Below are positions 1 to 64,000 of a stretch of DNA of 64,000 nucleotides, piece after piece; the first letter of the stretch is position 1; each line of letters opens with the position of its first letter. The notes beneath the pieces were generated by a model. It was not told the origin of the DNA. It was given only the letters and a program-made list of their open reading frames with translations, and made no database searches. The position numbers were made by a program, and so were the translations under genes. Source of the stretch: Kiritimatiellia bacterium (GTDB lineage Bacteria; Verrucomicrobiota; Kiritimatiellia; RFP12; UBA1067); contig JAQUCE010000011.1 in the NCBI GenBank assembly GCA_028686345.1, positions 1,355-65,354 on the forward strand, written 5' to 3'.

Positions 1-71
1 GTGGAAGAATTCACCATCAATACGACGATATTTTGACATTTCACTAGTATTAACAACGCTCCAAACAGCCA
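1..71 (-). CDS. 5' end (23 codons, MAVWSVVNTSEMSKYRRIDGEFFH...) of a gene that continues past the window start. Possible partner or specificity subunit of the adjacent R-M enzyme
   Basis: ATG at 69-71 on the minus strand sits immediately after the stop (72-74) of the R-M gene, so the two are tightly coupled in the same orientation. Identity was not established from 23 residues. Confidence 0.3.
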
Positions 72-2801
72 TCACTCCACCTCCCAAAAATTAAAATTAT
101 TTTTCTGGGCAAAGCGGACAAAAGCCTCAGCAATGCAGAGCTGATCTTCGGGGATTTCCGATGCGACCTTCAAATCTTTGGCTGTCAGCCCATAATTCAC
201 CAGATCCTGATTGATAATCGGCTGACCTTCCTGTGGATGACCATCAGGAAACTCCATGAAATTGCCGTTTTCATCAGTCATGTGTTCATAGTCGCCAGAG
301 TTGTTTTTCCCGCCTTGCTCGCTGACTGCCATAAAGATTGGGTAATCGAGTTTCTTGGCAACTTCGGCATCTATCCACCGATTTTTTAATGAGCCAATCA
401 GTTCATTGTCTTCAAGGATGATTTGAAGTTTCCCTTTGGTTGTGAGTAGTTTTAAATTATATTCAGCCTCTGGTATAGCGTATTCAAGAGATTTTATGTT
501 GGCCTTTAACCGCTTCTGTGTGCTCTTTTGCTTCTCTTTCAGAGTCCTCTCTTCTTCCTTATAGCTTGCTCTTATGGCTTTTTTGTCATCTTTATCAGCG
601 ACTGCAAGCTCTTGGTTTCTCTTAAGAATAAGTGCTTCACGATCTGAATCAAGATCGATCAATTTTTGTTTCACCTTGATAAGCTCAGATTTTAGTGAGT
701 GTATCTTCTCCTGCGCTCCCTCAATCCGGTCTTCATTATCCAGGGTGCTGGCACGGTCAGCCGCCTGCAGCATCTCATCCTCGCTTTCTTCCGACTCCTC
801 AATCTCCGCATCTTCAGCTGCAAAAGTTTCCAACAGCAACTCTGCAATTGCATCCGGGATCTCTTCCTCCGGGATATCCGTGTCATACAGTTTGTTAGTT
901 ATCAACGCATGAATCATCTTCTCGTAATCAGGACAATTCGCCGCTACGGTTTGTTTGACCAATGTGATATTCGCCAGTTCCGCATCGGTATATTTCTGTA
1001 TAAAAAGGACCGATGTTTTAGTTCCGGTGTGCGGCTTGAAAGTGTTGCCATGCAAACCAACAACGGCAAGCAGACGAACCTTTCTTAAAATCCATTCGCG
1101 AATAAACGCGAGGGATGAGTTATTAAATTTTCCTTGGGGTAATACGATAGCAGCTCGACCGCCGGGTTTGAGGAATTTCAGAATCCGTTCAATAAATAAG
1201 ACATCGCGCTCTTCCTTTGCCTGCTTATCTTTCGCGCGTTTTAATGCCGGCTTTGCCAAATCGTAATAAGCGAGCATTTTCTTGTCTTTCATCTCTCCTG
1301 CAAATGGCGGATTAGCAAGGATTACATCAAACTTCAGTTCATCAAAATATTTCCATGCTAAATCCTGATCCCTCAACAAATTTGATTCATCAGCAGCTGT
1401 TACCTTCTTTTTCAACAATTTTGCATCCCTGAGCCCTTGCATCAGCTTTTGCCCTGACTGTGTGCTGTACCAGGTTTTAGGATCAAGACTGTTTACATCC
1501 GGGCCGAAGATATTGGTGTGGCCGTCTCCGGCAATTAGCATTAAGGCACGGGAGGTTTTAGCGGCTCTCATTTCAAAATCAACGCCCCAGAGATATTTCG
1601 CTGCATATCTATGCTTCCGAGATTCACGCTGTTCGCTGGTCACCGCAGGGTAGCACCAGTCTATTGCATGTAGCAGGAATCCTCCAGAACCACACGCGGG
1701 ATCCATCACAAATTCATTTGTTTTTGGATTCAGCATCCGAACACACATCTCCACCACATGGCGCGGAGTAAAAAATTGTCCCTTTTTCTTTTTTGCCTCT
1801 GTTGGCAATAGATATTCAAAAGCATCGTCCATAATGCGAAGATTTGAGCCCATCAGGCGTACGCCTTCAATTGGACCAACACAAACGGCGAGATGGTCCT
1901 TTCTGAGTTTTATATCTTCGTTTTCATCAAATATTCCCGACCACTCCTCCGAAGCCTTGTGAAAAAGTTTGTTAATGCGGTCATAGGTAATTTCAGGGTC
2001 GATAGATTTTCTAAACTCAACCTCTTGGTTTTTACGGTTACGATTTTCGAGAGCTTCTTTTTCATCCCAGATCTTTGCAAATATCAGTTTGAATATTTCA
2101 TTGAACTCGTCCACACCACTGTCAGCAAGCACCAGCTCTTCTAAATCCTGAACAATTTTCTTGAAATTAAAGTTATTTTTGAGGTGGGCTAATGTTTTTT
2201 TAGCTTCCAGCACATCTTTAGGTAGCTGTCCACGCTTGGGAATATCAACAAGAGTATCATCAAAATCTTTTGGATAAGGCCGATATAGAATAATGCTGTC
2301 ACTGCCGTTTGACCAAACAGCAACAGGCGCGCCTTTTGACATCATATAGCTTTTTAATTGCTCAATACCATCTTTGCGTTTCGGTTTTTTAACCTCCACA
2401 ATAATTTTTGGTGTTTGCTTTGTAGAATCCGTGTAAACAACAATATCCGCCACCTTTGCATTGACCTGAGTTCCGAAATGGACATTTGTTTCAACATCAA
2501 TTTCTTCCGTTTTGTATTCATAAACATGGAGGAGTTTATATAACCACAGCTGACGGACAATCTCTTCTGGATTTGATTTGCCATCTTCTGAAAAAACTTG
2601 CACTTCCTCCTTGCCGCTGGAAAAAGGAACAAAACTTTTCACGAAATATTTAGTTTTTCCCGCGTCACGCCCGAAATCAAGGGTTTTCGGAAAGATGTTG
2701 ATGATTTCATGGACTGGTTTGCCCAATGTTCCAAACTCGGTCAATTCATACTGTGTTGCCGGATCTTTAAATATTCGTTCAATTATCTCTTTTGTCTTCA
2801 T
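72..2801 (-). CDS. Restriction-modification enzyme: N-terminal PD-(D/E)xK nuclease (type I HsdR N-terminal-like) fused to a gamma-class N6-adenine DNA methyltransferase, with a long charged coiled-coil C-terminal region (Type IIG/IIB-like)
   Basis: 909-aa ORF. Motifs: ADIVVY...KIIVEVKKP (nuclease D...EVK), FFTPRHVVEMCVRM, DPACGSGGFL (SAM-binding motif I), NPPFAG (motif IV). GC is about 40%, against about 58% for the window. Confidence 0.8.
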   Translation of the reverse strand: MKTKEIIERIFKDPATQYELTEFGTLGKPVHEIINIFPKTLDFGRDAGKTKYFVKSFVPFSSGKEEVQVFSEDGKSNPEEIVRQLWLYKLLHVYEYKTEEIDVETNVHFGTQVNAKVADIVVYTDSTKQTPKIIVEVKKPKRKDGIEQLKSYMMSKGAPVAVWSNGSDSIILYRPYPKDFDDTLVDIPKRGQLPKDVLEAKKTLAHLKNNFNFKKIVQDLEELVLADSGVDEFNEIFKLIFAKIWDEKEALENRNRKNQEVEFRKSIDPEITYDRINKLFHKASEEWSGIFDENEDIKLRKDHLAVCVGPIEGVRLMGSNLRIMDDAFEYLLPTEAKKKKGQFFTPRHVVEMCVRMLNPKTNEFVMDPACGSGGFLLHAIDWCYPAVTSEQRESRKHRYAAKYLWGVDFEMRAAKTSRALMLIAGDGHTNIFGPDVNSLDPKTWYSTQSGQKLMQGLRDAKLLKKKVTAADESNLLRDQDLAWKYFDELKFDVILANPPFAGEMKDKKMLAYYDLAKPALKRAKDKQAKEERDVLFIERILKFLKPGGRAAIVLPQGKFNNSSLAFIREWILRKVRLLAVVGLHGNTFKPHTGTKTSVLFIQKYTDAELANITLVKQTVAANCPDYEKMIHALITNKLYDTDIPEEEIPDAIAELLLETFAAEDAEIEESEESEDEMLQAADRASTLDNEDRIEGAQEKIHSLKSELIKVKQKLIDLDSDREALILKRNQELAVADKDDKKAIRASYKEEERTLKEKQKSTQKRLKANIKSLEYAIPEAEYNLKLLTTKGKLQIILEDNELIGSLKNRWIDAEVAKKLDYPIFMAVSEQGGKNNSGDYEHMTDENGNFMEFPDGHPQEGQPIINQDLVNYGLTAKDLKVASEIPEDQLCIAEAFVRFAQKNNFNFWEVE

Positions 2802-3329
2802 GTAAGCTTTTCCCTCTCTGTTCTCTTATATTAACAACAGCATGATTTAGTTTACTGATCTCTACCGTATTCGACATCCCAGCAATGTACCAAGAGCACG
2901 CCGTCGATTGTGACTTCATCAATACAGATCTCGACTTCCTCTTCATCATAGTCAAAATAGATGTCGTCGCATTAAAGCCATGTCATCTTTGACAGCGTCA
3001 CATCGGAAAGTGTTTGCCCACAGGCTGAGTATGTCTTGCAGCAAATTGTTTCTCCTGTTTAAAAGATGTATAGATAATCTACTGTTTTGATGATTATGTC
3101 AATTGTTTTGATGCGGTAATTGTTGTCGGGCGCGAAGGATCGCCATAGTTTGCGACGTAAAAGCTGCGTGCCATAAAATGCTGGCCAAGGCTTGCCGTAT
3201 ATTGGTATTGTAGCTTGAACTTTAGCGAAGTCGGAACTAGGGGTCATTTTATGCGCTTCTTGATGCCGATTCCGATAGCGAGTTATAAGCAAAGGAAAAA
3301 ATCCGGTTGACGATAGCGGCGACGATGCT

Positions 3330-3900
3330 GGTGGACGATTTCCCGCGTGATCCCAACCGTCCACCAACATCGTCGCACAACATGGTCGGTCGTGTTATGA
3401 TTTAGTTCGTGAAAGGCGCGCCATGGGATTTCATGATCTTTGATTGGCTCTGAGAGCCAACCCTACAGTTTCAACTTGAGTTAAGCTTGCAAGTCGCACG
3501 ACATGCGGAAGTGCGTGAGCAACGTAGGTCCGATTTCCAATCGGACATCGCCGGTTGCCAACCATATCACTGGACATAGGGGGTCAAAACGATTGCACTT
3601 TAATTTTCGAAACCACAAGGAACCTAGCGCAACATAGCCGCCTGTCTGCGTGCAACGCACAGGCAGGCAACCAATTTTTTGCCACTGAGACACTGAGGGG
3701 CACAGAGGGTACGCTGGTTATTTTTTAGGTAGAAAAACAGAGGGGTAGAAAAATGGAGAGCGTAATAATTTTTTGCCCGCGAATTAGAGTGCGTGCCCTG
3801 CTGATCACTCGCGTGCCACCCGCCGCCGCCCGCATAGCGAACGACTGCCTGCTCCGCACCTTGCGGAGCAAAGTCAACGCGATACAAAAAAAGCGCATCA
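3330..3900. repeat. Composite intergenic repeat, copy A, inverted relative to the copy at 7250-7900
   Basis: Segments read in the window: ...gtggacgat..cgcgtgatcccaa.cgtccaccaacatcgtcgc (3340-3395), ccatgggatttcatgatctttg (reverse complement of 7436-7457), cactggacatagggggtcaaaacgattgcactttaattttcgaaaccacaaggaacctagcgcaacatagccgc (also 20715-20772 and 30633-30690 inverted), gccgcccgcatagcgaacgac. Confidence 0.5.
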
Positions 3901-3927
3901 CCGGGAGGTGACACGCTATGCTGATAA

Positions 3928-4002
3928 TGGCTCCGGCGACTGGATTCGAACCAGTGACCAAGTGGTTAACAGCCACCTACTCTACCGCTGAGCTACGCCG
4001 GA
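3928..4002 (-). tRNA. tRNA-Asn (anticodon GTT), 75 nt including 3' CCA
   Basis: Reverse complement reads TCCGGCGTAGCTCAGCGGTAGAGTAGGTGGCTGTTAACCACTTGGTCACTGGTTCGAATCCAGTCGCCGGAGCCA. This gives a 7-bp acceptor stem, D arm, anticodon loop CTGTTAA, T-loop TTCGAATCC and a CCA end. The 135-aa plus-strand ORF 3918..4325 over it is spurious. Confidence 0.85.
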
Positions 4003-4035
4003 TTAAAATTCTATTCCTGTTCAAAAAAGGAAAAG

Positions 4036-4068
4036 ACAATTTACTATATCAGATGCACTCTGTCAACG
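4036..4068 (-). promoter_or_regulatory. Candidate sigma70-type promoter for tRNA-Asn in the AT-rich spacer (minus strand TTGACA-17nt-TAAATT)
   Basis: Minus-strand reading cgTTGACAgagtgcatctgatatagTAAATTgtc lies about 30-60 nt upstream of the tRNA 5' end. The spacer 4003-4112 is AT-rich. Confidence 0.3.
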
Positions 4069-4112
4069 TTGATCTTGCAAAAATCTTTTTTTGTTGTGGT
4101 AATCATCAATTC

Positions 4113-6053
4113 TCAATAATACGGCATCCCGTGCCGGGTGCGCATCAGCTCCGGGCGGATCTCCTTGATAAACCGGGAGACATCGCAGGGCATGACTCCT
4201 CCATCGTACAAACGGCGCATGCGGGGCGACATCAAAACCAGCTCATTCTGTGCGCGGGTGACCGCCACATAAAACAGCCGCCGCTCTTCACGGTCATCTT
4301 CACAGTCGCCAATTGCCCGGGCTGAGGGAAACATCCCCTCCACCACCCAGATAACAAAGACCACCGGCCACTCCAGCCCCTTGGCTTGGTGAATTGTGCT
4401 CAGGTGAATCTTGTCCTCACTGCTGCGCGCGTTTTTATCAAACTGGTGATCCACATTGGTCAGCAACGCCACCTCTTGCAAAAAATCCTCCAACTTGGGC
4501 GCACTCGCAATCTGCACGGTCAGCTCTTCAATATCCTCCCCGCGCTTATCAGCATTTTCATAGGTAAGGTTGAGATACTCCGTGTAAAAGGCGTCGCAAA
4601 AGCCCTCAATGGCTGCGCGTCCTTGCTCAGCCAGACCCTGATCATAGATTTGCGTCAGAAATGCGTCGATCGGCGCCCACTGCCGGAGAGCGGCAGGGCG
4701 CAGATTTTTCATGAGAGTCGCGCGCTGGACAGGATCTCCCAACTGGAACGAGTGCCCTAGTTTTTCCCACAGCCGCTCGGATGTTTTCGTACCGACCCCG
4801 CTCAACAGACAAAGCAGGCGCGTGAAAGCGATGAAATCCCGCTGATTAACAATCAACTGCAGCAGGGCCAGGACATCCTTGATATGCGCCTGTTCAAAAA
4901 CACTGATGCCCGAGGTGATGGAGTAGGGAATCCCGTTGCGTCCCAGGGTCAGTTGCAGCTCAATGGAATGAAAGTGGGCGCGGTAGAGTACCACCATATC
5001 GCGCAGCTTATAGCCGTCGTCCTGATAGCGGTGAATCATTGAGAGCACCCCTCCGGCCTGCTCATTGCCATCACGCAGGAAGAAAACCTGCGGCTTATTT
5101 TTTGAGGCGCGCGTGGGCCGCAGCGTTTTTTGAAATTGATCGGGGTTGCCCTTGATGCTCTCATTGGCCACACTCAAAATCTCAGGCACACTGCGGTAAT
5201 TCTGCTCCAACTTCACTATGGCGCAACCAGGCCAGCGGTTTGGAAAATTCATGATGTTTTTAAAGTCAGCGCCGCGCCAGGAGTAGATGCACTGAAAATC
5301 ATCGCCGACTGCCATCACATTCTTATAACCAGCGGCCAGAATATCGACGATCTTGGCTTGCAGCCGGTTGGTGTCCTGATACTCATCCACCAGCACATGT
5401 TGAAACTGCTGCTGATAAAGGGCGCGCACATCCGCGCACTCGGTCAACAGGCGCAGTCCATTCACCAGCAGATCATCAAAATCCATGACCTCCATCTCGC
5501 GCTTGCGTTGGATATAGAGCTTGACCACCTCCACGGCCTCGCCTCTCAAATCAACGGGTAACGCGGCAGCTGCCTCAACCACCTCTTCAATCTCCGCCTC
5601 GGAGTTGGCTGCCTCGCTGATCCATCCGCCGACCACATCCTTTTTCGGAAACTCCTTCACATCCTTGACGCACTCTTTGATACAGCTGTCGATCAAGGTG
5701 CGCGAGTCATCCTGATCCAGGATTCGGAACCAAGGTTTATAGCCCAGCTTGTGGCAGAAGCGACGTAAAAAGCGGTTACAGATATGGTGGAAGGTGCCGC
5801 TCCAAAGAGCGCCCACATTGCCGCCAGCTATTGCACGCGCGCGCTCAATCATCTCGTTGGCAGCGCGATTGGTGAAGGTCAGCAACAGGATATTCTCAGG
5901 ATCCACCCCCCGCTCCATGAGATAGGCAACCCGGTAAACCAGCGTGCGGGTCTTGCCTGTGCCAGCCGCGGCCAGCACCAGCAAGGGGCCGTCTTTGGCG
6001 GTCGCCGCCTCACACTGCTCCGCGTTTAAAAGTTCTGCATAGTCAATCATCAA
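4113..6053 (-). CDS. Superfamily-1 ATP-dependent DNA helicase, UvrD/Rep/PcrA family
   Basis: 646 aa. Walker A AAAGTGKT, LLLTFTNRAA, VDEYQDTN, and a C-terminal UvrD-like helicase region (QAKGLEWPVVFV). Confidence 0.85.
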   Translation of the reverse strand: MMIDYAELLNAEQCEAATAKDGPLLVLAAAGTGKTRTLVYRVAYLMERGVDPENILLLTFTNRAANEMIERARAIAGGNVGALWSGTFHHICNRFLRRFCHKLGYKPWFRILDQDDSRTLIDSCIKECVKDVKEFPKKDVVGGWISEAANSEAEIEEVVEAAAALPVDLRGEAVEVVKLYIQRKREMEVMDFDDLLVNGLRLLTECADVRALYQQQFQHVLVDEYQDTNRLQAKIVDILAAGYKNVMAVGDDFQCIYSWRGADFKNIMNFPNRWPGCAIVKLEQNYRSVPEILSVANESIKGNPDQFQKTLRPTRASKNKPQVFFLRDGNEQAGGVLSMIHRYQDDGYKLRDMVVLYRAHFHSIELQLTLGRNGIPYSITSGISVFEQAHIKDVLALLQLIVNQRDFIAFTRLLCLLSGVGTKTSERLWEKLGHSFQLGDPVQRATLMKNLRPAALRQWAPIDAFLTQIYDQGLAEQGRAAIEGFCDAFYTEYLNLTYENADKRGEDIEELTVQIASAPKLEDFLQEVALLTNVDHQFDKNARSSEDKIHLSTIHQAKGLEWPVVFVIWVVEGMFPSARAIGDCEDDREERRLFYVAVTRAQNELVLMSPRMRRLYDGGVMPCDVSRFIKEIRPELMRTRHGMPYY

Positions 6054-6158
6054 TATTTTTCCAATCTGCTGTCAGGCATTGAACGTACAGCTCACTCCGC
6101 TTGTGCCGTCAAAAGCGTAACAAGGATAGCATGACAGCTGAACTTAGTGAATGCCGAA

Positions 6159-7094
6159 TTACCGCAAATTAAAGATAATGGTCAGGCCGGCGGAAGATTC
6201 GACCGGCTTGGAGCCGATCTTTCCAGCTGCGAACTGCGCCTTTTGCACAGCCTGTTTGGCTGCCTGGTCCAACTCCGGAAATCCGCTGGATTTTGTGATC
6301 TCCACCCTCAGCGCCTCGCCCTCCACGCTGATGCGAACACTGAGGGTCACGGCACCCTCTTCCCCGCGCCGGCGGGCGCCGGCCGGATACACAGGTTTAA
6401 TGGTTTTGCGTGGCCGGGGGGGCACATCAATCCGGGCTGAGGCCGCGCCGCTCTCCGGAGTATCCGATGCCAGTATCTCGGGCACTGGCGCGCGCGGCAG
6501 AGGGCGCTGTTCCGGGGTTTCTGCGATATCTGCCTGGCCCCTCTCCGCTGCTACCTCATGGTTTGGCTGAGCCTTCTCCGGGGCTGGTTTAGGCTCTGGT
6601 TTAGGTTCAAGCTTAGGTGCGGGCTCAGGTGCAGGCTTGGGCTCTGGCGGCGGCTCTGGCGGCGGAATTGGTTCTGGCTCGGGCTCGGGCTCGGGCATTG
6701 GCGGCGGCAGCTCGGGTAACGGTTCGGGCTGCGGCAGCTCAGGCGGCAGCTCAGGCGGCAGCTCAGGTAACGGTTCGGGCGGCGGCAGCTCGGGTGGCGG
6801 CGGCACTACCGGAGGCTCCGGCGTCGGCTTCTCCGGTTCCGGTTTTACCTCGGGTTCCGGTTTAGCTTCAGGCTCCGGGTTCTCTGGTTCAGGAGACGCG
6901 GGGATGTGCTGCGGTGGCGGAGATGGCCGGGAAGCTTGATCAGCGTTTGAGAGGTTTAGCTCAACTGCGCTCACCTCCAACTCCGCCAAGGTGATTATAG
7001 TCGGCGAAGTCGTCTGATTGGCGATCATCAGTATGCCGATTACATGCAGCAGAAGGGTCAGTATAAAAAATGGTGTGTGGTTGGCGAAAAACAT
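6159..7094 (-). CDS. TonB-family energy transducer (N-terminal TM anchor, Pro/Glu-rich spacer with PEPEP/PELPPELP tandem repeats, TonB C-terminal domain)
   Basis: 311 aa. N-terminal hydrophobic helix, about 130 residues of PE/PK-rich repeats, and a C-terminus VYPAGARRRGEEGAVTLSVRISVEGEA...ITKSSGFPELDQAA typical of TonB_C. Confidence 0.7.
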   Translation of the reverse strand: MFFANHTPFFILTLLLHVIGILMIANQTTSPTIITLAELEVSAVELNLSNADQASRPSPPPQHIPASPEPENPEPEAKPEPEVKPEPEKPTPEPPVVPPPPELPPPEPLPELPPELPPELPQPEPLPELPPPMPEPEPEPEPIPPPEPPPEPKPAPEPAPKLEPKPEPKPAPEKAQPNHEVAAERGQADIAETPEQRPLPRAPVPEILASDTPESGAASARIDVPPRPRKTIKPVYPAGARRRGEEGAVTLSVRISVEGEALRVEITKSSGFPELDQAAKQAVQKAQFAAGKIGSKPVESSAGLTIIFNLR

Positions 7095-7249
7095 AGTGCT
7101 ACGTTAATTTTCGTGTTTTTGTACATGTGTGGTCTCTAAAAACATGTTGTCAATGGGCCAATCCTAATCTTTATCGCATGTAATTCGCTGTAGTCGAATT
7201 ATCACTAGGCCCTTGCGGGATGGAAAGAACAATTAATTGTTCTTTCCAC

Positions 7250-7900
7250 AAAGTTGTCTATCGGGTGACAGCTCATAGCCTCTGGCGTATTCGCATCTGC
7301 CGCATGACCTTCAAACTTCACTCAGTTGAAAATGCAGGGTTGGCGGAACTTGTCCGGCGTAGTTCCGCCATGCAACTGCATAGCCCCGCTTGCGGGCGAA
7401 GCCGGGTTGCGGAACGAAGACGGATGAGCCAAACAAAGATTATGAAATCCCATGGCAAGCCTTTGACGACCAATCGCCCGGCATCCGCTAATTGCTTCAT
7501 CCTCCTTCGCCAAGGCTACGGCGGACACGATGGAAGCAACACTACACCCCGGGGCGCGCCTTTCATGAGACTGTTGCAAAATGCCGCTGGTAGAGCGGCT
7601 ACTACGCTGAACGACAACCCTTGCACTCCGCAGTGCAGCGCGTTTGTAGTAGTCGCTCTGCCAGCGACATCGGTTGACGACGATGTTGACCGACGATTGG
7701 GATCATGCGGGGGCTCGTCCACCAGCATCGTCGCCGCTATCGTAAACCGAAGACGCGGCTGACCATACTGCGTGACTTGATCAATCGCATGCCGCCCGCA
7801 GTCGCCCGCATAGCGGACGACTTCCTTGACCCGCGCCTTGGTTTCCAACCGCTAATTTCTCAGCCAGGACGACGACCTTCCGCACGCCACACAAACTCTT
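7250..7900. repeat. Composite intergenic repeat, copy B, between tonB and the pseudopilin operon
   Basis: Modules shared with other intergenic gaps: cttgcgggcgaagccgggttgcgg...gatgagccaaacaaagattatgaaatcccatggc...gccgctggtagagcggct...aacccttgcactccgcagtgcagcgcg...gcgacgatgttgaccgacgattgggatcatgcg..gctcgtccaccagcatcgtcgc...gtcgcccgcatagcggacgacttcc. The same modules recur at 30690-31230, 23460-23700, 42950-43170 and 30205-30290, and inverted at 3330-3450. Confidence 0.55.
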
Positions 7901-7921
7901 TTGGTTGCCCGGCCAGCTGCT

Positions 7922-10900
7922 TTAGTTCTCAAGGTATTTGAAGTAAAGAACCTTCTGCTCAAAGTAGTCATTGGAGCGTCCCAGGCTATCAGGATCATCA
8001 TCATAGGGCTCCCTGGAGCGGTCATCAACTCCCCTATGATGCTGATACCAGGGAGAGATACGGGTGTTGGTTTTTGTTCCGTCATTATACATGTTGGACG
8101 GCTTCACCACCTTTCCAGCCTTATCAGTCTTGGGGTAGGGGTCGCGCCACACCAGAGCAATGGCCTTGCCGCCAGCCAAAGACTTGACCGAGTCGCCAAG
8201 TGAGGGGGCGGTCGCCTCAGCACTGATGATATAGAGAAAGAGCTGCTGACGATCAGAGAAAGAGTCAAGCGTAAAGGAGTAGAGCATCTTGCGATCAACC
8301 TCATGCAGCGCCTTGCTGAGGTTAACAGGTGTGCCTCCTGCTGGCGGCGGATTGGCGGCAGGATCAAGTACCTTATCCGGGTCAGTGGCAGAGTACCAGC
8401 CAAAGTAATTATTGGAGTTATACTCATCTTTGAGGCTTTTGGTGAGGTCGGTGTTGATAGCGGTTGCATTGCGGACATTCATCAGGCAATTAGCCCATCC
8501 ATTGGTGAAGTTTTTCCAGTCGCTACCCTCCATCAGTTTACTGAAGTTACCATCCCGGATTTTGGGCGGAACCGCATTGCCTTTCTCGACTGCATCTGTA
8601 ATCTGGTATGAGACCCAGTAATCCAGAGGAACACGTTCAACAGCAGCCCCCAGCACCAGCGGGATATCGGAGAGCGGGTTGACGCGCGCGCCGATTAACG
8701 AGCCATCCTCATTGGCTGCAATAAAATTCTGGTAGATCGCATCGTGCCGTCGCTTAATCTGATCGCCTGGATCGCCGTGATCATAGAGCCGGATAGTTCT
8801 GAACATGGCATCATAATCATGACATTTATCTGGATCCTTGTGCTCTCTGAAATCAACCACCGGGCCGGTAGGTTGATACGCGAACGGGCGGATAATATAG
8901 CCCAACTCGCCCGGTGACTGCATTTTACCGGCATTGGAAACCGACATAAAAACATCCGCATCCCGTCCGTCATTCAGTGCCAGAATGTCTCTGGTGGATT
9001 TATTCAACCTGCCATCCGCCTCCGGCACATCACTTTTGATCCAGTTACTGACCTTCCAGTTAAAACGCGGGTCCGGTGTTTCAAGGCATGTCCACGCATA
9101 AGTCAGGTCAATCGGAACCGCCATGTTTTTCCCCAGCGCGGGCGATGGAACACTCTGGAAAAAGATTTTTTGGCTTGCTTGAAACTCATCCGCCTCAGTG
9201 ATTCTGTTCGCGCCGGGGAACCTGATCATTGTCGGCACGCAATCGACATATTTGTTATTGGTATTGTTTTTAATCCGGACGTAACCCAGCACCAGCGAAA
9301 CACTGATCAGGCTATCCGCGGCAAATCCGTTGTAAGGGACGCCATCGCTGTCAATAAGATCAAGATTGGGGGTTCCGCCGGGAGTGTTAAAAATGGCAGT
9401 CAGGGGGATATTAACGACTCGGCAGGTCTGTTCCTGATCAATGATATTACTGTTCCACTGATTAGGCGCAGCTGCATTGCCTTTTAATTCTATCAGGTAG
9501 TCAGAGGCTGGACCAGGAGCCTGGCCGATAAAACTGCCTGAATTCTGATCTGCGTGCACCTTATTCACCTTGAGGTAAGCGAGCACCTCAACCGTGTAAC
9601 CCGGTGTACTGGTGCGCAGCGATGTGTTTTTAAAGGGCCACATCACTTCAACATTGATAAAGGTGGTTGGAAGAAGGCGGGTAAAATCCAGGGTGTAGAT
9701 TAAGATATCCTCATTATCAGCATTTTTAGCGGCACGTGTGGTTATAAACGCCTGCGCCAGAGGCGGAACCGAGATCTGGGAGATCATGGGAGCAAGCTCA
9801 ACCGACGGCATATTAAGCGCCTTGGGAACATCATCCTCATCAAGATAGTCGGCCAGCAGGGTCGGCAGAATATCATTGAAGCTTCGGGTAACATCCACCC
9901 CTGCGCTGACATTGTCTTTCAAGGCCTCCTTCAAAGTGGCGCCGAAAGTTCCCTGAAACTCCACATCTTTATCAGGCTGAAGAGTGGTCAGATAGGCATC
10001 CGAAACAGGGGGATGGGTCAGGATGTTATGGGGCTCAGGGTTTTTCACTGGCTCGGCCATCGCCACGCCATCTGTGATTAAGATCTGCTTTGAAGCGTTT
10101 CGAAACGGTTCATAATCATAACCTGTGTTAAGGTAATCATGCCAAGGGCTGCGGAAAAGGGTGCTGTCCGCCATCTCAAACATACAGGAGTAAAAATCCT
10201 GCAGGGTTGTGTAGTTGATATCACTCTCTTTGACCCGCTTGTCAAATGCCTTTCTCTGGGCATCATCCCTAAAGAGGTGGCCTATACTGACCCGGTTTTC
10301 CGCGCCATCGCGCACCTCGGCCTTACAGTAGTTGACATTCAGCATATCCGAAACATTGATGCAGATATACGCGTAGCGCCCGATCACCGCCTCTTCATAA
10401 GCATTCAACCCCTCCATTGTGATCAGCGGCATGCTGAGCGGCCGCCACTTGGCACCGAGGTGCCCCATGCCGGCATTCGGAGCGCCGGCTGGCCGCGGCA
10501 GCGCGTAGTAGCGCACATCATTGAGCAGAATGCCGGGGATATAGGCGAGCGCGCCCAGGGTCAGCACGCGCGCGTTAGCACTGTTGTCAGCACTGTTGAC
10601 CACCGCCGAGGTACGGACGCGTCCGGGCCAGGTCGGAAATTTACGTGGATTGGGAGCACCGGCGATCGTTGTGGCGCGCAGATCGCTATCGACCTCATCC
10701 ATGGCGCGGTAGAGGGCCGCGTTCAGCATATGGCGGGCACTGGCAGCGTGGCGGTAGTTAGAGGAGGCCTGGCGTTCGATACGCATATAGATGGCGAACG
10801 CTACTGCACTGATCATCATAAAACTCAAAAAACCGAGTACAATCAAGAGTGCGGAGCCGCGTTGACCCCGGCCTGGTAAAGGATTTGTGTTGTTTCTCAT
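7922..10900 (-). CDS. Giant GspK-like minor pseudopilin (992 aa), last gene of the T2SS/type-IV-pilus-like operon
   Basis: N-terminus ...RGQRGSALLIVLGFLSFMMISAVAFAIY matches the GspK leader consensus (RGxALLxVL..). It is about 3 times longer than a canonical GspK, and the rest has no domain I can name. Confidence 0.6.
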   Translation of the reverse strand: MRNNTNPLPGRGQRGSALLIVLGFLSFMMISAVAFAIYMRIERQASSNYRHAASARHMLNAALYRAMDEVDSDLRATTIAGAPNPRKFPTWPGRVRTSAVVNSADNSANARVLTLGALAYIPGILLNDVRYYALPRPAGAPNAGMGHLGAKWRPLSMPLITMEGLNAYEEAVIGRYAYICINVSDMLNVNYCKAEVRDGAENRVSIGHLFRDDAQRKAFDKRVKESDINYTTLQDFYSCMFEMADSTLFRSPWHDYLNTGYDYEPFRNASKQILITDGVAMAEPVKNPEPHNILTHPPVSDAYLTTLQPDKDVEFQGTFGATLKEALKDNVSAGVDVTRSFNDILPTLLADYLDEDDVPKALNMPSVELAPMISQISVPPLAQAFITTRAAKNADNEDILIYTLDFTRLLPTTFINVEVMWPFKNTSLRTSTPGYTVEVLAYLKVNKVHADQNSGSFIGQAPGPASDYLIELKGNAAAPNQWNSNIIDQEQTCRVVNIPLTAIFNTPGGTPNLDLIDSDGVPYNGFAADSLISVSLVLGYVRIKNNTNNKYVDCVPTMIRFPGANRITEADEFQASQKIFFQSVPSPALGKNMAVPIDLTYAWTCLETPDPRFNWKVSNWIKSDVPEADGRLNKSTRDILALNDGRDADVFMSVSNAGKMQSPGELGYIIRPFAYQPTGPVVDFREHKDPDKCHDYDAMFRTIRLYDHGDPGDQIKRRHDAIYQNFIAANEDGSLIGARVNPLSDIPLVLGAAVERVPLDYWVSYQITDAVEKGNAVPPKIRDGNFSKLMEGSDWKNFTNGWANCLMNVRNATAINTDLTKSLKDEYNSNNYFGWYSATDPDKVLDPAANPPPAGGTPVNLSKALHEVDRKMLYSFTLDSFSDRQQLFLYIISAEATAPSLGDSVKSLAGGKAIALVWRDPYPKTDKAGKVVKPSNMYNDGTKTNTRISPWYQHHRGVDDRSREPYDDDPDSLGRSNDYFEQKVLYFKYLEN

Positions 10901-10920
10901 TCTACTTTCCTCTAAATAGG

Positions 10921-11370
10921 TTAAGGTGCCACGGCGGCGCGCATGCGGTTGGGGAAGGTCACTGCGGAACCAAAGTAATCTGTGGTCTTATTGTCACCAC
11001 CGCTGTCGCTCAGCAGCCTGAAGCGGTAGGGTGTGCCCCACGGGTCACGAAAGGCGCCGTTGATCAGCTGCACGTTCAAAAAAACCGTCTTAGAGTCGTT
11101 CTTGCCCAGCAGCTCGGATATGTTGCCTTCAGTTGCTTCAACCACGTCGCCCTGCACTGCAACTGGCCAGTCATCATAGGAGGCCTCATAAGAGAGCCAG
11201 GCGTTCATCAGGGAGCGCACCTCGGAGTTGGCTTTGGCGACCCGCGCCGCAGTGCGCGCCCGACCGATGCCGGTAAAGGTGACACCCATCAGAATACTGA
11301 TCATGCCCAGCACCACCAGCATCTCCACCAATGTGAAGGCATTGCTCGTATTGTCTTTAAATCTTTTCAT
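10921..11370 (-). CDS. gspG: Type II secretion / type IV pilus major pseudopilin, GspG family
   Basis: Prepilin leader MKRFKDNTSNA|FTLVEMLVVLGMISIL, and GspG C-terminal motif RDPWGTPYRFRLLSDSGGD. Start moved to the internal ATG at 11370 with a GGAGG RBS. Confidence 0.7.
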   Translation of the reverse strand: MKRFKDNTSNAFTLVEMLVVLGMISILMGVTFTGIGRARTAARVAKANSEVRSLMNAWLSYEASYDDWPVAVQGDVVEATEGNISELLGKNDSKTVFLNVQLINGAFRDPWGTPYRFRLLSDSGGDNKTTDYFGSAVTFPNRMRAAVAP

Positions 11371-11441
11371 ACTCTTTTTCAAACCTCCAAAGGCGCATAA
11401 ACTCACGCACCTTAGAACTTTAGAACTCTAGAACTTCTCCC

Positions 11442-12098
11442 TCACTCCGCCCAGGTGCGGATATCATCCTTGGTGCCCCAGACACCGTCGGGTCCGGCTG
11501 AGGCGGCGCCAATCTCCAGGTTATACCCCAGTGATTCGACTTTGGCTTTCAGGCGCACTGATAAAGGCAGCCCATCCGTGGGGTTTGTGCCGAACTCAGC
11601 CTCAAAACTCTGCAGGTCAGTGGTCGGTGTGTTCTGACTGCCGCTGCTCTCAAAAAACTTCTTAACATCTGAAGTAATCGTCTCTTTACCGCCTCGGGCG
11701 AGCAGGATGGTCTCAATTCTTTTTCCCTCTGTATTATACTGAATAAAAGAGAGGCTGCGGCGGGCGGAGTTACCAAAATCATCCCCTTCAAAACCGCTGG
11801 ATGAAAGAGTATAAAACCTGAGTTCACTGCCTTTAAAACTCTGCGAGCCGGGGAGTTGATCACGCAGCTCCTTTGGGATGGAGCGCGCATCAACAGCCTT
11901 GGCCGCATCGCGCTGGATCGAGCCGATCAGCGAGCGGATCTGCATAAAGGCATCCGCCCGCCGCACGCCGGTGCGCCAGGCCATGCTGGTCTGTTGAAAG
12001 AGCATGGCCAGCATCATCACAATCACCACCAGGATCGAGGATGCAACAAGCACCTCAATCATGGAAAATCCCGCGTTTTTATTGGTTCTGTAGTTCAT
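11442..12098 (-). CDS. Minor pseudopilin (GspJ/PulJ-like), prepilin-type N-terminal cleavage/methylation domain
   Basis: MNYRTNKNAG|FSMIEVLVASSILVVIVMMLA leader plus hydrophobic helix. Confidence 0.6.
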   Translation of the reverse strand: MNYRTNKNAGFSMIEVLVASSILVVIVMMLAMLFQQTSMAWRTGVRRADAFMQIRSLIGSIQRDAAKAVDARSIPKELRDQLPGSQSFKGSELRFYTLSSSGFEGDDFGNSARRSLSFIQYNTEGKRIETILLARGGKETITSDVKKFFESSGSQNTPTTDLQSFEAEFGTNPTDGLPLSVRLKAKVESLGYNLEIGAASAGPDGVWGTKDDIRTWAE

Positions 12099-12142
12099 GG
12101 TCGCTTTTCACCCTCAAGTGTTGATGCGCATCAGGGGCGCTG

Positions 12143-12667
12143 TTACGGCGTGCCCTGGAACATCGCCTCCGCATAGTAGATCGGGTTGTTGGAGTATTGG
12201 TTATAGTTGTTCAAATTTTTCAGCTCGGTTGACTGCACCATAATGCCCATAATCCGACCAGAGAAGCCGGGCACAATCGTGCAGACAACCCGGTAGCGTC
12301 CGCCCAGCTTGGGCGCATCGCTCCAATCGGTCTCTTTAATTTGGCTCCCCATAAACCCTGGCCACACGTTACCGGAATTGCCTTTGACAGAGTCAGCCTT
12401 GGGAACCTGGGCGGACCATTGAGCCCAGGTGATATTGGTCTGCGAGGCAGCGGCCACGGCCTGGTTGAGCACGTAATCGGCCAGCATGCTCTGCTTTAGA
12501 TCAGCCTGTCCCTGAGTACTCTCACGCAGACCAAGGGGATAGAGCACTACCATGCTGAGAATGCCGACTGACATGACAAAGACCGCCATGTTGACCTCCA
12601 TCAGGGAGAAGGCTGCCCGTTGCTCTTTTTTCTTGCATAATTTCATACGATCACCACTTGCTGTCAT
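12143..12667 (-). CDS. Minor pseudopilin (GspI-like), prepilin-type N-terminal domain
   Basis: ...KEQRAAFSLMEVNMAVFVMSVGILSMVVLYP. The track ORF starts with GTG at 12694; ATG starts at 12667 or 12646 are more likely. The start is uncertain. Confidence 0.5.
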   Translation of the reverse strand: MTASGDRMKLCKKKEQRAAFSLMEVNMAVFVMSVGILSMVVLYPLGLRESTQGQADLKQSMLADYVLNQAVAAASQTNITWAQWSAQVPKADSVKGNSGNVWPGFMGSQIKETDWSDAPKLGGRYRVVCTIVPGFSGRIMGIMVQSTELKNLNNYNQYSNNPIYYAEAMFQGTP

Positions 12668-13496
12668 ACTCGACTTTACCCTCTTTTGTGACACGAACAG
12701 TTGTGCTTTTATATGGAGGAGAGGTTTCAGCGATTGCGATTGTAACCCTTTTCAGTGCGCGGCCATCCGGCAGGAAGGTGAGCACCTGAATCCTTTTCTC
12801 ATCCTCCTTCAGATCTTTAAACTCGAATAATTTCGGCAGAGTCTGAACAGGCGCGGCTTCAACCCCGTACGAATCGCCAACGCGCCAAACATCCCCGCCA
12901 GCCCGGACAGGCACATTGCGGTTGATCTCAAAACACCAGGCATTGATCACATCCTCTTTGGGCCCTGTGCGGGGTTTATACGCTGACTGCCGCCCGGAAA
13001 TCATATCCTTTGAGCTGACCACCCATGGATAGACAAAGGAGAAGCCGCCCTCAGTGTTGGTCAGATTGTACAGACGGAAGCCGCCTTTATAGCTTGAGGC
13101 GTTCTCCAACGCAACAGTGCTGAACATGGTGTCCAGCGAGTTGAACTCGTCAATCAGGTATTGGTTGCCCGGCGGTATAAACGAGATCTTGCCGACCTCT
13201 TTACAAACAACATAGGAGGGGATCACCGCCTTCTTGCTGCCGCCGAGATCCGCGTCAACAATGCCGCTGACCTCATTGTAAAGCACCACACTAACGCGCG
13301 CGTTGTCCATGCAGGCGCGCTGCCTGGCCAGTGTCAGAGTGTTGGCCAGATGCTTGACAGCACCACGCCGCGCCATGCCGCGTGCCGCGCCAAAATAACT
13401 GGTGACCGCCAGGGTGGTCAGCAGCCCCATGATCGACAGCACTGCCAGCAACTCCAGCAAAGAAAAGCCAAACTCGGTTTTTTTTCTCGCACCCAT
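12651..13496 (-). CDS. Minor pseudopilin (GspH-like), prepilin-type N-terminal domain
   Basis: MGARKKTEFG|FSLLELLAVLSIMGLLTTLAV. The internal ATG at 13496 was chosen. Confidence 0.6.
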   Translation of the reverse strand: MGARKKTEFGFSLLELLAVLSIMGLLTTLAVTSYFGAARGMARRGAVKHLANTLTLARQRACMDNARVSVVLYNEVSGIVDADLGGSKKAVIPSYVVCKEVGKISFIPPGNQYLIDEFNSLDTMFSTVALENASSYKGGFRLYNLTNTEGGFSFVYPWVVSSKDMISGRQSAYKPRTGPKEDVINAWCFEINRNVPVRAGGDVWRVGDSYGVEAAPVQTLPKLFEFKDLKEDEKRIQVLTFLPDGRALKRVTIAIAETSPPYKSTTVRVTKEGKVEYDSKW

Positions 13497-13519
13497 ACTC
13501 TCTCTCACCCCCCTGCAAA

Positions 13520-14011
13520 TCATCGGGCCACCCTGACCGAATCAGTTGCCAGATTATACTCCACCGTGAAAAACTTGAACTCCCTGGTGTTGCGCGGGTC
13601 AGCGTAGCCCAGCGGCAGATCGGTCTTGCCCTGCTCCAATGCCTGCCTAACCGACATCCGGGAACCATCGACTCTGGTTAAAATCGCCGAAGGGTCGACA
13701 TAGTTGTTCTTGGACTTGAACATCTTCTTGAAAGCCTTCTGATTGTTCTCGCCTTCCACCTTGTAAAGTGTCTGTGAATTGCCAACCCTTTTCATATCAG
13801 AGAGCTCAAACGGCCACTCATTCTGCTGCGCCCGGTAGTTGTTGAGCGCCATCTGCAGACCGCTGACCATCGCGTCGACCCTCTTTTCGCGCATGGTGCG
13901 CATTGACCTCATCACCGCGCCGGTTGCCAAGGTGGTAATCATCGCCATCACCGCCACAACCACCAGCATCTCCACAATGGTAAAGCCTTTTCGATTATTT
14001 TTTTTATTCAT
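13520..14011 (-). CDS. Pseudopilin, GspG family (prepilin-type N-terminal cleavage/methylation)
   Basis: MNKKNNRKG|FTIVEMLVVVAVMAMITTLA, with an AGGAGA RBS 8 nt upstream of the ATG. Confidence 0.7.
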   Translation of the reverse strand: MNKKNNRKGFTIVEMLVVVAVMAMITTLATGAVMRSMRTMREKRVDAMVSGLQMALNNYRAQQNEWPFELSDMKRVGNSQTLYKVEGENNQKAFKKMFKSKNNYVDPSAILTRVDGSRMSVRQALEQGKTDLPLGYADPRNTREFKFFTVEYNLATDSVRVAR

Positions 14012-14270
14012 ACGTCTCCTTTGGTCTCGTACCTATAACTCGTTCACTTGGCCGCGGTTGCGTGACTATAACTCAGGGGCGGGGTCGGGGTCGAAAAGCG
14101 AAACAATCGACTTGGCGATATCACGACTTCACGACTTCCGATTTCCAGGCTGCCGAACTTCGAGTTATCTCCTCGTTTTTTCGCAGCGCGCTGCGCACCC
14201 GGTTTGCCGCCTGCCTTCGATGCCGATGCCGACTCCGATGTTCTCCGCCCCTAACCTCTAACCCCTGGCA

Positions 14271-14912
14271 CTACTGCTCTGATATCACCTGCGCGTGATT
14301 CCAGCTGATCAGATCATCGTAGGGATAGCGGTTCCTGGCCTTGGGGTTTCTGCTCTCAAAATCATCCTGTCCGTCAGGGCCGCGCGACCAGACAATAACA
14401 TTGGCGCGGATGGTCAGTCCTTTGGGCGAACCCTCTTTGGCATCAACATAGCCGTCATTGTCAATATCCAGCCGGAACTGGATTCTGCGATCCTCAATCT
14501 TCACTCCGTCAAATCCAACCTGGGCGGCGGTGGAGAGCGACGGGTTGCGCCGCAGAGCATCGCGCCCCCACTCATCGAGAAAGCCAAAGCGGTCAAGGCT
14601 GGTGCTGTTGAGGTTGCCAAGATCAACCTTAACGTCCAGCAGGTGGTTCTGCGCCAACACCTGGCAGACCTTCTCATCCATCTCCAGCGCGTTGATCATA
14701 GTCTGATGCCACCGCCGCTCCTTCTGCAAGTAGAGGTTCAAGGCTGTGTGGGCATCGCTCACCGCGCCCTGCGCTTTGGCGCGCTTGGCGCTTCTTTTCA
14801 AGTGGCCCACCGAGGTCATCATGGCAGCGGAGATCATACCGATTATGCCGATCACCACCAGCAACTCCACCAGCGTAAAGCCGCCCCGCCCGTTATTTTC
14901 AAATTTTTTCAT
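14271..14912 (-). CDS. Pseudopilin, GspG family
   Basis: MKKFENNGRGG|FTLVELLVVIGIIGMISAAMM, and C-terminal ...VIVWSRGPDGQDDF. The track ORF begins with TTG at 14939; the ATG at 14912 was used. Confidence 0.65.
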   Translation of the reverse strand: MKKFENNGRGGFTLVELLVVIGIIGMISAAMMTSVGHLKRSAKRAKAQGAVSDAHTALNLYLQKERRWHQTMINALEMDEKVCQVLAQNHLLDVKVDLGNLNSTSLDRFGFLDEWGRDALRRNPSLSTAAQVGFDGVKIEDRRIQFRLDIDNDGYVDAKEGSPKGLTIRANVIVWSRGPDGQDDFESRNPKARNRYPYDDLISWNHAQVISEQ

Positions 14913-14939
14913 ACTGTGAATCATCCTACTCGCCTTCAA

Positions 14940-15254
14940 TCCTGATCCCGACTCTGGCGGAGCACTTACCGCTTAAAACTTACCACTTACCGCTTAAAAC
15001 TCGCCTTCGATCCCGACCCCGACTCCGCTGGCCGCTGGCCACTGGCCGCTAGCCGCTGGCTGCCTTGTAGGGCGCGACTGCGAACGTGCAGTGCTTCGCA
15101 AGCCTCAGCTAGCAATCGTCTGGTCAGAAAAGCACCATCCCGAGGTCATGGCCCTCGGCTACAATGCTTCGCAAGCAACTTCCAACCTCCAACTTGCCGT
15201 CGATACCGACCCCGACCCCGAGTCGCACCAACCCCCTAAACCCTAAACCCCGGC
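14940..15254. repeat. Low-complexity spacer packed with short direct repeats and G/C-tract motifs between pseudopilin genes
   Basis: Segments read: cttaccgcttaaaact twice, gctggccgctggccactggccgctagccgctggc, tgcttcgcaagc twice, ccctaaaccctaaacccc. The motif cgccttcgatcccgaccccgactcc also occurs at 14215-14245 and 15197-15232, and the related ggggcggggtcggggtcg at 14084-14101. Confidence 0.5.
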
Positions 15255-16313
15255 CTAGCGGTCAAAGCCGACAATGTCATCCTTAGTCCACCCGGAGACC
15301 AGCTTCAGGTCGTCCGAGCTGAGCGACTCAAGCGGTATCCAAGGAGGGAAGGTATTTCCATCTGAGCCTGCTGACCAGATCCGGTAGCTCTGGTAGGGCG
15401 GGGCAGAGTAGTAGAAAAAGTCATTGCCCCAGCCATCCACAACCGTGGTGCAAAACAGAATGGTTTTTTGTCCATCTTTGGAGTACGCACCCCTGAATTG
15501 ATGAGAGCCGCCCATGGAGTCCTGCACATCTCCGCCGCCTTGAAGCACAGTGTTCATAATGGTCGGCGCATGACCGCTCAAAATGCCCTCAAGGTTGGGG
15601 AGCCACTTGGCGCACTCGCGCATCTCCAGCTCGCGCTGGCCTTTGAGCGCATTGCGCAGTTTGTCCTTGTTGCCAGCACCGATGCGTGAGCTCTTGTTAT
15701 GAAGCCCCCACTGTTTACTGTGATAAAACCCTTCGATCGGCTGATCCCTGCTAAAAGCACTGGTTTCCGGGGGAATCCCTACCAGCTCCACACGGGGCAG
15801 TAGAAAAGAGAGCAAGCCGAACTTGAACATCTTCACTTCCTCCCACATGGCATTTGGTATGGTTGCCGCATTGTTGTAAACTTCGTTCACGGTTCGAATC
15901 TGCTGATCGCGAAACTTCTCGTTGACAAACTCATCATAGGTCTGGGGATAGGGGTACTCAAAGGAGACCGGCTGAGCGCGCGCCGCCCAGCGCGCGGCAG
16001 CCGTTTTTTGACCGCCGCTCCAGGGGATTTTCTCGCCACCCTGCGCCCCGCGGTCATCCGAAGCGTTCATGGGATCCGGGTTGGCATACAACGGCACTGG
16101 AGGGTAGGTGCCGTAGGAGGAGTAAAACCCTGAGATCGCATTCTGCAACCGCTCCATACGCGCCTTGGTCTGGGCTGTTTTGGAGTTTTCAGAGACCGCG
16201 CTGAACAGCTTGAAGACTGATGCAATCAAGATGCCGATAATCACCAGCACCACCATCAGCTCCAGCAAGGTGAAAGCGCGCTTACTGTTAAATTTATTAA
16301 CCTTTGCACTCAT
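15255..16313 (-). CDS. gspG: Large GspG-family pseudopilin (352 aa)
   Basis: KRAFTLLELMVVLVIIGILIASVF, and C-terminal GspG signature DGWGNDFFYYSAPPYQSYRIWSAGSDGN. GGAGGA RBS. Confidence 0.7.
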   Translation of the reverse strand: MSAKVNKFNSKRAFTLLELMVVLVIIGILIASVFKLFSAVSENSKTAQTKARMERLQNAISGFYSSYGTYPPVPLYANPDPMNASDDRGAQGGEKIPWSGGQKTAAARWAARAQPVSFEYPYPQTYDEFVNEKFRDQQIRTVNEVYNNAATIPNAMWEEVKMFKFGLLSFLLPRVELVGIPPETSAFSRDQPIEGFYHSKQWGLHNKSSRIGAGNKDKLRNALKGQRELEMRECAKWLPNLEGILSGHAPTIMNTVLQGGGDVQDSMGGSHQFRGAYSKDGQKTILFCTTVVDGWGNDFFYYSAPPYQSYRIWSAGSDGNTFPPWIPLESLSSDDLKLVSGWTKDDIVGFDR

Positions 16314-16327
16314 AAATATCCTCCATG

Positions 16328-16346
16328 AGCAAGCAGGATGCTTGCT
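16328..16346. promoter_or_regulatory. 19-bp perfect palindrome AGCAAGCAGGATGCTTGCT immediately upstream of the RBS of the 352-aa gspG-like gene
   Basis: 8-bp arms with a 3-bp centre. Related copies at 23749-23767 and 30088-30106. Confidence 0.35.
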
Positions 16347-16481
16347 CTACTTCAAACTTGATTTCTCCAAACGCGCAGCGTTTGTGACTAAAGCAGCGGG
16401 CCCATAACCATGAACTTTTCAGTGAGAGCGAATGCCGTCCGCACATCGCTCAGCCGCATTTGGTTTCCGCAGCTAGCTGCT

Positions 16482-17786
16482 TTAGCTCGATGATCCGAGT
16501 GTATTGATAATCTGAATCATAGGCATGAACATCGCGATCACAATCGTTCCGACCACCACAGCCAGCACAATGATCATCAGCGGCTCAATCACGGATGTCA
16601 AACCAGCGACAGCGTTGTCCACCTCATCGTCGTAGGTTTCCGCAACACGTCCAAGCATGTCAGGCAGCGCGCCGGTCTCCTCGCCCACCTCTACCATCGA
16701 GATCACCATCGGGGGGAAAACCTTACAGGCTGAGAGCGGCGTGGTCATGCTCTCACCCTCTTTGACGCTGTCGTGCACCGACTGAATCGCGCGGGAGATC
16801 ACCGCGTTACCGGTGGTGTCGCGCACAATTGTCAGCGCCTGCAGTACCGGAACACCCGAGGAGAGCAGAGTTCCCAAGGTGCGGGTCATGCGGGAAATCG
16901 CGGTTTTCCTGATCAATCCGCCGAAGAGCGGCATATTGATTTTGGCAACATCAAGGATATAAGAGCCGTTTTTTGTTTTGGCAAAGACTTTAAACAGCGT
17001 GACAAAGACCGCAATGCCAATCAGTACGACTATCCAGTTGGCAACCACCAGATTACTGGCGTCCATCACAAACTGTGTGATCGCCGGCAGCGGCTGACCA
17101 GCCAGCAGATCATTAAAAATGTCGCTGAACTTAGGAATCACCGCGACCAGCAAGAACCCGGTGATACCCACCGCGGCGATCAGCACCACAACCGGATAAA
17201 CCATGGCGCCCTTGACCTTGTTCTTGATCTTCTCCGCTTTTTCCGCGAATTCGGCGAGACGGTTGAGCACCACCTCCAGCACACCGCCAGCCTCACCGGC
17301 ACGCACCATGTTGATGTAGAGATTGTCGAAAATTTTGGGGTAGTTGGCGAGCGACTCGGAGAAGGTGCTGCCGCTCTCAACCGCCTCACCCATGCCGCCC
17401 AACGCATCACGCAGGGTCGGATGAGCGGTCTGGCGCTTGAGCACGTTTAATCCACGCAGCAACGGCAGACCCGCGTCCACCAGCGTGGCGAGCTGCCGGG
17501 TCAACACTGTCAGGTCTTTTTGCTTTACCCTGGGCCGCAGAAATTTCGGCATCTTAAACTCAATGTTGGTCTTGCCTAAGCTCTTCTTTTTGGCACCCCC
17601 GGCGGCTGCTCTGGGCGCGGCTTTCTTAGCCGCTGTGCCGCTTCCGCCACCAGCCTCGCCGATCGCGGTTGGAAACAACCCCATGCCGCGGACAGCCGCA
17701 ACGGCCTGCGCCTGGGTCGCGGCTTCCACCGTGCCGCGGCTCTCTTTACCTGTCGAATCTTTAGCAATATACGCAAACTTGGGCAT
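16482..17786 (-). CDS. gspF: Type II secretion / type IV pilus inner-membrane platform protein (GspF/PilC family)
   Basis: MPKFAYIAKDSTGKESRGTVEAATQAQAVAAVRGMGLFP is a typical PilC/GspF N-terminus. Two GspF domains and a polytopic membrane region. The start was trimmed from 17846 to the internal ATG at 17786 (GGAG RBS). Confidence 0.8.
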   Translation of the reverse strand: MPKFAYIAKDSTGKESRGTVEAATQAQAVAAVRGMGLFPTAIGEAGGGSGTAAKKAAPRAAAGGAKKKSLGKTNIEFKMPKFLRPRVKQKDLTVLTRQLATLVDAGLPLLRGLNVLKRQTAHPTLRDALGGMGEAVESGSTFSESLANYPKIFDNLYINMVRAGEAGGVLEVVLNRLAEFAEKAEKIKNKVKGAMVYPVVVLIAAVGITGFLLVAVIPKFSDIFNDLLAGQPLPAITQFVMDASNLVVANWIVVLIGIAVFVTLFKVFAKTKNGSYILDVAKINMPLFGGLIRKTAISRMTRTLGTLLSSGVPVLQALTIVRDTTGNAVISRAIQSVHDSVKEGESMTTPLSACKVFPPMVISMVEVGEETGALPDMLGRVAETYDDEVDNAVAGLTSVIEPLMIIVLAVVVGTIVIAMFMPMIQIINTLGSSS

Positions 17787-17994
17787 AATCAGCTCCGAAA
17801 ATAGTATGTTATCTCTTATGTCTCCGCCCGGCTTCACGCTGTTCAACAGCTACAAAAACAGACAAAAACACCCCTTCTCAAATTTCATGCTTACAGCATA
17901 CCACAGTATGCACCTGACAGTAAATAGCTGTTTTTGCTTTAAAATGCGGTGGTAAGTAATTGAAACCTTAGCCTCTCTGTGTCATAATACGGCA

Positions 17995-19557
17995 ATGAAA
18001 AAAACAAGTGCCCTTTTTAGTGCCCTCCTGATGAGCGTTGTACTCGCCGCCGTTGGGGCAACGCCCTCGCCCGCAACCATTTTTAAAACCGGGTTCGAAG
18101 GGAAATCCGAGCGCGAGCTGTTCAAACTCTGCCCCTCTGCAAGCTTTCCGAGCCAGGACAAAGAGACTTTTCTGAAGGTTAGCGCCACCAGCCGTCAAGC
18201 TAACAACACTTCGTCGATACAGCTTGATCTCGCGCCGTATAAAGGAAAGATGATCGCTGTGAGCGCCCGCGTCAAAGCCGACGAGGTTTCAGAGCCAGAT
18301 CAAAGATGGAACGGTGTCAAGCTGATGCTGCACTTTGAAACCGAATCCAAGGGCAAGGAGTGGCCAGGGGCCAACATTGATAGCGGCTCTTTTGATTGGA
18401 AAACCATCAGCTTCACCACCGTCTTGCCCGAGGATATCAGCGCTGCGACTTTGAACCTCGGGTTGCAGGACAGCACAGGCACTGTCTGCTTTGATGATAT
18501 CCGAATAGTTATAACCAAACGCCAGCGCATCCAGCACCCACCCCCAGGGAGCTTTACGCAGAAGGCATTCAAAGGCCACCCTCTACCGCGCCTGCGCGGC
18601 GCCATGACCGGCTCTAAGCTGGAGGAGGAGGACATCCGCACCTTTGCACAGGATTGGGGCGGCAATCTCCTGCGCTTCCAGATCAACCGCAACTGGCACG
18701 CCTCCAATGATAACCGCGACCTGGCAGAGTACAACCTTTGGATCGACTCGCAGCTTGATCTGCTTGAACGTGTCCTGCCGCTCTGCCGAAAATACGGGGT
18801 GTATGTCGCGCTTGACCTGCACGCCCTGCCTGGCGGTCGCTATACAGACCGCTCCATGGCAATGTTCTACGAGCCGGTTTATGCCGCTGCGTTCATCGAG
18901 GTGTGGGAGAAAATTGCCCGCCGATGCAAGGGCAACCCTGTGATCTGGGCCTATGACCTGGTCAATGAACCAGTGCACGCGCACCTCATCCCGGAGGGCA
19001 TGGCTGATTTCTGGGAGTTGCAAACTGCCGCTGCGCGCGCTATCCGCGCGATTGAACCGGACAAGCCCATTATTTTCGAGGTGTTTATGTGGGATTCACC
19101 CGAGGGCTTCAACTACGTGCGCCCGGTAGAGCTGCCAAACATCATCTACCAGGCCCACATGTATGAGCCTGGACGTTTCACACATCAGGGCATATCCGGG
19201 AATCCATTTGATATCCGCTACCCTGGGGTGATCAATGGCCGGGAGGAAAATCAGGCGACCCTGCGGGAGTACCTAAAGCCTGTGCGCGACTTTCAACTGG
19301 CCTACAACCAGCATATCTATCTCGGCGAATTCAGCGCAGCCCGCTGGGCGCCTGGCGCGGAGCGCTACCTGAGCGATGTGATTGAAATCTTTGAGGAATA
19401 TGGCTGGGACTGGAGCTACCACGCCTACCGTGAGGCTCAGTGCTGGAGCCTGGAACACACAGAGGATAAAAACAAAACTGAACTGGCCCGTGAACCAACC
19501 CAGCGGTTGCAAATCATTAAAAAATGGTTTTCACAAAACAAGAGGGCCTTCCAATGA
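17995..19557 (+). CDS. Secreted glycoside hydrolase family 5 (cellulase/mannanase-type) with an N-terminal extra domain
   Basis: Signal peptide. GH5 catalytic motifs: IWAYDLVNEP (acid/base) and YLGEFSA (nucleophile). Confidence 0.8.
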   Translation: MKKTSALFSALLMSVVLAAVGATPSPATIFKTGFEGKSERELFKLCPSASFPSQDKETFLKVSATSRQANNTSSIQLDLAPYKGKMIAVSARVKADEVSEPDQRWNGVKLMLHFETESKGKEWPGANIDSGSFDWKTISFTTVLPEDISAATLNLGLQDSTGTVCFDDIRIVITKRQRIQHPPPGSFTQKAFKGHPLPRLRGAMTGSKLEEEDIRTFAQDWGGNLLRFQINRNWHASNDNRDLAEYNLWIDSQLDLLERVLPLCRKYGVYVALDLHALPGGRYTDRSMAMFYEPVYAAAFIEVWEKIARRCKGNPVIWAYDLVNEPVHAHLIPEGMADFWELQTAAARAIRAIEPDKPIIFEVFMWDSPEGFNYVRPVELPNIIYQAHMYEPGRFTHQGISGNPFDIRYPGVINGREENQATLREYLKPVRDFQLAYNQHIYLGEFSAARWAPGAERYLSDVIEIFEEYGWDWSYHAYREAQCWSLEHTEDKNKTELAREPTQRLQIIKKWFSQNKRAFQ

Positions 19558-20609
19558 CCACCCGGCTTTTATGGTGGGGACACTTTGATCCCCTGTACTC
19601 GCGCAACGGAGTGCTGCGCGAACAGATGCGCGCGCTCAGGATTGAGATTACGGATTTCCATCCGGTTTTTTCCCGCTGCGCTGATCTCGAGGCCGCGCTC
19701 CGCCGCCTGCCGCGTCCGGACGCTGTGTGGCTGCCCTGCTTCCGCCAGCGTGATGTCGTTGCCGCGCGGCGCTGGTGCGACAGCCAAGGTCTGCCGCTGA
19801 TCTTCGACCCCTTAATCAGCGCCTATGACAAACAGCTTTTCGAACGCTGTAAGCTGAAACAGAGTAACCGCGCAGCCCTCCGACTGCTGCGCTGGGAACA
19901 AAGGGTATTCAGCATGGCTGATCTTGTGATTGCCGACACCACCTGCCACGCGCAATTTTTCCAAGAGAGTTTAGGGGTAGACGCAAACAAGACCTCCATC
20001 ATCTATGTTGGCGCAGAGGAGAGACTCTTCCGTCCGCAGATCAAAGCCGCACCCTCTGATCCGATTGATGTGCTCTTCTATGGCAGCTACATCCCCCTGC
20101 ACGGAGCACAGACCATTGTTGAGGCAGCGCGCTGTTACAACGGGCCGCCCGCGCGCTGGCATATGCTCGGCAACGGCCCTGCACGGCAGAGGTGCGAAAA
20201 GAGCGCGCAAGGTTTGGTAAATCTCTGTTTTGAATCGTACCTGCCCTACAGCGAACTGCCGCAGCGCATCCACCAGGCTGACATTTTACTCGGAGTTTTC
20301 GGCACCACAGCCAAAGCCGGGCGCGTGATGCCCAACAAGGTTTTTCAGGCGCTGGCCGCAGGGCGACCAGTGATCACCCGCGCCTGCGAGGCCTATCCAA
20401 CTGCGCTGCACAATTCGCACGCCCTCCAGTTTATTGAACCTGGCTCGCCTGTGGCACTGGCGCAAGCAGTTAAAAAGTGGGCTGAAAATCCAGAGTCTCT
20501 CCAGTCGCGCGGCACCGCAGCCGCTGAAATTTACCGGCAACATCTCTCCGCAGCTGTCATCCAAGAGCAGATCCGCCACGCGTTTGAACGTTTGACGTTT
20601 GACGTTTGA
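19554..20609 (+). CDS. Glycosyltransferase, family 1/GT4-like
   Basis: ATGA overlap with the GH5 stop. The C-terminal half has the GT-B fold pattern (...FGTTAKAGRVMPNKVFQALAAGRPVIT...). The first ATG (19524) overlaps GH5 by 34 nt, so the start at 19554 is preferred. Confidence 0.6.
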   Translation: MTTRLLWWGHFDPLYSRNGVLREQMRALRIEITDFHPVFSRCADLEAALRRLPRPDAVWLPCFRQRDVVAARRWCDSQGLPLIFDPLISAYDKQLFERCKLKQSNRAALRLLRWEQRVFSMADLVIADTTCHAQFFQESLGVDANKTSIIYVGAEERLFRPQIKAAPSDPIDVLFYGSYIPLHGAQTIVEAARCYNGPPARWHMLGNGPARQRCEKSAQGLVNLCFESYLPYSELPQRIHQADILLGVFGTTAKAGRVMPNKVFQALAAGRPVITRACEAYPTALHNSHALQFIEPGSPVALAQAVKKWAENPESLQSRGTAAAEIYRQHLSAAVIQEQIRHAFERLTFDV

Positions 20610-20670
20610 GCGTTTGAGCGTTTGACGTTTGACGTTTGAACGTTTGAGCGTTTGAACGTTTGACGTTTGA
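20581..20670. repeat. Tandem array of about 12 copies of CGTTTGA heptamers, with occasional 1-nt A/G spacers, spanning the last 9 codons of the glycosyltransferase and about 60 bp downstream
   Basis: cgtttgaacgtttgacgtttgacgtttgagcgtttgagcgtttgacgtttgacgtttgaacgtttgagcgtttgaacgtttgacgtttga. Confidence 0.85.
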
Positions 20671-20689
20671 GGGGCGCGGTTTTGCGGTT

Positions 20690-21125
20690 GAAACTTTTAG
20701 GGCAGCTGTAGATCCACTGGACATATGGGTCAAAACAGTTGCACTTTATTTTTGGAAACCGCAAAGAACACATAGACCACAAAGGGTTTTACCGAATAAC
20801 ACGAATTTGCGCGAATAGCGTGTAGCTGCATAACATTCGTGTCATTCGCGTTATTCGTAGTTTAAAAAAAGGTGGGGAAGATTTTGCGCCTTTTGCGTTT
20901 TTTTGCGGCTAAATATAGCGCAGTAAAAGAGAGAAGTAGTAGCCGCAAAAAGGCACAGAAAGCGCAAAAGAAGGAACTTTATTATTTTGAGGTGAAAAAT
21001 GGGGGTCCACCGCATAGCGGCGGACATACTTAAAGCAACACAGTATATCCGCCGCTATGCGGTGGATGATTGCGCAACAAGCCGCAGTAAGGAGCGCTAA
21101 ACAACTTTTCGGAAAGAACAATCAG
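20690..21125. repeat. Composite intergenic repeat, copy C
   Basis: cactggacatatgggtcaaaacagttgcactttatttttggaaaccgcaaagaaca (module also at 3563-3622 and 30633-30690 inverted). The 20780-20950 module (..gcgccttttgcgtttttttgcggctaaatatagcgcagtaaaagagagaagtagtagccgcaaaa) is the reverse complement of 30350-30470. There is a long palindrome ccaccgcatagcggcgga...tccgccgctatgcggtgg at about 21005-21070. Confidence 0.55.
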
Positions 21126-21178
21126 TTGCCAGCAACTCGGAGTCGCGGCCTACACCCCCACATACAGCTTCCCGCAAT

Positions 21179-22312
21179 TCACGGAGCGCGGTGACCCTTC
21201 CGCACTGCCGCCACCACGGCCTCCATGGCGTCAGACTGCTGCTCCATGCTGCGCACCATCTGGAACTGCACCCGGCAGCGATCCAAATTCTGGCCCGCAC
21301 GATGGGTTCTGAAGTAAACATCGCCACACAGATAGTCGGTCAGAAACCTGATTCCAATGGTCATGGTAATCACCCGCCCTGAGAATACCAGCTCATCCAG
21401 CTCAGCCTCATTCAGGAAGCCGGCCTCTGAGAGATACCCCCGCGCTAACGCCTCAAACACATCAATCCGAGTGCCTGCCAGGGAGAGGTCTTGCTCATCC
21501 TCGGCTGAAGCCGCTGCGGCGGAGCGCACCATGTCGCCGAAATCATAGAGCGCTAGACCAGGCATGACTGTGTCGAGATCAATCACACAAACCCCTTTGC
21601 CGCTGGCATCATCCAACATCACGTTGTTGATCTTAGTGTCGTTGTGCGTGATCCGCTCGGGAATTTCGCCAGCCTCAAAACGCCGGATCAGGCGACCGCA
21701 CTCCTCGCGCCGCTGATTGACAAACTCAATCTCAGCCTGCACCTCGGCTGCGCGGCCATGCGCATCCTCGGCAATCGCCCGGTCGAGCGTCTCAATCCTT
21801 TTGGGAGTGTGGTGAAAATCAGGGATAGTTTCGTGCAGACGCGGCAACGGCAGATCCGCCAACTGATTTTGAAAAACAGCAAAGGCGCGCGCCGCCTCAT
21901 AGGCAAAGCTATTATCATCAATTTGATCCCAGGTGCGGGCCTTTTCAATAAAGAGATAGCCGCGCCACCAGTTGCCATCCTCATCACGCACATAGGGCAG
22001 GCCCTCGTTCGACATCAAAACTGTCAGACATCTGCGGCTGGCATCCAGGTCATCGGGATCAGCTATTTTCGTCCATTGATGCTCAGTCACCCGCAGGATA
22101 TTCTCCATCAACTGCGCGGGGTTTTTAAAGATCGAATGGTTAATGCGCTGCAGAAGATAGTTTAAGGGGGTGCCAGCCAGATTCATGGCAACCTTATAGG
22201 TGTCATTGATATGCCCGGAGCCATAGCGCTCCGCTGCAACCACATCACCCAGCAAAGGAAACTGCCGCACCACCGCACGCAGCCTCGCAAAATCAAATTC
22301 AACTCTTTTCAT
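21179..22312 (-). CDS. Phosphotransferase-family kinase (APH/choline-kinase-like fold), possibly an amino-sugar (N-acetylhexosamine/glucosamine) kinase
   Basis: Nucleotide-binding region YGSGHINDTY, catalytic HNDTKINNVMLD (Brenner motif), DxD (VIDLD). The internal ATG at 22312 was chosen. Confidence 0.6.
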   Translation of the reverse strand: MKRVEFDFARLRAVVRQFPLLGDVVAAERYGSGHINDTYKVAMNLAGTPLNYLLQRINHSIFKNPAQLMENILRVTEHQWTKIADPDDLDASRRCLTVLMSNEGLPYVRDEDGNWWRGYLFIEKARTWDQIDDNSFAYEAARAFAVFQNQLADLPLPRLHETIPDFHHTPKRIETLDRAIAEDAHGRAAEVQAEIEFVNQRREECGRLIRRFEAGEIPERITHNDTKINNVMLDDASGKGVCVIDLDTVMPGLALYDFGDMVRSAAAASAEDEQDLSLAGTRIDVFEALARGYLSEAGFLNEAELDELVFSGRVITMTIGIRFLTDYLCGDVYFRTHRAGQNLDRCRVQFQMVRSMEQQSDAMEAVVAAVRKGHRAP

Positions 22313-22509
22313 ATTTTTCCTTAAATTGCGTTCGTGTTGCGCACGAACAACATATTTCATAAACCGCCTTTGGCACATTTGCACCAGACGCGCGACTCCC
22401 GAGCTTCATCAAAGTGTACAGTGTAGGGTTGGCTCTATGAGCCAACCAAAGGCGCAGCCGACCTCAGTAAGCTCCGGTTTCCAACCGGACAGTCCGATAA
22501 AGTTATGGC

Positions 22510-23349
22510 TTACAGCTGCGCCAGCACCTCTGCCTTAAACTGCTCGATCAAATCGGAGACAAACGCCGCAACTGAGAGAGTGTCATCCTTGATCAGCGGT
22601 GTCATATCCATAGCAAAGCTCAACGCATCCGACTGATCCACATTGTGGGATTCAAAGAAAGTCGCGTGCGCACTACGGCGTCCAGCCACTGCCAGATCAT
22701 AGCGCTTGCCGCCGGTGATCTGCGAATCAAAGATTCCAGAGAGCGCGGCGGAGATATTGGTGCGCTCGCTGACATCCAGCACCACCTTGAGCGAGTCTGG
22801 CAGCCAATCCAGATCGCGCCAAATTTCACACCCTAATACCTGGGCAGGGCGCTGGGCAGGCTCCATCTTGCGCAGTGCTTTGATCAGCGCGCGGCTGACC
22901 CCCACGTGGGTGGCGTGTTTATCCGCGGGATTGTGCGTATAAACCACCTGCGGCCGCGCAGCGATCAAGATGTTATAGAGATCCTCAACAACCTCGCTCT
23001 GATCCTCCCCTTTGACAGCGGAGCTGGGATAATCGAGCTGCAACTGAGCCGAGTATTGACCCAGGATCGCCGCATTCCGCTGCTCTTTGCAACGTATAAC
23101 GCGCATCTCTTCGTCGGTACAGGCAGCGTAGATGCCGGAGCGTGAACTTCCGGCACCATCGGTGACAGTCACACCGCTGAACCACTGATCCTGCAGGCCG
23201 AAACACCTCAGAATTCCATGCATGGCCATAAACTCCAGGTCATCCTGATGGGCGCCGACACCCAGATGGGTGGTGCGTGACAGCGCCGCAACCGGCTCCA
23301 TGCCATCCGGCACAAAAAAATCCGCACTTTTCCGAAATAATTTAATCAT
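22510..23349 (-). CDS. PIG-L/LmbE-family N-acetylglucosaminyl deacetylase
   Basis: LGVGAHQDDLEF (compare the GAHPDDE zinc-binding motif) and downstream His/Asp motifs VYTHNPADKHATH. 279 aa. Confidence 0.7.
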   Translation of the reverse strand: MIKLFRKSADFFVPDGMEPVAALSRTTHLGVGAHQDDLEFMAMHGILRCFGLQDQWFSGVTVTDGAGSSRSGIYAACTDEEMRVIRCKEQRNAAILGQYSAQLQLDYPSSAVKGEDQSEVVEDLYNILIAARPQVVYTHNPADKHATHVGVSRALIKALRKMEPAQRPAQVLGCEIWRDLDWLPDSLKVVLDVSERTNISAALSGIFDSQITGGKRYDLAVAGRRSAHATFFESHNVDQSDALSFAMDMTPLIKDDTLSVAAFVSDLIEQFKAEVLAQL

Positions 23350-23399
23350 GTCTCAATCTCCTTTTAGGTTTAAATTCTAGGGGGTTACAAGCTATACGC

Positions 23400-23700
23400 C
23401 ACGGAATTGGGGATAATCGTAACCTGCCGTACAGATTATGCCAAGCAAAAACGTTCGGCAAACTGCCACAGGGCTAAAATTTCCCAACCCCGCCATTTTC
23501 TTGCCTCAAAATGCAATGCCGCTGGTAGAGCGGCTGCTACACCGAACGACAACCCTTGCATTTCACAGTGCAGCGCATGTGTAGCAGTCGCTATATGAGC
23601 GGCATAAACACGTGTGAAGCGGCTTCGGTTGACGATGACGTGCGACAATGTTAACCGACGATTGGGATCATGCGGGGCTCGTTACAATTATAGTTGCTGA
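23400..23700. repeat. Composite intergenic repeat, copy D
   Basis: gccgctggtagagcggctgctacaccgaacgacaacccttgcatttcacagtgcagcgcatgtgtagcagtcgct...gacaatgttaaccgacgattgggatcatgcggggctcg, shared with 7580-7720, 31120-31200 and 43060-43160. Confidence 0.55.
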
Positions 23701-23748
23701 ATCCCTTGCTTTTCAGCTATGCTTTATAGGAAGCACATAAAAAAGTAG

Positions 23749-23767
23749 AGTAAGCATCCTGCTTGCT
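23749..23767. promoter_or_regulatory. Near-perfect palindrome AGTAAGCATCCTGCTTGCT about 40 bp upstream of the znuA start codon; candidate operator
   Basis: The same palindrome family is seen at 16328-16346 (AGCAAGCAGGATGCTTGCT, 15-33 nt upstream of the gspG ATG) and at 30088-30106 (TGCAAGCATCTTGCTTGCA). Confidence 0.35.
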
Positions 23768-23804
23768 ATGGAATTCCATTCAAAGTGGAGTTAAAGAAAG
23801 TTGC

Positions 23805-24734
23805 ATGACATCGATGTTTTTAAAATTAATTGTAATACACGCCTTTTCAGCCATCTTATGCACGTTGGCTGCATTGGGCGGGAGCGCGCAGCTGAGTGTC
23901 GCCTCTCTCAACCCGGTTCTAACTGATCTGGCACGCCAGATCGGCGGCGAGCGGGTGACAGTAATCGAGCTGATGCGGACGGACGAGAACCCCCATGCCT
24001 ATAACCCCACCCCCCGGCAGCTGCAGGCAGCCGGCCAGGCCCAACTCATTCTAGCCTCTGGTAAAGGGCTGGAGAGTTATCTGCAGGACATCCGCGACAA
24101 CCTGACCCAAGGGCAGCGGCTGCTAGAGGTCGGCGCAACTATTCCCTCATTAATCGCGGAGCACAGCGACTGCGGCCATGATCACCACCATCACGACGCT
24201 GTTGACCCCCACTGGTGGCACAGCATCAAAAACATAAAACGCGCTGGGCGCATCATCGCAGCAGCCTTAGCCGAATTAGCCCCGCAGAGCTCGGATTATT
24301 TTCATACGCGACGGGACGAATATAATCGCAAGCTGGATCAACTGGAGCGCTGGGCCAGAAAAGAGCTCGCTACAATCCCCCGTTCAGAGCGAGTTCTAAC
24401 AACCGCGCACAACTCATTTGGCTACTTTTGCCGTGACTTCGGCTTTGAGACCGCCCCTATTCTGGGCCTCTCCTCTGAAACAACCCCTGAGCCGCGGCAG
24501 ATCACCGAGATTGTCAAAACCGTGAAACTGAAGAACATCAAGGCGGTTTTCCCTGAAAAAAATGTCAACCCAAAAACAGTTGAGACCATTGCGCGCGAGA
24601 CAGGCATCCAGCTCGGCGGCTATCTCCTGGCCGGCAGCCCGGAAAAGGAGAACCCCACCTATGAAGCCATGTTCCGTCACAATGTTTCAACCATCACCAA
24701 AGCACTCGCGCCAATGAAAACCCAGGCGCAGTGA
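23805..24734 (+). CDS. znuA: Metal (zinc-type) ABC transporter periplasmic substrate-binding protein, ZnuA/TroA family
   Basis: Signal peptide MTSMFLKLIVIHAFSAILCTLAALGGSA. His-rich loop SDCGHDHHHHDAVDPHWWH characteristic of ZnuA. The track ORF starts with TTG at 23763; the ATG at 23805 is preferred. Confidence 0.75.
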   Translation: MTSMFLKLIVIHAFSAILCTLAALGGSAQLSVASLNPVLTDLARQIGGERVTVIELMRTDENPHAYNPTPRQLQAAGQAQLILASGKGLESYLQDIRDNLTQGQRLLEVGATIPSLIAEHSDCGHDHHHHDAVDPHWWHSIKNIKRAGRIIAAALAELAPQSSDYFHTRRDEYNRKLDQLERWARKELATIPRSERVLTTAHNSFGYFCRDFGFETAPILGLSSETTPEPRQITEIVKTVKLKNIKAVFPEKNVNPKTVETIARETGIQLGGYLLAGSPEKENPTYEAMFRHNVSTITKALAPMKTQAQ

Positions 24735-24752
24735 TGAAGAAAGCGTAAAACT

Positions 24753-25187
24753 GTGAGAGGCAGCCCGGTAAAAGAGTGGATCGTGTTTTCAATGCTCTGG
24801 CTTCTGCTGGCTGTACCTGCCGTTAAGCTGACCCAGGGACGAAGCCAGCCGCAGCCCACCCCCGCCTTGCAGACAAGCGCATCCGCGGCTGAGCGCTCTG
24901 CGCCGGCAACTGCCGTATTCCGCTATACAGGTGGCCCCTCCGGGTTCAGAGTGCTCCAGCAGGGCAAGGTGCTGTGCGAGAGCATTGCCCCCCCGCCGGG
25001 CGGGATTGAATGCCAGTTCACCCTGCAGCTGAACAGGAACAGCGCGGAGCTCAACCTGCAGGCTAGCTGGCCCGATGATCAGGAACATGTGTTTGAGATT
25101 GAACTCATCGTCGATAACCTTGAGGAGCAGCGCGCCCTGCGCTGGGCACAGGCAAAACTCGATGATATTGTAAGCTTCGAATGGTAA
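24753..25187 (+). CDS. Small secreted hypothetical protein (144 aa) encoded between znuA and znuC
   Basis: Signal-peptide-like N-terminus (WIVFSMLWLLLAVPAVKL) in an operon position. No recognisable domain. Confidence 0.4.
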   Translation: MRGSPVKEWIVFSMLWLLLAVPAVKLTQGRSQPQPTPALQTSASAAERSAPATAVFRYTGGPSGFRVLQQGKVLCESIAPPPGGIECQFTLQLNRNSAELNLQASWPDDQEHVFEIELIVDNLEEQRALRWAQAKLDDIVSFEW

Positions 25188-25199
25188 CTGCACAATAAC

Positions 25200-25400
25200 C
25201 GGCCGGAGAACAAAAAGCCTAGCGCAGCATAGCCACAACCAATTTTTTATCTCTCACAGAGGCACAGAGTTCTCTGAGCAATACAACTGCCACTCTCTGT
25301 GTCCTCTGTGCCTCTGTGAGAGCTAAAGCGTGCAAAAAGCACGAGAATGAATGATAGTAGCACGCTAAAGCGTGAACAACAAACAGCTGCTGCTTGTTGA
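25200..25400. repeat. Hairpin-rich intergenic repeat modules upstream of znuC
   Basis: cctagcgcagcatagccacaaccaattttttatctctcacagagg is the reverse complement of the module at 27018-27058 and 30589-30630. There is a nested long hairpin ctctcacagaggcacagag ... ctctgtgcctctgtgagag. gcacgctaaagcgtgaacaacaaacagctgctgcttgttg is related to 29955-30000 and 38745-38775. Confidence 0.55.
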
Positions 25401-25414
25401 GAGGGTAATAATCA

Positions 25415-26128
25415 GTGAACCACGCTGAACATAAATTAACAGTCAAGAACGTGCATGTGCATTACGGTGCGGTATGCGCGCTGCGCGATATCAGCTTTGA
25501 GATCTCCTGTGGCAGCGCACTGGCGCTGATCGGAGCCAATGGCTCTGGCAAAAGCACGCTGCTAAAAACCATTATCGGGCTTGTAACCGCACAGCAAGGC
25601 GAGGTTCTCTGGTGCGGCAACCGGGTGACGCGTCACCGCTATGAGATCGCCTACCTGCCGCAGAAAGAGGATATTGACTGGAACTTTCCACTGAGTGTGC
25701 GCGCCCTGGTTGAGATGGGGCGCTACTCGCGTCTGGGCTCATTCAAACCCTTTGCCGCGCATGATCACGCAATTGTTGATCAGGCGCTGGAAGAGATGCA
25801 GGTCACGCAGCTGGGCAAAAGACAGATTAACTCGCTCTCCGGCGGGCAGCAGCAGCGGGTCTTTATCGCTCGGGCACTGGCGCAGGAGCCGCATGTGCTG
25901 TTGCTGGACGAGCCCTTGAATGGTCTCGACCGCCCCTCGCGCGAAACACTCGCGGGACTGATGCGAAATTTGGTGAGTAAAGGCAAACTGATCATCGCCG
26001 CGCACCACGATATTGCCGAGACCGCGGGGATCTTCGACTCGGTTCTGTTGCTCAAGCGCCATGTTGTGGCCTATGGGGCGGTGGCCGAGGTCTTGACACC
26101 TGAAAATTTAACCCGAGTTTTCTCATGA
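25415..26128 (+). CDS. znuC: Metal ABC transporter ATP-binding protein (ZnuC-like)
   Basis: Walker A GANGSGKSTLLK, ABC signature LSGGQQQRV, Walker B LLLDEP. Confidence 0.8.
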   Translation: MNHAEHKLTVKNVHVHYGAVCALRDISFEISCGSALALIGANGSGKSTLLKTIIGLVTAQQGEVLWCGNRVTRHRYEIAYLPQKEDIDWNFPLSVRALVEMGRYSRLGSFKPFAAHDHAIVDQALEEMQVTQLGKRQINSLSGGQQQRVFIARALAQEPHVLLLDEPLNGLDRPSRETLAGLMRNLVSKGKLIIAAHHDIAETAGIFDSVLLLKRHVVAYGAVAEVLTPENLTRVFS

Positions 26129-26979
26129 TTGCGGATATTGTCGATGTTCTGAGCTACAGTTTCAACCAGCGGGCGCTGCTAGCCGCGGCCATGATCGGCT
26201 TTCTAAACGGCTTCTTCGGTGCCTACATTGTCCTGCGCAAAGCCTCTCTTTTCGCGGGCGCACTCTCGCACACCCTCTTTCCAGGCATCGCTCTGGCCGC
26301 TCTGATCAGCGGGATCAACCCCTTGAGCGCGCTGATCGGATCGGTCTTTACCGCCCTGGTTGTCGGGGTGGGAGCGCAGCGTCTCTCCCGGCTGACCCGC
26401 GTTGATATCAACACCGTACTGGCCATCCTCTGGACCACCGCCTTTGCCGGCGGATTGCTGCTCCTCAAATCGTTGAATCAGTACGTGAATATCGAGCACT
26501 ATCTCTTTGGCGACATTCTCAGTGTCTCCAATTTTGACATCTGGTTTATTCTGATTGTCGGCTACCTGGCGGCATCCATCATCATTCTCCTGCAGCGCAA
26601 GATCATCATTATGGCGTTCTCCACTGATGGGGCCACGGCCCAGGGGATCGATGTCCGCACCCTTGACTATCTGATGGCAGGCGTTCTGGTAATCGTGATG
26701 ATCACCTCGCTGCAGGCAGTCGGCACCATTCTGACACTTGGACTGCTGGTCGCCCCCTCGGCCATCATCTCCCTCTTTGTCAACTCGCCGCGCCGCATGC
26801 TCTGGGGCGGCGGGGTGCTGGGCGGGGTGCTGGCCTCAGCTTGCATCTTTCTCTCCAACATCTTTAATATCCAAACCGGCGCACTGATTGTGCTGCTGCT
26901 GGGCGGTGTGTTTTTAGGCGCGGCCCTGTTCAAAACAGCGTTCACCTTGCGTGACCATACAAAACAATGCGAGACATAG
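26125..26979 (+). CDS. znuB: Metal ABC transporter permease (ZnuB-like)
   Basis: 284-aa polytopic membrane protein. The 4-nt overlap with znuC indicates translational coupling. Confidence 0.8.
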   Translation: MIADIVDVLSYSFNQRALLAAAMIGFLNGFFGAYIVLRKASLFAGALSHTLFPGIALAALISGINPLSALIGSVFTALVVGVGAQRLSRLTRVDINTVLAILWTTAFAGGLLLLKSLNQYVNIEHYLFGDILSVSNFDIWFILIVGYLAASIIILLQRKIIIMAFSTDGATAQGIDVRTLDYLMAGVLVIVMITSLQAVGTILTLGLLVAPSAIISLFVNSPRRMLWGGGVLGGVLASACIFLSNIFNIQTGALIVLLLGGVFLGAALFKTAFTLRDHTKQCET

Positions 26980-26989
26980 AGAGTAGCGG

Positions 26990-27075
26990 AGCTCTTCGCC
27001 ACTCTGGGAACTCTGTGACTCTGTGAGAGATAAATTGGGTTGCGGCTATGCTATGCTGTGCTGTGTTTTTTTAAG
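26990..27075. repeat. Intergenic repeat module downstream of znuB, the inverted partner of 25216-25262
   Basis: ctctgtgagagataaattgggttgcggctatgctatgctgtgctg. Confidence 0.5.
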
Positions 27076-27083
27076 GAGAAATT

Positions 27084-29741
27084 ATGAAGCGAATATTATG
27101 CTTAGTGCTCGGAATGACAGCTGGTCTCTGCCTAGGGGCAGAGCTTGAGACACTGGTTGACTTCACGCAAGCTGATCATGGTTGGCGCGGTAATCACTTC
27201 ACACGGGTGGTAGAACCAAAGAGCCCCATGACCGTGGAACTGATTGGCGAAGATCCGTGGATCGAGGGGCCGGCCATAGCTGTATCCTCTTCCGCTGATG
27301 CCAAAAAACTTTTGCTAACACTCCACGCAGAGTCGCCTCGTGATGGAGCCTGCCAGCTCTTTTACGCCGCGCCGGGCCAGCACTTTTCGGAGGGCGCGGC
27401 AGTATACTTACGTCAGCTCCCTGAATCGCGCTCAACCTATCAAGGCATCATTCCGTTGGTCACCGACACCTTGCGCTTCCGTATTGATCCGCCTGGCAGC
27501 TCAGGCATTTTCACCCTGCGCTCCCTCCAAGCACTGCCCCTGACTCCACTGACAGCACTGCCATTTACTGGGCCGTCACCTGTCTTGCTCTCGGAGCTTG
27601 CGCCCATGATTGAGGCGGGCAACACCAAGGTGATCCATGATGCCACCCGCTGGAATACATTCGCGGTTTTCATCAATGGCCACAAGATGGCTGAATCCAA
27701 TCCAGCGGAGAGCGTGGTTTATTGGGACAATCAGCAGGCCATGACTGTGTTGCTCTCTGAAACAACTGTTGAGCAACGCGCCGACGGATTCACCGTAAGC
27801 GCCCGCGGCCAGGATCAAGGGGGAGCCCTGTGGCAAATCTCCCGTGTTTTCACTGTTGACCGCAATGCCGTGCGCATAGAGACTACGCTCTCTGTGAGTG
27901 AGCCCCGTCAGGTTGTCCACCTGCCATGGCTGACTCTCTTTGCCGGAGTCGGCTCCTTTGGCGAATCAAAGAGCCAGGCACTGCTGCCCGGCGTGGAGTA
28001 TCTTGCCAACGAGCCCTCCAGCAACGAGAAAGAGATTCGCGGCACGGCGGCCAACCGGCGGATCACAGCAGCCTACAAGAGCTGCTTTCCCATGATGGCG
28101 ATCGCCGCTGACGGGCACTGGCTGGCGGTTGACTGGCAGCAGGGCGAGCTGCCGGCTTCGCCGCTCTTCGACTCCCCTGACCGCCTGTTCCACTCCGGCG
28201 GCCATGTGTTCGGACTCTGGTCGCCCGCGGTTGGCGAGCATCGTTTTGAGGGCGAGACAGCTGTCTACGGGAGCATCCACCTGGCAGCTGGCCACCCATA
28301 CCACTGTGCCGCAGCGGTGCGCGGCGGCCAGGGCGATGTTGTAACCGAGGCGATCGGCGGTTATGTGGCGCGCTTTGGCTTGCCGCCTCTGCCAGAGTAC
28401 ACACCCGGGTTTGAGGGCGCGGTGCGACTGCTGGCAGGGGGCTGGCTCGATTCATCGGCGCGCCACAACACAAAGTGGAGGCATGCGGTGTGGGGCGAAG
28501 CCTTCCCGTCAGCGCTCGCAGAGGATGTTCCCGCCTATCTGCTGTGGCTGGCGGCTCATGCGCCGGAGGCGGCTCTCAAACAGCGGCTGCAAGCGAGCGC
28601 GCGCGAGGTGATCGCGGCGCTGCCCCCGGGGAATCCCGGCATCAACGGCGTCTCGCATGTCAACCGCATCACCGGCGCCCTGCTTTACGGCGGCCTGGAA
28701 CGGCTGGTGGCCGGAGCGGCTGGACGGGTCAAAGCGCGCGCAGCGCAACTCGCACAAACCGGAGGTGTCGCGCGTTACACCGCAACCCCTGGCAAGCCTG
28801 ACTATGCCTCCACTCTGGGAAGTGACCACTGCAACGGATTCACGGCCATGTCGGTGGAGAAGCTGATGCAGGACGCAAGCCTGACCGGCGATCAAACGGC
28901 GATTGCCGCGGCCTTGTCAGCCCTGGATCAAATGACCGCTCACTATGCCGGAGAGGTTCCGCGCGGTGCCCAACCTTGGGAAATGCCGCTGCACACGCCG
29001 GATATCGTGGCAGCGGCGCGCCTGCTCCGCTGCTATGTCCTGGGCTACCAGCTGAGCAACAACACGCGCTATCTGGAACAAGCCCGCTACTGGGCATGGA
29101 GCGGGGTGTCAATGGTTTACCTCGCCCCTCCGACCGCTGGCCCGGTGGGGCTTTACGGGACAATCGGTGTGATTGGCGCCACCAACTGGCACTCCCCTAA
29201 CTGGATTGGGCAGCCAGTGCAGTGGTGCGGTTTGGTCTACCGCTCGGCACTGGCTGATCTGGCGCGGGTTGACGCCGCGCAGGGCGCTCTCTGGCAGCAA
29301 TTGGCGGGTGGCATCACAATCAGCGGCTTACAAATGTGTTTTCCATTGGATGACCCTGAGCAGCGCGGCGGCTTGCTGCCCGACTATTTTTTGTTACAGG
29401 CGCAAAAACGCGATGGACCGGCCATCAACCCAGGGACGCTGCAAGCCCACTTGGCGGAGGCGTATGGCAAGACCCCCATGTACACCCTGACGCGTCTCGC
29501 CAACGGAGTGCTGGTGCATGCGCCCGGCACAGTGGTTCAAGAGCAAGAGGCCGAGACTAGCACTAGGATTACCATCACAGCCTGGCCCGAAGAGGAGTAT
29601 CGCATTTTAATCACAGGCATTGCCGGGCCGCCAGCTAAGATAATGTGGAACAACGCGCCTGTTGCACCCCGCTTTTTAAACGAGGCTTGCGCGATGATTG
29701 TTCCTCTAAAAGGATGCGGCACGCTGGAGCTAGAACAGTAG
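27084..29741 (+). CDS. Large secreted hypothetical protein (885 aa), no domain recognised
   Basis: Strong RBS (aaGGAGaaattATG), signal peptide MKRILCLVLGMTAGLCLGA, and a long uninterrupted high-GC ORF. Confidence 0.6.
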   Translation: MKRILCLVLGMTAGLCLGAELETLVDFTQADHGWRGNHFTRVVEPKSPMTVELIGEDPWIEGPAIAVSSSADAKKLLLTLHAESPRDGACQLFYAAPGQHFSEGAAVYLRQLPESRSTYQGIIPLVTDTLRFRIDPPGSSGIFTLRSLQALPLTPLTALPFTGPSPVLLSELAPMIEAGNTKVIHDATRWNTFAVFINGHKMAESNPAESVVYWDNQQAMTVLLSETTVEQRADGFTVSARGQDQGGALWQISRVFTVDRNAVRIETTLSVSEPRQVVHLPWLTLFAGVGSFGESKSQALLPGVEYLANEPSSNEKEIRGTAANRRITAAYKSCFPMMAIAADGHWLAVDWQQGELPASPLFDSPDRLFHSGGHVFGLWSPAVGEHRFEGETAVYGSIHLAAGHPYHCAAAVRGGQGDVVTEAIGGYVARFGLPPLPEYTPGFEGAVRLLAGGWLDSSARHNTKWRHAVWGEAFPSALAEDVPAYLLWLAAHAPEAALKQRLQASAREVIAALPPGNPGINGVSHVNRITGALLYGGLERLVAGAAGRVKARAAQLAQTGGVARYTATPGKPDYASTLGSDHCNGFTAMSVEKLMQDASLTGDQTAIAAALSALDQMTAHYAGEVPRGAQPWEMPLHTPDIVAAARLLRCYVLGYQLSNNTRYLEQARYWAWSGVSMVYLAPPTAGPVGLYGTIGVIGATNWHSPNWIGQPVQWCGLVYRSALADLARVDAAQGALWQQLAGGITISGLQMCFPLDDPEQRGGLLPDYFLLQAQKRDGPAINPGTLQAHLAEAYGKTPMYTLTRLANGVLVHAPGTVVQEQEAETSTRITITAWPEEEYRILITGIAGPPAKIMWNNAPVAPRFLNEACAMIVPLKGCGTLELEQ

Positions 29742-29749
29742 TTTCAGTG

Positions 29750-31245
29750 CACAGCTAAAGCAGCTAGTCGGGCCACCAAAAGAATTTGTGTGGTGTGCGG
29801 AAAGTCCTCGCTCTCATTCAGAAGTTTGTGATTGAGAGCCCGCTGCTACAGTAACAAACGCTGCGCGGTTGGGGAAACGAAGACAAATTTTCAAGAACCA
29901 ATCAGAGAACAAAGAGCACGCTTCCGGCTCCGAGCTTCGCTTTTACGCCGTGACAGGGAAGCGTGAACAACAAACGGCTGCTACGTAAGGTTTGTTGTTC
30001 AGCCTTTCCGTGTCCGGCGTAAAAGCGAAGCGCGAAGACGGAAGGCTGCTCCAAAGCGGATTATTGAGACGTTACTGTAAAAGTGATAATGGAGTAGTGC
30101 AAGCATCTTGCTTGCAGAAAACATTTTCATTCAAGCTATAGGTGTTTAGGCTGTAGGGGTTTAGGGTTCCTAATCACAATCCTAATCGTAATCCTCGTCT
30201 CTTTCGGCAGACGATGCTGTGCGACGATGTTGACCGACGATTGGGATCATGCGTGGGCTCGTCCACCAACATCGTCGGCACTATCGTCAACCAAAGGCGA
30301 AGCCGATATCCAGTAGGTCCGGTTTCCAACCGGACATCTTTGATTGAAAATCGGAGCTACGTTTTTGCGGCTATTACTTCTCTCTTTTACTGCGCTATAT
30401 TTAGCCGCAAAAAAGCGCAAAAGGCGCAAAATCTTCCCCAACCTTTTTTAACTACGAAACACACGGAAAACACGAAAGGGGGTACGCTTTGTAGGGGTTT
30501 CTCACAGAGGCTCAGAGAACACAGAGCGCAAAGTATGTTACTCTGAGAACTCTGCATGGCACGCCGTAGCCTTGGCGTAGGAGGGTGCCTCTGTGAGAGA
30601 TAAAAAAATTGGTTGCGGCTATGCTGCGCTAGGTTCCTTGTGGTTTCAAAAATTAAAGTGCAACCATTTTGACCCCCTATGTCCAGTGATCTGTCATTCG
30701 CGTGTCGCCCGCATAGCGGACGACTTCCTCCTCCGCGTCTTGTCAAATGGAGTAGGCGCGGAAGGAGGTCAGTCGCTATGCGGCTGACTATACCGCGCAC
30801 CTGATGGCTCGAATGTCACCCGCAGTCGCCCACGACTTCCTTGCTTCGCGCCTACCGTGCAACCTGCAAGCTTCATGACAGTGGAAACGTGTAGGGTTGG
30901 CGGCCCTTGTCCGGCATAGTTCCGCCATGCCACGGCGTAGCCCCGCTTGCGGGCAAAGCCGGGTTGCGGGCAAAGCCGGGTTGCGGGACGACGACGGATG
31001 AGCCAAACAAAGATTATGAAACCCCATGGCGCGCCTTTGACGAACAAGCGCCGGGCATACGCTAATTGCTTCTGAGAAGCAACCCTACACCCCATGGCGC
31101 GCCTTTCACATGCCTGTGCAGTGCCGCTGGTAGAGCGGCTGCTACACCGAACGATAACCCTTGCATTCCGCAGTGCAGCGCATGTGCGGTAGTCGCTCTG
31201 CCAGTGACATTGGTTGGTCATAATAATTATCACTGTTTGACAGCC
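29750..31245. repeat. About 1.5-kb compound block of stacked intergenic repeat modules with no convincing coding gene
   Basis: It contains the 29915-30050 long imperfect palindrome (gcttcgcttttacgccg..gaacaacaaac / gtttgttgttc..cggcgtaaaagcgaagc), the TGCAAGCATCTTGCTTGCA palindrome (30088-30106), gcgacgatgttgaccgacgattgggatcatgcg..gctcgtccaccaacatcgtcg (30225-30285), ccagtaggtccggtttccaaccggacatc, the inverted copy of 20780-20950, the ctctgtgagagataaa..ggttgcggctatgctgcgctagg module, the inverted cactggacat...gcactttaa module, the tandem gcaaagccgggttgcggg pair, and the ccgctggtagagcggctgctacaccgaacga module. All ORFs here are inside multi-copy DNA. Confidence 0.6.
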
Positions 31246-31248
31246 TGC

Positions 31249-32370
31249 TCACAGCACCCGCTGTATGCCAACCGGAACTGATGCCGGACGCGGGGGAACG
31301 CCGGTTGTATGGCAGTCAGCACACTGCAGCCGATGGATGTTATGCTGGCTGGTGCGGGAGCGGTAGGTGGTGTCCATGGCCATGACATCCTGATTGCAGG
31401 AGGTAAAGCGGGGATGACAGGTGACACAACTCCCGCGCGTATCGTTGGAATGCGGCTTGTGACAGGCAGCACAGCTGATCCCCTCATGCACACCGATCGG
31501 TGTACGGTCGTCGCAGCTACCAGCGTGACCATGGGAGTTGGGTGCATGACACTGCATGCACAGGCGCTGACGCGGGTCGCTTGAAACCGTAACCAGACGC
31601 TCCCCGTCAACAATGCGCGGTATGCTTAGCCCGTCAATCGGCAAGGCGCATTTTTCCTGACGCACATAGAATGCAAGCACATCACGGCGGAGTGACGGAG
31701 CATTGGTTGCGCCAACGTCAGTTGTCTGCGCGGGTTCCCGGCTCCGCTGGTACGGCGACCCCTGTGCGTGCAAATTGTGGCACGCCTGACACGGTATGGT
31801 GGGCTGGAGAGCCATCGCCGGATTCACCAACTGCCACGGTCCGGTAATATTCAGCGGTGTGACAATATCTTTGATCCGGTTCTCATTAAACATCGCGTGA
31901 CACCGCAGGCAATCTTCCGCCATCTGCTCAGCCTGATTATGCTTTTCATCCAGGAATATACCGGCATAGTTGATGCCATGTCCGCCGCTTTGCCAGTGAG
32001 CAAACTCCTTGGCGTGGCAGCTCTGGCAGTTATTCATCACCCGCAGGTTCTGTTCCTCGGTCAATCGGATCTCATCATGCCGCTGGTCAGCAAGGTGATA
32101 AAAGATGCGTTTGGTGTTCTCCTTTAAGGCGTGCCAGGAGTCAGCTGAGCCGCCATGACAATCTTTACAGGAGACATTGCGATGCGCAGAGTTGGTCCAG
32201 CTCATGTATGACCCATTCATCTCATGACAGGAGACGCATGTTTTCTCTGCCGGAGTAAACTCAAAATAACCCACTCCTCCCAGAAATGAACAGACCAGAA
32301 AAACAGTCATGAGTGCCAGCGGCAGAATATACCAAGCTCGCTCTCTTCGATTTTCACTCATCTCTTTCAT
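31249..32370 (-). CDS. Membrane-anchored multihaem c-type cytochrome (9 CxxCH motifs; NapC/NirT/NrfH-like N-terminal module extended to a nonahaem), cytochrome subunit of the adjacent flavoprotein dehydrogenase
   Basis: N-terminal TM helix (WYILPLALMTVFLVCSFLGG). Haem motifs CVSCH, CKDCH, CQSCH, CLRCH, CQACH, CMQCH, CAACH, CVTCH, CADCH. Confidence 0.8.
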   Translation of the reverse strand: MKEMSENRRERAWYILPLALMTVFLVCSFLGGVGYFEFTPAEKTCVSCHEMNGSYMSWTNSAHRNVSCKDCHGGSADSWHALKENTKRIFYHLADQRHDEIRLTEEQNLRVMNNCQSCHAKEFAHWQSGGHGINYAGIFLDEKHNQAEQMAEDCLRCHAMFNENRIKDIVTPLNITGPWQLVNPAMALQPTIPCQACHNLHAQGSPYQRSREPAQTTDVGATNAPSLRRDVLAFYVRQEKCALPIDGLSIPRIVDGERLVTVSSDPRQRLCMQCHAPNSHGHAGSCDDRTPIGVHEGISCAACHKPHSNDTRGSCVTCHPRFTSCNQDVMAMDTTYRSRTSQHNIHRLQCADCHTTGVPPRPASVPVGIQRVL

Positions 32371-32387
32371 CCATTAACCCTTCAATT

Positions 32388-34040
32388 TTAAGTACGGAAA
32401 CGCCCGCCGCCCCGCCACTCCCGCGCAATATACTCGCCGACCCAGAACCCCAATGCCATGATTGTTAGCACAGGGTTAAAACCGCCGTTGGCCACATTCA
32501 GACTGCCGTCTGCCACAAAGAGGTTATCAATTCCATGGAGCTGCCCATAGCGGTTGGTGACAGAGCTCTTGGGGTCATCACCCATCCGGCAGGTGCCAGC
32601 CTGGTGCTGACCACCGCCCGCCGAACGTCGGGAGGCGGGCGAAGGGGCGCTGCGCTGGATACTCTTGGCGCCGACCTCCTGCAGCAACTGCTCAGCCTTA
32701 CCGGCGATAAACTGCCCAATCTCCGCATCGTGCGGATGCTTGGTGCCTGAGGTGCGCAGCAGCGGGATGCCCCAGTAATCTCTCTTTTGCGGATCCAGCA
32801 TCACTCGGTTATCAAAAACCGGCATCTCCTGCACCGGCCCCACTACCCGGATAAAGTGTTTATACTGCTCCCGCTGAAACTTTTTGTGCGCGATCCCCCA
32901 GCGGGCTGCCCCGGCCGGGCGCTGATGTGTAAAGGAATAGGGCATGATGATAAAATCATTGGCCAGCATGCCGCCTCCATGCAGTCCGGGATTGCCATGA
33001 TTAAAGTCACAAAAAGCCACGCTCGCGCCTGGACCGGCCTCCTCATAGACCTGCTCATTCATCAAGCCAAAGGCCCCCACATAGCAGTGCCCCTGGAGGT
33101 TACGCCCCACCCAGTCGTTATTATTTCCAGCCCCGCCGGGAAAGAGCTTTGACTTGGAGCTGAGCAGGATTCGCGCTGTCCCGCTGGCACTGGCTGAGAG
33201 CACCACCAGATCGGCGCTCTGCTCCTGCAAGCGGTCATTGATATCAAAATATTTGACACCGCTGGCACGCCCCTGATCGTCAACCATCACTTCACTCACA
33301 ACCGCATCGGTGCGCAACTCACACAATCCAGTTGCCAAGGCAGCGGGAATGACCGTATTCTGCGTGCCACACTTGGCATTAACCGGGCAGGCATAGCCGC
33401 AGCAAGTACGCATATGAATGCACTGAGGCCGCCCTCCATACGGAATGGAGTTCCTGAGCATGGGAATTGGAAATGGATGCCAACCCAGCCGCTGCATACC
33501 GGGAATCAGTAGCTGCGCCTCACGGTCGTAAGGAAATGCCGGCATGGGCCGCGACCGCGCGCGCTGGCCAGCAAAGGGATTGGCTGTATCGTCGCCCGCC
33601 ACACCCACCTCCCACTCAGCACGATCATAGCAATGCTCCAAATCTTCGTAAGAAATTGGCCAGTCATCCAGGGTCGATCCATCCAGCGCGCCATAAATCG
33701 ATTTCATCCGGAAATCCTGCGGCATAAACCGCCAGGCCTGCGCCCCGTAAGTCACTGTGCCGCTGCCGACGCACGCCACGTTGTTGGGGGTCACCACTCC
33801 ATAGCTGCCATTATCAAATTCATGCGCCTTGCGCGAGGGCTTATTCTCCGGCCCCGGCGCCCGGGTCAACTTGGGCGAGCGCTGCGAGATCAGCTCGTCA
33901 TCGCCGGTATCGTGAAAGTTCTGCCACCGACCCCGCTCCAGCAGCACGACCGACAAACCAGCCTCTGCAAGCACCTTTGCCACCACGCCGCCTCCGGCGC
34001 CGGCACCAACAACAATTGCGTTCACATGCTTATTGGACAT
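32388..34040 (-). CDS. GMC-family FAD-dependent oxidoreductase (gluconate 2-dehydrogenase flavoprotein subunit-like)
   Basis: N-terminal FAD Rossmann motif NAIVVGAGAGGGVVAKVLAEAGLSVVLLERG. 550 aa with a GMC-like C-terminal region. Confidence 0.8.
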   Translation of the reverse strand: MSNKHVNAIVVGAGAGGGVVAKVLAEAGLSVVLLERGRWQNFHDTGDDELISQRSPKLTRAPGPENKPSRKAHEFDNGSYGVVTPNNVACVGSGTVTYGAQAWRFMPQDFRMKSIYGALDGSTLDDWPISYEDLEHCYDRAEWEVGVAGDDTANPFAGQRARSRPMPAFPYDREAQLLIPGMQRLGWHPFPIPMLRNSIPYGGRPQCIHMRTCCGYACPVNAKCGTQNTVIPAALATGLCELRTDAVVSEVMVDDQGRASGVKYFDINDRLQEQSADLVVLSASASGTARILLSSKSKLFPGGAGNNNDWVGRNLQGHCYVGAFGLMNEQVYEEAGPGASVAFCDFNHGNPGLHGGGMLANDFIIMPYSFTHQRPAGAARWGIAHKKFQREQYKHFIRVVGPVQEMPVFDNRVMLDPQKRDYWGIPLLRTSGTKHPHDAEIGQFIAGKAEQLLQEVGAKSIQRSAPSPASRRSAGGGQHQAGTCRMGDDPKSSVTNRYGQLHGIDNLFVADGSLNVANGGFNPVLTIMALGFWVGEYIAREWRGGGRFRT

Positions 34041-34236
34041 CTGTCCTCCTCCTGGTTTTAATCACCTATACTCTAGAACGTGCTTTCTAAAAACATATTA
34101 TCAGAGGTCAATCTTTGTCCCAATCCTAATCTCAATCCTTATCTCTTTCAGCCAGCCACAGGCAGCCGTTGTTTGATTAAGATTGAGATTAGGAACCCTA
34201 ACGCATACAGCTAAAAACCTAAACCCCGACAGGGCG

Positions 34237-34854
34237 CTAGACGCTATCATAGCGGTTCTGTCCGATCACCCGCGGATACTCAAGGCCCATCATCCGATAA
34301 CTGACATAGTTTCTGTTACCGCCATGTTTAGGGCTGCCGTAATAACCCTGCATTGTGTGGTCGCAGACCATCCGGAAAAAGCCGGCCGCATCCTGATCCG
34401 ACCAGATTTTTTTAGAAGCCTTGCCCGACTCCAGAGCTTGCAGCACCCTTGTCTGCTCATCCCATTGCAATGCTTCGAAAACTCTTCCGAACATCTCCCT
34501 GCTCGTTTCCTCAATCCGTTTGAGCCCCGCGCGGTAGCTCTGCGTCTGCTCCCGATAAGGCCCGCTCAACTGCTGGTCAATAAAGTTGACCACGCCCGCC
34601 GCACTGGCGCCGCCAAACTCATCAGCCGGGATGATCTGCTCTGTTACCAGGTCAACCAGATCGGCCTCCGACTGCGTCAGCACCAGCCAGGGACCACTCG
34701 GTGGTGCTCCCAGCCGTCCCACCAGCTTAGCTCCGCCGACTCCAGCCGCCACGCCACCCGCGGCCGCAGCCAGGATCTTAAGGCAATCACGGCGCGACGA
34801 ACCTGCTTCTTTTTTACGCTTCATCTCGGGCTCCTTCGATTTGACGCTTCGCAT
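34237..34854 (-). CDS. Gluconate 2-dehydrogenase subunit-3-like small subunit with twin-arginine (Tat) signal
   Basis: Tat motif SSRRDCLKILAAAAGGVAAG. Length and position (first gene of a gamma - flavoprotein - cytochrome trio) match the GADH gamma subunit. The alternative start at 34824 is also possible. Confidence 0.65.
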   Translation of the reverse strand: MRSVKSKEPEMKRKKEAGSSRRDCLKILAAAAGGVAAGVGGAKLVGRLGAPPSGPWLVLTQSEADLVDLVTEQIIPADEFGGASAAGVVNFIDQQLSGPYREQTQSYRAGLKRIEETSREMFGRVFEALQWDEQTRVLQALESGKASKKIWSDQDAAGFFRMVCDHTMQGYYGSPKHGGNRNYVSYRMMGLEYPRVIGQNRYDSV

Positions 34855-34939
34855 CTATAAACTGCAAGATATGTATTAGATCGAGACATGACAATATGGT
34901 ATCATGTTTGAAGTTTCCTTAAAACCTCAAAAGGATATT

Positions 34940-37900
34940 ATGATAAAATTATTCAAGAAAATCACGCTGTGTACCGCTGTGCTACTCTCTATTTCAGCCA
35001 GTGCTTTCAACCCGCCTACCGATGAAAACGCGGGCATGACACTGCAGATCGAAGGGGTCAAAGCCAACGAGCCGGTTGATCAACCGCTGCGCTTTGAGGT
35101 TCAGCTGATCAACAACACCTCTACGGATGCGCAGGGCACGATCAAGGTCTGGCTGAACGATGACTGGGATGCCACGCCATCCGAGAGCGCAGCCCTCACA
35201 GTCGTTGCCGGCAAAAGTCACACCTTGCAGTGCACGGCAACCGCTAAAGGACGCGCCCTCGCAGCACTCTATCCGGTTCACGCCTCATACACCACTCCCG
35301 ACGGCCACCTGCTCCATCCAATCGCTATTTTTAAAGCCGAGCGCTCCCCTGACACCCAAGCATACACTGTCAAGCCGCAGGAGGTTAAAGCCGGCTTTCT
35401 GCGTCTTGATCAGACCCCCCACCGCCTCTCGTTCTACCAGCAGAAGGGCACTGTGACCGCGCTGGGGCCGAACTTCAGCGGCACAGATCCGGCCAGTCGC
35501 ACTGCCATTCAAACCCGCGCGGAGAGCCGTGGCGGAGTCACCCGCGGATCTTTCAACGTGCACCCCCCCTATCAAGGCGGCGCCGGCACAACCTGGAACG
35601 ACTTCCCGCTCTCCCTGCCGGCTGACACAAAAATTGAGCTCGCCTTCCACACCGCGATCCGCGACTCCGCGCCTACCGAAGGAAGCGGCAGCGACGGGGT
35701 TGAATTCAAGGTGTTTGTGATCCGTGACAACAACACACCGCAGCAGCTCTTCACCCGCTTCAGTGCAGCCAAAATCTGGGAAAAGGCAATTGTTGACCTG
35801 AGCGCCTACGCTGGACAAACCATTACCCTGCGTCTCTGGACCGGCCCCGGGCCGCAAAACAACACCTCCTGCGACAGCAGCTTCTGGGGCGATCCGGTTG
35901 TTTTTGCGGGCGACACTCAGCCATCCGCTCCGACACCGGAGATATGGGCAGCCCGCGGAAAGAGCGCAGCAACTCTTGCCCGCCAGGCCCTGGCAGAGGG
36001 TGGTCGCCCCTCCCGGGGTTGCTTTGTGCTGAATGTACGCGGCGAAAAATTCGGCGTGGCTGTCGTGCCTGGCACCCAGGGGCTGACCGATGGCGTAATT
36101 GTTTTCACGGACGGGAAAAATGAGCTGCTCTACCGCGGGTTTCTCTGTCAGATCGACAAACTGCCGGTGGGCGCGGTCGAGATGGGCGCGCCTGTGGTTG
36201 AAACTAAACATCGATCTTTTCTCGGGAAGTTTTATCTCACCCATTATGTCGCAACACCGGGCGGCATAGTTGAGGCCCGCGCCACACTCTATGCTGACCG
36301 TGGGGCGCTGCGCATTGCCTGGGACATGCCGGGTGTCAGCCGCGATGCCCGCGGCACCCCGCGCTACACCCGCCTGGGAATCGGCCCCTGCGTCACACCG
36401 CTCAAACGCGCCTATGCCGGACTTGGCAATGTAATTGAGGAGCCCCAATCCTTCTCGCTGCGCGGCGGCGGCTTCACGCTCGCGACCCGCCACGTGGGCG
36501 CTGACTACACGAATAAGCTCAGTCTGCTGCAAGCCGCTGATGTTTTTCCGGATGCGGCTGTTTATGAAAAAGAGAGCGAACGCTTTGCCCTGGAGTGCCC
36601 GCATGACACCTCTTTCTACTTTATTCCCTCAGCGCAAGGCGCCTTTGCAGCTGCCCGCGCCTACCGCGATATCAACGGCTTCAAGCAGAGCCCGGGCTTC
36701 AAAAACACGGTTGGCAAAATGTGCCTTGATCAATGGGGCGGCGACTACGCTGATGCGGCGAAAAGTTTGGCGCTGGCAGGCAAGTACGGGGTAAACGACG
36801 CGATCTTTGTCAAGCACGTCTGGCAGCGCTGGGGCTATGACTACCGCCTGCCTGAGATTTTCCCGCCCAGCGGCAACATGGATGACTTTATGCGGATGCG
36901 CCAGGCAGCCAAAGACGCGGGTATGATCTTCGCGCCGCACGATAATTATATCGACTTTTACCCCGATGCCGCAGAGTACAGCTATGATCACATTGTCTTT
37001 AATGCAGACGGAAGCCCACAGCTCGCCTGGATCAACGAGGGACGTCAGGCGCAGAGCTACCGCTGGCTGCCGCACGCCTTTCAGCCCTGGATGGAAGCGA
37101 ACATGCGCGCCATGCGCCGGTCATTCCAGCCTGACGGACTCTTCATCGATGTCTTTACCGCCATGCCGCCAATCGACTACTACGACCGGGAGGGGCGTTA
37201 TTTCACCCGCAACCAGACAGCTAAACTATGGGGCGAAGCCTTTAACACATGCCGCCGCATACTCCAGCGCGGGGCCCCCATGATCAGCGAGGCAGGCACC
37301 GACGCATTGATCGGCGCGGTTGATGCGGCCCAGTCGGATCACATGGCTGCCAGCCGCTGGATGAAAGATTTCGGCGTGGCTGTCCGAACTCCATGGCACG
37401 ATATGGCCAGTCATGGGCGGATGGTACTGCTGGCAGGCGGGCTCGGCCCCCGCTACAGCGCCCTTGATTGGAGGGCAGCCGACCGGCCGATGCACGGTTA
37501 CGGCAGTGATGACTACCTCTCCAACACCGTGATCGGCGGGCGCAACCCCATGTGTGACGGCCCCTTCTCCCGGCGGGCGGTGATGACTTATTGGCTGCTG
37601 CACGATGTCTGCGCTGAGCTGGGCCGTCAGGACTTTGAGAGCCACGCATTTGGCGCCACCATCCTGCAGCAACGCACCACCTTTGGCAAGAGCGGGCGTG
37701 TATGGAGCAACCGCGGCGTTGAACCGTGGCGCGTGGCAGATGCGCACACACTCCCGCAGTACGGCTTCTACGCCGAGTGCGGCGACACGCGCGCTGGCGT
37801 TGTACTGCTGGATGGTCAACGGGCCGCCTTTGCTCAAAGCAAAACCGCTGTTTTTGTGGATGCGCGTCCGTTACATGACCCTGGAGTAAACATCAAAGTG

Positions 37901-38620
37901 GCGGCCGAGGTGACCGGCGGCAAGTATCTTGGCGCAGGGCGGTTCGCCTTCACTGTCAAGTGGGAGGTTTTCGATCCCGTTCCCGCGAGCTACAAGCCAT
38001 TCCTGCACTTTGACCGGGCAGACCACGAGCTTGACCAAGGCGAGAACATCGCTTTTCAGGCCACGCTCAATCTGCCGGTCGAGCGGCTGGCCCGCACCGG
38101 AATCTTTGAGACCACCACCGAGTTCTCGATCCCAAGGGAGGCGGCAGCTGGCGACTATGCCATCCGCTTCGGGATGTACAACCCCGCCAACCGACTGCAG
38201 ATCTCCGGTTTGACTGGCTCTGGCGGGCGGATCAAAGGGGGGCGGATCTCGATCAGCAAAGAGGAGAGTCAGTTTACGCAAGGTGCCTATAACATCGAAA
38301 ACAGCGATGACCTCAACGCGCTTCTGGAGTACAACATTGCCGGTAAATCGCTTGATTTTGGCGCAATTCAGACCGCAGGCGCCTTTCGTCTGCTGTACGG
38401 GAACACTCGCAGCTGGAGCCTGGTTCCGCTGCCTGGCAGCCGCCCCTTCTCCGCGGTCATTGACCTGACCCAGCTCGGCGCAGGAGAGCGTACAGTCAAA
38501 GGTGTGATCGCAGTTGAGCCCAAGGGCGAATATGGTCAAGAGGTTGAATGGAGCCAGAGGGAGGGAGCACTCAGAGTGCAACTCAACGGGCGCGCCTTTG
38601 CCTATGAGATCCAGTTCTGA
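34940..38620 (+). CDS. Very large secreted hypothetical protein (about 1226 aa), possible carbohydrate-active enzyme (unassigned)
   Basis: RBS aaAGGAtattATG, signal peptide MIKLFKKITLCTAVLLSISASA. The 439-aa antisense ORF 35285..36604 inside it is judged spurious. Confidence 0.6.
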   Translation: MIKLFKKITLCTAVLLSISASAFNPPTDENAGMTLQIEGVKANEPVDQPLRFEVQLINNTSTDAQGTIKVWLNDDWDATPSESAALTVVAGKSHTLQCTATAKGRALAALYPVHASYTTPDGHLLHPIAIFKAERSPDTQAYTVKPQEVKAGFLRLDQTPHRLSFYQQKGTVTALGPNFSGTDPASRTAIQTRAESRGGVTRGSFNVHPPYQGGAGTTWNDFPLSLPADTKIELAFHTAIRDSAPTEGSGSDGVEFKVFVIRDNNTPQQLFTRFSAAKIWEKAIVDLSAYAGQTITLRLWTGPGPQNNTSCDSSFWGDPVVFAGDTQPSAPTPEIWAARGKSAATLARQALAEGGRPSRGCFVLNVRGEKFGVAVVPGTQGLTDGVIVFTDGKNELLYRGFLCQIDKLPVGAVEMGAPVVETKHRSFLGKFYLTHYVATPGGIVEARATLYADRGALRIAWDMPGVSRDARGTPRYTRLGIGPCVTPLKRAYAGLGNVIEEPQSFSLRGGGFTLATRHVGADYTNKLSLLQAADVFPDAAVYEKESERFALECPHDTSFYFIPSAQGAFAAARAYRDINGFKQSPGFKNTVGKMCLDQWGGDYADAAKSLALAGKYGVNDAIFVKHVWQRWGYDYRLPEIFPPSGNMDDFMRMRQAAKDAGMIFAPHDNYIDFYPDAAEYSYDHIVFNADGSPQLAWINEGRQAQSYRWLPHAFQPWMEANMRAMRRSFQPDGLFIDVFTAMPPIDYYDREGRYFTRNQTAKLWGEAFNTCRRILQRGAPMISEAGTDALIGAVDAAQSDHMAASRWMKDFGVAVRTPWHDMASHGRMVLLAGGLGPRYSALDWRAADRPMHGYGSDDYLSNTVIGGRNPMCDGPFSRRAVMTYWLLHDVCAELGRQDFESHAFGATILQQRTTFGKSGRVWSNRGVEPWRVADAHTLPQYGFYAECGDTRAGVVLLDGQRAAFAQSKTAVFVDARPLHDPGVNIKVAAEVTGGKYLGAGRFAFTVKWEVFDPVPASYKPFLHFDRADHELDQGENIAFQATLNLPVERLARTGIFETTTEFSIPREAAAGDYAIRFGMYNPANRLQISGLTGSGGRIKGGRISISKEESQFTQGAYNIENSDDLNALLEYNIAGKSLDFGAIQTAGAFRLLYGNTRSWSLVPLPGSRPFSAVIDLTQLGAGERTVKGVIAVEPKGEYGQEVEWSQREGALRVQLNGRAFAYEIQF

Positions 38621-38789
38621 GACAACGAGCCTAGCCCAACTTTACCTATTCGGACAAAAAGCCGTGGTAAAACAATGTGTTTTGTCATGAAGGAGGAATT
38701 TAAAATGATTACTCAATCGAGAAACCCTTTTTGGAAGCAAAGAGCACGCTGAAGCGTGAACAACAAACCTTACGCAGCAGGCGTTTTCC

Positions 38790-39779
38790 TTACTGGCTTT
38801 CGCTGATCAGCTTATAAAGTCCGGGTTTCCAAACTTTCTCAAACTGCTGGGGAATTCGCTCGCGGGCCAATTCCCGGAATGGTTCAGAATCAATGGCAAC
38901 AAACTCAGCCCCGTCAGCCTCAAGTTTCTGGCGGTAACCAGCTTCAGCCCGCTCGACCTCGAGGTTGTGCCAGCGGGTTGTGTCTTCCAACGCCCGTAAC
39001 AGGAGCCCGCGCTCCTCCGGGGTAAAACGACGCTCCAGGTTGGGTCCGATGGAGGGCACATAAAAGCTGATCAGATGGCGCGTCTCCATGATGTATTTCT
39101 GGACCTCCTGCAGATGGTTGGCGTAGATGGTGGCGAGCGGGTTCTCCTGCCCCTCCACCACCCCGAGCTTGAGCGCCATAAAGATATCGGTGAAGGGAAT
39201 CGGAGTGACATTGGCTCCGAAGGCCTGCCATGATTTCATGTAGATCTCGAGTTCAGGAACGCGCAGCTTGAGCCCTTTGAGATCATCCAGGGTCAGCACC
39301 TTGCGTGAGGTGGTCGTGAGGTAGCGCGGTCCACGGAACCAGGGCTGCATGAGCCGGGCACCCGATTTTTTTTGCATGACGCGTCGGACCTCTTCGCCAA
39401 TAGCCCCATTCCAAACATGTTCGACATGCGCGTAGTCGCGCCAGAGGAAAGGTGCCTCAAAGGCGCCGTACTGGGGCGCATACCAGCCGATAATCGCCAA
39501 TCCGGTCACAATCATATCAACGCTGCCGAGCTTCAATCCCTCGATCAGCTCCCGCTCATTACCCAGCTGACCGCTGGGATAGAGGCGCACCGCCATTTTG
39601 CCGTTGGATTCGGTTTTGACCTGCTCCGCAAAACGAACCGAGGCCTGATGCAGCAGCTCAGAGGGTCCTGGCACATACGCAACCCGCAAAATCTTGGGCT
39701 TTACCTCAGTGGGTCCACAGCCGCATAGCCACAGGGCTCCCAACACCGCCATTACTGTCAATCGATTATTTGCATTCAT
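38790..39779 (-). CDS. dctP: TRAP transporter substrate-binding protein, DctP family (lipoprotein)
   Basis: Lipobox ALWLCGCG, DctP-family sequence pattern (..RVAYVPGPSELLHQASVRFAEQVKTESNGKMAV..YPSGQLGNERELIEGLKLGSVDM..). Confidence 0.75.
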   Translation of the reverse strand: MNANNRLTVMAVLGALWLCGCGPTEVKPKILRVAYVPGPSELLHQASVRFAEQVKTESNGKMAVRLYPSGQLGNERELIEGLKLGSVDMIVTGLAIIGWYAPQYGAFEAPFLWRDYAHVEHVWNGAIGEEVRRVMQKKSGARLMQPWFRGPRYLTTTSRKVLTLDDLKGLKLRVPELEIYMKSWQAFGANVTPIPFTDIFMALKLGVVEGQENPLATIYANHLQEVQKYIMETRHLISFYVPSIGPNLERRFTPEERGLLLRALEDTTRWHNLEVERAEAGYRQKLEADGAEFVAIDSEPFRELARERIPQQFEKVWKPGLYKLISESQ

Positions 39780-39781
39780 AT

Positions 39782-40389
39782 TTATTCAAGCCTGGGGCTG
39801 TGTCCCCCTCGGGTCGGGACAGGTTTAAGAGTTATCAGATAGACCGCTTTGTCAGAGAGGTCATCCTGATTGAAGAACTCGGCGACAATGAACGAGTCAC
39901 CCTTGAAAGCATGGATGCCGGTAATCACACCAGGTGCATATCGCATTGTACCCGCAGGCACGACCTCATCGGTATGTGCGACTCGTGTGGATTTCAGTTT
40001 CAGCATGTTCGACTTCCCGCAAAGAAATCATACCGTTTTTTCTGTACGCCCTCCGCTGCTTTAGATTAAACATCGTACGCTCCCAGGAATCGGCTACCAT
40101 TAAAATGAATCAGATGTGAGGGTGCATCGGCAACCCACACCTCGGTCTCCCATGCAATCTCCCCCAGATAACGGCTCATAATAGAGCGGTTGGGAAATGC
40201 TGTCACAAACACGAGTCCGGCTTTGGTACTGTTTACAGGACGTTCCGGCCTGTCTGGATTATACAAAGCAATCCCGGCGGCAACAAACTGGTGCATTGTT
40301 TGCCGTCTGATTGTTTCACGTGTGTTCGGTGCATAGTTCTTACCGTAATGGTTTCGAATCCAGTCCATTATCGGCGTTATCCCTATCAA
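39782..40389 (-). pseudogene. Degraded gene remnant (107-aa plus 74-aa ORFs separated by an in-frame stop/frameshift) in a low-GC islet; possibly a restriction-endonuclease-like N-terminal fragment
   Basis: ORFs 40066..40389 (..WIRNHYGKNYAPNTRETIRRQTMHQFVAAGIALYNPD..) and 39782..40006 are collinear and split by about 60 nt. The region 39780-40560 is markedly lower in GC than its flanks. The family assignment is not secure. Confidence 0.3.
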
Positions 40390-40562
40390 CGGAGACTCGG
40401 CATTCTCCCAGCTTTTACGAGGTGTTGGGTAGCGTATTCAATGTTATTAACCTTATTAAACTTGATTCCTGTTGCGGGAGGTCATTCCTTAGCCCACCCA
40501 CTTTGAACGCTCACTATTATACGACAAACCGCTGCTGCGGGCTAGACTATTCTGTTTTTGGC

Positions 40563-42920
40563 TCATTTCATTTGTTTAAGTTGGATGCGGGTTTGGAGGG
40601 AGGCGATGTCGATCACGAAAGCGGTGTCGGCAATTGGCGGAGTGCCGGAACGAAAACCCTCACCGAGGTAGAACCAGGTAGCCTCAGGGGTGTGCCGGAG
40701 TTCAACTGGAGGGTTGCTGTTAAGCGTGACGTGTGTAACATCGCCATGCGTCAAGAGCGCCAGCTGCTGCCACGTACCAGGTGTGACTTTGCCGCAGGGA
40801 TGGCTCTGGCCGTTGCCGACGAGCAGGATATCATCGCCCTGCAAAACAACACGGGCGGGCTGATTGGCATCTCCCATCGTGCATAATGTCTGTTCTTTTC
40901 CACGTTCCACCATAAAGCTGAATTTCAATTCAACGCTATCACCGGCAGCGCGTTCGTTGGCAGCCAGCTCCACACCGGCGGAGGCCCCGCCGGTGATACG
41001 CACAACCTGCCTGCCATCTATCTCAGCGCTTGTTATCGATTCAGCTGCAGCAGCTGGTGCGGCAGGCAACACAAAACTGCGCGCCAGTGCGGCTGGGTCT
41101 GATGGATCAAGCAGCAAGGTCGGTGTCATCTTTGCAAGGGTCACCTGCTGCGACTCGAAAAGTTTTCGGTGATCAGCCACCGAAAGCTGATGGGTACCAT
41201 AGAGAGCCAGCGAACGAAATGAACCTTCGATAGATGTCAGAGCGCTGGCGGCAAGATTAGGCCCGCCAATGGTAAAACTGCTGCCCTGCATTGAACGTTT
41301 GCCTGGCTTGAAGGAGACGCACTCGTGTTCGCTGTTCACAAAGAAGTGCGCCTCTCCGAGTGCATAATTGATGGTCAGGCCAACGTAGTTCCAACGGTCA
41401 CGCAGCACCGGGAGTGCTGAGACGATGTTTTGGGCCGGGTCACCGAGATGAGCAAAACAGGTGCCGGAAATCCCCCAGACAAAACCGCCCTTCTGGCTCC
41501 GGTTATCAAAAATGACTCCCTCGTCGTCCGGATTGATCCAGGCGGCGCAGCTAATTCCATCCGGTGATACCGCCGGCGCTGCACGGCCCTTCAGCGCCAG
41601 GCCGCCGCTAAGCACCAGTGCGTTATCCTCCACCGCGCAGCGGGGTGGCGACGGAAGGTTGGCACGCGGGTAGATGTAGAATTGCCTTGGATCAGGCAGC
41701 GGTGAAACGCTGACAACCTTGATGCTGCGCATCGCGCAGGCTCCCTGACTGTAAGAGGCGAGCAGTTGATCGCCACGTAGAAACATCTGCGGGTAGGCCA
41801 CCTGCGGTTCACGGTCAGTCAAACCAATGCCGGCAACAAAATCGATGCCACTGCCGCGGTTAAAAAAGAGCGCCAGATTCCGGCGGTCAGTACCGAATGT
41901 ACCTGAGAGCCAGTCATTATGAATCATGATCAGGCGGTCGGTGCTTGCGGGGTGGGGCGCCGGGCTTTGATTTAGGACATGCATCCGTGAGATAACCGTT
42001 TGCAGCGGAACAAAGGCGTGCGGCGACCAGGTTGCCCCGTGATCGTGCGAGCGAGACCAAGTCAGGGTTTCGGCGGTAACGGGTGTACACTCCTCTGTTC
42101 CGGGGATGATATTGTTGCGGGCGAACATCAGTACCGATCCATCCGGCTGTTCGAAAACCGTCGGCTCCCACTGCCGCCAATCCAGAGCAGGCAGGATGGC
42201 ACCAGAGGATATCTGCCAGGTTGCGCCACTATCGTCGCTGTAAATCACGCTGTTGCGTTTTTCCAGCCAGGCCCAGCCGGTTTTGCCGGGCGGAGCCAGG
42301 GCGGAGAGAGGGCCCATCATAGTCACAGGCGCCAACACTCGGCCTGTGCTTAGTTGAACCGGATTCTGGGTTGGAAAAACGCGGAAGGGTTTGCCGTCAA
42401 TGATTGGGTCAAGCTCACCGCTCCAACTCAGCTGGCGGTTGGACCATCTGGCATCCGGGTTATCCAGCACCGAGAGGTAACACCCTTTATGGTTGTCTTT
42501 AGATGCCTGACTCCAAAGCGCCCACAGGGTGTCTTCAACCACGATCAGATTGGGCTGCCACTGCGTACCTTTAGGACATGGAACAGGATTAACGCAGAAC
42601 TCCGAATCTGAGAATGCCGGTTTCGGCGCCGACCAGTTTCTCCCATCACGGCTGGTACTGAAATAGTTAAGCTGTCCCGGTGCGCCTTCACTTGGAATAG
42701 TATTGGCGTTCCAGACGCAGAACCAGCGGTCACGAAACCAGGCAATGGAGCTGTCATGGTTGTAGCGCAGCGACTGAGCCGCTGCATCAACAACGAACGA
42801 GCGTTCGATGCGCGGCTGATAGACAGTATAGTGCTGCCAGCTTTGCGTCGTATCGGAAAAAGCGACCGTACCACCCAAAACAAATATCACCAGAGCACAG
42901 ATTTTTAAACTACATTGCAT
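40563..42920 (-). CDS. Secreted BNR/Asp-box (sialidase-like, GH33-like) glycoside hydrolase with C-terminal LamG/concanavalin-like domain
   Basis: Signal peptide. Asp-box motifs SRDGRNWS, SDDSGATWQ, SHDHGATWSP. 785 aa. Confidence 0.7.
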   Translation of the reverse strand: MQCSLKICALVIFVLGGTVAFSDTTQSWQHYTVYQPRIERSFVVDAAAQSLRYNHDSSIAWFRDRWFCVWNANTIPSEGAPGQLNYFSTSRDGRNWSAPKPAFSDSEFCVNPVPCPKGTQWQPNLIVVEDTLWALWSQASKDNHKGCYLSVLDNPDARWSNRQLSWSGELDPIIDGKPFRVFPTQNPVQLSTGRVLAPVTMMGPLSALAPPGKTGWAWLEKRNSVIYSDDSGATWQISSGAILPALDWRQWEPTVFEQPDGSVLMFARNNIIPGTEECTPVTAETLTWSRSHDHGATWSPHAFVPLQTVISRMHVLNQSPAPHPASTDRLIMIHNDWLSGTFGTDRRNLALFFNRGSGIDFVAGIGLTDREPQVAYPQMFLRGDQLLASYSQGACAMRSIKVVSVSPLPDPRQFYIYPRANLPSPPRCAVEDNALVLSGGLALKGRAAPAVSPDGISCAAWINPDDEGVIFDNRSQKGGFVWGISGTCFAHLGDPAQNIVSALPVLRDRWNYVGLTINYALGEAHFFVNSEHECVSFKPGKRSMQGSSFTIGGPNLAASALTSIEGSFRSLALYGTHQLSVADHRKLFESQQVTLAKMTPTLLLDPSDPAALARSFVLPAAPAAAAESITSAEIDGRQVVRITGGASAGVELAANERAAGDSVELKFSFMVERGKEQTLCTMGDANQPARVVLQGDDILLVGNGQSHPCGKVTPGTWQQLALLTHGDVTHVTLNSNPPVELRHTPEATWFYLGEGFRSGTPPIADTAFVIDIASLQTRIQLKQMK

Positions 42921-42939
42921 TACAATACCCTTTTGTTAT

Positions 42940-43190
42940 CCACACTTTAGCCTGCCTTTGACGAACAACCATCCGGTGTCCGCAATTGCTTCATCCTCCT
43001 TCGCCAAGGCTACGGCGGACACGGTAGAAGCAACACTACACCCCGGGGCGCGCCTTTCACGAGCCTGCGGCAAAATGCCGCTCGTAGCGCGGCAGCGGGT
43101 GACGATGGTGTGCGACGATGTTGACCGACGACTGATATCATGCGGAGCTCGTCCACCAGCAGCGTTGTTATTTGGCGTGTTCTAATTCGG
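42940..43190. repeat. Composite intergenic repeat, copy E
   Basis: ccgcaattgcttcatcctccttcgccaaggctacggcggacacggtagaagcaacactacaccccggggcgcgcctttcacgag...ccgctcgtagcgcggc...gtgcgacgatgttgaccgacgactgatatcatgcggagctcgtccaccagc. Near-identical to 7480-7740. Confidence 0.55.
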
Positions 43191-43199
43191 TTCGCCGAA

Positions 43200-44585
43200 T
43201 TATTTTGTCGTTGGAATTATTTTACCCAGCAGGAAAAATTTACGCTCAGGGTACCAGAGAACAGGCACGCCATTGCGAACCGTGAAGCTGGCATAGAGGG
43301 CCAGATCAGTGCGTCCTCTGGTGCCGGGCTTACCAAGGCTGACGCCATCGTGGTCCATAAACAATTCAGGCTCGTTAAACCAGACCGGCTGATCAGCGCC
43401 GGCTTTAAAATAGCCGTGCACAATGTGAATGGGGCGGCGGTGATTGCTGCTATCCCTTGGTCCGAAGTTTTTGTAGTGTCCGTCGTGGTTGTGGATAAAG
43501 AGCACGTAATTTCCGCTGCCAGCGGTGTTGCCGCCAACATCATACATGGGACAGGGCGAGAGTGGATGCAGCAGCGGCGCGCCGCCATCCTGACGCAGCA
43601 GAGGACGCGGCTGGCTCCAGGTTTCGCCGATGTCGTCACTCACGCTCCAGTACGGGCTGCCGGATGCAGTGCGCATTGTACAGAAGAGACGTCCATCCGG
43701 AAGTTTGACAACCGAGGGTTCCTGGCAGGCGCTGACCTGAGGAGCTTCCGGATAGGGAACGGAGAGGGCCTTCTCATTAAATGCGAACCAGGAGATCCTG
43801 ATATCTTTTGGCTCAGGGTTGTCGTCAATATTTTCAAAGCGCATGAACTCAACCCGCGCGTCGGCGGACATCCACGATTTAGTCGGGTTTTCAGTCACTG
43901 CGAAACTAGTCCAGCGGGTGATGCCTGCAAAATATTTTCCATCCCGGCCGAGGCGGTTCGGTTTCTGCCAGCAAAGAACATTGGGCGGCATGGTGGTGTC
44001 GGGGTTGTCATAGATGCTGCGGCGCAGCGTGACATTCTGGGGTTTGGACCAGGTTTCGCCGTTATCATCACTGTAGATGCCGTGCAGCCAGCCAGTGTGA
44101 TGTTTGAATTGATCGGTCTTGCCGATGTTCTGGCTGTAGAGGATATAGATGCGCCCTGATTTGCTGACCAGCGGATAGCCCCAGCTGGCCATATGGCCGT
44201 CGCCCGGTTTTTTAGGTCCTGCAACAATGCGGGGTTTAGTCCAGGTTTTTCCCTCGTCATCGCTGCGTGCAAAGGCCTGATGCTGATCAGGCTGCGACTC
44301 GGCGGAGCTTTGGGTCCAGACCGCCATCAGCGACCCATCCGGACCGTCGAAGACGAGGAAGTGTTCGTTGCCAGTATCGCTGACACCGCTATCGGTGACC
44401 TCTGGCACGAAGACGATGAAGTCGGGTTTAGTGATGTGCAGCTGTTTGGGAATACGCGCTTTGAGGTCAGCGGGTGTTTCGATAAAATTTGGATCAGGCT
44501 CCGCGACTGTTGGAAAGCAAAGTGAAACAAGGCAGGCCGCAACTGCAATCACCTTTAAATATGTCCTGATTCTGCTGACAATCAT
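43200..44585 (-). CDS. Secreted exo-alpha-sialidase-like BNR-repeat glycoside hydrolase
   Basis: Signal peptide. Asp boxes SDDEGKTWT, SDDNGETWS, SDDIGETWS. 461 aa. Confidence 0.75.
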   Translation of the reverse strand: MIVSRIRTYLKVIAVAACLVSLCFPTVAEPDPNFIETPADLKARIPKQLHITKPDFIVFVPEVTDSGVSDTGNEHFLVFDGPDGSLMAVWTQSSAESQPDQHQAFARSDDEGKTWTKPRIVAGPKKPGDGHMASWGYPLVSKSGRIYILYSQNIGKTDQFKHHTGWLHGIYSDDNGETWSKPQNVTLRRSIYDNPDTTMPPNVLCWQKPNRLGRDGKYFAGITRWTSFAVTENPTKSWMSADARVEFMRFENIDDNPEPKDIRISWFAFNEKALSVPYPEAPQVSACQEPSVVKLPDGRLFCTMRTASGSPYWSVSDDIGETWSQPRPLLRQDGGAPLLHPLSPCPMYDVGGNTAGSGNYVLFIHNHDGHYKNFGPRDSSNHRRPIHIVHGYFKAGADQPVWFNEPELFMDHDGVSLGKPGTRGRTDLALYASFTVRNGVPVLWYPERKFFLLGKIIPTTK

Positions 44586-44609
44586 AATGTATCTCCTTGA
44601 TTTATGGTT

Positions 44610-45701
44610 TTATTGCTCATTAAAATATCTCTTCCACAGCTGTTCGGCCTGGGAAGCATCTTTGACCACTTTAATTATAGCAAGTCCCTGCAGAGGAAGC
44701 TTGCCGAAAATCCAGTCAAGATCAGCCGTTGAAATATCCCCCCAGATCAGCAGCGGGCAGCGCTTCAGGATTGCCGCGTGACGCTCATAGAGATCGCGGG
44801 CAGCGGGCCCCCCTTTGTCAATATGCAGCTCCAGCACACTCATGCCCATTGCAAGATATTTGTCGGTCGGCACAAATCCGGTTGAGTGCTGATGCATCAC
44901 CACATGCGGGAAGGAGGTAACAATCCGGCGGTCGAACGGCTCGATAAACTGCGCATAGAGCTCGGGCGAGAGCAGAGCTGCGGCATCCTCCTGATGCCAC
45001 ACCGTCCCTTTTGGAGCCCACATGTGATAATAAAAGGAACCTATGCCTCCGTAAAAATCAGGGATGTGCTGCAGCTGCAGGTTGCCGCACTGAATAAAGA
45101 GATCGGTCACCCGACGGCAAACCTCCATAACTTCATCGGGTTTGTCAAACATTGCATAGACAAATGCATCGGCTCCATACAGCGCAGAGAGCAGATCCGC
45201 TACGCCGCGCATACGGGTGGTGGCCAGCGGAAAACGTCCTGCCGCTCTCTCGGCCAGAGCATGGAGCATCTCGACCATCAGGCGCATCCATGGATTATCA
45301 CGCTCAAAGGCAGGCAATGAATCAACAGAAAAACCCGGTGGCGGTTCGCTGTGAATTGAGCCTGTACTGTGATTGGCAAAAACCGGACACCCGAGGGCTG
45401 CCTCAAGCCAGGGAATACCCCAGAAGGCGCTGGCACTGTAAATGAAGTCTCCACCGCAGGCTTCATGCTCCAGAAAAAGCTGTTCACTGTCATTCACAAA
45501 AGCAGCCACATCAAAATCCGCGGGCAGCAGGGCGCGCGATTCCGGCAGAGTGCGGCTGAAGGGATAACGCGTCAGCGGGTATTCGCTCCCCTTGAAAAAA
45601 CCAAACAACGGCCGTGTGTTCTGGCGGCAATGAAAGTGCTGAAACATTTTCACGCGGTCGTCCATAGGTTTTTGCCAGGCGTTATCAAAAACAACTTCCA
45701 T
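44610..45701 (-). CDS. Hypothetical protein (363 aa), cytoplasmic, embedded in the glycan-degradation cluster
   Basis: Uninterrupted ORF between two sialidase-like genes. No confident domain. Confidence 0.5.
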   Translation of the reverse strand: MEVVFDNAWQKPMDDRVKMFQHFHCRQNTRPLFGFFKGSEYPLTRYPFSRTLPESRALLPADFDVAAFVNDSEQLFLEHEACGGDFIYSASAFWGIPWLEAALGCPVFANHSTGSIHSEPPPGFSVDSLPAFERDNPWMRLMVEMLHALAERAAGRFPLATTRMRGVADLLSALYGADAFVYAMFDKPDEVMEVCRRVTDLFIQCGNLQLQHIPDFYGGIGSFYYHMWAPKGTVWHQEDAAALLSPELYAQFIEPFDRRIVTSFPHVVMHQHSTGFVPTDKYLAMGMSVLELHIDKGGPAARDLYERHAAILKRCPLLIWGDISTADLDWIFGKLPLQGLAIIKVVKDASQAEQLWKRYFNEQ

Positions 45702-45707
45702 AAAACG

Positions 45708-48197
45708 CTACCTTATTTCAATTATGCCCCAGGTCGTGATCTGCGGCAAAGTCAGCCGGATTGACCCTGCGTGTCGTTCCGGAGTTATGACAACAGCCTC
45801 CTGCCCGGGCTCATGCCAGAGTACTCTGTTGATGTTGTCCCATCGTTGCGGCTTGAGCAGACTGACGGTCACATAACAATATGTTTCCATGGATTCAGGC
45901 GCAGGCGTGAGGTTCCAGTTCACCACATGGATGGCGAGCGCATGGTCAGCACAGTTGCTCCGGGGGAACAGATACAGATTTTCCGGTCCTTCAAGGCGCA
46001 AAACATCTGCTTCCATTGATTGGATGCGTGCGATCAGATCAACGGAAGCGGGAACAAATCGAAGGAGCGATTTCGCCTGCGCGCTCTGCAACACAGCCTG
46101 ATCCTCGGCGCAGAAAGACTCAACTGGGCTGAACATAATGAGCAGACGCAGCTTTTTTAAATCTTCGGCACGCACTGAAACACGGGCATAGCGGCTAGCG
46201 CCGAGAATGATATGATAGGGAATCTGCTGCCTGGCCAGCTTCTGACATAGTGGCTGCAGATTGTCACACGGCTGATCTCCGTTAACCAGAATACCAACCT
46301 CAGCTATTGACACAAATTTATCCAGCAGGTTACGCTGCTTATCAATAAAATCATAGAGGTCACCATATTGCTCGCGGGAGCCGAAGTAGCGCGGCTGACT
46401 GCCGCTCTCATCACTACCCATGTAAAGATCCCAGGGCACGAGATGGGGCTGACCAAGCGCGTAAGTGGTTGCGATCGCAGCACGGGTGCGTGCTGTACTA
46501 CGTGGAATCGGAGATATCACCTGTGTAATGCCAGCCGCCTCCGCAGCTTTAGCCCCGAAAATATATTGCCTGGCGCTCTGATTGGCGACAATTTGCGAAG
46601 ACTCCCCATGCAGGAAATCAACGATATCCACCCCGTAGAGTACGCGGTCGCTACGTAACGGGGCCAGCAGTCCGTTCACGGAGACGGGGATATATTTATC
46701 AGGGGAGCAGGCGTCGAGTTTTCGGCGAAATTCCTTATAAAAATTCCGCATGCTGTCAATTTGAAAATCGGCAAACTGCGGGGTCAACGGAAGTTCGCAA
46801 TACATCTGACGATACGTTGCGGCATCAGGCACGCCGTTGGCTTTGAGGTGAAGACGATAGTCAAAGGATTTTAGATCGTCGATGCCAAGCTCCTTCAGCT
46901 CCGCGGAAGAGTATCGCAGGGCAAGCCACTCTCGAAAACCCCTGCGGCATGTTTCGCAGAAGCAGAGACCTGCATTGCGTACCCAACTGGCATTCATCTC
47001 CCAGTCATCCACGTGGATGGAGTCCACTCCGCTTGCGACAAGGTGCTGCGCGTCAGCAAAAAAGAGTTTACGGAAGGCAGGATGATTGCAGCAGCCGGTG
47101 AAGGTTCTGGGCCCGAATGTCACCATCCATCGCGGTGTGTTCTTGTTGCCATCCAGATCCTCATGGCGCCCTGAGGCATCGCCGCGCGCTATGGTATTGG
47201 TAGTGGCATGGCTCTGGCCTTGCAGACCATTGAGTGTACCCTGATAAAAGCGTCCGGATCTTTTAACGCTGTTAATAAAATTAGTTTCCGAGCCGTAAAC
47301 CCAGAGACAGTGTGTTGCATGAAAAGACTCCATAACCTCAAATGCATTTGTGCGCCTCTGCCAGCGGGTCGAAAAGGGAATGGCAGAGGCAGGCAGATGA
47401 AAGGCGTGATTGGTGGAGGGGAGTCGGCCCAGCTCAACGACCGAAGCAACAGCGGTTTCCCGGCCAGCGGCGAGGTCGGCGTTAAAAACAGAGCGCAGCG
47501 CGGGTTCATCAAGTGCTCCGCGATAGATGCGCAGCTGATCCAGCCATCCGTTGAAAGGGCGAATGCCGCTGAAGTTACCGAGGATGAGATCCCCAGCGGC
47601 TGCTTTGAAGGAATCGCGACGTTCCTCGCTGCCGATAAAAGTGAGCGGTTGTTGTCGGTTTCCAGTATAAGCACAGATCATTTGCGGCGCAACCGTTACA
47701 GCAACAAAACACCAGTTTGCGCAGAGATCTAATCTGTCCCGGCCTCTGAATGTATAATTTACCTTGGAGGCTCCGGGGCCAAGGGCCAGCGATAGCCCAG
47801 AGGGGTGCGCCATCAGATCCCAGGCATTGATTTTCTGGAGCAGTCGGGCGCTCTCACCTTGAACCAGTGGATTCTGGCGCATCCAGAGCAGCAGCGTGAA
47901 ACTCTCCAGCGAATCCAATGCGCTGTCATGAAATATCACCCCTCCCCCGGATGGTTGATCCTGCGGGGAGAGGCCGCCGTGACGCGCTGCGGCGGTTAAA
48001 TCCAGCGAGTGTCCGAAAGGACCAAATCCGAACAAGGGATCCTCATGCGGTGCGTAGGTGTGAAAACGCCCTTGCCCGCCAAGAGATCCACGATTCACAA
48101 GATTTGTTTCAAAATCAAATGAGAGCAGGGGCGGTGCGCTGGCAAAAGCAGTTGTAGCGAGTGCCAGCCAGATCAGCACCGAAGCAGAGATGAGCAT
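45708..48197 (-). CDS. Secreted protein with N-terminal LamG/concanavalin-like domain and a large C-terminal putative glycoside-hydrolase domain
   Basis: Signal peptide MLISASVLIWLALATTAFASA. LamG-like first 250 residues. The ORF may start at 48233. Confidence 0.6.
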   Translation of the reverse strand: MLISASVLIWLALATTAFASAPPLLSFDFETNLVNRGSLGGQGRFHTYAPHEDPLFGFGPFGHSLDLTAAARHGGLSPQDQPSGGGVIFHDSALDSLESFTLLLWMRQNPLVQGESARLLQKINAWDLMAHPSGLSLALGPGASKVNYTFRGRDRLDLCANWCFVAVTVAPQMICAYTGNRQQPLTFIGSEERRDSFKAAAGDLILGNFSGIRPFNGWLDQLRIYRGALDEPALRSVFNADLAAGRETAVASVVELGRLPSTNHAFHLPASAIPFSTRWQRRTNAFEVMESFHATHCLWVYGSETNFINSVKRSGRFYQGTLNGLQGQSHATTNTIARGDASGRHEDLDGNKNTPRWMVTFGPRTFTGCCNHPAFRKLFFADAQHLVASGVDSIHVDDWEMNASWVRNAGLCFCETCRRGFREWLALRYSSAELKELGIDDLKSFDYRLHLKANGVPDAATYRQMYCELPLTPQFADFQIDSMRNFYKEFRRKLDACSPDKYIPVSVNGLLAPLRSDRVLYGVDIVDFLHGESSQIVANQSARQYIFGAKAAEAAGITQVISPIPRSTARTRAAIATTYALGQPHLVPWDLYMGSDESGSQPRYFGSREQYGDLYDFIDKQRNLLDKFVSIAEVGILVNGDQPCDNLQPLCQKLARQQIPYHIILGASRYARVSVRAEDLKKLRLLIMFSPVESFCAEDQAVLQSAQAKSLLRFVPASVDLIARIQSMEADVLRLEGPENLYLFPRSNCADHALAIHVVNWNLTPAPESMETYCYVTVSLLKPQRWDNINRVLWHEPGQEAVVITPERHAGSIRLTLPQITTWGIIEIR

Positions 48198-48242
48198 GGA
48201 TTCTCCTCCAACAGAACTATTTATAATATGCATAAAAAAACC

Positions 48243-50204
48243 TCAATCAGGACATCCGGCCTTGAAATTACCGACGGCCTCACTGGTACGAATAGCACGC
48301 CCATAAACGCTCAGTGCTTGAACTGCAGGGGCTATTTTAATCATTGAGGCACCGTTGGGTGTGCGGAGATATGGGCTGAAATGTCCCCATCCGAACTGAC
48401 GCTGATTACCTCCGTCACAAAGAACTCCATCCACAACAAAGGTAATAATTTTCGGGCCGCCATCGACTGTAATGACTGCATGATGGGGCTTGCCGGCAGT
48501 CAGCAGGTTTTTGTCACTGGACCAGGTGCATTCACTGCGCCCGTCGTTGAGAGTGATCCGGAGCGAGCCCTCCTCCGCAATTGACACAAGGATACCCGTT
48601 GCATCGGTATCGCGGGAATCGAGTAAGGGCTGGCCTGGATTGAGGTTATCAGGCTTGAACCACACACCGATACTGAATCCGGCACGCAGATCCTGGCCGC
48701 GTTGATCCTCGGACTTTGGATCGCGTCTGTTCAGGAGCGGCAGACGCGGCATCGCGACTTGCGCAGGCAGCGGTTTTTTGTCTGCCAGGTCCAGGATTAG
48801 CCCCTTGGTGGCAGCGCTCTTAGCATCCCACTGATTGAAGAGTCCCTGGAGCAGATCAGCTGCAATTTCATGGGTGTGGCCGATGGTTTTCTGAGTTTCT
48901 GTAACAAAAAATTTGCCATCCTGCTCAACAAGATCAGGGTAGCTCATGCGGATATAGGGGTCATCATCATAGAGAAGGATCTCTGGCTGCGACCACTGGA
49001 TCATGCGGCCCTCAGGGGTATCGGTTTCGCGACCAGCCATAAGCCAGACCGGGTTGCGGTCATCGTAAGGGCTGCGTCCAGCCTTTCCTCCGGCACCCAG
49101 TTCACCTATAAAGCGGCCGCCGTGATTGTGGAACCAGTAGAGAAACTTGCCGTTGGAGCATTTCCAGACAAAATTGGCAGCCCGCGGATGTTTGACCCTT
49201 TTGCCGCCTGGCGTAAAAGTTTTATATGCCGGTGTGCTCCAGCTGCGGGCGCCATCGCGGCTGTACGAACAGGCAGGCCAGCCGTCGATGGTCCGGTAGA
49301 CGCAGTAGATTGAGCCGTCACTGAGCGACACAATACTCTGCTCCTCGGCAACACGTCCGCCACCAGGCGGGGTGCGCAAGCCGATAGTGCCCTCGGGCAG
49401 GGTGATGAAGCTGACCTTGGCCGGATCACGTTCGGTCAGGATGTTTTCGCTCTTCAGAAAAGCCCCCTCAGAGCGGGCGAAGAATCCCGCGCCCATGGCA
49501 CCCACTTTATGCATCACGCAGATAGCGGCGTTATCATGAATCAGCGGACGGCCCACGTTCCAGAAAAACTTGAGTTTACCTCCATAGACATTCTCAGTGT
49601 CGCAATCAAAGGCGCGCATGGGAATGTCGTAGCGCTCTGTTGACCAGGAACGTCCGTGGTCATCCGAGTATTTGAAGACATAATGGCCGAGTGAGTCGAC
49701 GCGTGTGTAGACCCCCTTGTCCTCACGTTTGACCTCTTTGACAAGGTCGGTATTATGGTTGTAAAAGCAGTAGATGCGGCCATAGGGCACTTTCAGCATA
49801 ACTGCGTAAGAGGCTTCGGTCTTACCAGAGGGTTCCACATCCACGGGTTCAGACCATGTTTTGCCTTGATCCGTGCTGCGCATTGAGACCACATGCTGAC
49901 CAGGTGCACCTTCGCGCCCGGTTCCAGTGGTGATACAGCAGAGCCAGGCATTATCATCTGTTTGAACAATGTAGGGCTGGTCAACGTAGTGCTTACTTGG
50001 AATCTCCCATCCAGTTGCAATATGCCGCATGTCGGGGATCGACGCGGGGTGGGAACTGATTGGCTGAGCTGCACCAGCGGCGGCGAGTGCGATGCCGACA
50101 AGTAGCAGGAGAGCTTCTGTTCTGTGGAAGATTCTATTTTGCAAGCCAGCGACCTGTGGAACAGGGTGACCCTTATCCTTGATGTTTCGTTGTGTTGTTT
50201 TCAT
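48243..50204 (-). CDS. BNR/Asp-box sialidase-like glycoside hydrolase with C-terminal LamG-like domain
   Basis: Asp boxes STDQGKTWS, SDDHGRSWS, SRDGARSWS. 653 aa with an N-terminal hydrophobic segment. Confidence 0.7.
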   Translation of the reverse strand: MKTTQRNIKDKGHPVPQVAGLQNRIFHRTEALLLLVGIALAAAGAAQPISSHPASIPDMRHIATGWEIPSKHYVDQPYIVQTDDNAWLCCITTGTGREGAPGQHVVSMRSTDQGKTWSEPVDVEPSGKTEASYAVMLKVPYGRIYCFYNHNTDLVKEVKREDKGVYTRVDSLGHYVFKYSDDHGRSWSTERYDIPMRAFDCDTENVYGGKLKFFWNVGRPLIHDNAAICVMHKVGAMGAGFFARSEGAFLKSENILTERDPAKVSFITLPEGTIGLRTPPGGGRVAEEQSIVSLSDGSIYCVYRTIDGWPACSYSRDGARSWSTPAYKTFTPGGKRVKHPRAANFVWKCSNGKFLYWFHNHGGRFIGELGAGGKAGRSPYDDRNPVWLMAGRETDTPEGRMIQWSQPEILLYDDDPYIRMSYPDLVEQDGKFFVTETQKTIGHTHEIAADLLQGLFNQWDAKSAATKGLILDLADKKPLPAQVAMPRLPLLNRRDPKSEDQRGQDLRAGFSIGVWFKPDNLNPGQPLLDSRDTDATGILVSIAEEGSLRITLNDGRSECTWSSDKNLLTAGKPHHAVITVDGGPKIITFVVDGVLCDGGNQRQFGWGHFSPYLRTPNGASMIKIAPAVQALSVYGRAIRTSEAVGNFKAGCPD

Positions 50205-50405
50205 ATCGTATTACCTTTCAAGACAGCCTTCAGCGGCTGTTATTTCACCTTTTTTACGGTTAAATATTGATCAAAATCATTTCTGCGTAACATTTAGTCC
50301 TCGCCTGGTTTGATGCGAGCAAAGGACTTGATTTCGTCAGGTGACAGCGCGCGAAGGTAAATCCGCAGGTCATCAATCATTCCGCCGAACCATGCTGGCG
50401 AACTT

Positions 50406-52256
50406 TCAAAAGGGCGGCGGCGGATATCCGCCGAACTCAGGCGGATAATTTGTCTGGACCCCAATCTCGGCATAGTTCATCCGTTCCTGATTGAAACCCT
50501 CTCTCCAACTCACATTTTGCATCACCGCTGAATCGGCATTGTCAGCGCCATTGGAGCGGAAGGGGTCTCCCTGAGTACGCACAATCTGGATGTCCCGGAA
50601 GATCTGATCCATCGCCATCTTCGGCCAGTCAAGAAATATTCCGTTGGGCGGAATATCCATCATGCTGTCAAGTGCGCGGGTGTCAGCGATAGTGATCTGC
50701 TCATAAGTATTAGTACAGCCTCCGCCGGAATTATTCAGATTGGCGGCATGTAGTGCCCCCATGTCACCGCTGTCCTGACCACAGTGATGGATACTCAGAT
50801 GGTGGATCCAATTCCGGCTGGCGGGCGGAACTCCCGTCGTAACCGGAGGTCCGTGCTGTGCACCGGTATTACCCCGCATCGTTATTGCGTAACGCGGAGA
50901 ATTAAACAACTCGGAGTGACAGATTTCATTGTAGCTGACATTCATCAACTCAATGCACGATGCGTAGAGGCCAAGCTGACCCACGTCATGGATACGGTTG
51001 TTACAGAGAAGATTCTGCTCTAGGCGGGCGACAGATGCGCCAAAGCCTTTTGCAGCCGGGAAGCGATTGCAGAGCGTAATCCCGCTGATGCCGATCTGTT
51101 CAATCAGAGAGCCGCTGACCGTATTGCCCACATTATGCTCCGTCATCAGCACACCGTGCCGACCGGAGTTGCGGAGCCAGCAGTTGCTGAGGGTTATTGC
51201 TTCAGTGTCTGACAGATGTATCAGCGCATAATCCCGGCGACCCCAGTCATGCGACCACCAGTGTAGCGAGGGTGAGATCGCTTCGGTTTCCTCAAACACA
51301 AGACCATCAAAGCGCAGATTACGCACACAGTTGTCGCGGCCACCACCCTGGATCTGCACCAGCGTCAGCACTACCGGTGCCGTGATGTTGAGCTTATCGG
51401 GATGACCATGATTGATAGGAATGCAGTAGAGCACGGCTGCACTCCGGTCGAGGTAGAACTCGCCGGGTGCATCCAGAAACGCAGGCTCATCTTCAAGAAA
51501 ATAGCGGGCACCGCCGAGAATCTCAGTACGATCACCCAGATTATCGAAATAAATCCTGCGGGCATCACGGTCTATTTTTGTAACCTGACAGGTCCAGCGG
51601 TGCCAGTCGCAGCTTCCCCACGGAAAAAGCACGACCTTCATCTGCGCTGGCGAGGCAGCGGCGGGCGGGGCATCATCTACGGCATATTCCAGCCAACTGA
51701 TCCGGTTGCCGCGTTCCAGATGAGGGCTGCCTGCCTCGCTGATGAGGTAGCAGCCAAAGGCCGATGATAGAGAGGTATCCGAAAGATAATTCGGAAAGCG
51801 CGCCTTGTGCAAACGGCGACTGTCTTCGTAAAGCGTCTGGAAGTCCGCGTCCTCCTTCAACTTCAGTTTCCAAATATTTCCTTTGTGCCGCTGCCAGCCT
51901 TTCAGCGGAGTGCTCCCGGAGAGGTGTGCCTGACCGATACCATCTACCGAACGCCATATCACTGCAACCCCTTCGCGGCCGGAGTCCTGCGGGGTGAGTG
52001 CGAAACTCCGGTCCAGATGCCAGGTGCCAGCATGAATCGAGACAATAATATCTTCTGTCGCATGCGGCAGTGCCTCGCGGACAGCGTTACGGGCCCGCTC
52101 CAGAGAAGCAAACGGCTCTGTCTCCGTGCCGGAATTTGTGTCGCGCCCGGTTGTTGCTACATGGAACTCCAGTGCCAGAACAGAGAGAGGAACAGCGCAA
52201 AGCAGCAAAAAAAGTGCCCGTGCGACTGCCGGATGATTATGGTTTATCAAATTCAT
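50406..52256 (-). CDS. Secreted right-handed parallel beta-helix (pectate-lyase-fold) protein, probable glycan hydrolase/lyase
   Basis: Signal peptide, then FHVATTGRDTNSGTETEPFASLERARNAV characteristic of the beta-helix repeat family. 616 aa. Confidence 0.55.
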   Translation of the reverse strand: MNLINHNHPAVARALFLLLCAVPLSVLALEFHVATTGRDTNSGTETEPFASLERARNAVREALPHATEDIIVSIHAGTWHLDRSFALTPQDSGREGVAVIWRSVDGIGQAHLSGSTPLKGWQRHKGNIWKLKLKEDADFQTLYEDSRRLHKARFPNYLSDTSLSSAFGCYLISEAGSPHLERGNRISWLEYAVDDAPPAAASPAQMKVVLFPWGSCDWHRWTCQVTKIDRDARRIYFDNLGDRTEILGGARYFLEDEPAFLDAPGEFYLDRSAAVLYCIPINHGHPDKLNITAPVVLTLVQIQGGGRDNCVRNLRFDGLVFEETEAISPSLHWWSHDWGRRDYALIHLSDTEAITLSNCWLRNSGRHGVLMTEHNVGNTVSGSLIEQIGISGITLCNRFPAAKGFGASVARLEQNLLCNNRIHDVGQLGLYASCIELMNVSYNEICHSELFNSPRYAITMRGNTGAQHGPPVTTGVPPASRNWIHHLSIHHCGQDSGDMGALHAANLNNSGGGCTNTYEQITIADTRALDSMMDIPPNGIFLDWPKMAMDQIFRDIQIVRTQGDPFRSNGADNADSAVMQNVSWREGFNQERMNYAEIGVQTNYPPEFGGYPPPPF

Positions 52257-52294
52257 TGATGATGATATGCAAGGAAGGGAGCGTCCCTGCTCCT

Positions 52295-54592
52295 TTAATT
52301 CAGCAATATAAGTGTGCCGGATGGAACCGCGTTAATCTGCACAATCGCTGCGGACTGCTGTTCGCCATCTGTGGCGGAGAGCATGATCTCATAGCTACCT
52401 GTTTGCGTAAATGTTGCGGTCGTGCCGGGGTTGGCGGTGTCATCAAAAACTACAGCTGTTTCATCACCAGAGATGATACTCCAACCAGTGATAAGAGTAC
52501 CGCCAGCAGGTTGACCATCATCGGCAACCACCCCTTCGAGAGCAATTAGTTGGCCAACTTTAACCGTCCGCACAGTCGGGATTTCAATAACAGGGGCATG
52601 GTTGTTATCCGGATCAACTGCCAGCAACAGCGCCTCTTCATCTGTAATAAAACGGGAGTAGACCCGCATCTCATCGAGCACGCCGTCGAAGTTGCGGGTG
52701 CCGTTCGAGGCACCGGTGTTAGAGATGATAAAGGGGGCGGTGAAGGCGGCAGCACCGGGGAAAGCGATGTTTAAGTTACCCGACATAAACTTCCGGCCAT
52801 TCACATACATGACCTGCCGCGAACCGCTGGCAGCTGCGCGGCGGTCAAAGAGGACCGAGACATGGTACCATCTATTCGGAAGGAGTTCGGTGTTCCATGA
52901 CCATGTGTACTGGGTTGAACCAGTACCAATCCCCCGGGTGGATAGGTCCAGGTGATTGTTGGTTGTGTTATAGAGAATATAGAAGTTCGGGCCGCAGTTG
53001 AAGAGCCGCTGATACTTATTGTCACTGGCCCTCTGCACATAGGCGTTATCGAAAAAGAACCAGGCGCTAAAGGTCATTGTTTCGGCATTGGCGGGAAGGC
53101 TGGCTGCAATGCCCACAGCATCGAGTTTCGGGCCCCGATAGCCATTACCTGTTTTGCCTGGCTGCAGGAAAGCGCTGTTATTGAGGGAGAGCGTGTTGTC
53201 GGCGGCGCTGTCAAAGGCTTTCTTAAGCGCCGGGTCGTCATCCATCCGCCACCAGTGTTCAAGTCCGGATGTAAGGTCACCTGATGGCAGAGAAACAGTG
53301 ACCGTTACGTCGGCACTGCCTTGCAGGTCACCGTCATCGGCAGCCAACCTGAGGACATAGGTGCCATTGGTAGAGAAGAAGGCGGTGGTATTGCTGGTGA
53401 AGGCATTGTCAAAAAAGATGGCTCCAGGACCACTGACCTTACTCCAGCAAAGTCGCGCAGCACCGGGAATACCATCATCGGCAACGGTTGCCGCGAGAGG
53501 CGCGCCCGTGCCCAGCACACTGCTGATTGAGGCCGCCAACGGCGTGACAACAGGCGCGCTATTCCCGACCGGCGGGGTGCTGATATGACGAGTGATGGTG
53601 ACATCATCCGTCGCTGTACCAAGTTCAGTGGCTGTGGTCAGGCGGAAGGTGTAATCCCCCGCTTCCGGCAGTGTCACTGCTGTAGCAGGCAGCCAGGGTA
53701 TTTGGATAACCGGGGCATCACCAGCTGGTGCGGAAACAGTGCTCCATGTTATTTTAGAGGAGAGGTTACGCATAAAAGGATTCGTGTTGATCAAACGTCC
53801 CTGCAAAGAGGTCGTGTCACGGTATACTGTTTGGTCTTCACCTGCATCAACGGAGAGCGGTTTATTCTGATAGAGCTCCAGGATCTCCTTATCAGATAGG
53901 GGCGCGTCATAGAGGCGCACATCATCCATCAGCCCCTTGAGTGGCCGTACCCCGCCGCTCCCGTAGCTGTTGTTACCAAAGAAAGCTGATCCTCCGGCAG
54001 GAACGGCGGCTAGAAAGGCTTTCTTGGCAAGCGGATCGCAGCAGCGTACTCCGTTGATATAGAAGGTCGGCCAGACAACGGCCTCGGTTGCATTGGTATA
54101 TTCCATGCGGTGCACCACAGCAGCGTGAAACCACGTGTTGGTCTGATATTTGAAGGGTGGCTGTGCGTTCGTGCCCCAGCCGTTTTTTTCAACGCCGAGA
54201 GTGAACTGACCAAGAGAGTTGGTCTGCATGTAAAAATAAGTATTCTCTCCGATCTGCATGATCCGCGGAAGGGGATTACTCTGCGCACCATCAACATAGA
54301 CCCAGGCTGCAATGGTCAGATTCGTGAGTGCAGGATTGCTGAATTGTGCCCAAGCACTGCTGGTGCCGTCAAAGCGGGCTGCCCGACCAAAGCGTCCGTC
54401 CTCGATAATTTCGACCCCACTGCCAATGGTCGCATGGCGCCCGTATCCGGATGAATCCGCAAGCACAGTGGCATTGGTGGCATCATCAATCTTCCACCAG
54501 CCGATTAATCGGTCAGACGCTTGAAGCTGCAGAGCAAAAACCGAAAGGGCCACGCTTACTGCAACAGCGCAAAAACTCATATTGTATTTCAT
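52295..54592 (-). CDS. Secreted LamG (concanavalin-A-like lectin/glucanase) domain protein with internal Ig-like repeats; paralogue of 58021..60303
   Basis: N-terminal DRLIGWWKIDDATNATVLADSSGYGRHATIGSGVEIIEDGRFGRAARFDG, a second LamG domain near the C-terminus, and a signal peptide. Confidence 0.65.
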   Translation of the reverse strand: MKYNMSFCAVAVSVALSVFALQLQASDRLIGWWKIDDATNATVLADSSGYGRHATIGSGVEIIEDGRFGRAARFDGTSSAWAQFSNPALTNLTIAAWVYVDGAQSNPLPRIMQIGENTYFYMQTNSLGQFTLGVEKNGWGTNAQPPFKYQTNTWFHAAVVHRMEYTNATEAVVWPTFYINGVRCCDPLAKKAFLAAVPAGGSAFFGNNSYGSGGVRPLKGLMDDVRLYDAPLSDKEILELYQNKPLSVDAGEDQTVYRDTTSLQGRLINTNPFMRNLSSKITWSTVSAPAGDAPVIQIPWLPATAVTLPEAGDYTFRLTTATELGTATDDVTITRHISTPPVGNSAPVVTPLAASISSVLGTGAPLAATVADDGIPGAARLCWSKVSGPGAIFFDNAFTSNTTAFFSTNGTYVLRLAADDGDLQGSADVTVTVSLPSGDLTSGLEHWWRMDDDPALKKAFDSAADNTLSLNNSAFLQPGKTGNGYRGPKLDAVGIAASLPANAETMTFSAWFFFDNAYVQRASDNKYQRLFNCGPNFYILYNTTNNHLDLSTRGIGTGSTQYTWSWNTELLPNRWYHVSVLFDRRAAASGSRQVMYVNGRKFMSGNLNIAFPGAAAFTAPFIISNTGASNGTRNFDGVLDEMRVYSRFITDEEALLLAVDPDNNHAPVIEIPTVRTVKVGQLIALEGVVADDGQPAGGTLITGWSIISGDETAVVFDDTANPGTTATFTQTGSYEIMLSATDGEQQSAAIVQINAVPSGTLILLN

Positions 54593-54601
54593 AACGTCTC
54601 C

Positions 54602-57600
54602 TTACAAGTCGGGGGCAACCCCAATTGAATCCAGCCGTTCAAGCAGCTGCTGCCGTGCAGCGCTATAACTGGCGGCATTGTTCGCATACTCTGAACGGAT
54701 ATCTTTGTTGCGATAGTCCAGCACCATTGCATGGACAATGCTATCGGCGATTGCTGCGGCACAGTCGGGATCTTTGGCGCGCAGCATCTTCAATAGAGTG
54801 TAATCTTCGATGCCCTGCTGTAGCGCCACCATGCGCATCGACCCAGTAAGTCCCTTGGCAGTTGGATAAAACAGCCAGTTGTCGCCGGGCGGATGTCCGG
54901 GAGCGGTGGAGCCATTCGGCAGCGGGCCGATACTGGAGGTATAAGGGTCGGCGCCGCGGTAGCCATTGGCAGCCCAATGCAGAAGCCCGCTGGCGCGGCA
55001 GTAATCAACGACCCAGGGTAGAGCCCGGCTGCGCCAGAGTGGGACATCGAGATGACTGTTGGGGTGAGGCGGCGTGGGTGAGCAGGCGTAATAGACCCAG
55101 TTCTCTTTTCCGGCATCAATGCGCTGCTGAATCAGATCAGGCCAATCCTTTGAATATACATAACCAAACCACCAGGCAGGCACATCCACGAACTCCGAGA
55201 ATTGATCAAACTCATGATTCAGGGCCTCTGCAATACCAATGCCCGGCATATGTTTACGAAAGCTATGAACCATCTGCTGATAGCGCTGCAAGGCATCCAA
55301 GCGAGGTTCATCTGTAAGTGCCTGGATATAGCTGTCCTGCCAACCGCGCTGGCAGAGGTGTTTATAAAACGCGGCGTAAAAAGCTGGCAGAAAGTTTTGG
55401 TGATACTCCTCAAAAGAGAGGTTGAGTGGGCGCACTGCGCCTGTGGCCTGATCCCAGGTGAATACCGAACGATGATTATTGATATGCTTGCCGAAAAAGC
55501 GGGTGAAACCCAGCTCCTTGAAGGTTGTGACCCAGCGGTCGAAACGGGAAAAACCAAAGCTCCAGCTATGATCAGAGCCTGTGTCTGCAATGACCTGGAT
55601 CAAGGGCGTTTCCGTAGCAAAGAGAGGGGTGAAGAGAACTGTATCACCATAGTCGCGCAGGGTGCGCCCGGATGCCTCCAGGAGCTGCCAGTGAGGTTCA
55701 CTCCACCACTCAGGCGGAGCCTCATCCGTCAGATTCTGCGGCTCGGGCCAAAGCCAGTGGATCACATCCAGCGGCTGGCGTTCATGCAGGGTTGTTTGGT
55801 AGACCCGCAGGGCGAGCGGCGCAGATGCTGTTGCATCATCACCGAGCGCTGCGGTCAACACACCGTGGTACAAGCCCGGCTCCGCGTCGCGCGATACATC
55901 CACACGCGCGATGGCGGCATAGGTAGCACTTCCATCCAGAGAGATCGCGGTTTTATCGGTCACCACCTCATACACGTTAAAGGGAGCCTGGCGCACAATT
56001 GATTCCCGAACAGAGCCGGGAGGCACCTTATTGACTTGAGTTCTGGCGCAGCCGCCGTAGTTTGCCTCAACCTGCACAGCACGCAAAACCTGCACACAGG
56101 CGGCGTCTTTTAACACAGTCCCGTTTTCCTTCTGCAGCGATGCCGCGGATAGCCTTACGCTGCCAGCATGGGCAGTGGAGTGCAGCGCGAATTGAAAATA
56201 AGCCCGCCCCCCGCGCGGCAGATGAGCCGCCTGCTCTGAGGTGTAGGGTGTGAGGTCGGGGTAGATGCGATCAAGCGGATTAACAGCGCTCACCTCAAGC
56301 GTGGTGCCTTTAGGGAAAGCCCGTAAAAATGAGCGCGGCTGGAGAGCGCGCGGGGTAAAGCGCAGCTCATCAAGAGAGCCGTTCCACAAATTGCTGTTGA
56401 TCACAGGGGCCCCTTTGGTGCCGCTGATATTTCCCCCCAGGGCAAAGCGCTTGGCAAAGGTTGCATCGTCACCGAGATCCCCCGCTCCGGTGCTCTCGCC
56501 GGCAAAGTTGCCATCAACATAGAGCCGCATCTTCCCTGCAGCGCCATCTGCCGGCTCCCATACAGCCGCCAGATGGTGCGTACAGCCATCATCAAAACGC
56601 AGTGTGGTCAACACGTGCGCAACCTGCCCATTATTTGCAGTGGCAAAGAAGCGAATCTGGCCATTAATCATAATCACACGCCACCCGTAGTACTGCGACA
56701 TGGCAGAGCGGGTTCCTCCAATCACCTCATAGGCGGAGTGGGTTCCAACAGCGTTGTTTCTAAAGAACGCTTCAAAGGTCCATGGCTGATCCCGCATGTC
56801 CAGCGCGGCGTCATAGAGACGACGCATGCCATGACTGTTCATCAAGCTGCCTGGATTGACCTGCGGCGGGGTGCCATCAATAAACAGCGGCTTTGCCGGT
56901 TGCGAGGCGCGCTCGACCAGAGCTGGCGCGGGCGTGGCGGCGATCTGCTGATCAAGGTGATAAACTCCGACAACATCCAGAAGGTAAGCGGCATTGGAGG
57001 CTTCATCGAATTGCCAGTAGGCCAGTGAATGCGGTGGAGTGGAGCGTGGGATTTCAAGTCCGCGGTAACTCATACTTTGGGCTAGAAGCCTTCCGAGCCC
57101 GAGCTGTCCAGGAGTGTTGAAATGCACATTGTCGGTATGCACCCCCAACCCCTCGGTGTGAACCGTAAAGAGATGCGGTATCGCTGCGGGCGAACCAGAG
57201 TCCTGATCAATGTTGTCCAGTGCCTGGCGCACTGCAGCTGAGCCTGGCCGCACCTGATACGGCAGAATCCGGGCGCAGACAAAGGGCAGGTTCGGTGCAC
57301 TGAACTGCTCTCGGACGCGGGCGACCAAACGGGTGATATTCTGTTCATACGCAGCAGCGGCAGCAATGCTGGTTGAGTCAGCCTCGCCCTGCACCCAGAG
57401 CACACCGGAGAGAACAGGGGTATCGCCCTGCGCCCGCATTGCTGCCAGAGCATTGGTTACTGTGTGGATAAAGGCGGCAAACTCAGCACCGAATGAAGCG
57501 GAGTCGCTCGCACTTGCTCCCGGATGCCAGCTGGTGACCTCATAGTGCAGCGGTTCGGTGGTCAGTTTGGTGCCCCCTTTAGCATGCTTGATCAGCGCGA

Positions 57601-58000
57601 TATTCTGTTTGGGAAGCATCTCTGCCATGCAATAGGCAAAACTCAGCTCCGGGCCGAAGTTATTGGGGTTGGTGCCAGCCGGTGCCAGCGGGTTCCACTG
57701 GTTGGCTGGCAGAGCTGAACGCACACTGGGCGAGTGATACAGCTGGACATCTGGTTGCGCAATCAGATTTGGAGGGGCCTCGGCGGCAATGCCCACCCCC
57801 TCCATGTTGGATTGTCCCCCCATCAGAAACACGCGCCACTCCTTCGCGTACGCTGACTGAACCAAGATGCTTAAAAGCAAAGCCACAGCCAACACTTGTA
57901 AGAGGGGTAACACTTTATATGATGACTTGAGCAAATATTCTCCTGAAGGAATGTTCTGTTCTTCCCCACATCGCACAGGATGCAGGTGCGCACGCTGCAC
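54602..58000 (-). CDS. Multidomain carbohydrate esterase: N-terminal sialate O-acetylesterase (SASA/SGNH) domain + LamG-like domain + large C-terminal glycoside-hydrolase-like domain (1132 aa)
   Basis: WRVFLMGGQSNMEGVG (SGNH/SASA GQSNM catalytic Ser motif). The central region resembles the LamG paralogues. The true start is probably an internal or alternative start preceding the signal-like segment VLPLLQVLAVALLLSILVQSAYA. Confidence 0.65.
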   Translation of the reverse strand: MQRAHLHPVRCGEEQNIPSGEYLLKSSYKVLPLLQVLAVALLLSILVQSAYAKEWRVFLMGGQSNMEGVGIAAEAPPNLIAQPDVQLYHSPSVRSALPANQWNPLAPAGTNPNNFGPELSFAYCMAEMLPKQNIALIKHAKGGTKLTTEPLHYEVTSWHPGASASDSASFGAEFAAFIHTVTNALAAMRAQGDTPVLSGVLWVQGEADSTSIAAAAAYEQNITRLVARVREQFSAPNLPFVCARILPYQVRPGSAAVRQALDNIDQDSGSPAAIPHLFTVHTEGLGVHTDNVHFNTPGQLGLGRLLAQSMSYRGLEIPRSTPPHSLAYWQFDEASNAAYLLDVVGVYHLDQQIAATPAPALVERASQPAKPLFIDGTPPQVNPGSLMNSHGMRRLYDAALDMRDQPWTFEAFFRNNAVGTHSAYEVIGGTRSAMSQYYGWRVIMINGQIRFFATANNGQVAHVLTTLRFDDGCTHHLAAVWEPADGAAGKMRLYVDGNFAGESTGAGDLGDDATFAKRFALGGNISGTKGAPVINSNLWNGSLDELRFTPRALQPRSFLRAFPKGTTLEVSAVNPLDRIYPDLTPYTSEQAAHLPRGGRAYFQFALHSTAHAGSVRLSAASLQKENGTVLKDAACVQVLRAVQVEANYGGCARTQVNKVPPGSVRESIVRQAPFNVYEVVTDKTAISLDGSATYAAIARVDVSRDAEPGLYHGVLTAALGDDATASAPLALRVYQTTLHERQPLDVIHWLWPEPQNLTDEAPPEWWSEPHWQLLEASGRTLRDYGDTVLFTPLFATETPLIQVIADTGSDHSWSFGFSRFDRWVTTFKELGFTRFFGKHINNHRSVFTWDQATGAVRPLNLSFEEYHQNFLPAFYAAFYKHLCQRGWQDSYIQALTDEPRLDALQRYQQMVHSFRKHMPGIGIAEALNHEFDQFSEFVDVPAWWFGYVYSKDWPDLIQQRIDAGKENWVYYACSPTPPHPNSHLDVPLWRSRALPWVVDYCRASGLLHWAANGYRGADPYTSSIGPLPNGSTAPGHPPGDNWLFYPTAKGLTGSMRMVALQQGIEDYTLLKMLRAKDPDCAAAIADSIVHAMVLDYRNKDIRSEYANNAASYSAARQQLLERLDSIGVAPDL

Positions 58001-58020
58001 TCTACGGCAATAGGCGGTGC

Positions 58021-60303
58021 TTATTGCAGCATCAGTATGGTTCCGGAGGCCGCCGCGGTGACATGAATGTTAACGGCATTGGACAGCTCTCCGTCAGTTG
58101 CGAAGAGCCTCAGCAGATAGTCGCCGCTCCTTGTGATTGTGATGGTGGTAGCCGGATCACCTGGGTCATCGAACAGCACTTTAGCCGCATCGCCGGAGAC
58201 CACCGACCAGGATGTCGCAAGGCTCAGCCCACGGGGCTGCCCGTCATCATAAACCCTGGCCAGCGCGTCTACCGAGTGGCCGACCTGGATTGTTAACGCG
58301 GCTGCAGCCTCAATCACAGGGGCGTGGTTATTGTCCGGGTCGATTGCCAGAGTCTTGATCTCCTCATCAGAGAGCAGGCGGTCATAGATGCGCATCTCGT
58401 CAAAGACACCGTCGAAGTTGCGGATAGAACCGTTTCCACCAATACGCAAGTCGCCGGTCGTGAAAGCCTTTGATCCATCGCAGGCCGCACCCAGTGCGGA
58501 AGATCCTGTTGAGATGCCATTGATATAAAAAGCCTGCCGTTTTCCGGCGGAGACAGATGGACGGCGGTCATACAGAATTGCCAGATGAACCCACTGATTT
58601 TTGTCGTTCTCCAGCGAGTAGTTCTGCTGGGTCCATGAGTAATCACCTGTATCCGCTAAATTCCTTGTGGCAAGATAGATTTTGTCAGGATTGAAATAAA
58701 TAAAGAACCGCGAAGTTCCATAATCAAAAATCCGCTTGCCGATATTATTGGTGTAGGCCGCATCATAGTAGAGCCAGAGCGAGAAGGTAAAGCACTCAGC
58801 ATTGGTCAAAATCGTTGCCTGTGCATAAGAGTTCGTGGACGGAAAGCGGAGTCCATTGCCGATCTTACCGGGCTGCAGCAAAGTCTGGTTACGTAGAGTC
58901 AGCGTATTCGCGCCTGCAGAGTCGTAGGAACTTGTCAGAGCGGGGTCTTCATCCATCTGCCACCAGTGAAGCAGCCCGTCTGCCAGGTCGCCGGCCGGCA
59001 GGTTCACAGTAACAGTAACCTGATCAGCTCCGGTTGCCGCACCGTCATCGGCAGCCAGTTGCAGAACATAGATGCCATTGGTGGAGAAGTAGGCGACCGT
59101 GGTGTTGGTGAAGGCATTGTCAAAGAAAACGCCGCCCGGACCACTCAGCTTACTCCAGCGGAGAGATGGAACTGCGGAGGGGTTGGCATCATCTGTCACA
59201 AACCCTGTTAAAGCAAGGCCCTGTCCCAGCACTGAGCTCGTTGATGACCAGGGGAGAGTGACAACCGGCGCGCTATTACCCGACGGGGTTGTTGAATCAC
59301 GCACAACCGTCACATCATTTGATGTTGTTCCCAGCTCGCTAACAGCGGTCAGCCTGAGTACATGGACACCGTCCTCGGGCAAGGTCACGGTGGTTGCCGG
59401 CAAAAAGGGCGTTGCGAAAACAGGAAGAACTCCTATCGGAGAAGAGACCACACTCCAGTAGGAGGTTGCGTTTATGGCAGCGCTGTAGGGATTGGTGCTG
59501 ATCAACCGCCCTTGCAGTTGTGCAATGGCGCGGTGGCAGGTTTGATCCAGACCTGCATCCACAACAACCGGGCAGTTTTGATAAAGCTCCAGAATCTCTC
59601 TGTCGGTCAGGCACTCATCATAGATCCGCACGTCATCCATCGCGCCATCAAAAGCACGGGTGCCGTTGACTCCGGTATTGCCAAGATAACCAGATCCAGA
59701 TCCAGCAGCATCAGGCGAGTAAGTTTTAGGGGTTTGCAAGGTGCCGCAACGAACTCCGTTGATATAAAAGACGGGCTGGGTAACCCACTCCGTTGGAGAC
59801 GTATAACTGCGCTTGACAACTACAGCAGCATGCGTCCATTTGTCTGTTTCAACCATAAACGGCCCTGTCCCATTTGAATTCCACTCGCCACGGGTCGGTG
59901 TGCTGCCGATACCGAGGCTGAATTTTCCGGGCATGGATGTCGAAAACTGGAAGTAGCAATACCCCAGCTGAAACAGCTTAGGGTAGGAGTTAGCAAACGA
60001 AGTCACTTTAACCCAGGCGGCAAGCGTGAAATTTGTCAGATGTGCAGGGTTGGTGAATTGCGCCCAGGCATTGACACTGCCATCAAAGAGCACCGCTTTG
60101 CCGAACCGCCCGTCAATAATCGACACCCCCGACCCCAGCGCGGCATTGCGCCCGTAACCTGAAGAGTCAACAAGGGTTGAAGATCCCGGGGCATCGTCCA
60201 TCTTCCACCACCCAATCAAACGACCGGAGCCCTGCGCCGAGGCAGGAGCAACCGCAAGCAAAACACTTATCAGAGTGATTGTACAACACATAAAATGTTT
60301 CAT
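58021..60303 (-). CDS. Secreted LamG-domain protein, tandem paralogue of 52295..54592
   Basis: GRLIGWWKMDDAPGSSTLVDSSGYGRNAALGSGVSIIDGRFGKAVLFDG, and the same domain order as its paralogue. Confidence 0.65.
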   Translation of the reverse strand: MKHFMCCTITLISVLLAVAPASAQGSGRLIGWWKMDDAPGSSTLVDSSGYGRNAALGSGVSIIDGRFGKAVLFDGSVNAWAQFTNPAHLTNFTLAAWVKVTSFANSYPKLFQLGYCYFQFSTSMPGKFSLGIGSTPTRGEWNSNGTGPFMVETDKWTHAAVVVKRSYTSPTEWVTQPVFYINGVRCGTLQTPKTYSPDAAGSGSGYLGNTGVNGTRAFDGAMDDVRIYDECLTDREILELYQNCPVVVDAGLDQTCHRAIAQLQGRLISTNPYSAAINATSYWSVVSSPIGVLPVFATPFLPATTVTLPEDGVHVLRLTAVSELGTTSNDVTVVRDSTTPSGNSAPVVTLPWSSTSSVLGQGLALTGFVTDDANPSAVPSLRWSKLSGPGGVFFDNAFTNTTVAYFSTNGIYVLQLAADDGAATGADQVTVTVNLPAGDLADGLLHWWQMDEDPALTSSYDSAGANTLTLRNQTLLQPGKIGNGLRFPSTNSYAQATILTNAECFTFSLWLYYDAAYTNNIGKRIFDYGTSRFFIYFNPDKIYLATRNLADTGDYSWTQQNYSLENDKNQWVHLAILYDRRPSVSAGKRQAFYINGISTGSSALGAACDGSKAFTTGDLRIGGNGSIRNFDGVFDEMRIYDRLLSDEEIKTLAIDPDNNHAPVIEAAAALTIQVGHSVDALARVYDDGQPRGLSLATSWSVVSGDAAKVLFDDPGDPATTITITRSGDYLLRLFATDGELSNAVNIHVTAAASGTILMLQ

Positions 60304-60514
60304 GATCTCTCCTTCTGATTGAATACTCGTTTAAGATACAATACTACAAGTAATTGTCGCAAGTATGATATATCTTTTTTGAATTGTCAACTGTCAATCT
60401 TTTTTATTTTAAATTAAATTCATGCGTAATTTTATGGCTTATCTGATTCTTAAGCCCTTTATTAGCTTTTGTTTGTTGGGCTTTACGCGAGGCAGCGCGT
60501 TCTCCTGCCAGCAG

Positions 60515-60545
60515 TTGTCAAAAAAAAATATTTAGCTGTTTGACA
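60515..60545. promoter_or_regulatory. Candidate GntR-type operator: inverted repeat TTGTCAAA-N16-TTTGACA about 45-70 bp upstream of the gntR-like gene, plus a nearby direct repeat TTGTCAACTGTCAA (60384-60397)
   Basis: ttgtcaaaaaaaaatatttagctgtttgaca fits the GT-N-AC core pattern of GntR-family operators. It lies in the AT-rich divergent promoter region 60304-60586. Confidence 0.35.
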
Positions 60546-60586
60546 CAAAAACACATATTTTGATATATTAAAAACAAAGGAGACAA

Positions 60587-61300
60587 ATGGCCAATTATTC
60601 AACCATGAAAGTTCCCAAAGAGGGGAAGAACACGCTGTCGCGCCGGGTGTACGGTGTTTTACGGGATAATATTTTGGAGGGTCAGCTGAAGCCCGGCGAA
60701 CGACTGGTACGCAAAGAGATTGCGAAGCGGTTCGGAGTCAGCCAATTGCCCGTGATTGAAGCTCTTTATATGCTGGAGATCGACGGTTATGTGAAAAATC
60801 GACCGCTGGCAGGATGTCGGGTATCCACAATGACCATGGAGGATATCTCTGACAACCTGATGCTGCGCGAGGCCTTGGAGTGCCAGATTGCACGCTTGTG
60901 CGCGACAACCATAAAACCGAAAGAGGGTGAGCAGCTGATGAAGCTGGCCCGGCAGGTGGACCAGTTCACGCGGGCCGACACGCCCGACCCAACGCTGGGC
61001 AAGCAGATGCACCTTGAGTTCCATCTAAAGCTGGCTCTTTTAAGCGGGTGTAATATTTTTGTAAAAATGCTGAAAGAGGTCTGGTTTAAAAAATACATGA
61101 GCTTTAACAGTCTCAAATCCATTAAGATGCTGGATATCCCGGAGGAGTGGCACCAGCTCCTGGTACGTCAGATTTTAACCGGCGATCCTGAGACAGCGGA
61201 GCAGGCAATGCGTAAACATGTGCAGTTCGGCTCGCAGATTGACCGCAATGCACTGGAGGCTTACCTGCTGGAGGAGAGTGCGCAGCAGAACCGCGATTAA
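60587..61300 (+). CDS. GntR-family transcriptional regulator (FadR/FCD-type C-terminal domain)
   Basis: N-terminal wHTH VYGVLRDNILEGQLKPGERLVRKEIAKRFGVSQLPVIEALYMLEIDGYV. RBS AAGGAG. Confidence 0.8.
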   Translation: MANYSTMKVPKEGKNTLSRRVYGVLRDNILEGQLKPGERLVRKEIAKRFGVSQLPVIEALYMLEIDGYVKNRPLAGCRVSTMTMEDISDNLMLREALECQIARLCATTIKPKEGEQLMKLARQVDQFTRADTPDPTLGKQMHLEFHLKLALLSGCNIFVKMLKEVWFKKYMSFNSLKSIKMLDIPEEWHQLLVRQILTGDPETAEQAMRKHVQFGSQIDRNALEAYLLEESAQQNRD

Positions 61301-61388
61301 GCAACTATGAATAATTCGGCTACGCCGAATGATCTTCAAAAGCGGTGTTTTAATCGTCATCCGCTTTTTGGAAAAGGCTTATAACCCT

Positions 61389-61952
61389 ATGAGAGAAAAA
61401 ACAAAACAAAACATCTCAAAAAAGAGCTGCGCGGGCACGGCGTTTATGGATCGCGCGGCGGATACCCTGCTGGCTACTCTCAGCGCGGTAATTATCTGTA
61501 TCGTGCTGGCAGCGGTATTCTTCCGCTATGTGCTGAACCACTCACTATCCTGGAGCGATGAAATGGTGCGTTATCTGTTTGTCTGGTTTACGATGCTGGG
61601 CGCCGCTGTAACTCTGCGTGAACGTGAGCATATCCGCGTGGATTTCTTTGTCGAAAAACTATCTGCACGCCACCGACGCTGGGCAGAGGTCGCGATGCTT
61701 GCCTGCGTGTCAATCTTTCATGCGGTGCTGATCGTGCTGGGTGCCTGCTGGGTGTGGTCCACGCGCGGGTCATACACATCAGCACTGCAATGGCCGCTGA
61801 ATCTTCTCTTTTATGCAGCCTTGCCGTGCTCCGCGACCCTGGGTCTCTGGTACGCGGTGCGCAGAATGATCCACGGTGAATTCACCGAGGGTAACGGGAT
61901 CGACGATAAACCAACCGCGCCGGAGCATGGAGGTGATGCATGCAACTCCTGA
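61389..61952 (+). CDS. dctQ: TRAP transporter small permease (DctQ family)
   Basis: 4-TM pattern, ...VRYLFVWFTMLGAAVTLREREHIRVDFF. The start is uncertain (61329, 61389 or 61446). The 13-nt overlap with dctM is typical. Confidence 0.7.
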   Translation: MREKTKQNISKKSCAGTAFMDRAADTLLATLSAVIICIVLAAVFFRYVLNHSLSWSDEMVRYLFVWFTMLGAAVTLREREHIRVDFFVEKLSARHRRWAEVAMLACVSIFHAVLIVLGACWVWSTRGSYTSALQWPLNLLFYAALPCSATLGLWYAVRRMIHGEFTEGNGIDDKPTAPEHGGDACNS

Positions 61953-63223
61953 TCGGAGGGATGCTGCTGTTTCTGGTGCTGGGTATGCCGATTGCCTATG
62001 CTCTCGGACTCAGCTCACTCATTTATGTGCTGGCGTGCCCTGACCTGTCACCCATGATCGTCGCCCAGCGGCTCTGCGTGGGCGCTGATTCACTGGTGCT
62101 GCTGGCGCTGCCGTTCTTCCTGCTGGCAGGCGAGATCATGAACGCATCGGGGATAACCCGGCGCTTGACACGTCTGGCGCTGGCCATTATCGGACCGCCG
62201 CGCGGTGGACTATCCTACGTAGTGGTAGCTGTAAACATGCTGGTGGCAATGGTCTCGGGCGCAGCGATTGCCAGCGCGGCCGCGGTTGGCTCCACCATGA
62301 TCCCCATGATGGAGCGCAAGGGCTATCCGCGCGGATATGCCGCCGCGCTGAACGCCGCCGCTGCCACGATGGGGCCGATCATCCCGCCCAGCGTGGGCTT
62401 TATCATCTACGCCTCGGTCTCTGGCGCCTCGGTCGGCAAGCTGTTCCTGGCCGGGGCTGTTCCCGGCGTGCTGCTGGCTGCGGCAACTCTGGCGGTCTGT
62501 GCCTGGACAGCTTATCAACACGGCTACCCCGGCGGTGACCGTCACACCCGGAAAGAGCTGTGGGAGAGTCTGTACAGCGCGCTGCCCGCCCTGCTGATGC
62601 CGGTCATAATTCTGGGAGGTATCTTCGGCGGACTGGTCACGCCCACCGAGGCCGGCGCGCTGGCGGTGGGATACGGCCTGCTGGCTGGTTTCTGTTTCTA
62701 CCGCTCGCTGCATCTGCGCGACCTGCCAGGTATTCTGCTGGTTACCGCACGACGCACTGCATCGATTATGATTATTATCGCCTGCGCCTCGTGTTTCGGT
62801 TTTCTGATCACCCGCGAAATCGACGCTGTGCAGTTCATCGGCGCCTTCCAATCGCTGACACAGAGCCGCAGTATCCTGCTGCTCCTGATTCTGGGGTTGA
62901 TCCTCATACTGGGCATGGTGATGGAGGGAGGCAGCATTATGATCATTCTCACCCCACTGCTGCTGCCAGTGTTAAAAGCTTACCAGATTGATATTGTACA
63001 CTTCGGGGTGGTTTTTCAGCTGGGCATCATGGTCGGGCTGCTCACACCGCCGGTCGGTATGCTGCTGTTTGTTATTTCCGGCATTAGCGGCGTTCCAGTG
63101 CGGAGTATTGTGCGCAATCTCCGCCCGTTTTATCTCATGCTGGCAGCGCTGTTGCTGATCATCACCTTTGTGCCCGAGATCTCGCTCTGGCTGGTGGAAC
63201 TCTCAGCCGCGCGGTTGAAATAA
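61940..63223 (+). CDS. dctM: TRAP transporter large permease (DctM family)
   Basis: 427-aa polytopic membrane protein with DctM-type motifs (LLALPFFLLAGEIMNASGIT...). Confidence 0.85.
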   Translation: MQLLIGGMLLFLVLGMPIAYALGLSSLIYVLACPDLSPMIVAQRLCVGADSLVLLALPFFLLAGEIMNASGITRRLTRLALAIIGPPRGGLSYVVVAVNMLVAMVSGAAIASAAAVGSTMIPMMERKGYPRGYAAALNAAAATMGPIIPPSVGFIIYASVSGASVGKLFLAGAVPGVLLAAATLAVCAWTAYQHGYPGGDRHTRKELWESLYSALPALLMPVIILGGIFGGLVTPTEAGALAVGYGLLAGFCFYRSLHLRDLPGILLVTARRTASIMIIIACASCFGFLITREIDAVQFIGAFQSLTQSRSILLLLILGLILILGMVMEGGSIMIILTPLLLPVLKAYQIDIVHFGVVFQLGIMVGLLTPPVGMLLFVISGISGVPVRSIVRNLRPFYLMLAALLLIITFVPEISLWLVELSAARLK

Positions 63224-63244
63224 GAGATGGTTAAAAGGAAACCC

Positions 63245-64000
63245 ATGGCTAATACAAAACAGAAAATACAAGATGGAGAGTGCGCCTTTGGCGGCTGGAT
63301 GCTGATTCCGCACCCAGCCATTGCCGAAATTATGGCTGGCGAAGGCTTTGACTGGATCGCAGTCGACATGGAACACGCGGCCGTTGAGCTCTCGCAGATC
63401 GAGCAGATTGAGCGGGCGTTGCGTCCCTCAGGCTGCGACCTTCTTGTGCGGCTGGACGGGATTAATCCCGTGCAAGCCAAACATGTTCTGGATGCCGGAG
63501 CCAAAGGCATTATTGTGCCAAGTGTAATCTCCCCCGAAGATGTCGACACCATGACCGCCGCTGTGCGCTACCCGCCGCAAGGCAACCGCGGCACATCGCT
63601 CTCAAGGGCACTGGACTACGGACGCAACTTTGACAGCTATATCCGCCGCCACAATGACGAAGTCTTTTTGGCAGTGATGCTGGAGCACACGCTGGCCGCC
63701 GATCGCGCCGATGAGATTCTCGCGCGTCCCGACATTGATGCTGCCTTTATCGGACCCTATGATCTCTCGGCCTCCATGGGCATCCCTGGTCAGCTCGACC
63801 ATCCCGAGGTGCTTGCCGCTGAGCAGAAGATCCTGGAAGCCTGCCGCCGCCATAACATCGCGCCTGGCTACCATGTTGTCCCCCCTGAAGCGCACCGCAT
63901 CCAGGAGCGAATTGATAATGGCTACCGGTTTATCGGCTGCAGCCTCGACACTCAGCTGATTATGAATGGCTGCCGGCAACTGCTAAAAAGTTTGAAAGGA
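63245..64000 (+). CDS. HpcH/HpaI-family (class II, metal-dependent) 2-keto-3-deoxy-acid aldolase, 3'-truncated by the window end
   Basis: RBS AAAGGAA. GGWMLIPHPAIAEIMAGEGFDWIAVDMEHA...RLDGINPVQAKHVLDAGAKGIIVP is the HpcH/HpaI aldolase fold signature. It is not in the ORF track because no stop is reached. Confidence 0.75.
   Translation, partial: MANTKQKIQDGECAFGGWMLIPHPAIAEIMAGEGFDWIAVDMEHAAVELSQIEQIERALRPSGCDLLVRLDGINPVQAKHVLDAGAKGIIVPSVISPEDVDTMTAAVRYPPQGNRGTSLSRALDYGRNFDSYIRRHNDEVFLAVMLEHTLAADRADEILARPDIDAAFIGPYDLSASMGIPGQLDHPEVLAAEQKILEACRRHNIAPGYHVVPPEAHRIQERIDNGYRFIGCSLDTQLIMNGCRQLLKSLKG

Follow-up and report, generated by a model that had tools for sequence, protein, structure and literature searches.

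Membrane-bound flavoprotein dehydrogenases such as FAD-glucose dehydrogenase (FAD-GDH), fructose dehydrogenase (FDH), gluconate 2-dehydrogenase and sorbitol dehydrogenase combine a small Gluconate_2-dh3 subunit bearing a twin-arginine (Tat) signal with a GMC-family subunit devoid of signal peptide. In these complexes, a haem-c subunit is encoded by a third gene of the operon, which follows the order small-large-cytochrome. The solved enzymes used here for comparison are the FAD-GDH of Burkholderia cepacia (gamma-alpha-beta; 6a2u, 8hdd), hereafter BcGDH, and the FDH of Gluconobacter japonicus (7w2j, 8xcm). The cytochrome of these complexes, whose hosts are aerobic Proteobacteria, is a trihaem class-I protein of ~45 kDa. 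The electron-transfer subunit of FAD-dependent dehydrogenase is described as having 'three heme c units' (PMC9727119). In the alpha subunit of BcGDH, Cys212, Cys218 and Cys222 coordinate a 3Fe-4S cluster (PMC6719666).

The cytochromes of the NapC/NirT/NrfH/CymA type, exemplified by D. vulgaris NrfH (2j7a/2vr0), display a single N-terminal membrane helix followed by four CxxCH motifs and, for tetrahaem NapC and NrfH, measure ~150-200 aa. Characterised NrfH, NapC and CymA mainly oxidise quinol. Cytochromes of the NapC/NirT type can nonetheless work towards quinone: Nitrosomonas cytochrome cM552 has been proposed to do so, and CymA has been shown to be reversible. Campylobacter jejuni, a non-ubiquinone organism, possesses a two-subunit gluconate dehydrogenase, Cj0414/Cj0415, composed of a GMC protein and a Tat small subunit and feeding the respiratory chain. 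Its operon is not known to carry a dedicated cytochrome gene, unlike the locus described below, which encodes a dedicated multihaem subunit.

Gene order and operon structure

The locus lies in a 64-kb window, i.e. the whole stretch of Kiritimatiellae bacterium DNA that was analysed. It consists of three open reading frames, all on the minus strand, accompanied by a promoter match and a hairpin:

34866..34894, minus strand: weak sigma-70-like promoter match (9/12 positions, consensus scan) ahead of the small-subunit gene, within the divergent intergenic region
34237..34854, minus strand: small 'hitch-hiker' subunit, 205 aa, with twin-arginine signal (Pfam PF13618 Gluconate_2-dh3)
34121..34197, minus strand: hairpin (16-bp stem) located in the small-subunit/GMC spacer (RNA fold of the spacer)
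32388..34040, minus strand: catalytic GMC-family FAD flavoprotein, 550 aa, without signal peptide (Pfam GMC_oxred_N and GMC_oxred_C)
31249..32370, minus strand: membrane-anchored nonahaem c-type cytochrome, 373 aa (nine CxxCH motifs, Pfam, AlphaFold model)

An earlier note on this DNA had recognised the gene order of the gluconate-2- and sorbitol-dehydrogenase complexes, and the three frames were found exactly at the coordinates that it gave. A spacer of 196 bp lies between the small-subunit gene and that of the GMC protein. Because the hairpin within this spacer has no U tract, a terminator is less probable than a REP-like element or a structure that stabilises the mRNA. The hairpin motif GATTAGGATTG occurs in five copies in the window, against 0.08 expected. 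The number of sigma-70-like matches in the divergent intergenic region did not exceed the shuffled expectation.

A gap of 17 bp separates the GMC stop codon from the start of the cytochrome gene, and a sequence scan of it returned no terminator-like site. Together with a synteny kept across phyla (see below), this supports the three genes being one unit, and the cytochrome gene does not appear as a separate transcription unit, in agreement with the earlier note.

The flavoprotein and its small partner

The small subunit matches PF13618 Gluconate_2-dh3 over residues 62-190 (E 4e-31), and its Tat motif is found in 24 of 25 orthologues in the conserved form [SDN]RRxF/C[LI]K. Its translation may actually begin at the second ATG, position 34824 (MKRKKEAGSSRRDCLK...). 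The two sites referred to in this section are the following:

34777..34797, minus strand: twin-arginine motif SRRDCLK of the small subunit (translation check)
33387..33422, minus strand: Cys-rich loop CIHMRTCCGYAC of the flavoprotein, residues 207-218, with predicted 3Fe-4S ligands Cys207, Cys213 and Cys218 (alignment with BcGDH alpha)

GMC_oxred_C matches the large subunit at E 6e-20 and GMC_oxred_N does so at E 3.5e-11, both of them, like PF13618, exceeding their Pfam cut-offs. Its GxGxxG motif begins at residue 12, and in all related loci the GMC subunit starts directly at the FAD-binding fold. The closest solved relatives are the FDH large subunits 8xcm and 7w2j (E 3e-44 for 8xcm_A), along with the BcGDH alpha subunit 6a2u_B (E 8e-44), at an identity to solved catalytic subunits of only ~30%. 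These matches bear out the identification of both proteins in the earlier note, as a Tat-exported Gluconate_2-dh3 subunit and a GMC FAD flavoprotein respectively.

His479 and Asn522 of the flavoprotein align with the catalytic pair His476/Asn519 and are invariant in 28 orthologues. Cys207, Cys213 and Cys218, equally invariant in this set, align with the three cluster-binding cysteines of BcGDH alpha, which supports the view that the protein keeps the predicted 3Fe-4S ligands of the FDH/FAD-GDH clade. One difference with BcGDH concerns His105, to which FAD is covalently attached in that enzyme (a feature that may not be universal): the corresponding residue is Thr97 in the flavoprotein of the window and Ser in most orthologues.

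A membrane-anchored cytochrome with nine haem motifs

The third gene encodes a protein that is 100% identical to the NCBI entry 'multiheme c-type cytochrome [Kiritimatiellae bacterium]'. Its nine CxxCH motifs start at residues 45, 68, 115, 154, 194, 271, 300, 315 and 350. When all six frames of the window were considered, no other stop-to-stop frame of at least 60 aa contained any CxxCH; nine of them in a single frame thus greatly exceed what chance would give. An alignment of 30 homologues (40-77% identity) retains every motif without exception, nine additional His residues are conserved in the family, and neither CxxCK nor any other sign of a catalytic haem was found in the cytochrome. These features support a predicted role as a pure electron-transfer protein. 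Three parts can be distinguished along the chain:

32260..32334, minus strand: N-terminal transmembrane anchor, residues 13-37, following RRER (hydrophobic segment, AlphaFold helix)
31894..32331, minus strand: NapC/NirT/NrfH-like tetrahaem module, residues 14-159, haem motifs 1-4 (Pfam Cytochrom_NNT)
31270..31560, minus strand: C-terminal four-haem segment, residues 271-367, haem motifs 6-9 (phmmer, Pfam Cytochrome_C7)

The AlphaFold model has a mean pLDDT of 82 and shows the anchor as a helix over residues 5-38 (pLDDT ~93). The hydrophobic helix stops ~8 residues ahead of haem motif 1; all orthologues likewise have a hydrophobic segment, which stops ~10 residues ahead of haem 1. The size, the anchor and the number of haems are thus as the earlier note had described them. 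The same note had read the protein as a NapC/NrfH-like module extended by five further haems. Accordingly, Cytochrom_NNT (NapC/NirT, PF03264) covers residues 14-159, by a narrow margin (26.7 bits for a cut-off of 24.1), and the four CxxCH are spaced similarly to those of NrfH. The assignment is backed by four methods and extends to three further family members. NrfH is the best and nearly sole solved relative, both by sequence profile and by Foldseek.

The cytochrome is nevertheless not an NrfH. It is more than twice the size of tetrahaem NapC/NrfH, and with the NrfH equivalog profile (TIGR03153) it scores 53.5 bits against a cut-off of 134.2, three relatives likewise remaining below. The quinol-site residues of D. 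vulgaris NrfH, Lys82 and Asp89, align with Leu82 and Arg88 in a helix where the alignment is uncertain. The CxxCHxM methionine of NrfH haem 1 is present here (CHEM) and replaced by Ile in >90% of the family. Since neither these residues nor the methionine appear to be conserved, a quinone site, if present, would probably differ in its build from that of NrfH.

Several further multihaem families match the protein in Pfam. Haems 6-9 resemble the Geobacter GSU1996 domains (3ov0/3oue; E 5e-5 with 3oue_A by phmmer) and c7-type cytochromes (Cytochrome_C7 on residues 268-319), the likeness being confined to this one short segment. A weak match to decahaem DmsE was obtained over residues 261-356. Contrary to the DmsE/MtrA decahaems, the cytochrome is membrane-anchored and scores far below their family cut-offs (44.3 bits against 192.2 for TIGR03508).

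The profile search gave no Cytochrom_C or Cytochrome_CBB3 match on this protein. With its nine CxxCH and its NapC/NrfH- and c7/c3-type matches, an identity as a canonical trihaem class-I cytochrome was rejected, and the contrast with the trihaem subunit of the characterised complexes drawn in the earlier note is upheld. The operon would therefore, judging from its sequence, represent a known type of dehydrogenase, FDH/FAD-GDH-like, in which a nine-haem membrane cytochrome replaces the trihaem subunit. A literature search of limited reach returned no description of a GMC/Gluconate_2-dh3 pair combined with a nonahaem NrfH-like cytochrome, in line with the earlier claim that the combination is uncharacterised.

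Distribution and genomic neighbourhood

The small-GMC-cytochrome order was found in ~30 of 32 related loci, in Kiritimatiellae, Verrucomicrobiota, Bacteroidota, Ignavibacteriota, a planctomycete-like contig and a MAG labelled Dormibacteraeota. Locus L002 contains the small-subunit and cytochrome genes with no GMC gene between them, and in locus L018 a regulator gene is inserted between the GMC and cytochrome genes. The GMC proteins of the related loci share 51-71% identity with the flavoprotein of the window, and the pairwise identities of GMC proteins and cytochromes are correlated (Spearman rho 0.84). Gut and termite Bacteroidales encode 8- and 7-haem versions of the cytochrome. Haems 8 and 9 are absent from some Bacteroidales orthologues, gut ones included, and the NrfH-like module is always kept.

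The operon neighbours are mostly carbohydrate-active (AP_endonuc_2, 3keto-disac_hyd, SusD, GH28/43/78/97/2, apiosidase-like, SASA) and further include a hybrid two-component regulator and TRAP transporters. They vary between lineages, so the context does not define the substrate; the 'sugar or polyol' of the earlier note is plausible from this context. The operon-bearing lineages are menaquinone users, largely anaerobic or glycan-degrading, in contrast with the hosts of the FAD-GDH and FDH complexes. Cultured Kiritimatiellae are known as fermenters.

Proposed mechanism and alternatives

We consider it fairly probable that the three gene products make up a single membrane-bound flavoprotein dehydrogenase complex, facing the periplasm, whose nonahaem cytochrome reduces menaquinone. 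The small subunit, by its twin-arginine signal, would bring its folded FAD/3Fe-4S GMC partner, which lacks a signal of its own, through the membrane, the two forming a 'hitch-hiker' pair. Export of the cytochrome would be a separate event, after which its uncleaved N-terminal helix would hold it in place, and the three subunits would then form a physical complex. The FAD would oxidise a hydroxyl of a sugar, glycoside or sugar derivative, probably freed by the glycan-degrading enzymes encoded around the operon. Electrons would pass from FAD to the 3Fe-4S cluster, along the haem wire to the NrfH-like tetrahaem module at the membrane surface and into the menaquinone pool; their entry point, their direction and menaquinone as acceptor are what we infer. 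Contrary to NapC and NrfH, the partner is a dehydrogenase and not a reductase, which implies an electron flow opposite to theirs. With electrons leaving through it to menaquinone, the NrfH-like module would work as a quinone reductase.

The five extra haems, for which there is no obvious need and the last two of which are dispensable in gut Bacteroidales, argue against the quinone-reductase reading. So do the apparent lack of the NrfH quinol-site residues, the mainly quinol-oxidising role of characterised NrfH, NapC and CymA, the fermentative metabolism of cultured Kiritimatiellae and the missing GMC gene of locus L002. The complex could instead form as described and use its cytochrome as a wire to soluble periplasmic partners (cytochromes, reductases) or to extracellular acceptors, not to quinone. 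Such a role is suggested by a haem number exceeding what a quinone reductase needs, by the resemblance of the C-terminal segment to the c7/GSU1996 'nanowire' modules and, weakly, to DmsE/MtrA, and by NrfH quinol-site residues that appear unconserved. It is unlikely given that losses in gut Bacteroidales affect the distal end (haems 8 and 9), the anchor and the membrane-proximal NrfH-like module being invariant. Moreover, no porin, MtrB-like partner or outer-membrane cytochrome was seen near the operon, and no further multihaem frame exists in the 64-kb window or, in the related loci of this family, at a distance of up to 6-8 kb from the operon. The nearby multihaem cytochromes for which the earlier note proposed to look were thus not found, and its suggestion of periplasmic or extracellular acceptors in place of quinone was not borne out, the membrane-proximal module being of a quinone-interacting type. 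More simply, the cytochrome would take over the task of the trihaem subunit, quinone reduction: it would functionally replace, in menaquinone-using lineages, the ubiquinone-reducing trihaem class-I cytochrome of the proteobacterial enzymes.

The exceptions to the conserved gene order raise the question of whether the cytochrome is a dedicated subunit at all. It could be a general docking and electron-entry hub for several Tat-exported pairs of flavoprotein and small subunit encoded at other sites of the genome, or for other periplasmic dehydrogenases, as loci L002 and L018 would allow; GMC and Gluconate_2-dh3 pairs without a cytochrome gene are also common in these phyla. This is quite improbable in view of the tight adjacency in nearly all loci, the correlated divergence of GMC protein and cytochrome and the good conservation of the associated GMC proteins as a group. 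The complex might also run in reverse, the NrfH-like module oxidising menaquinol and the flavoprotein acting as a periplasmic terminal reductase of some oxidised substrate. The module is homologous to NrfH, NapC and CymA, whose well-characterised members are all quinol dehydrogenases serving periplasmic reductases, and many host lineages are anaerobic. Nevertheless, the flavoprotein shares with the FDH/GDH dehydrogenases an alcohol-oxidising His/Asn pair as well as a 3Fe-4S site, these dehydrogenases and GMC enzymes generally oxidise alcohols, and the reduction of a keto-sugar by menaquinol would be thermodynamically uphill, as judged from standard potentials. Reverse operation is therefore very improbable.

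Biological significance

Returning to the menaquinone-reducing complex, we tentatively propose that the operon defines an unrecognised, multi-phylum class of periplasmic flavoprotein dehydrogenases employing an NrfH-like multihaem cytochrome 'backwards' as a menaquinone reductase. If true, it would provide glycan-degrading anaerobes, among them gut Parabacteroides and Tannerellaceae and marine or sediment Kiritimatiellae, with a direct respiratory entry for electrons from the extracytoplasmic oxidation of sugars or glycosides. This entry would be coupled e.g. to fumarate, nitrite or low-oxygen respiration, and the 7-9-haem wire might also allow the docking of several flavoprotein modules or other partners.

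Organization of the operon

The three genes lie on the minus strand of the window exactly where the earlier note had placed them, and the Pfam search it proposed matched each expected domain in the respective protein.

34854..34237, minus strand: small subunit, 205 aa, Gluconate_2-dh3 (PF13618), E 4e-31
34040..32388, minus strand: large subunit, GMC flavoprotein, 550 aa, GMC_oxred_N and GMC_oxred_C
32370..31249, minus strand: cytochrome, 373 aa, NapC/NirT domain (PF03264) and generic multihaem Pfam families

The GMC and cytochrome genes are separated by 17 bp. The earlier note had singled out a terminator in this gap as an argument against a common operon; the terminator scan found no terminator-like site there. 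More generally, when the operon and its flanking regions were scanned with Rfam and for terminators, no known RNA family turned up, and no terminator within the operon. The spacer between the small-subunit and GMC genes is longer (196 bp), and its fold is a hairpin (stem of 16 bp) devoid of a U tract. This hairpin (34121-34197) consists of two inverted copies of the motif GATTAGGATTG. The motif or its variant GATTGAGATTAGGATTG has five intergenic matches in the window against 0.08 expected, among them copies at 7159-7175, 30177-30193 and 34133-34149, and looks like a REP- or MITE-like element. A long spacer is likewise found between the small-subunit and GMC genes of L031, the closest homologous locus on a long contig. 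We interpret the spacer hairpin not as an operon boundary but as an inserted REP-like element or a structure involved in mRNA processing or stability.

The approximately 1.5 kb downstream of the cytochrome gene (29742-31248) are rich in repeats, with no convincing open reading frame and no Rfam family.

29914-30051: inverted repeat, 62-nt arms, 79% complementary
30704-30788: inverted repeat, 33-nt arms
30942-30975: tandem 17-mer
31021 and 31089: 21-mer direct repeat

The nonahaem cytochrome

The cytochrome matches the NCBI entry 'MAG: multiheme c-type cytochrome [Kiritimatiellae bacterium]' at 100% identity. No other stop-to-stop frame of 60 aa or more in the whole 64-kb window contains any CxxCH, so the nine motifs of the cytochrome are not a chance occurrence. 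The count given in the earlier note holds beyond this protein: all nine CxxCH are kept in alignments of 30 and then 120 homologues (39-80% identity). Nine further histidines (63, 80, 92, 131, 144, 201, 295, 307 and 346) are conserved in the same alignments, which would be enough for bis-His ligation of every haem. No CxxCK or other mark of a catalytic haem was found in these alignments. A catalytic role of the NrfA or HAO type was rejected because all nine motifs are CxxCH and are accompanied by nine further conserved histidines.

Four independent measures mark the N-terminal 160 residues, which comprise the anchor and haems 1-4, as NrfH-like, in agreement with the NapC/NrfH-like module recognized in the earlier note. 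PF03264 (NapC/NirT) matches residues 14-159 with 26.7 bits for a cut-off of 24.1. The NrfH model TIGR03153 is covered nearly in full (E 2.5e-14), yet the score stays far under the equivalog cut-off, and three other members of the cytochrome family behave in the same way. When the family profile was compared with PDB sequences, the best match was NrfH from D. vulgaris (E 3e-6). The haem-1 methionine of NrfH (CxxCHxM) is present in the window protein but is replaced by isoleucine in more than 90% of the family.

The flavoprotein and the small subunit

By its sequence features, the flavoprotein and small-subunit pair can clearly be assigned to the known FAD-dependent dehydrogenase complexes. Cys207, Cys213 and Cys218 of the GMC loop CIHMRTCCGYAC align with Cys212, Cys218 and Cys222 in the catalytic subunit of the Burkholderia cepacia FAD-glucose dehydrogenase (BcGDH). 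In the crystal structure of the latter, these cysteines coordinate a 3Fe-4S cluster through which electrons leave the FAD for the cytochrome subunit (PMC6719666). None of the 28 extracted orthologues deviates at the three cysteine positions, nor at His479 and Asn522, which correspond to the catalytic His476 and Asn519. Two positions differ from BcGDH: its covalent-FAD His105 corresponds to Thr97 in the window protein and to serine in most relatives, and its Cys213, engaged in the inter-subunit disulfide, corresponds to isoleucine in the window protein. The small subunit carries a twin-arginine motif (SRRDCLK) with an equivalent in 24 of 25 orthologues, and the GMC protein starts straight at the GxGxxG FAD fold in all loci. 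This combination of a Tat-dependent small subunit and a signal-less flavoprotein is the 'hitch-hiker' mode of export used by the known complexes.

The cytochrome, for its part, fails both the trihaem class-I feature that defines these complexes and the NrfH equivalog test. The association of a flavoprotein pair of known type with such a cytochrome would thus make the operon a variant and not simply another member. In the databases it is named only 'hypothetical protein' or 'multiheme c-type cytochrome'. The earlier note knew of no characterization of this combination, and full-text searches of an open-access library found no paper in which a NapC/NrfH-like or multihaem subunit is linked to a GMC/Gluconate_2-dh3 dehydrogenase.

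Conservation across loci and hosts

The cytochrome family is well delimited, with 263 matches in the 90%-clustered database and 59 representatives at E<=1e-30 among 1.84 billion clusters at 50% identity. Related loci were drawn from a genome scan and exact look-ups. In about 30 of the 32 informative loci the cytochrome gene is immediately preceded by the GMC gene, and the small-subunit gene is upstream of the GMC gene wherever the flank extends that far. With the longest possible ORF starts, the genes of the triad overlap or leave gaps of no more than a few tens of bases. Hosts outside Bacteroidota comprise a Kiritimatiellae-like bin, Limisphaerales, Opitutaceae, Ignavibacteriota, a MAG labelled Dormibacteraeota and a planctomycete-like contig assigned from its PSCyt/PSD1/DUF1501 neighbours. 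Within Bacteroidota, the operon occurs in many environmental members and in Bacteroidales of guts and termites, among them Parabacteroides sp. ASD2025, whose genome is complete (NZ_CP187555). The pairwise identities of the GMC protein and the cytochrome are correlated (rho 0.84), which fits inheritance as a unit, although shared phylogeny would by itself also yield a correlation.

Two loci depart from this organization. In L002 (5143-7104, locus coordinates; the locus is on a 772-kb contig), the cytochrome gene comes about 200 bp after the small-subunit gene and the intervening GMC gene is absent, which could reflect a deletion or a cytochrome serving a flavoprotein encoded elsewhere. In L018 (1926-5984), from a Dysgonamonadaceae MAG, a 1352-aa hybrid two-component regulator (Reg_prop, Y_Y_Y, HisKA, HATPase, response-regulator receiver and AraC HTH domains) is inserted between the GMC and cytochrome genes. 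Such regulators are the classic glycan sensors of polysaccharide utilisation loci in Bacteroidetes.

The cytochrome of Bacteroidales is shortened at the C-terminus, with the loss of haem 9 (eight haems in L017 and L018) or of haems 8 and 9 (seven haems in L019, L020 from Parabacteroides sp. ASD2025, L021-L023 and L033/L034), while the flavoprotein and the small subunit are unchanged. His346 has disappeared from the shortened forms, including all of L019, L020 and L021-L023, and His295 is replaced by tyrosine in L021-L023. The hosts are Tannerella, Dysgonamonadaceae, Tannerellaceae, Parabacteroides and MAGs labelled Prevotella. The short form is abundant in metagenomes, where its only database name is 'hypothetical protein'.

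One Melioribacteraceae locus (L026; 23% identity, E 8e-4) was set aside as a non-member of the family. Its three adjacent multihaem ORFs (1324-7485; 14, 6 and 8 CxxCH) are unrelated to the cytochrome described here.

Gene neighbourhood and substrate

No universal accessory gene adjoins the operon among the loci examined. The neighbours vary with the lineage, so that the substrate cannot be deduced from context. They are mostly carbohydrate-related. AP_endonuc_2 TIM-barrel genes adjoin the operon in L001, L002 and L004, and 3-keto-disaccharide-hydrolase family genes are near it in two loci. SusD and NamZ genes are directly upstream in L022 and L019, respectively. Other neighbours code for GH2, GH28, GH43, GH78, GH97, apiosidase-like, glucuronyl esterase and SASA proteins, GFO/IDH/MocA oxidoreductases and TRAP transporters.

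In the environmental Bacteroidota loci L006-L016, URO-D-like and creatininase-like genes directly precede the triad on the same strand, and it is followed by a 'sugar-binding cellulase-like' gene and by the gene for a conserved protein of 773 aa (additional genes at about 1.9-3.7 kb and 7-10.7 kb, locus coordinates). These genes may form one larger operon pointing to a specific substrate. The 773-aa protein has no Pfam match; by eye, its N-terminus resembles glucosamine-6-phosphate isomerase. A blastp comparison of this protein with the window proteins, among them the unannotated operon neighbours of 885 and 1238 aa, gave no match. In the Dormibacteraeota-labelled and wood-metagenome loci (L003, L027-L029), a gene for a PQQ-dependent dehydrogenase, accompanied by a dedicated gene for a dihaem class-I cytochrome c, is located a few kb from the triad (about 7.6-12.8 kb, locus coordinates), and both styles of periplasmic dehydrogenase are therefore present in the same genomes.

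The window itself is a glycan-utilisation region, with BNR sialidase-like, SASA esterase-GH123 fusion, GH5-like, GH42-like and TRAP genes and a GntR regulator, that also contains type II secretion or pilin-like genes.

38790-63223, minus strand: block with three BNR sialidase-like genes, Laminin_G_3/PKD proteins, a SASA acetylesterase-GH123 fusion, a GH42-like protein and a weak URO-D-like protein
38790-39779, accompanying this block: DctP (TRAP transporter)
61329-63223, accompanying this block: DctQ and DctM (TRAP transporter); a GntR/FCD regulator also accompanies the block
27084-29741, plus strand: 885-aa protein
34904-38620, plus strand: 1238-aa protein
7922-10900, minus strand: 992-aa protein
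11442-17846: pilin/pseudopilin-like cluster with N-terminal methylation motifs and a T2SS F-type platform protein

The block looks like an island for the utilisation of sialoglycans or host glycans, and SASA or TRAP genes also adjoin the operon in L031 and L033/L034. The 885-, 1238- and 992-aa proteins flanking or near the operon lack significant matches in Pfam and NCBIfam, the 1238-aa protein giving only sub-threshold matches to DUF6259 and DUF5696; they may be unclassified glycan-active enzymes. Overall, the context supports a sugar, glycoside or sugar-derivative substrate without singling one out.

Proposed electron path

In the best-supported scheme, in which the formation of a complex, the sense of electron transfer, the acceptor quinone and the substrate are all inferred, the Tat small subunit would export the folded FAD/3Fe-4S flavoprotein and the pair would dock on the anchored cytochrome. 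Substrate electrons would then pass from FAD to the 3Fe-4S cluster, the haem chain, the NrfH-like module and finally menaquinone. Periplasmic or extracellular acceptors, suggested in the earlier note, are disfavoured because the membrane-proximal module is invariant among homologues, the distal haems are the losable ones, and a scan for further multihaem cytochromes found none near the operon, either in the window or among the related loci of the family. The quinone of the host lineages is menaquinone and not ubiquinone, which provides a rationale for swapping out the class-I trihaem subunit. A main weakness of menaquinone reduction as a reading is that the quinol-site residues of NrfH, Lys82 and Asp89, appear not to be conserved: in the profile alignment, which is uncertain in this helix, they fall on Leu82 and Arg88 of the window cytochrome.

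Significance

To our knowledge, almost all known membrane-bound FAD sugar dehydrogenases come from aerobic Proteobacteria that use ubiquinone, in which they power incomplete 'oxidative fermentation'. Biosensors working by direct electron transfer are built on these enzymes. If the proposed path is true, this enzyme class would also exist in glycan degraders that depend on menaquinone and are largely anaerobic, human-gut Bacteroidales among them. The respiratory chains of these bacteria would gain a periplasmic input from carbohydrate oxidation. The operon would also add to the cases in which a NapC/NrfH-type module works as a quinone reductase, and would offer bioelectrochemistry a natural flavoprotein pre-coupled to a wire of 7-9 haems. 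Conserved across phyla, found in gut anaerobes and testable in cultured Parabacteroides, the operon is relevant both to the respiratory electron input of glycan degraders and to the engineering of direct-electron-transfer enzymes.
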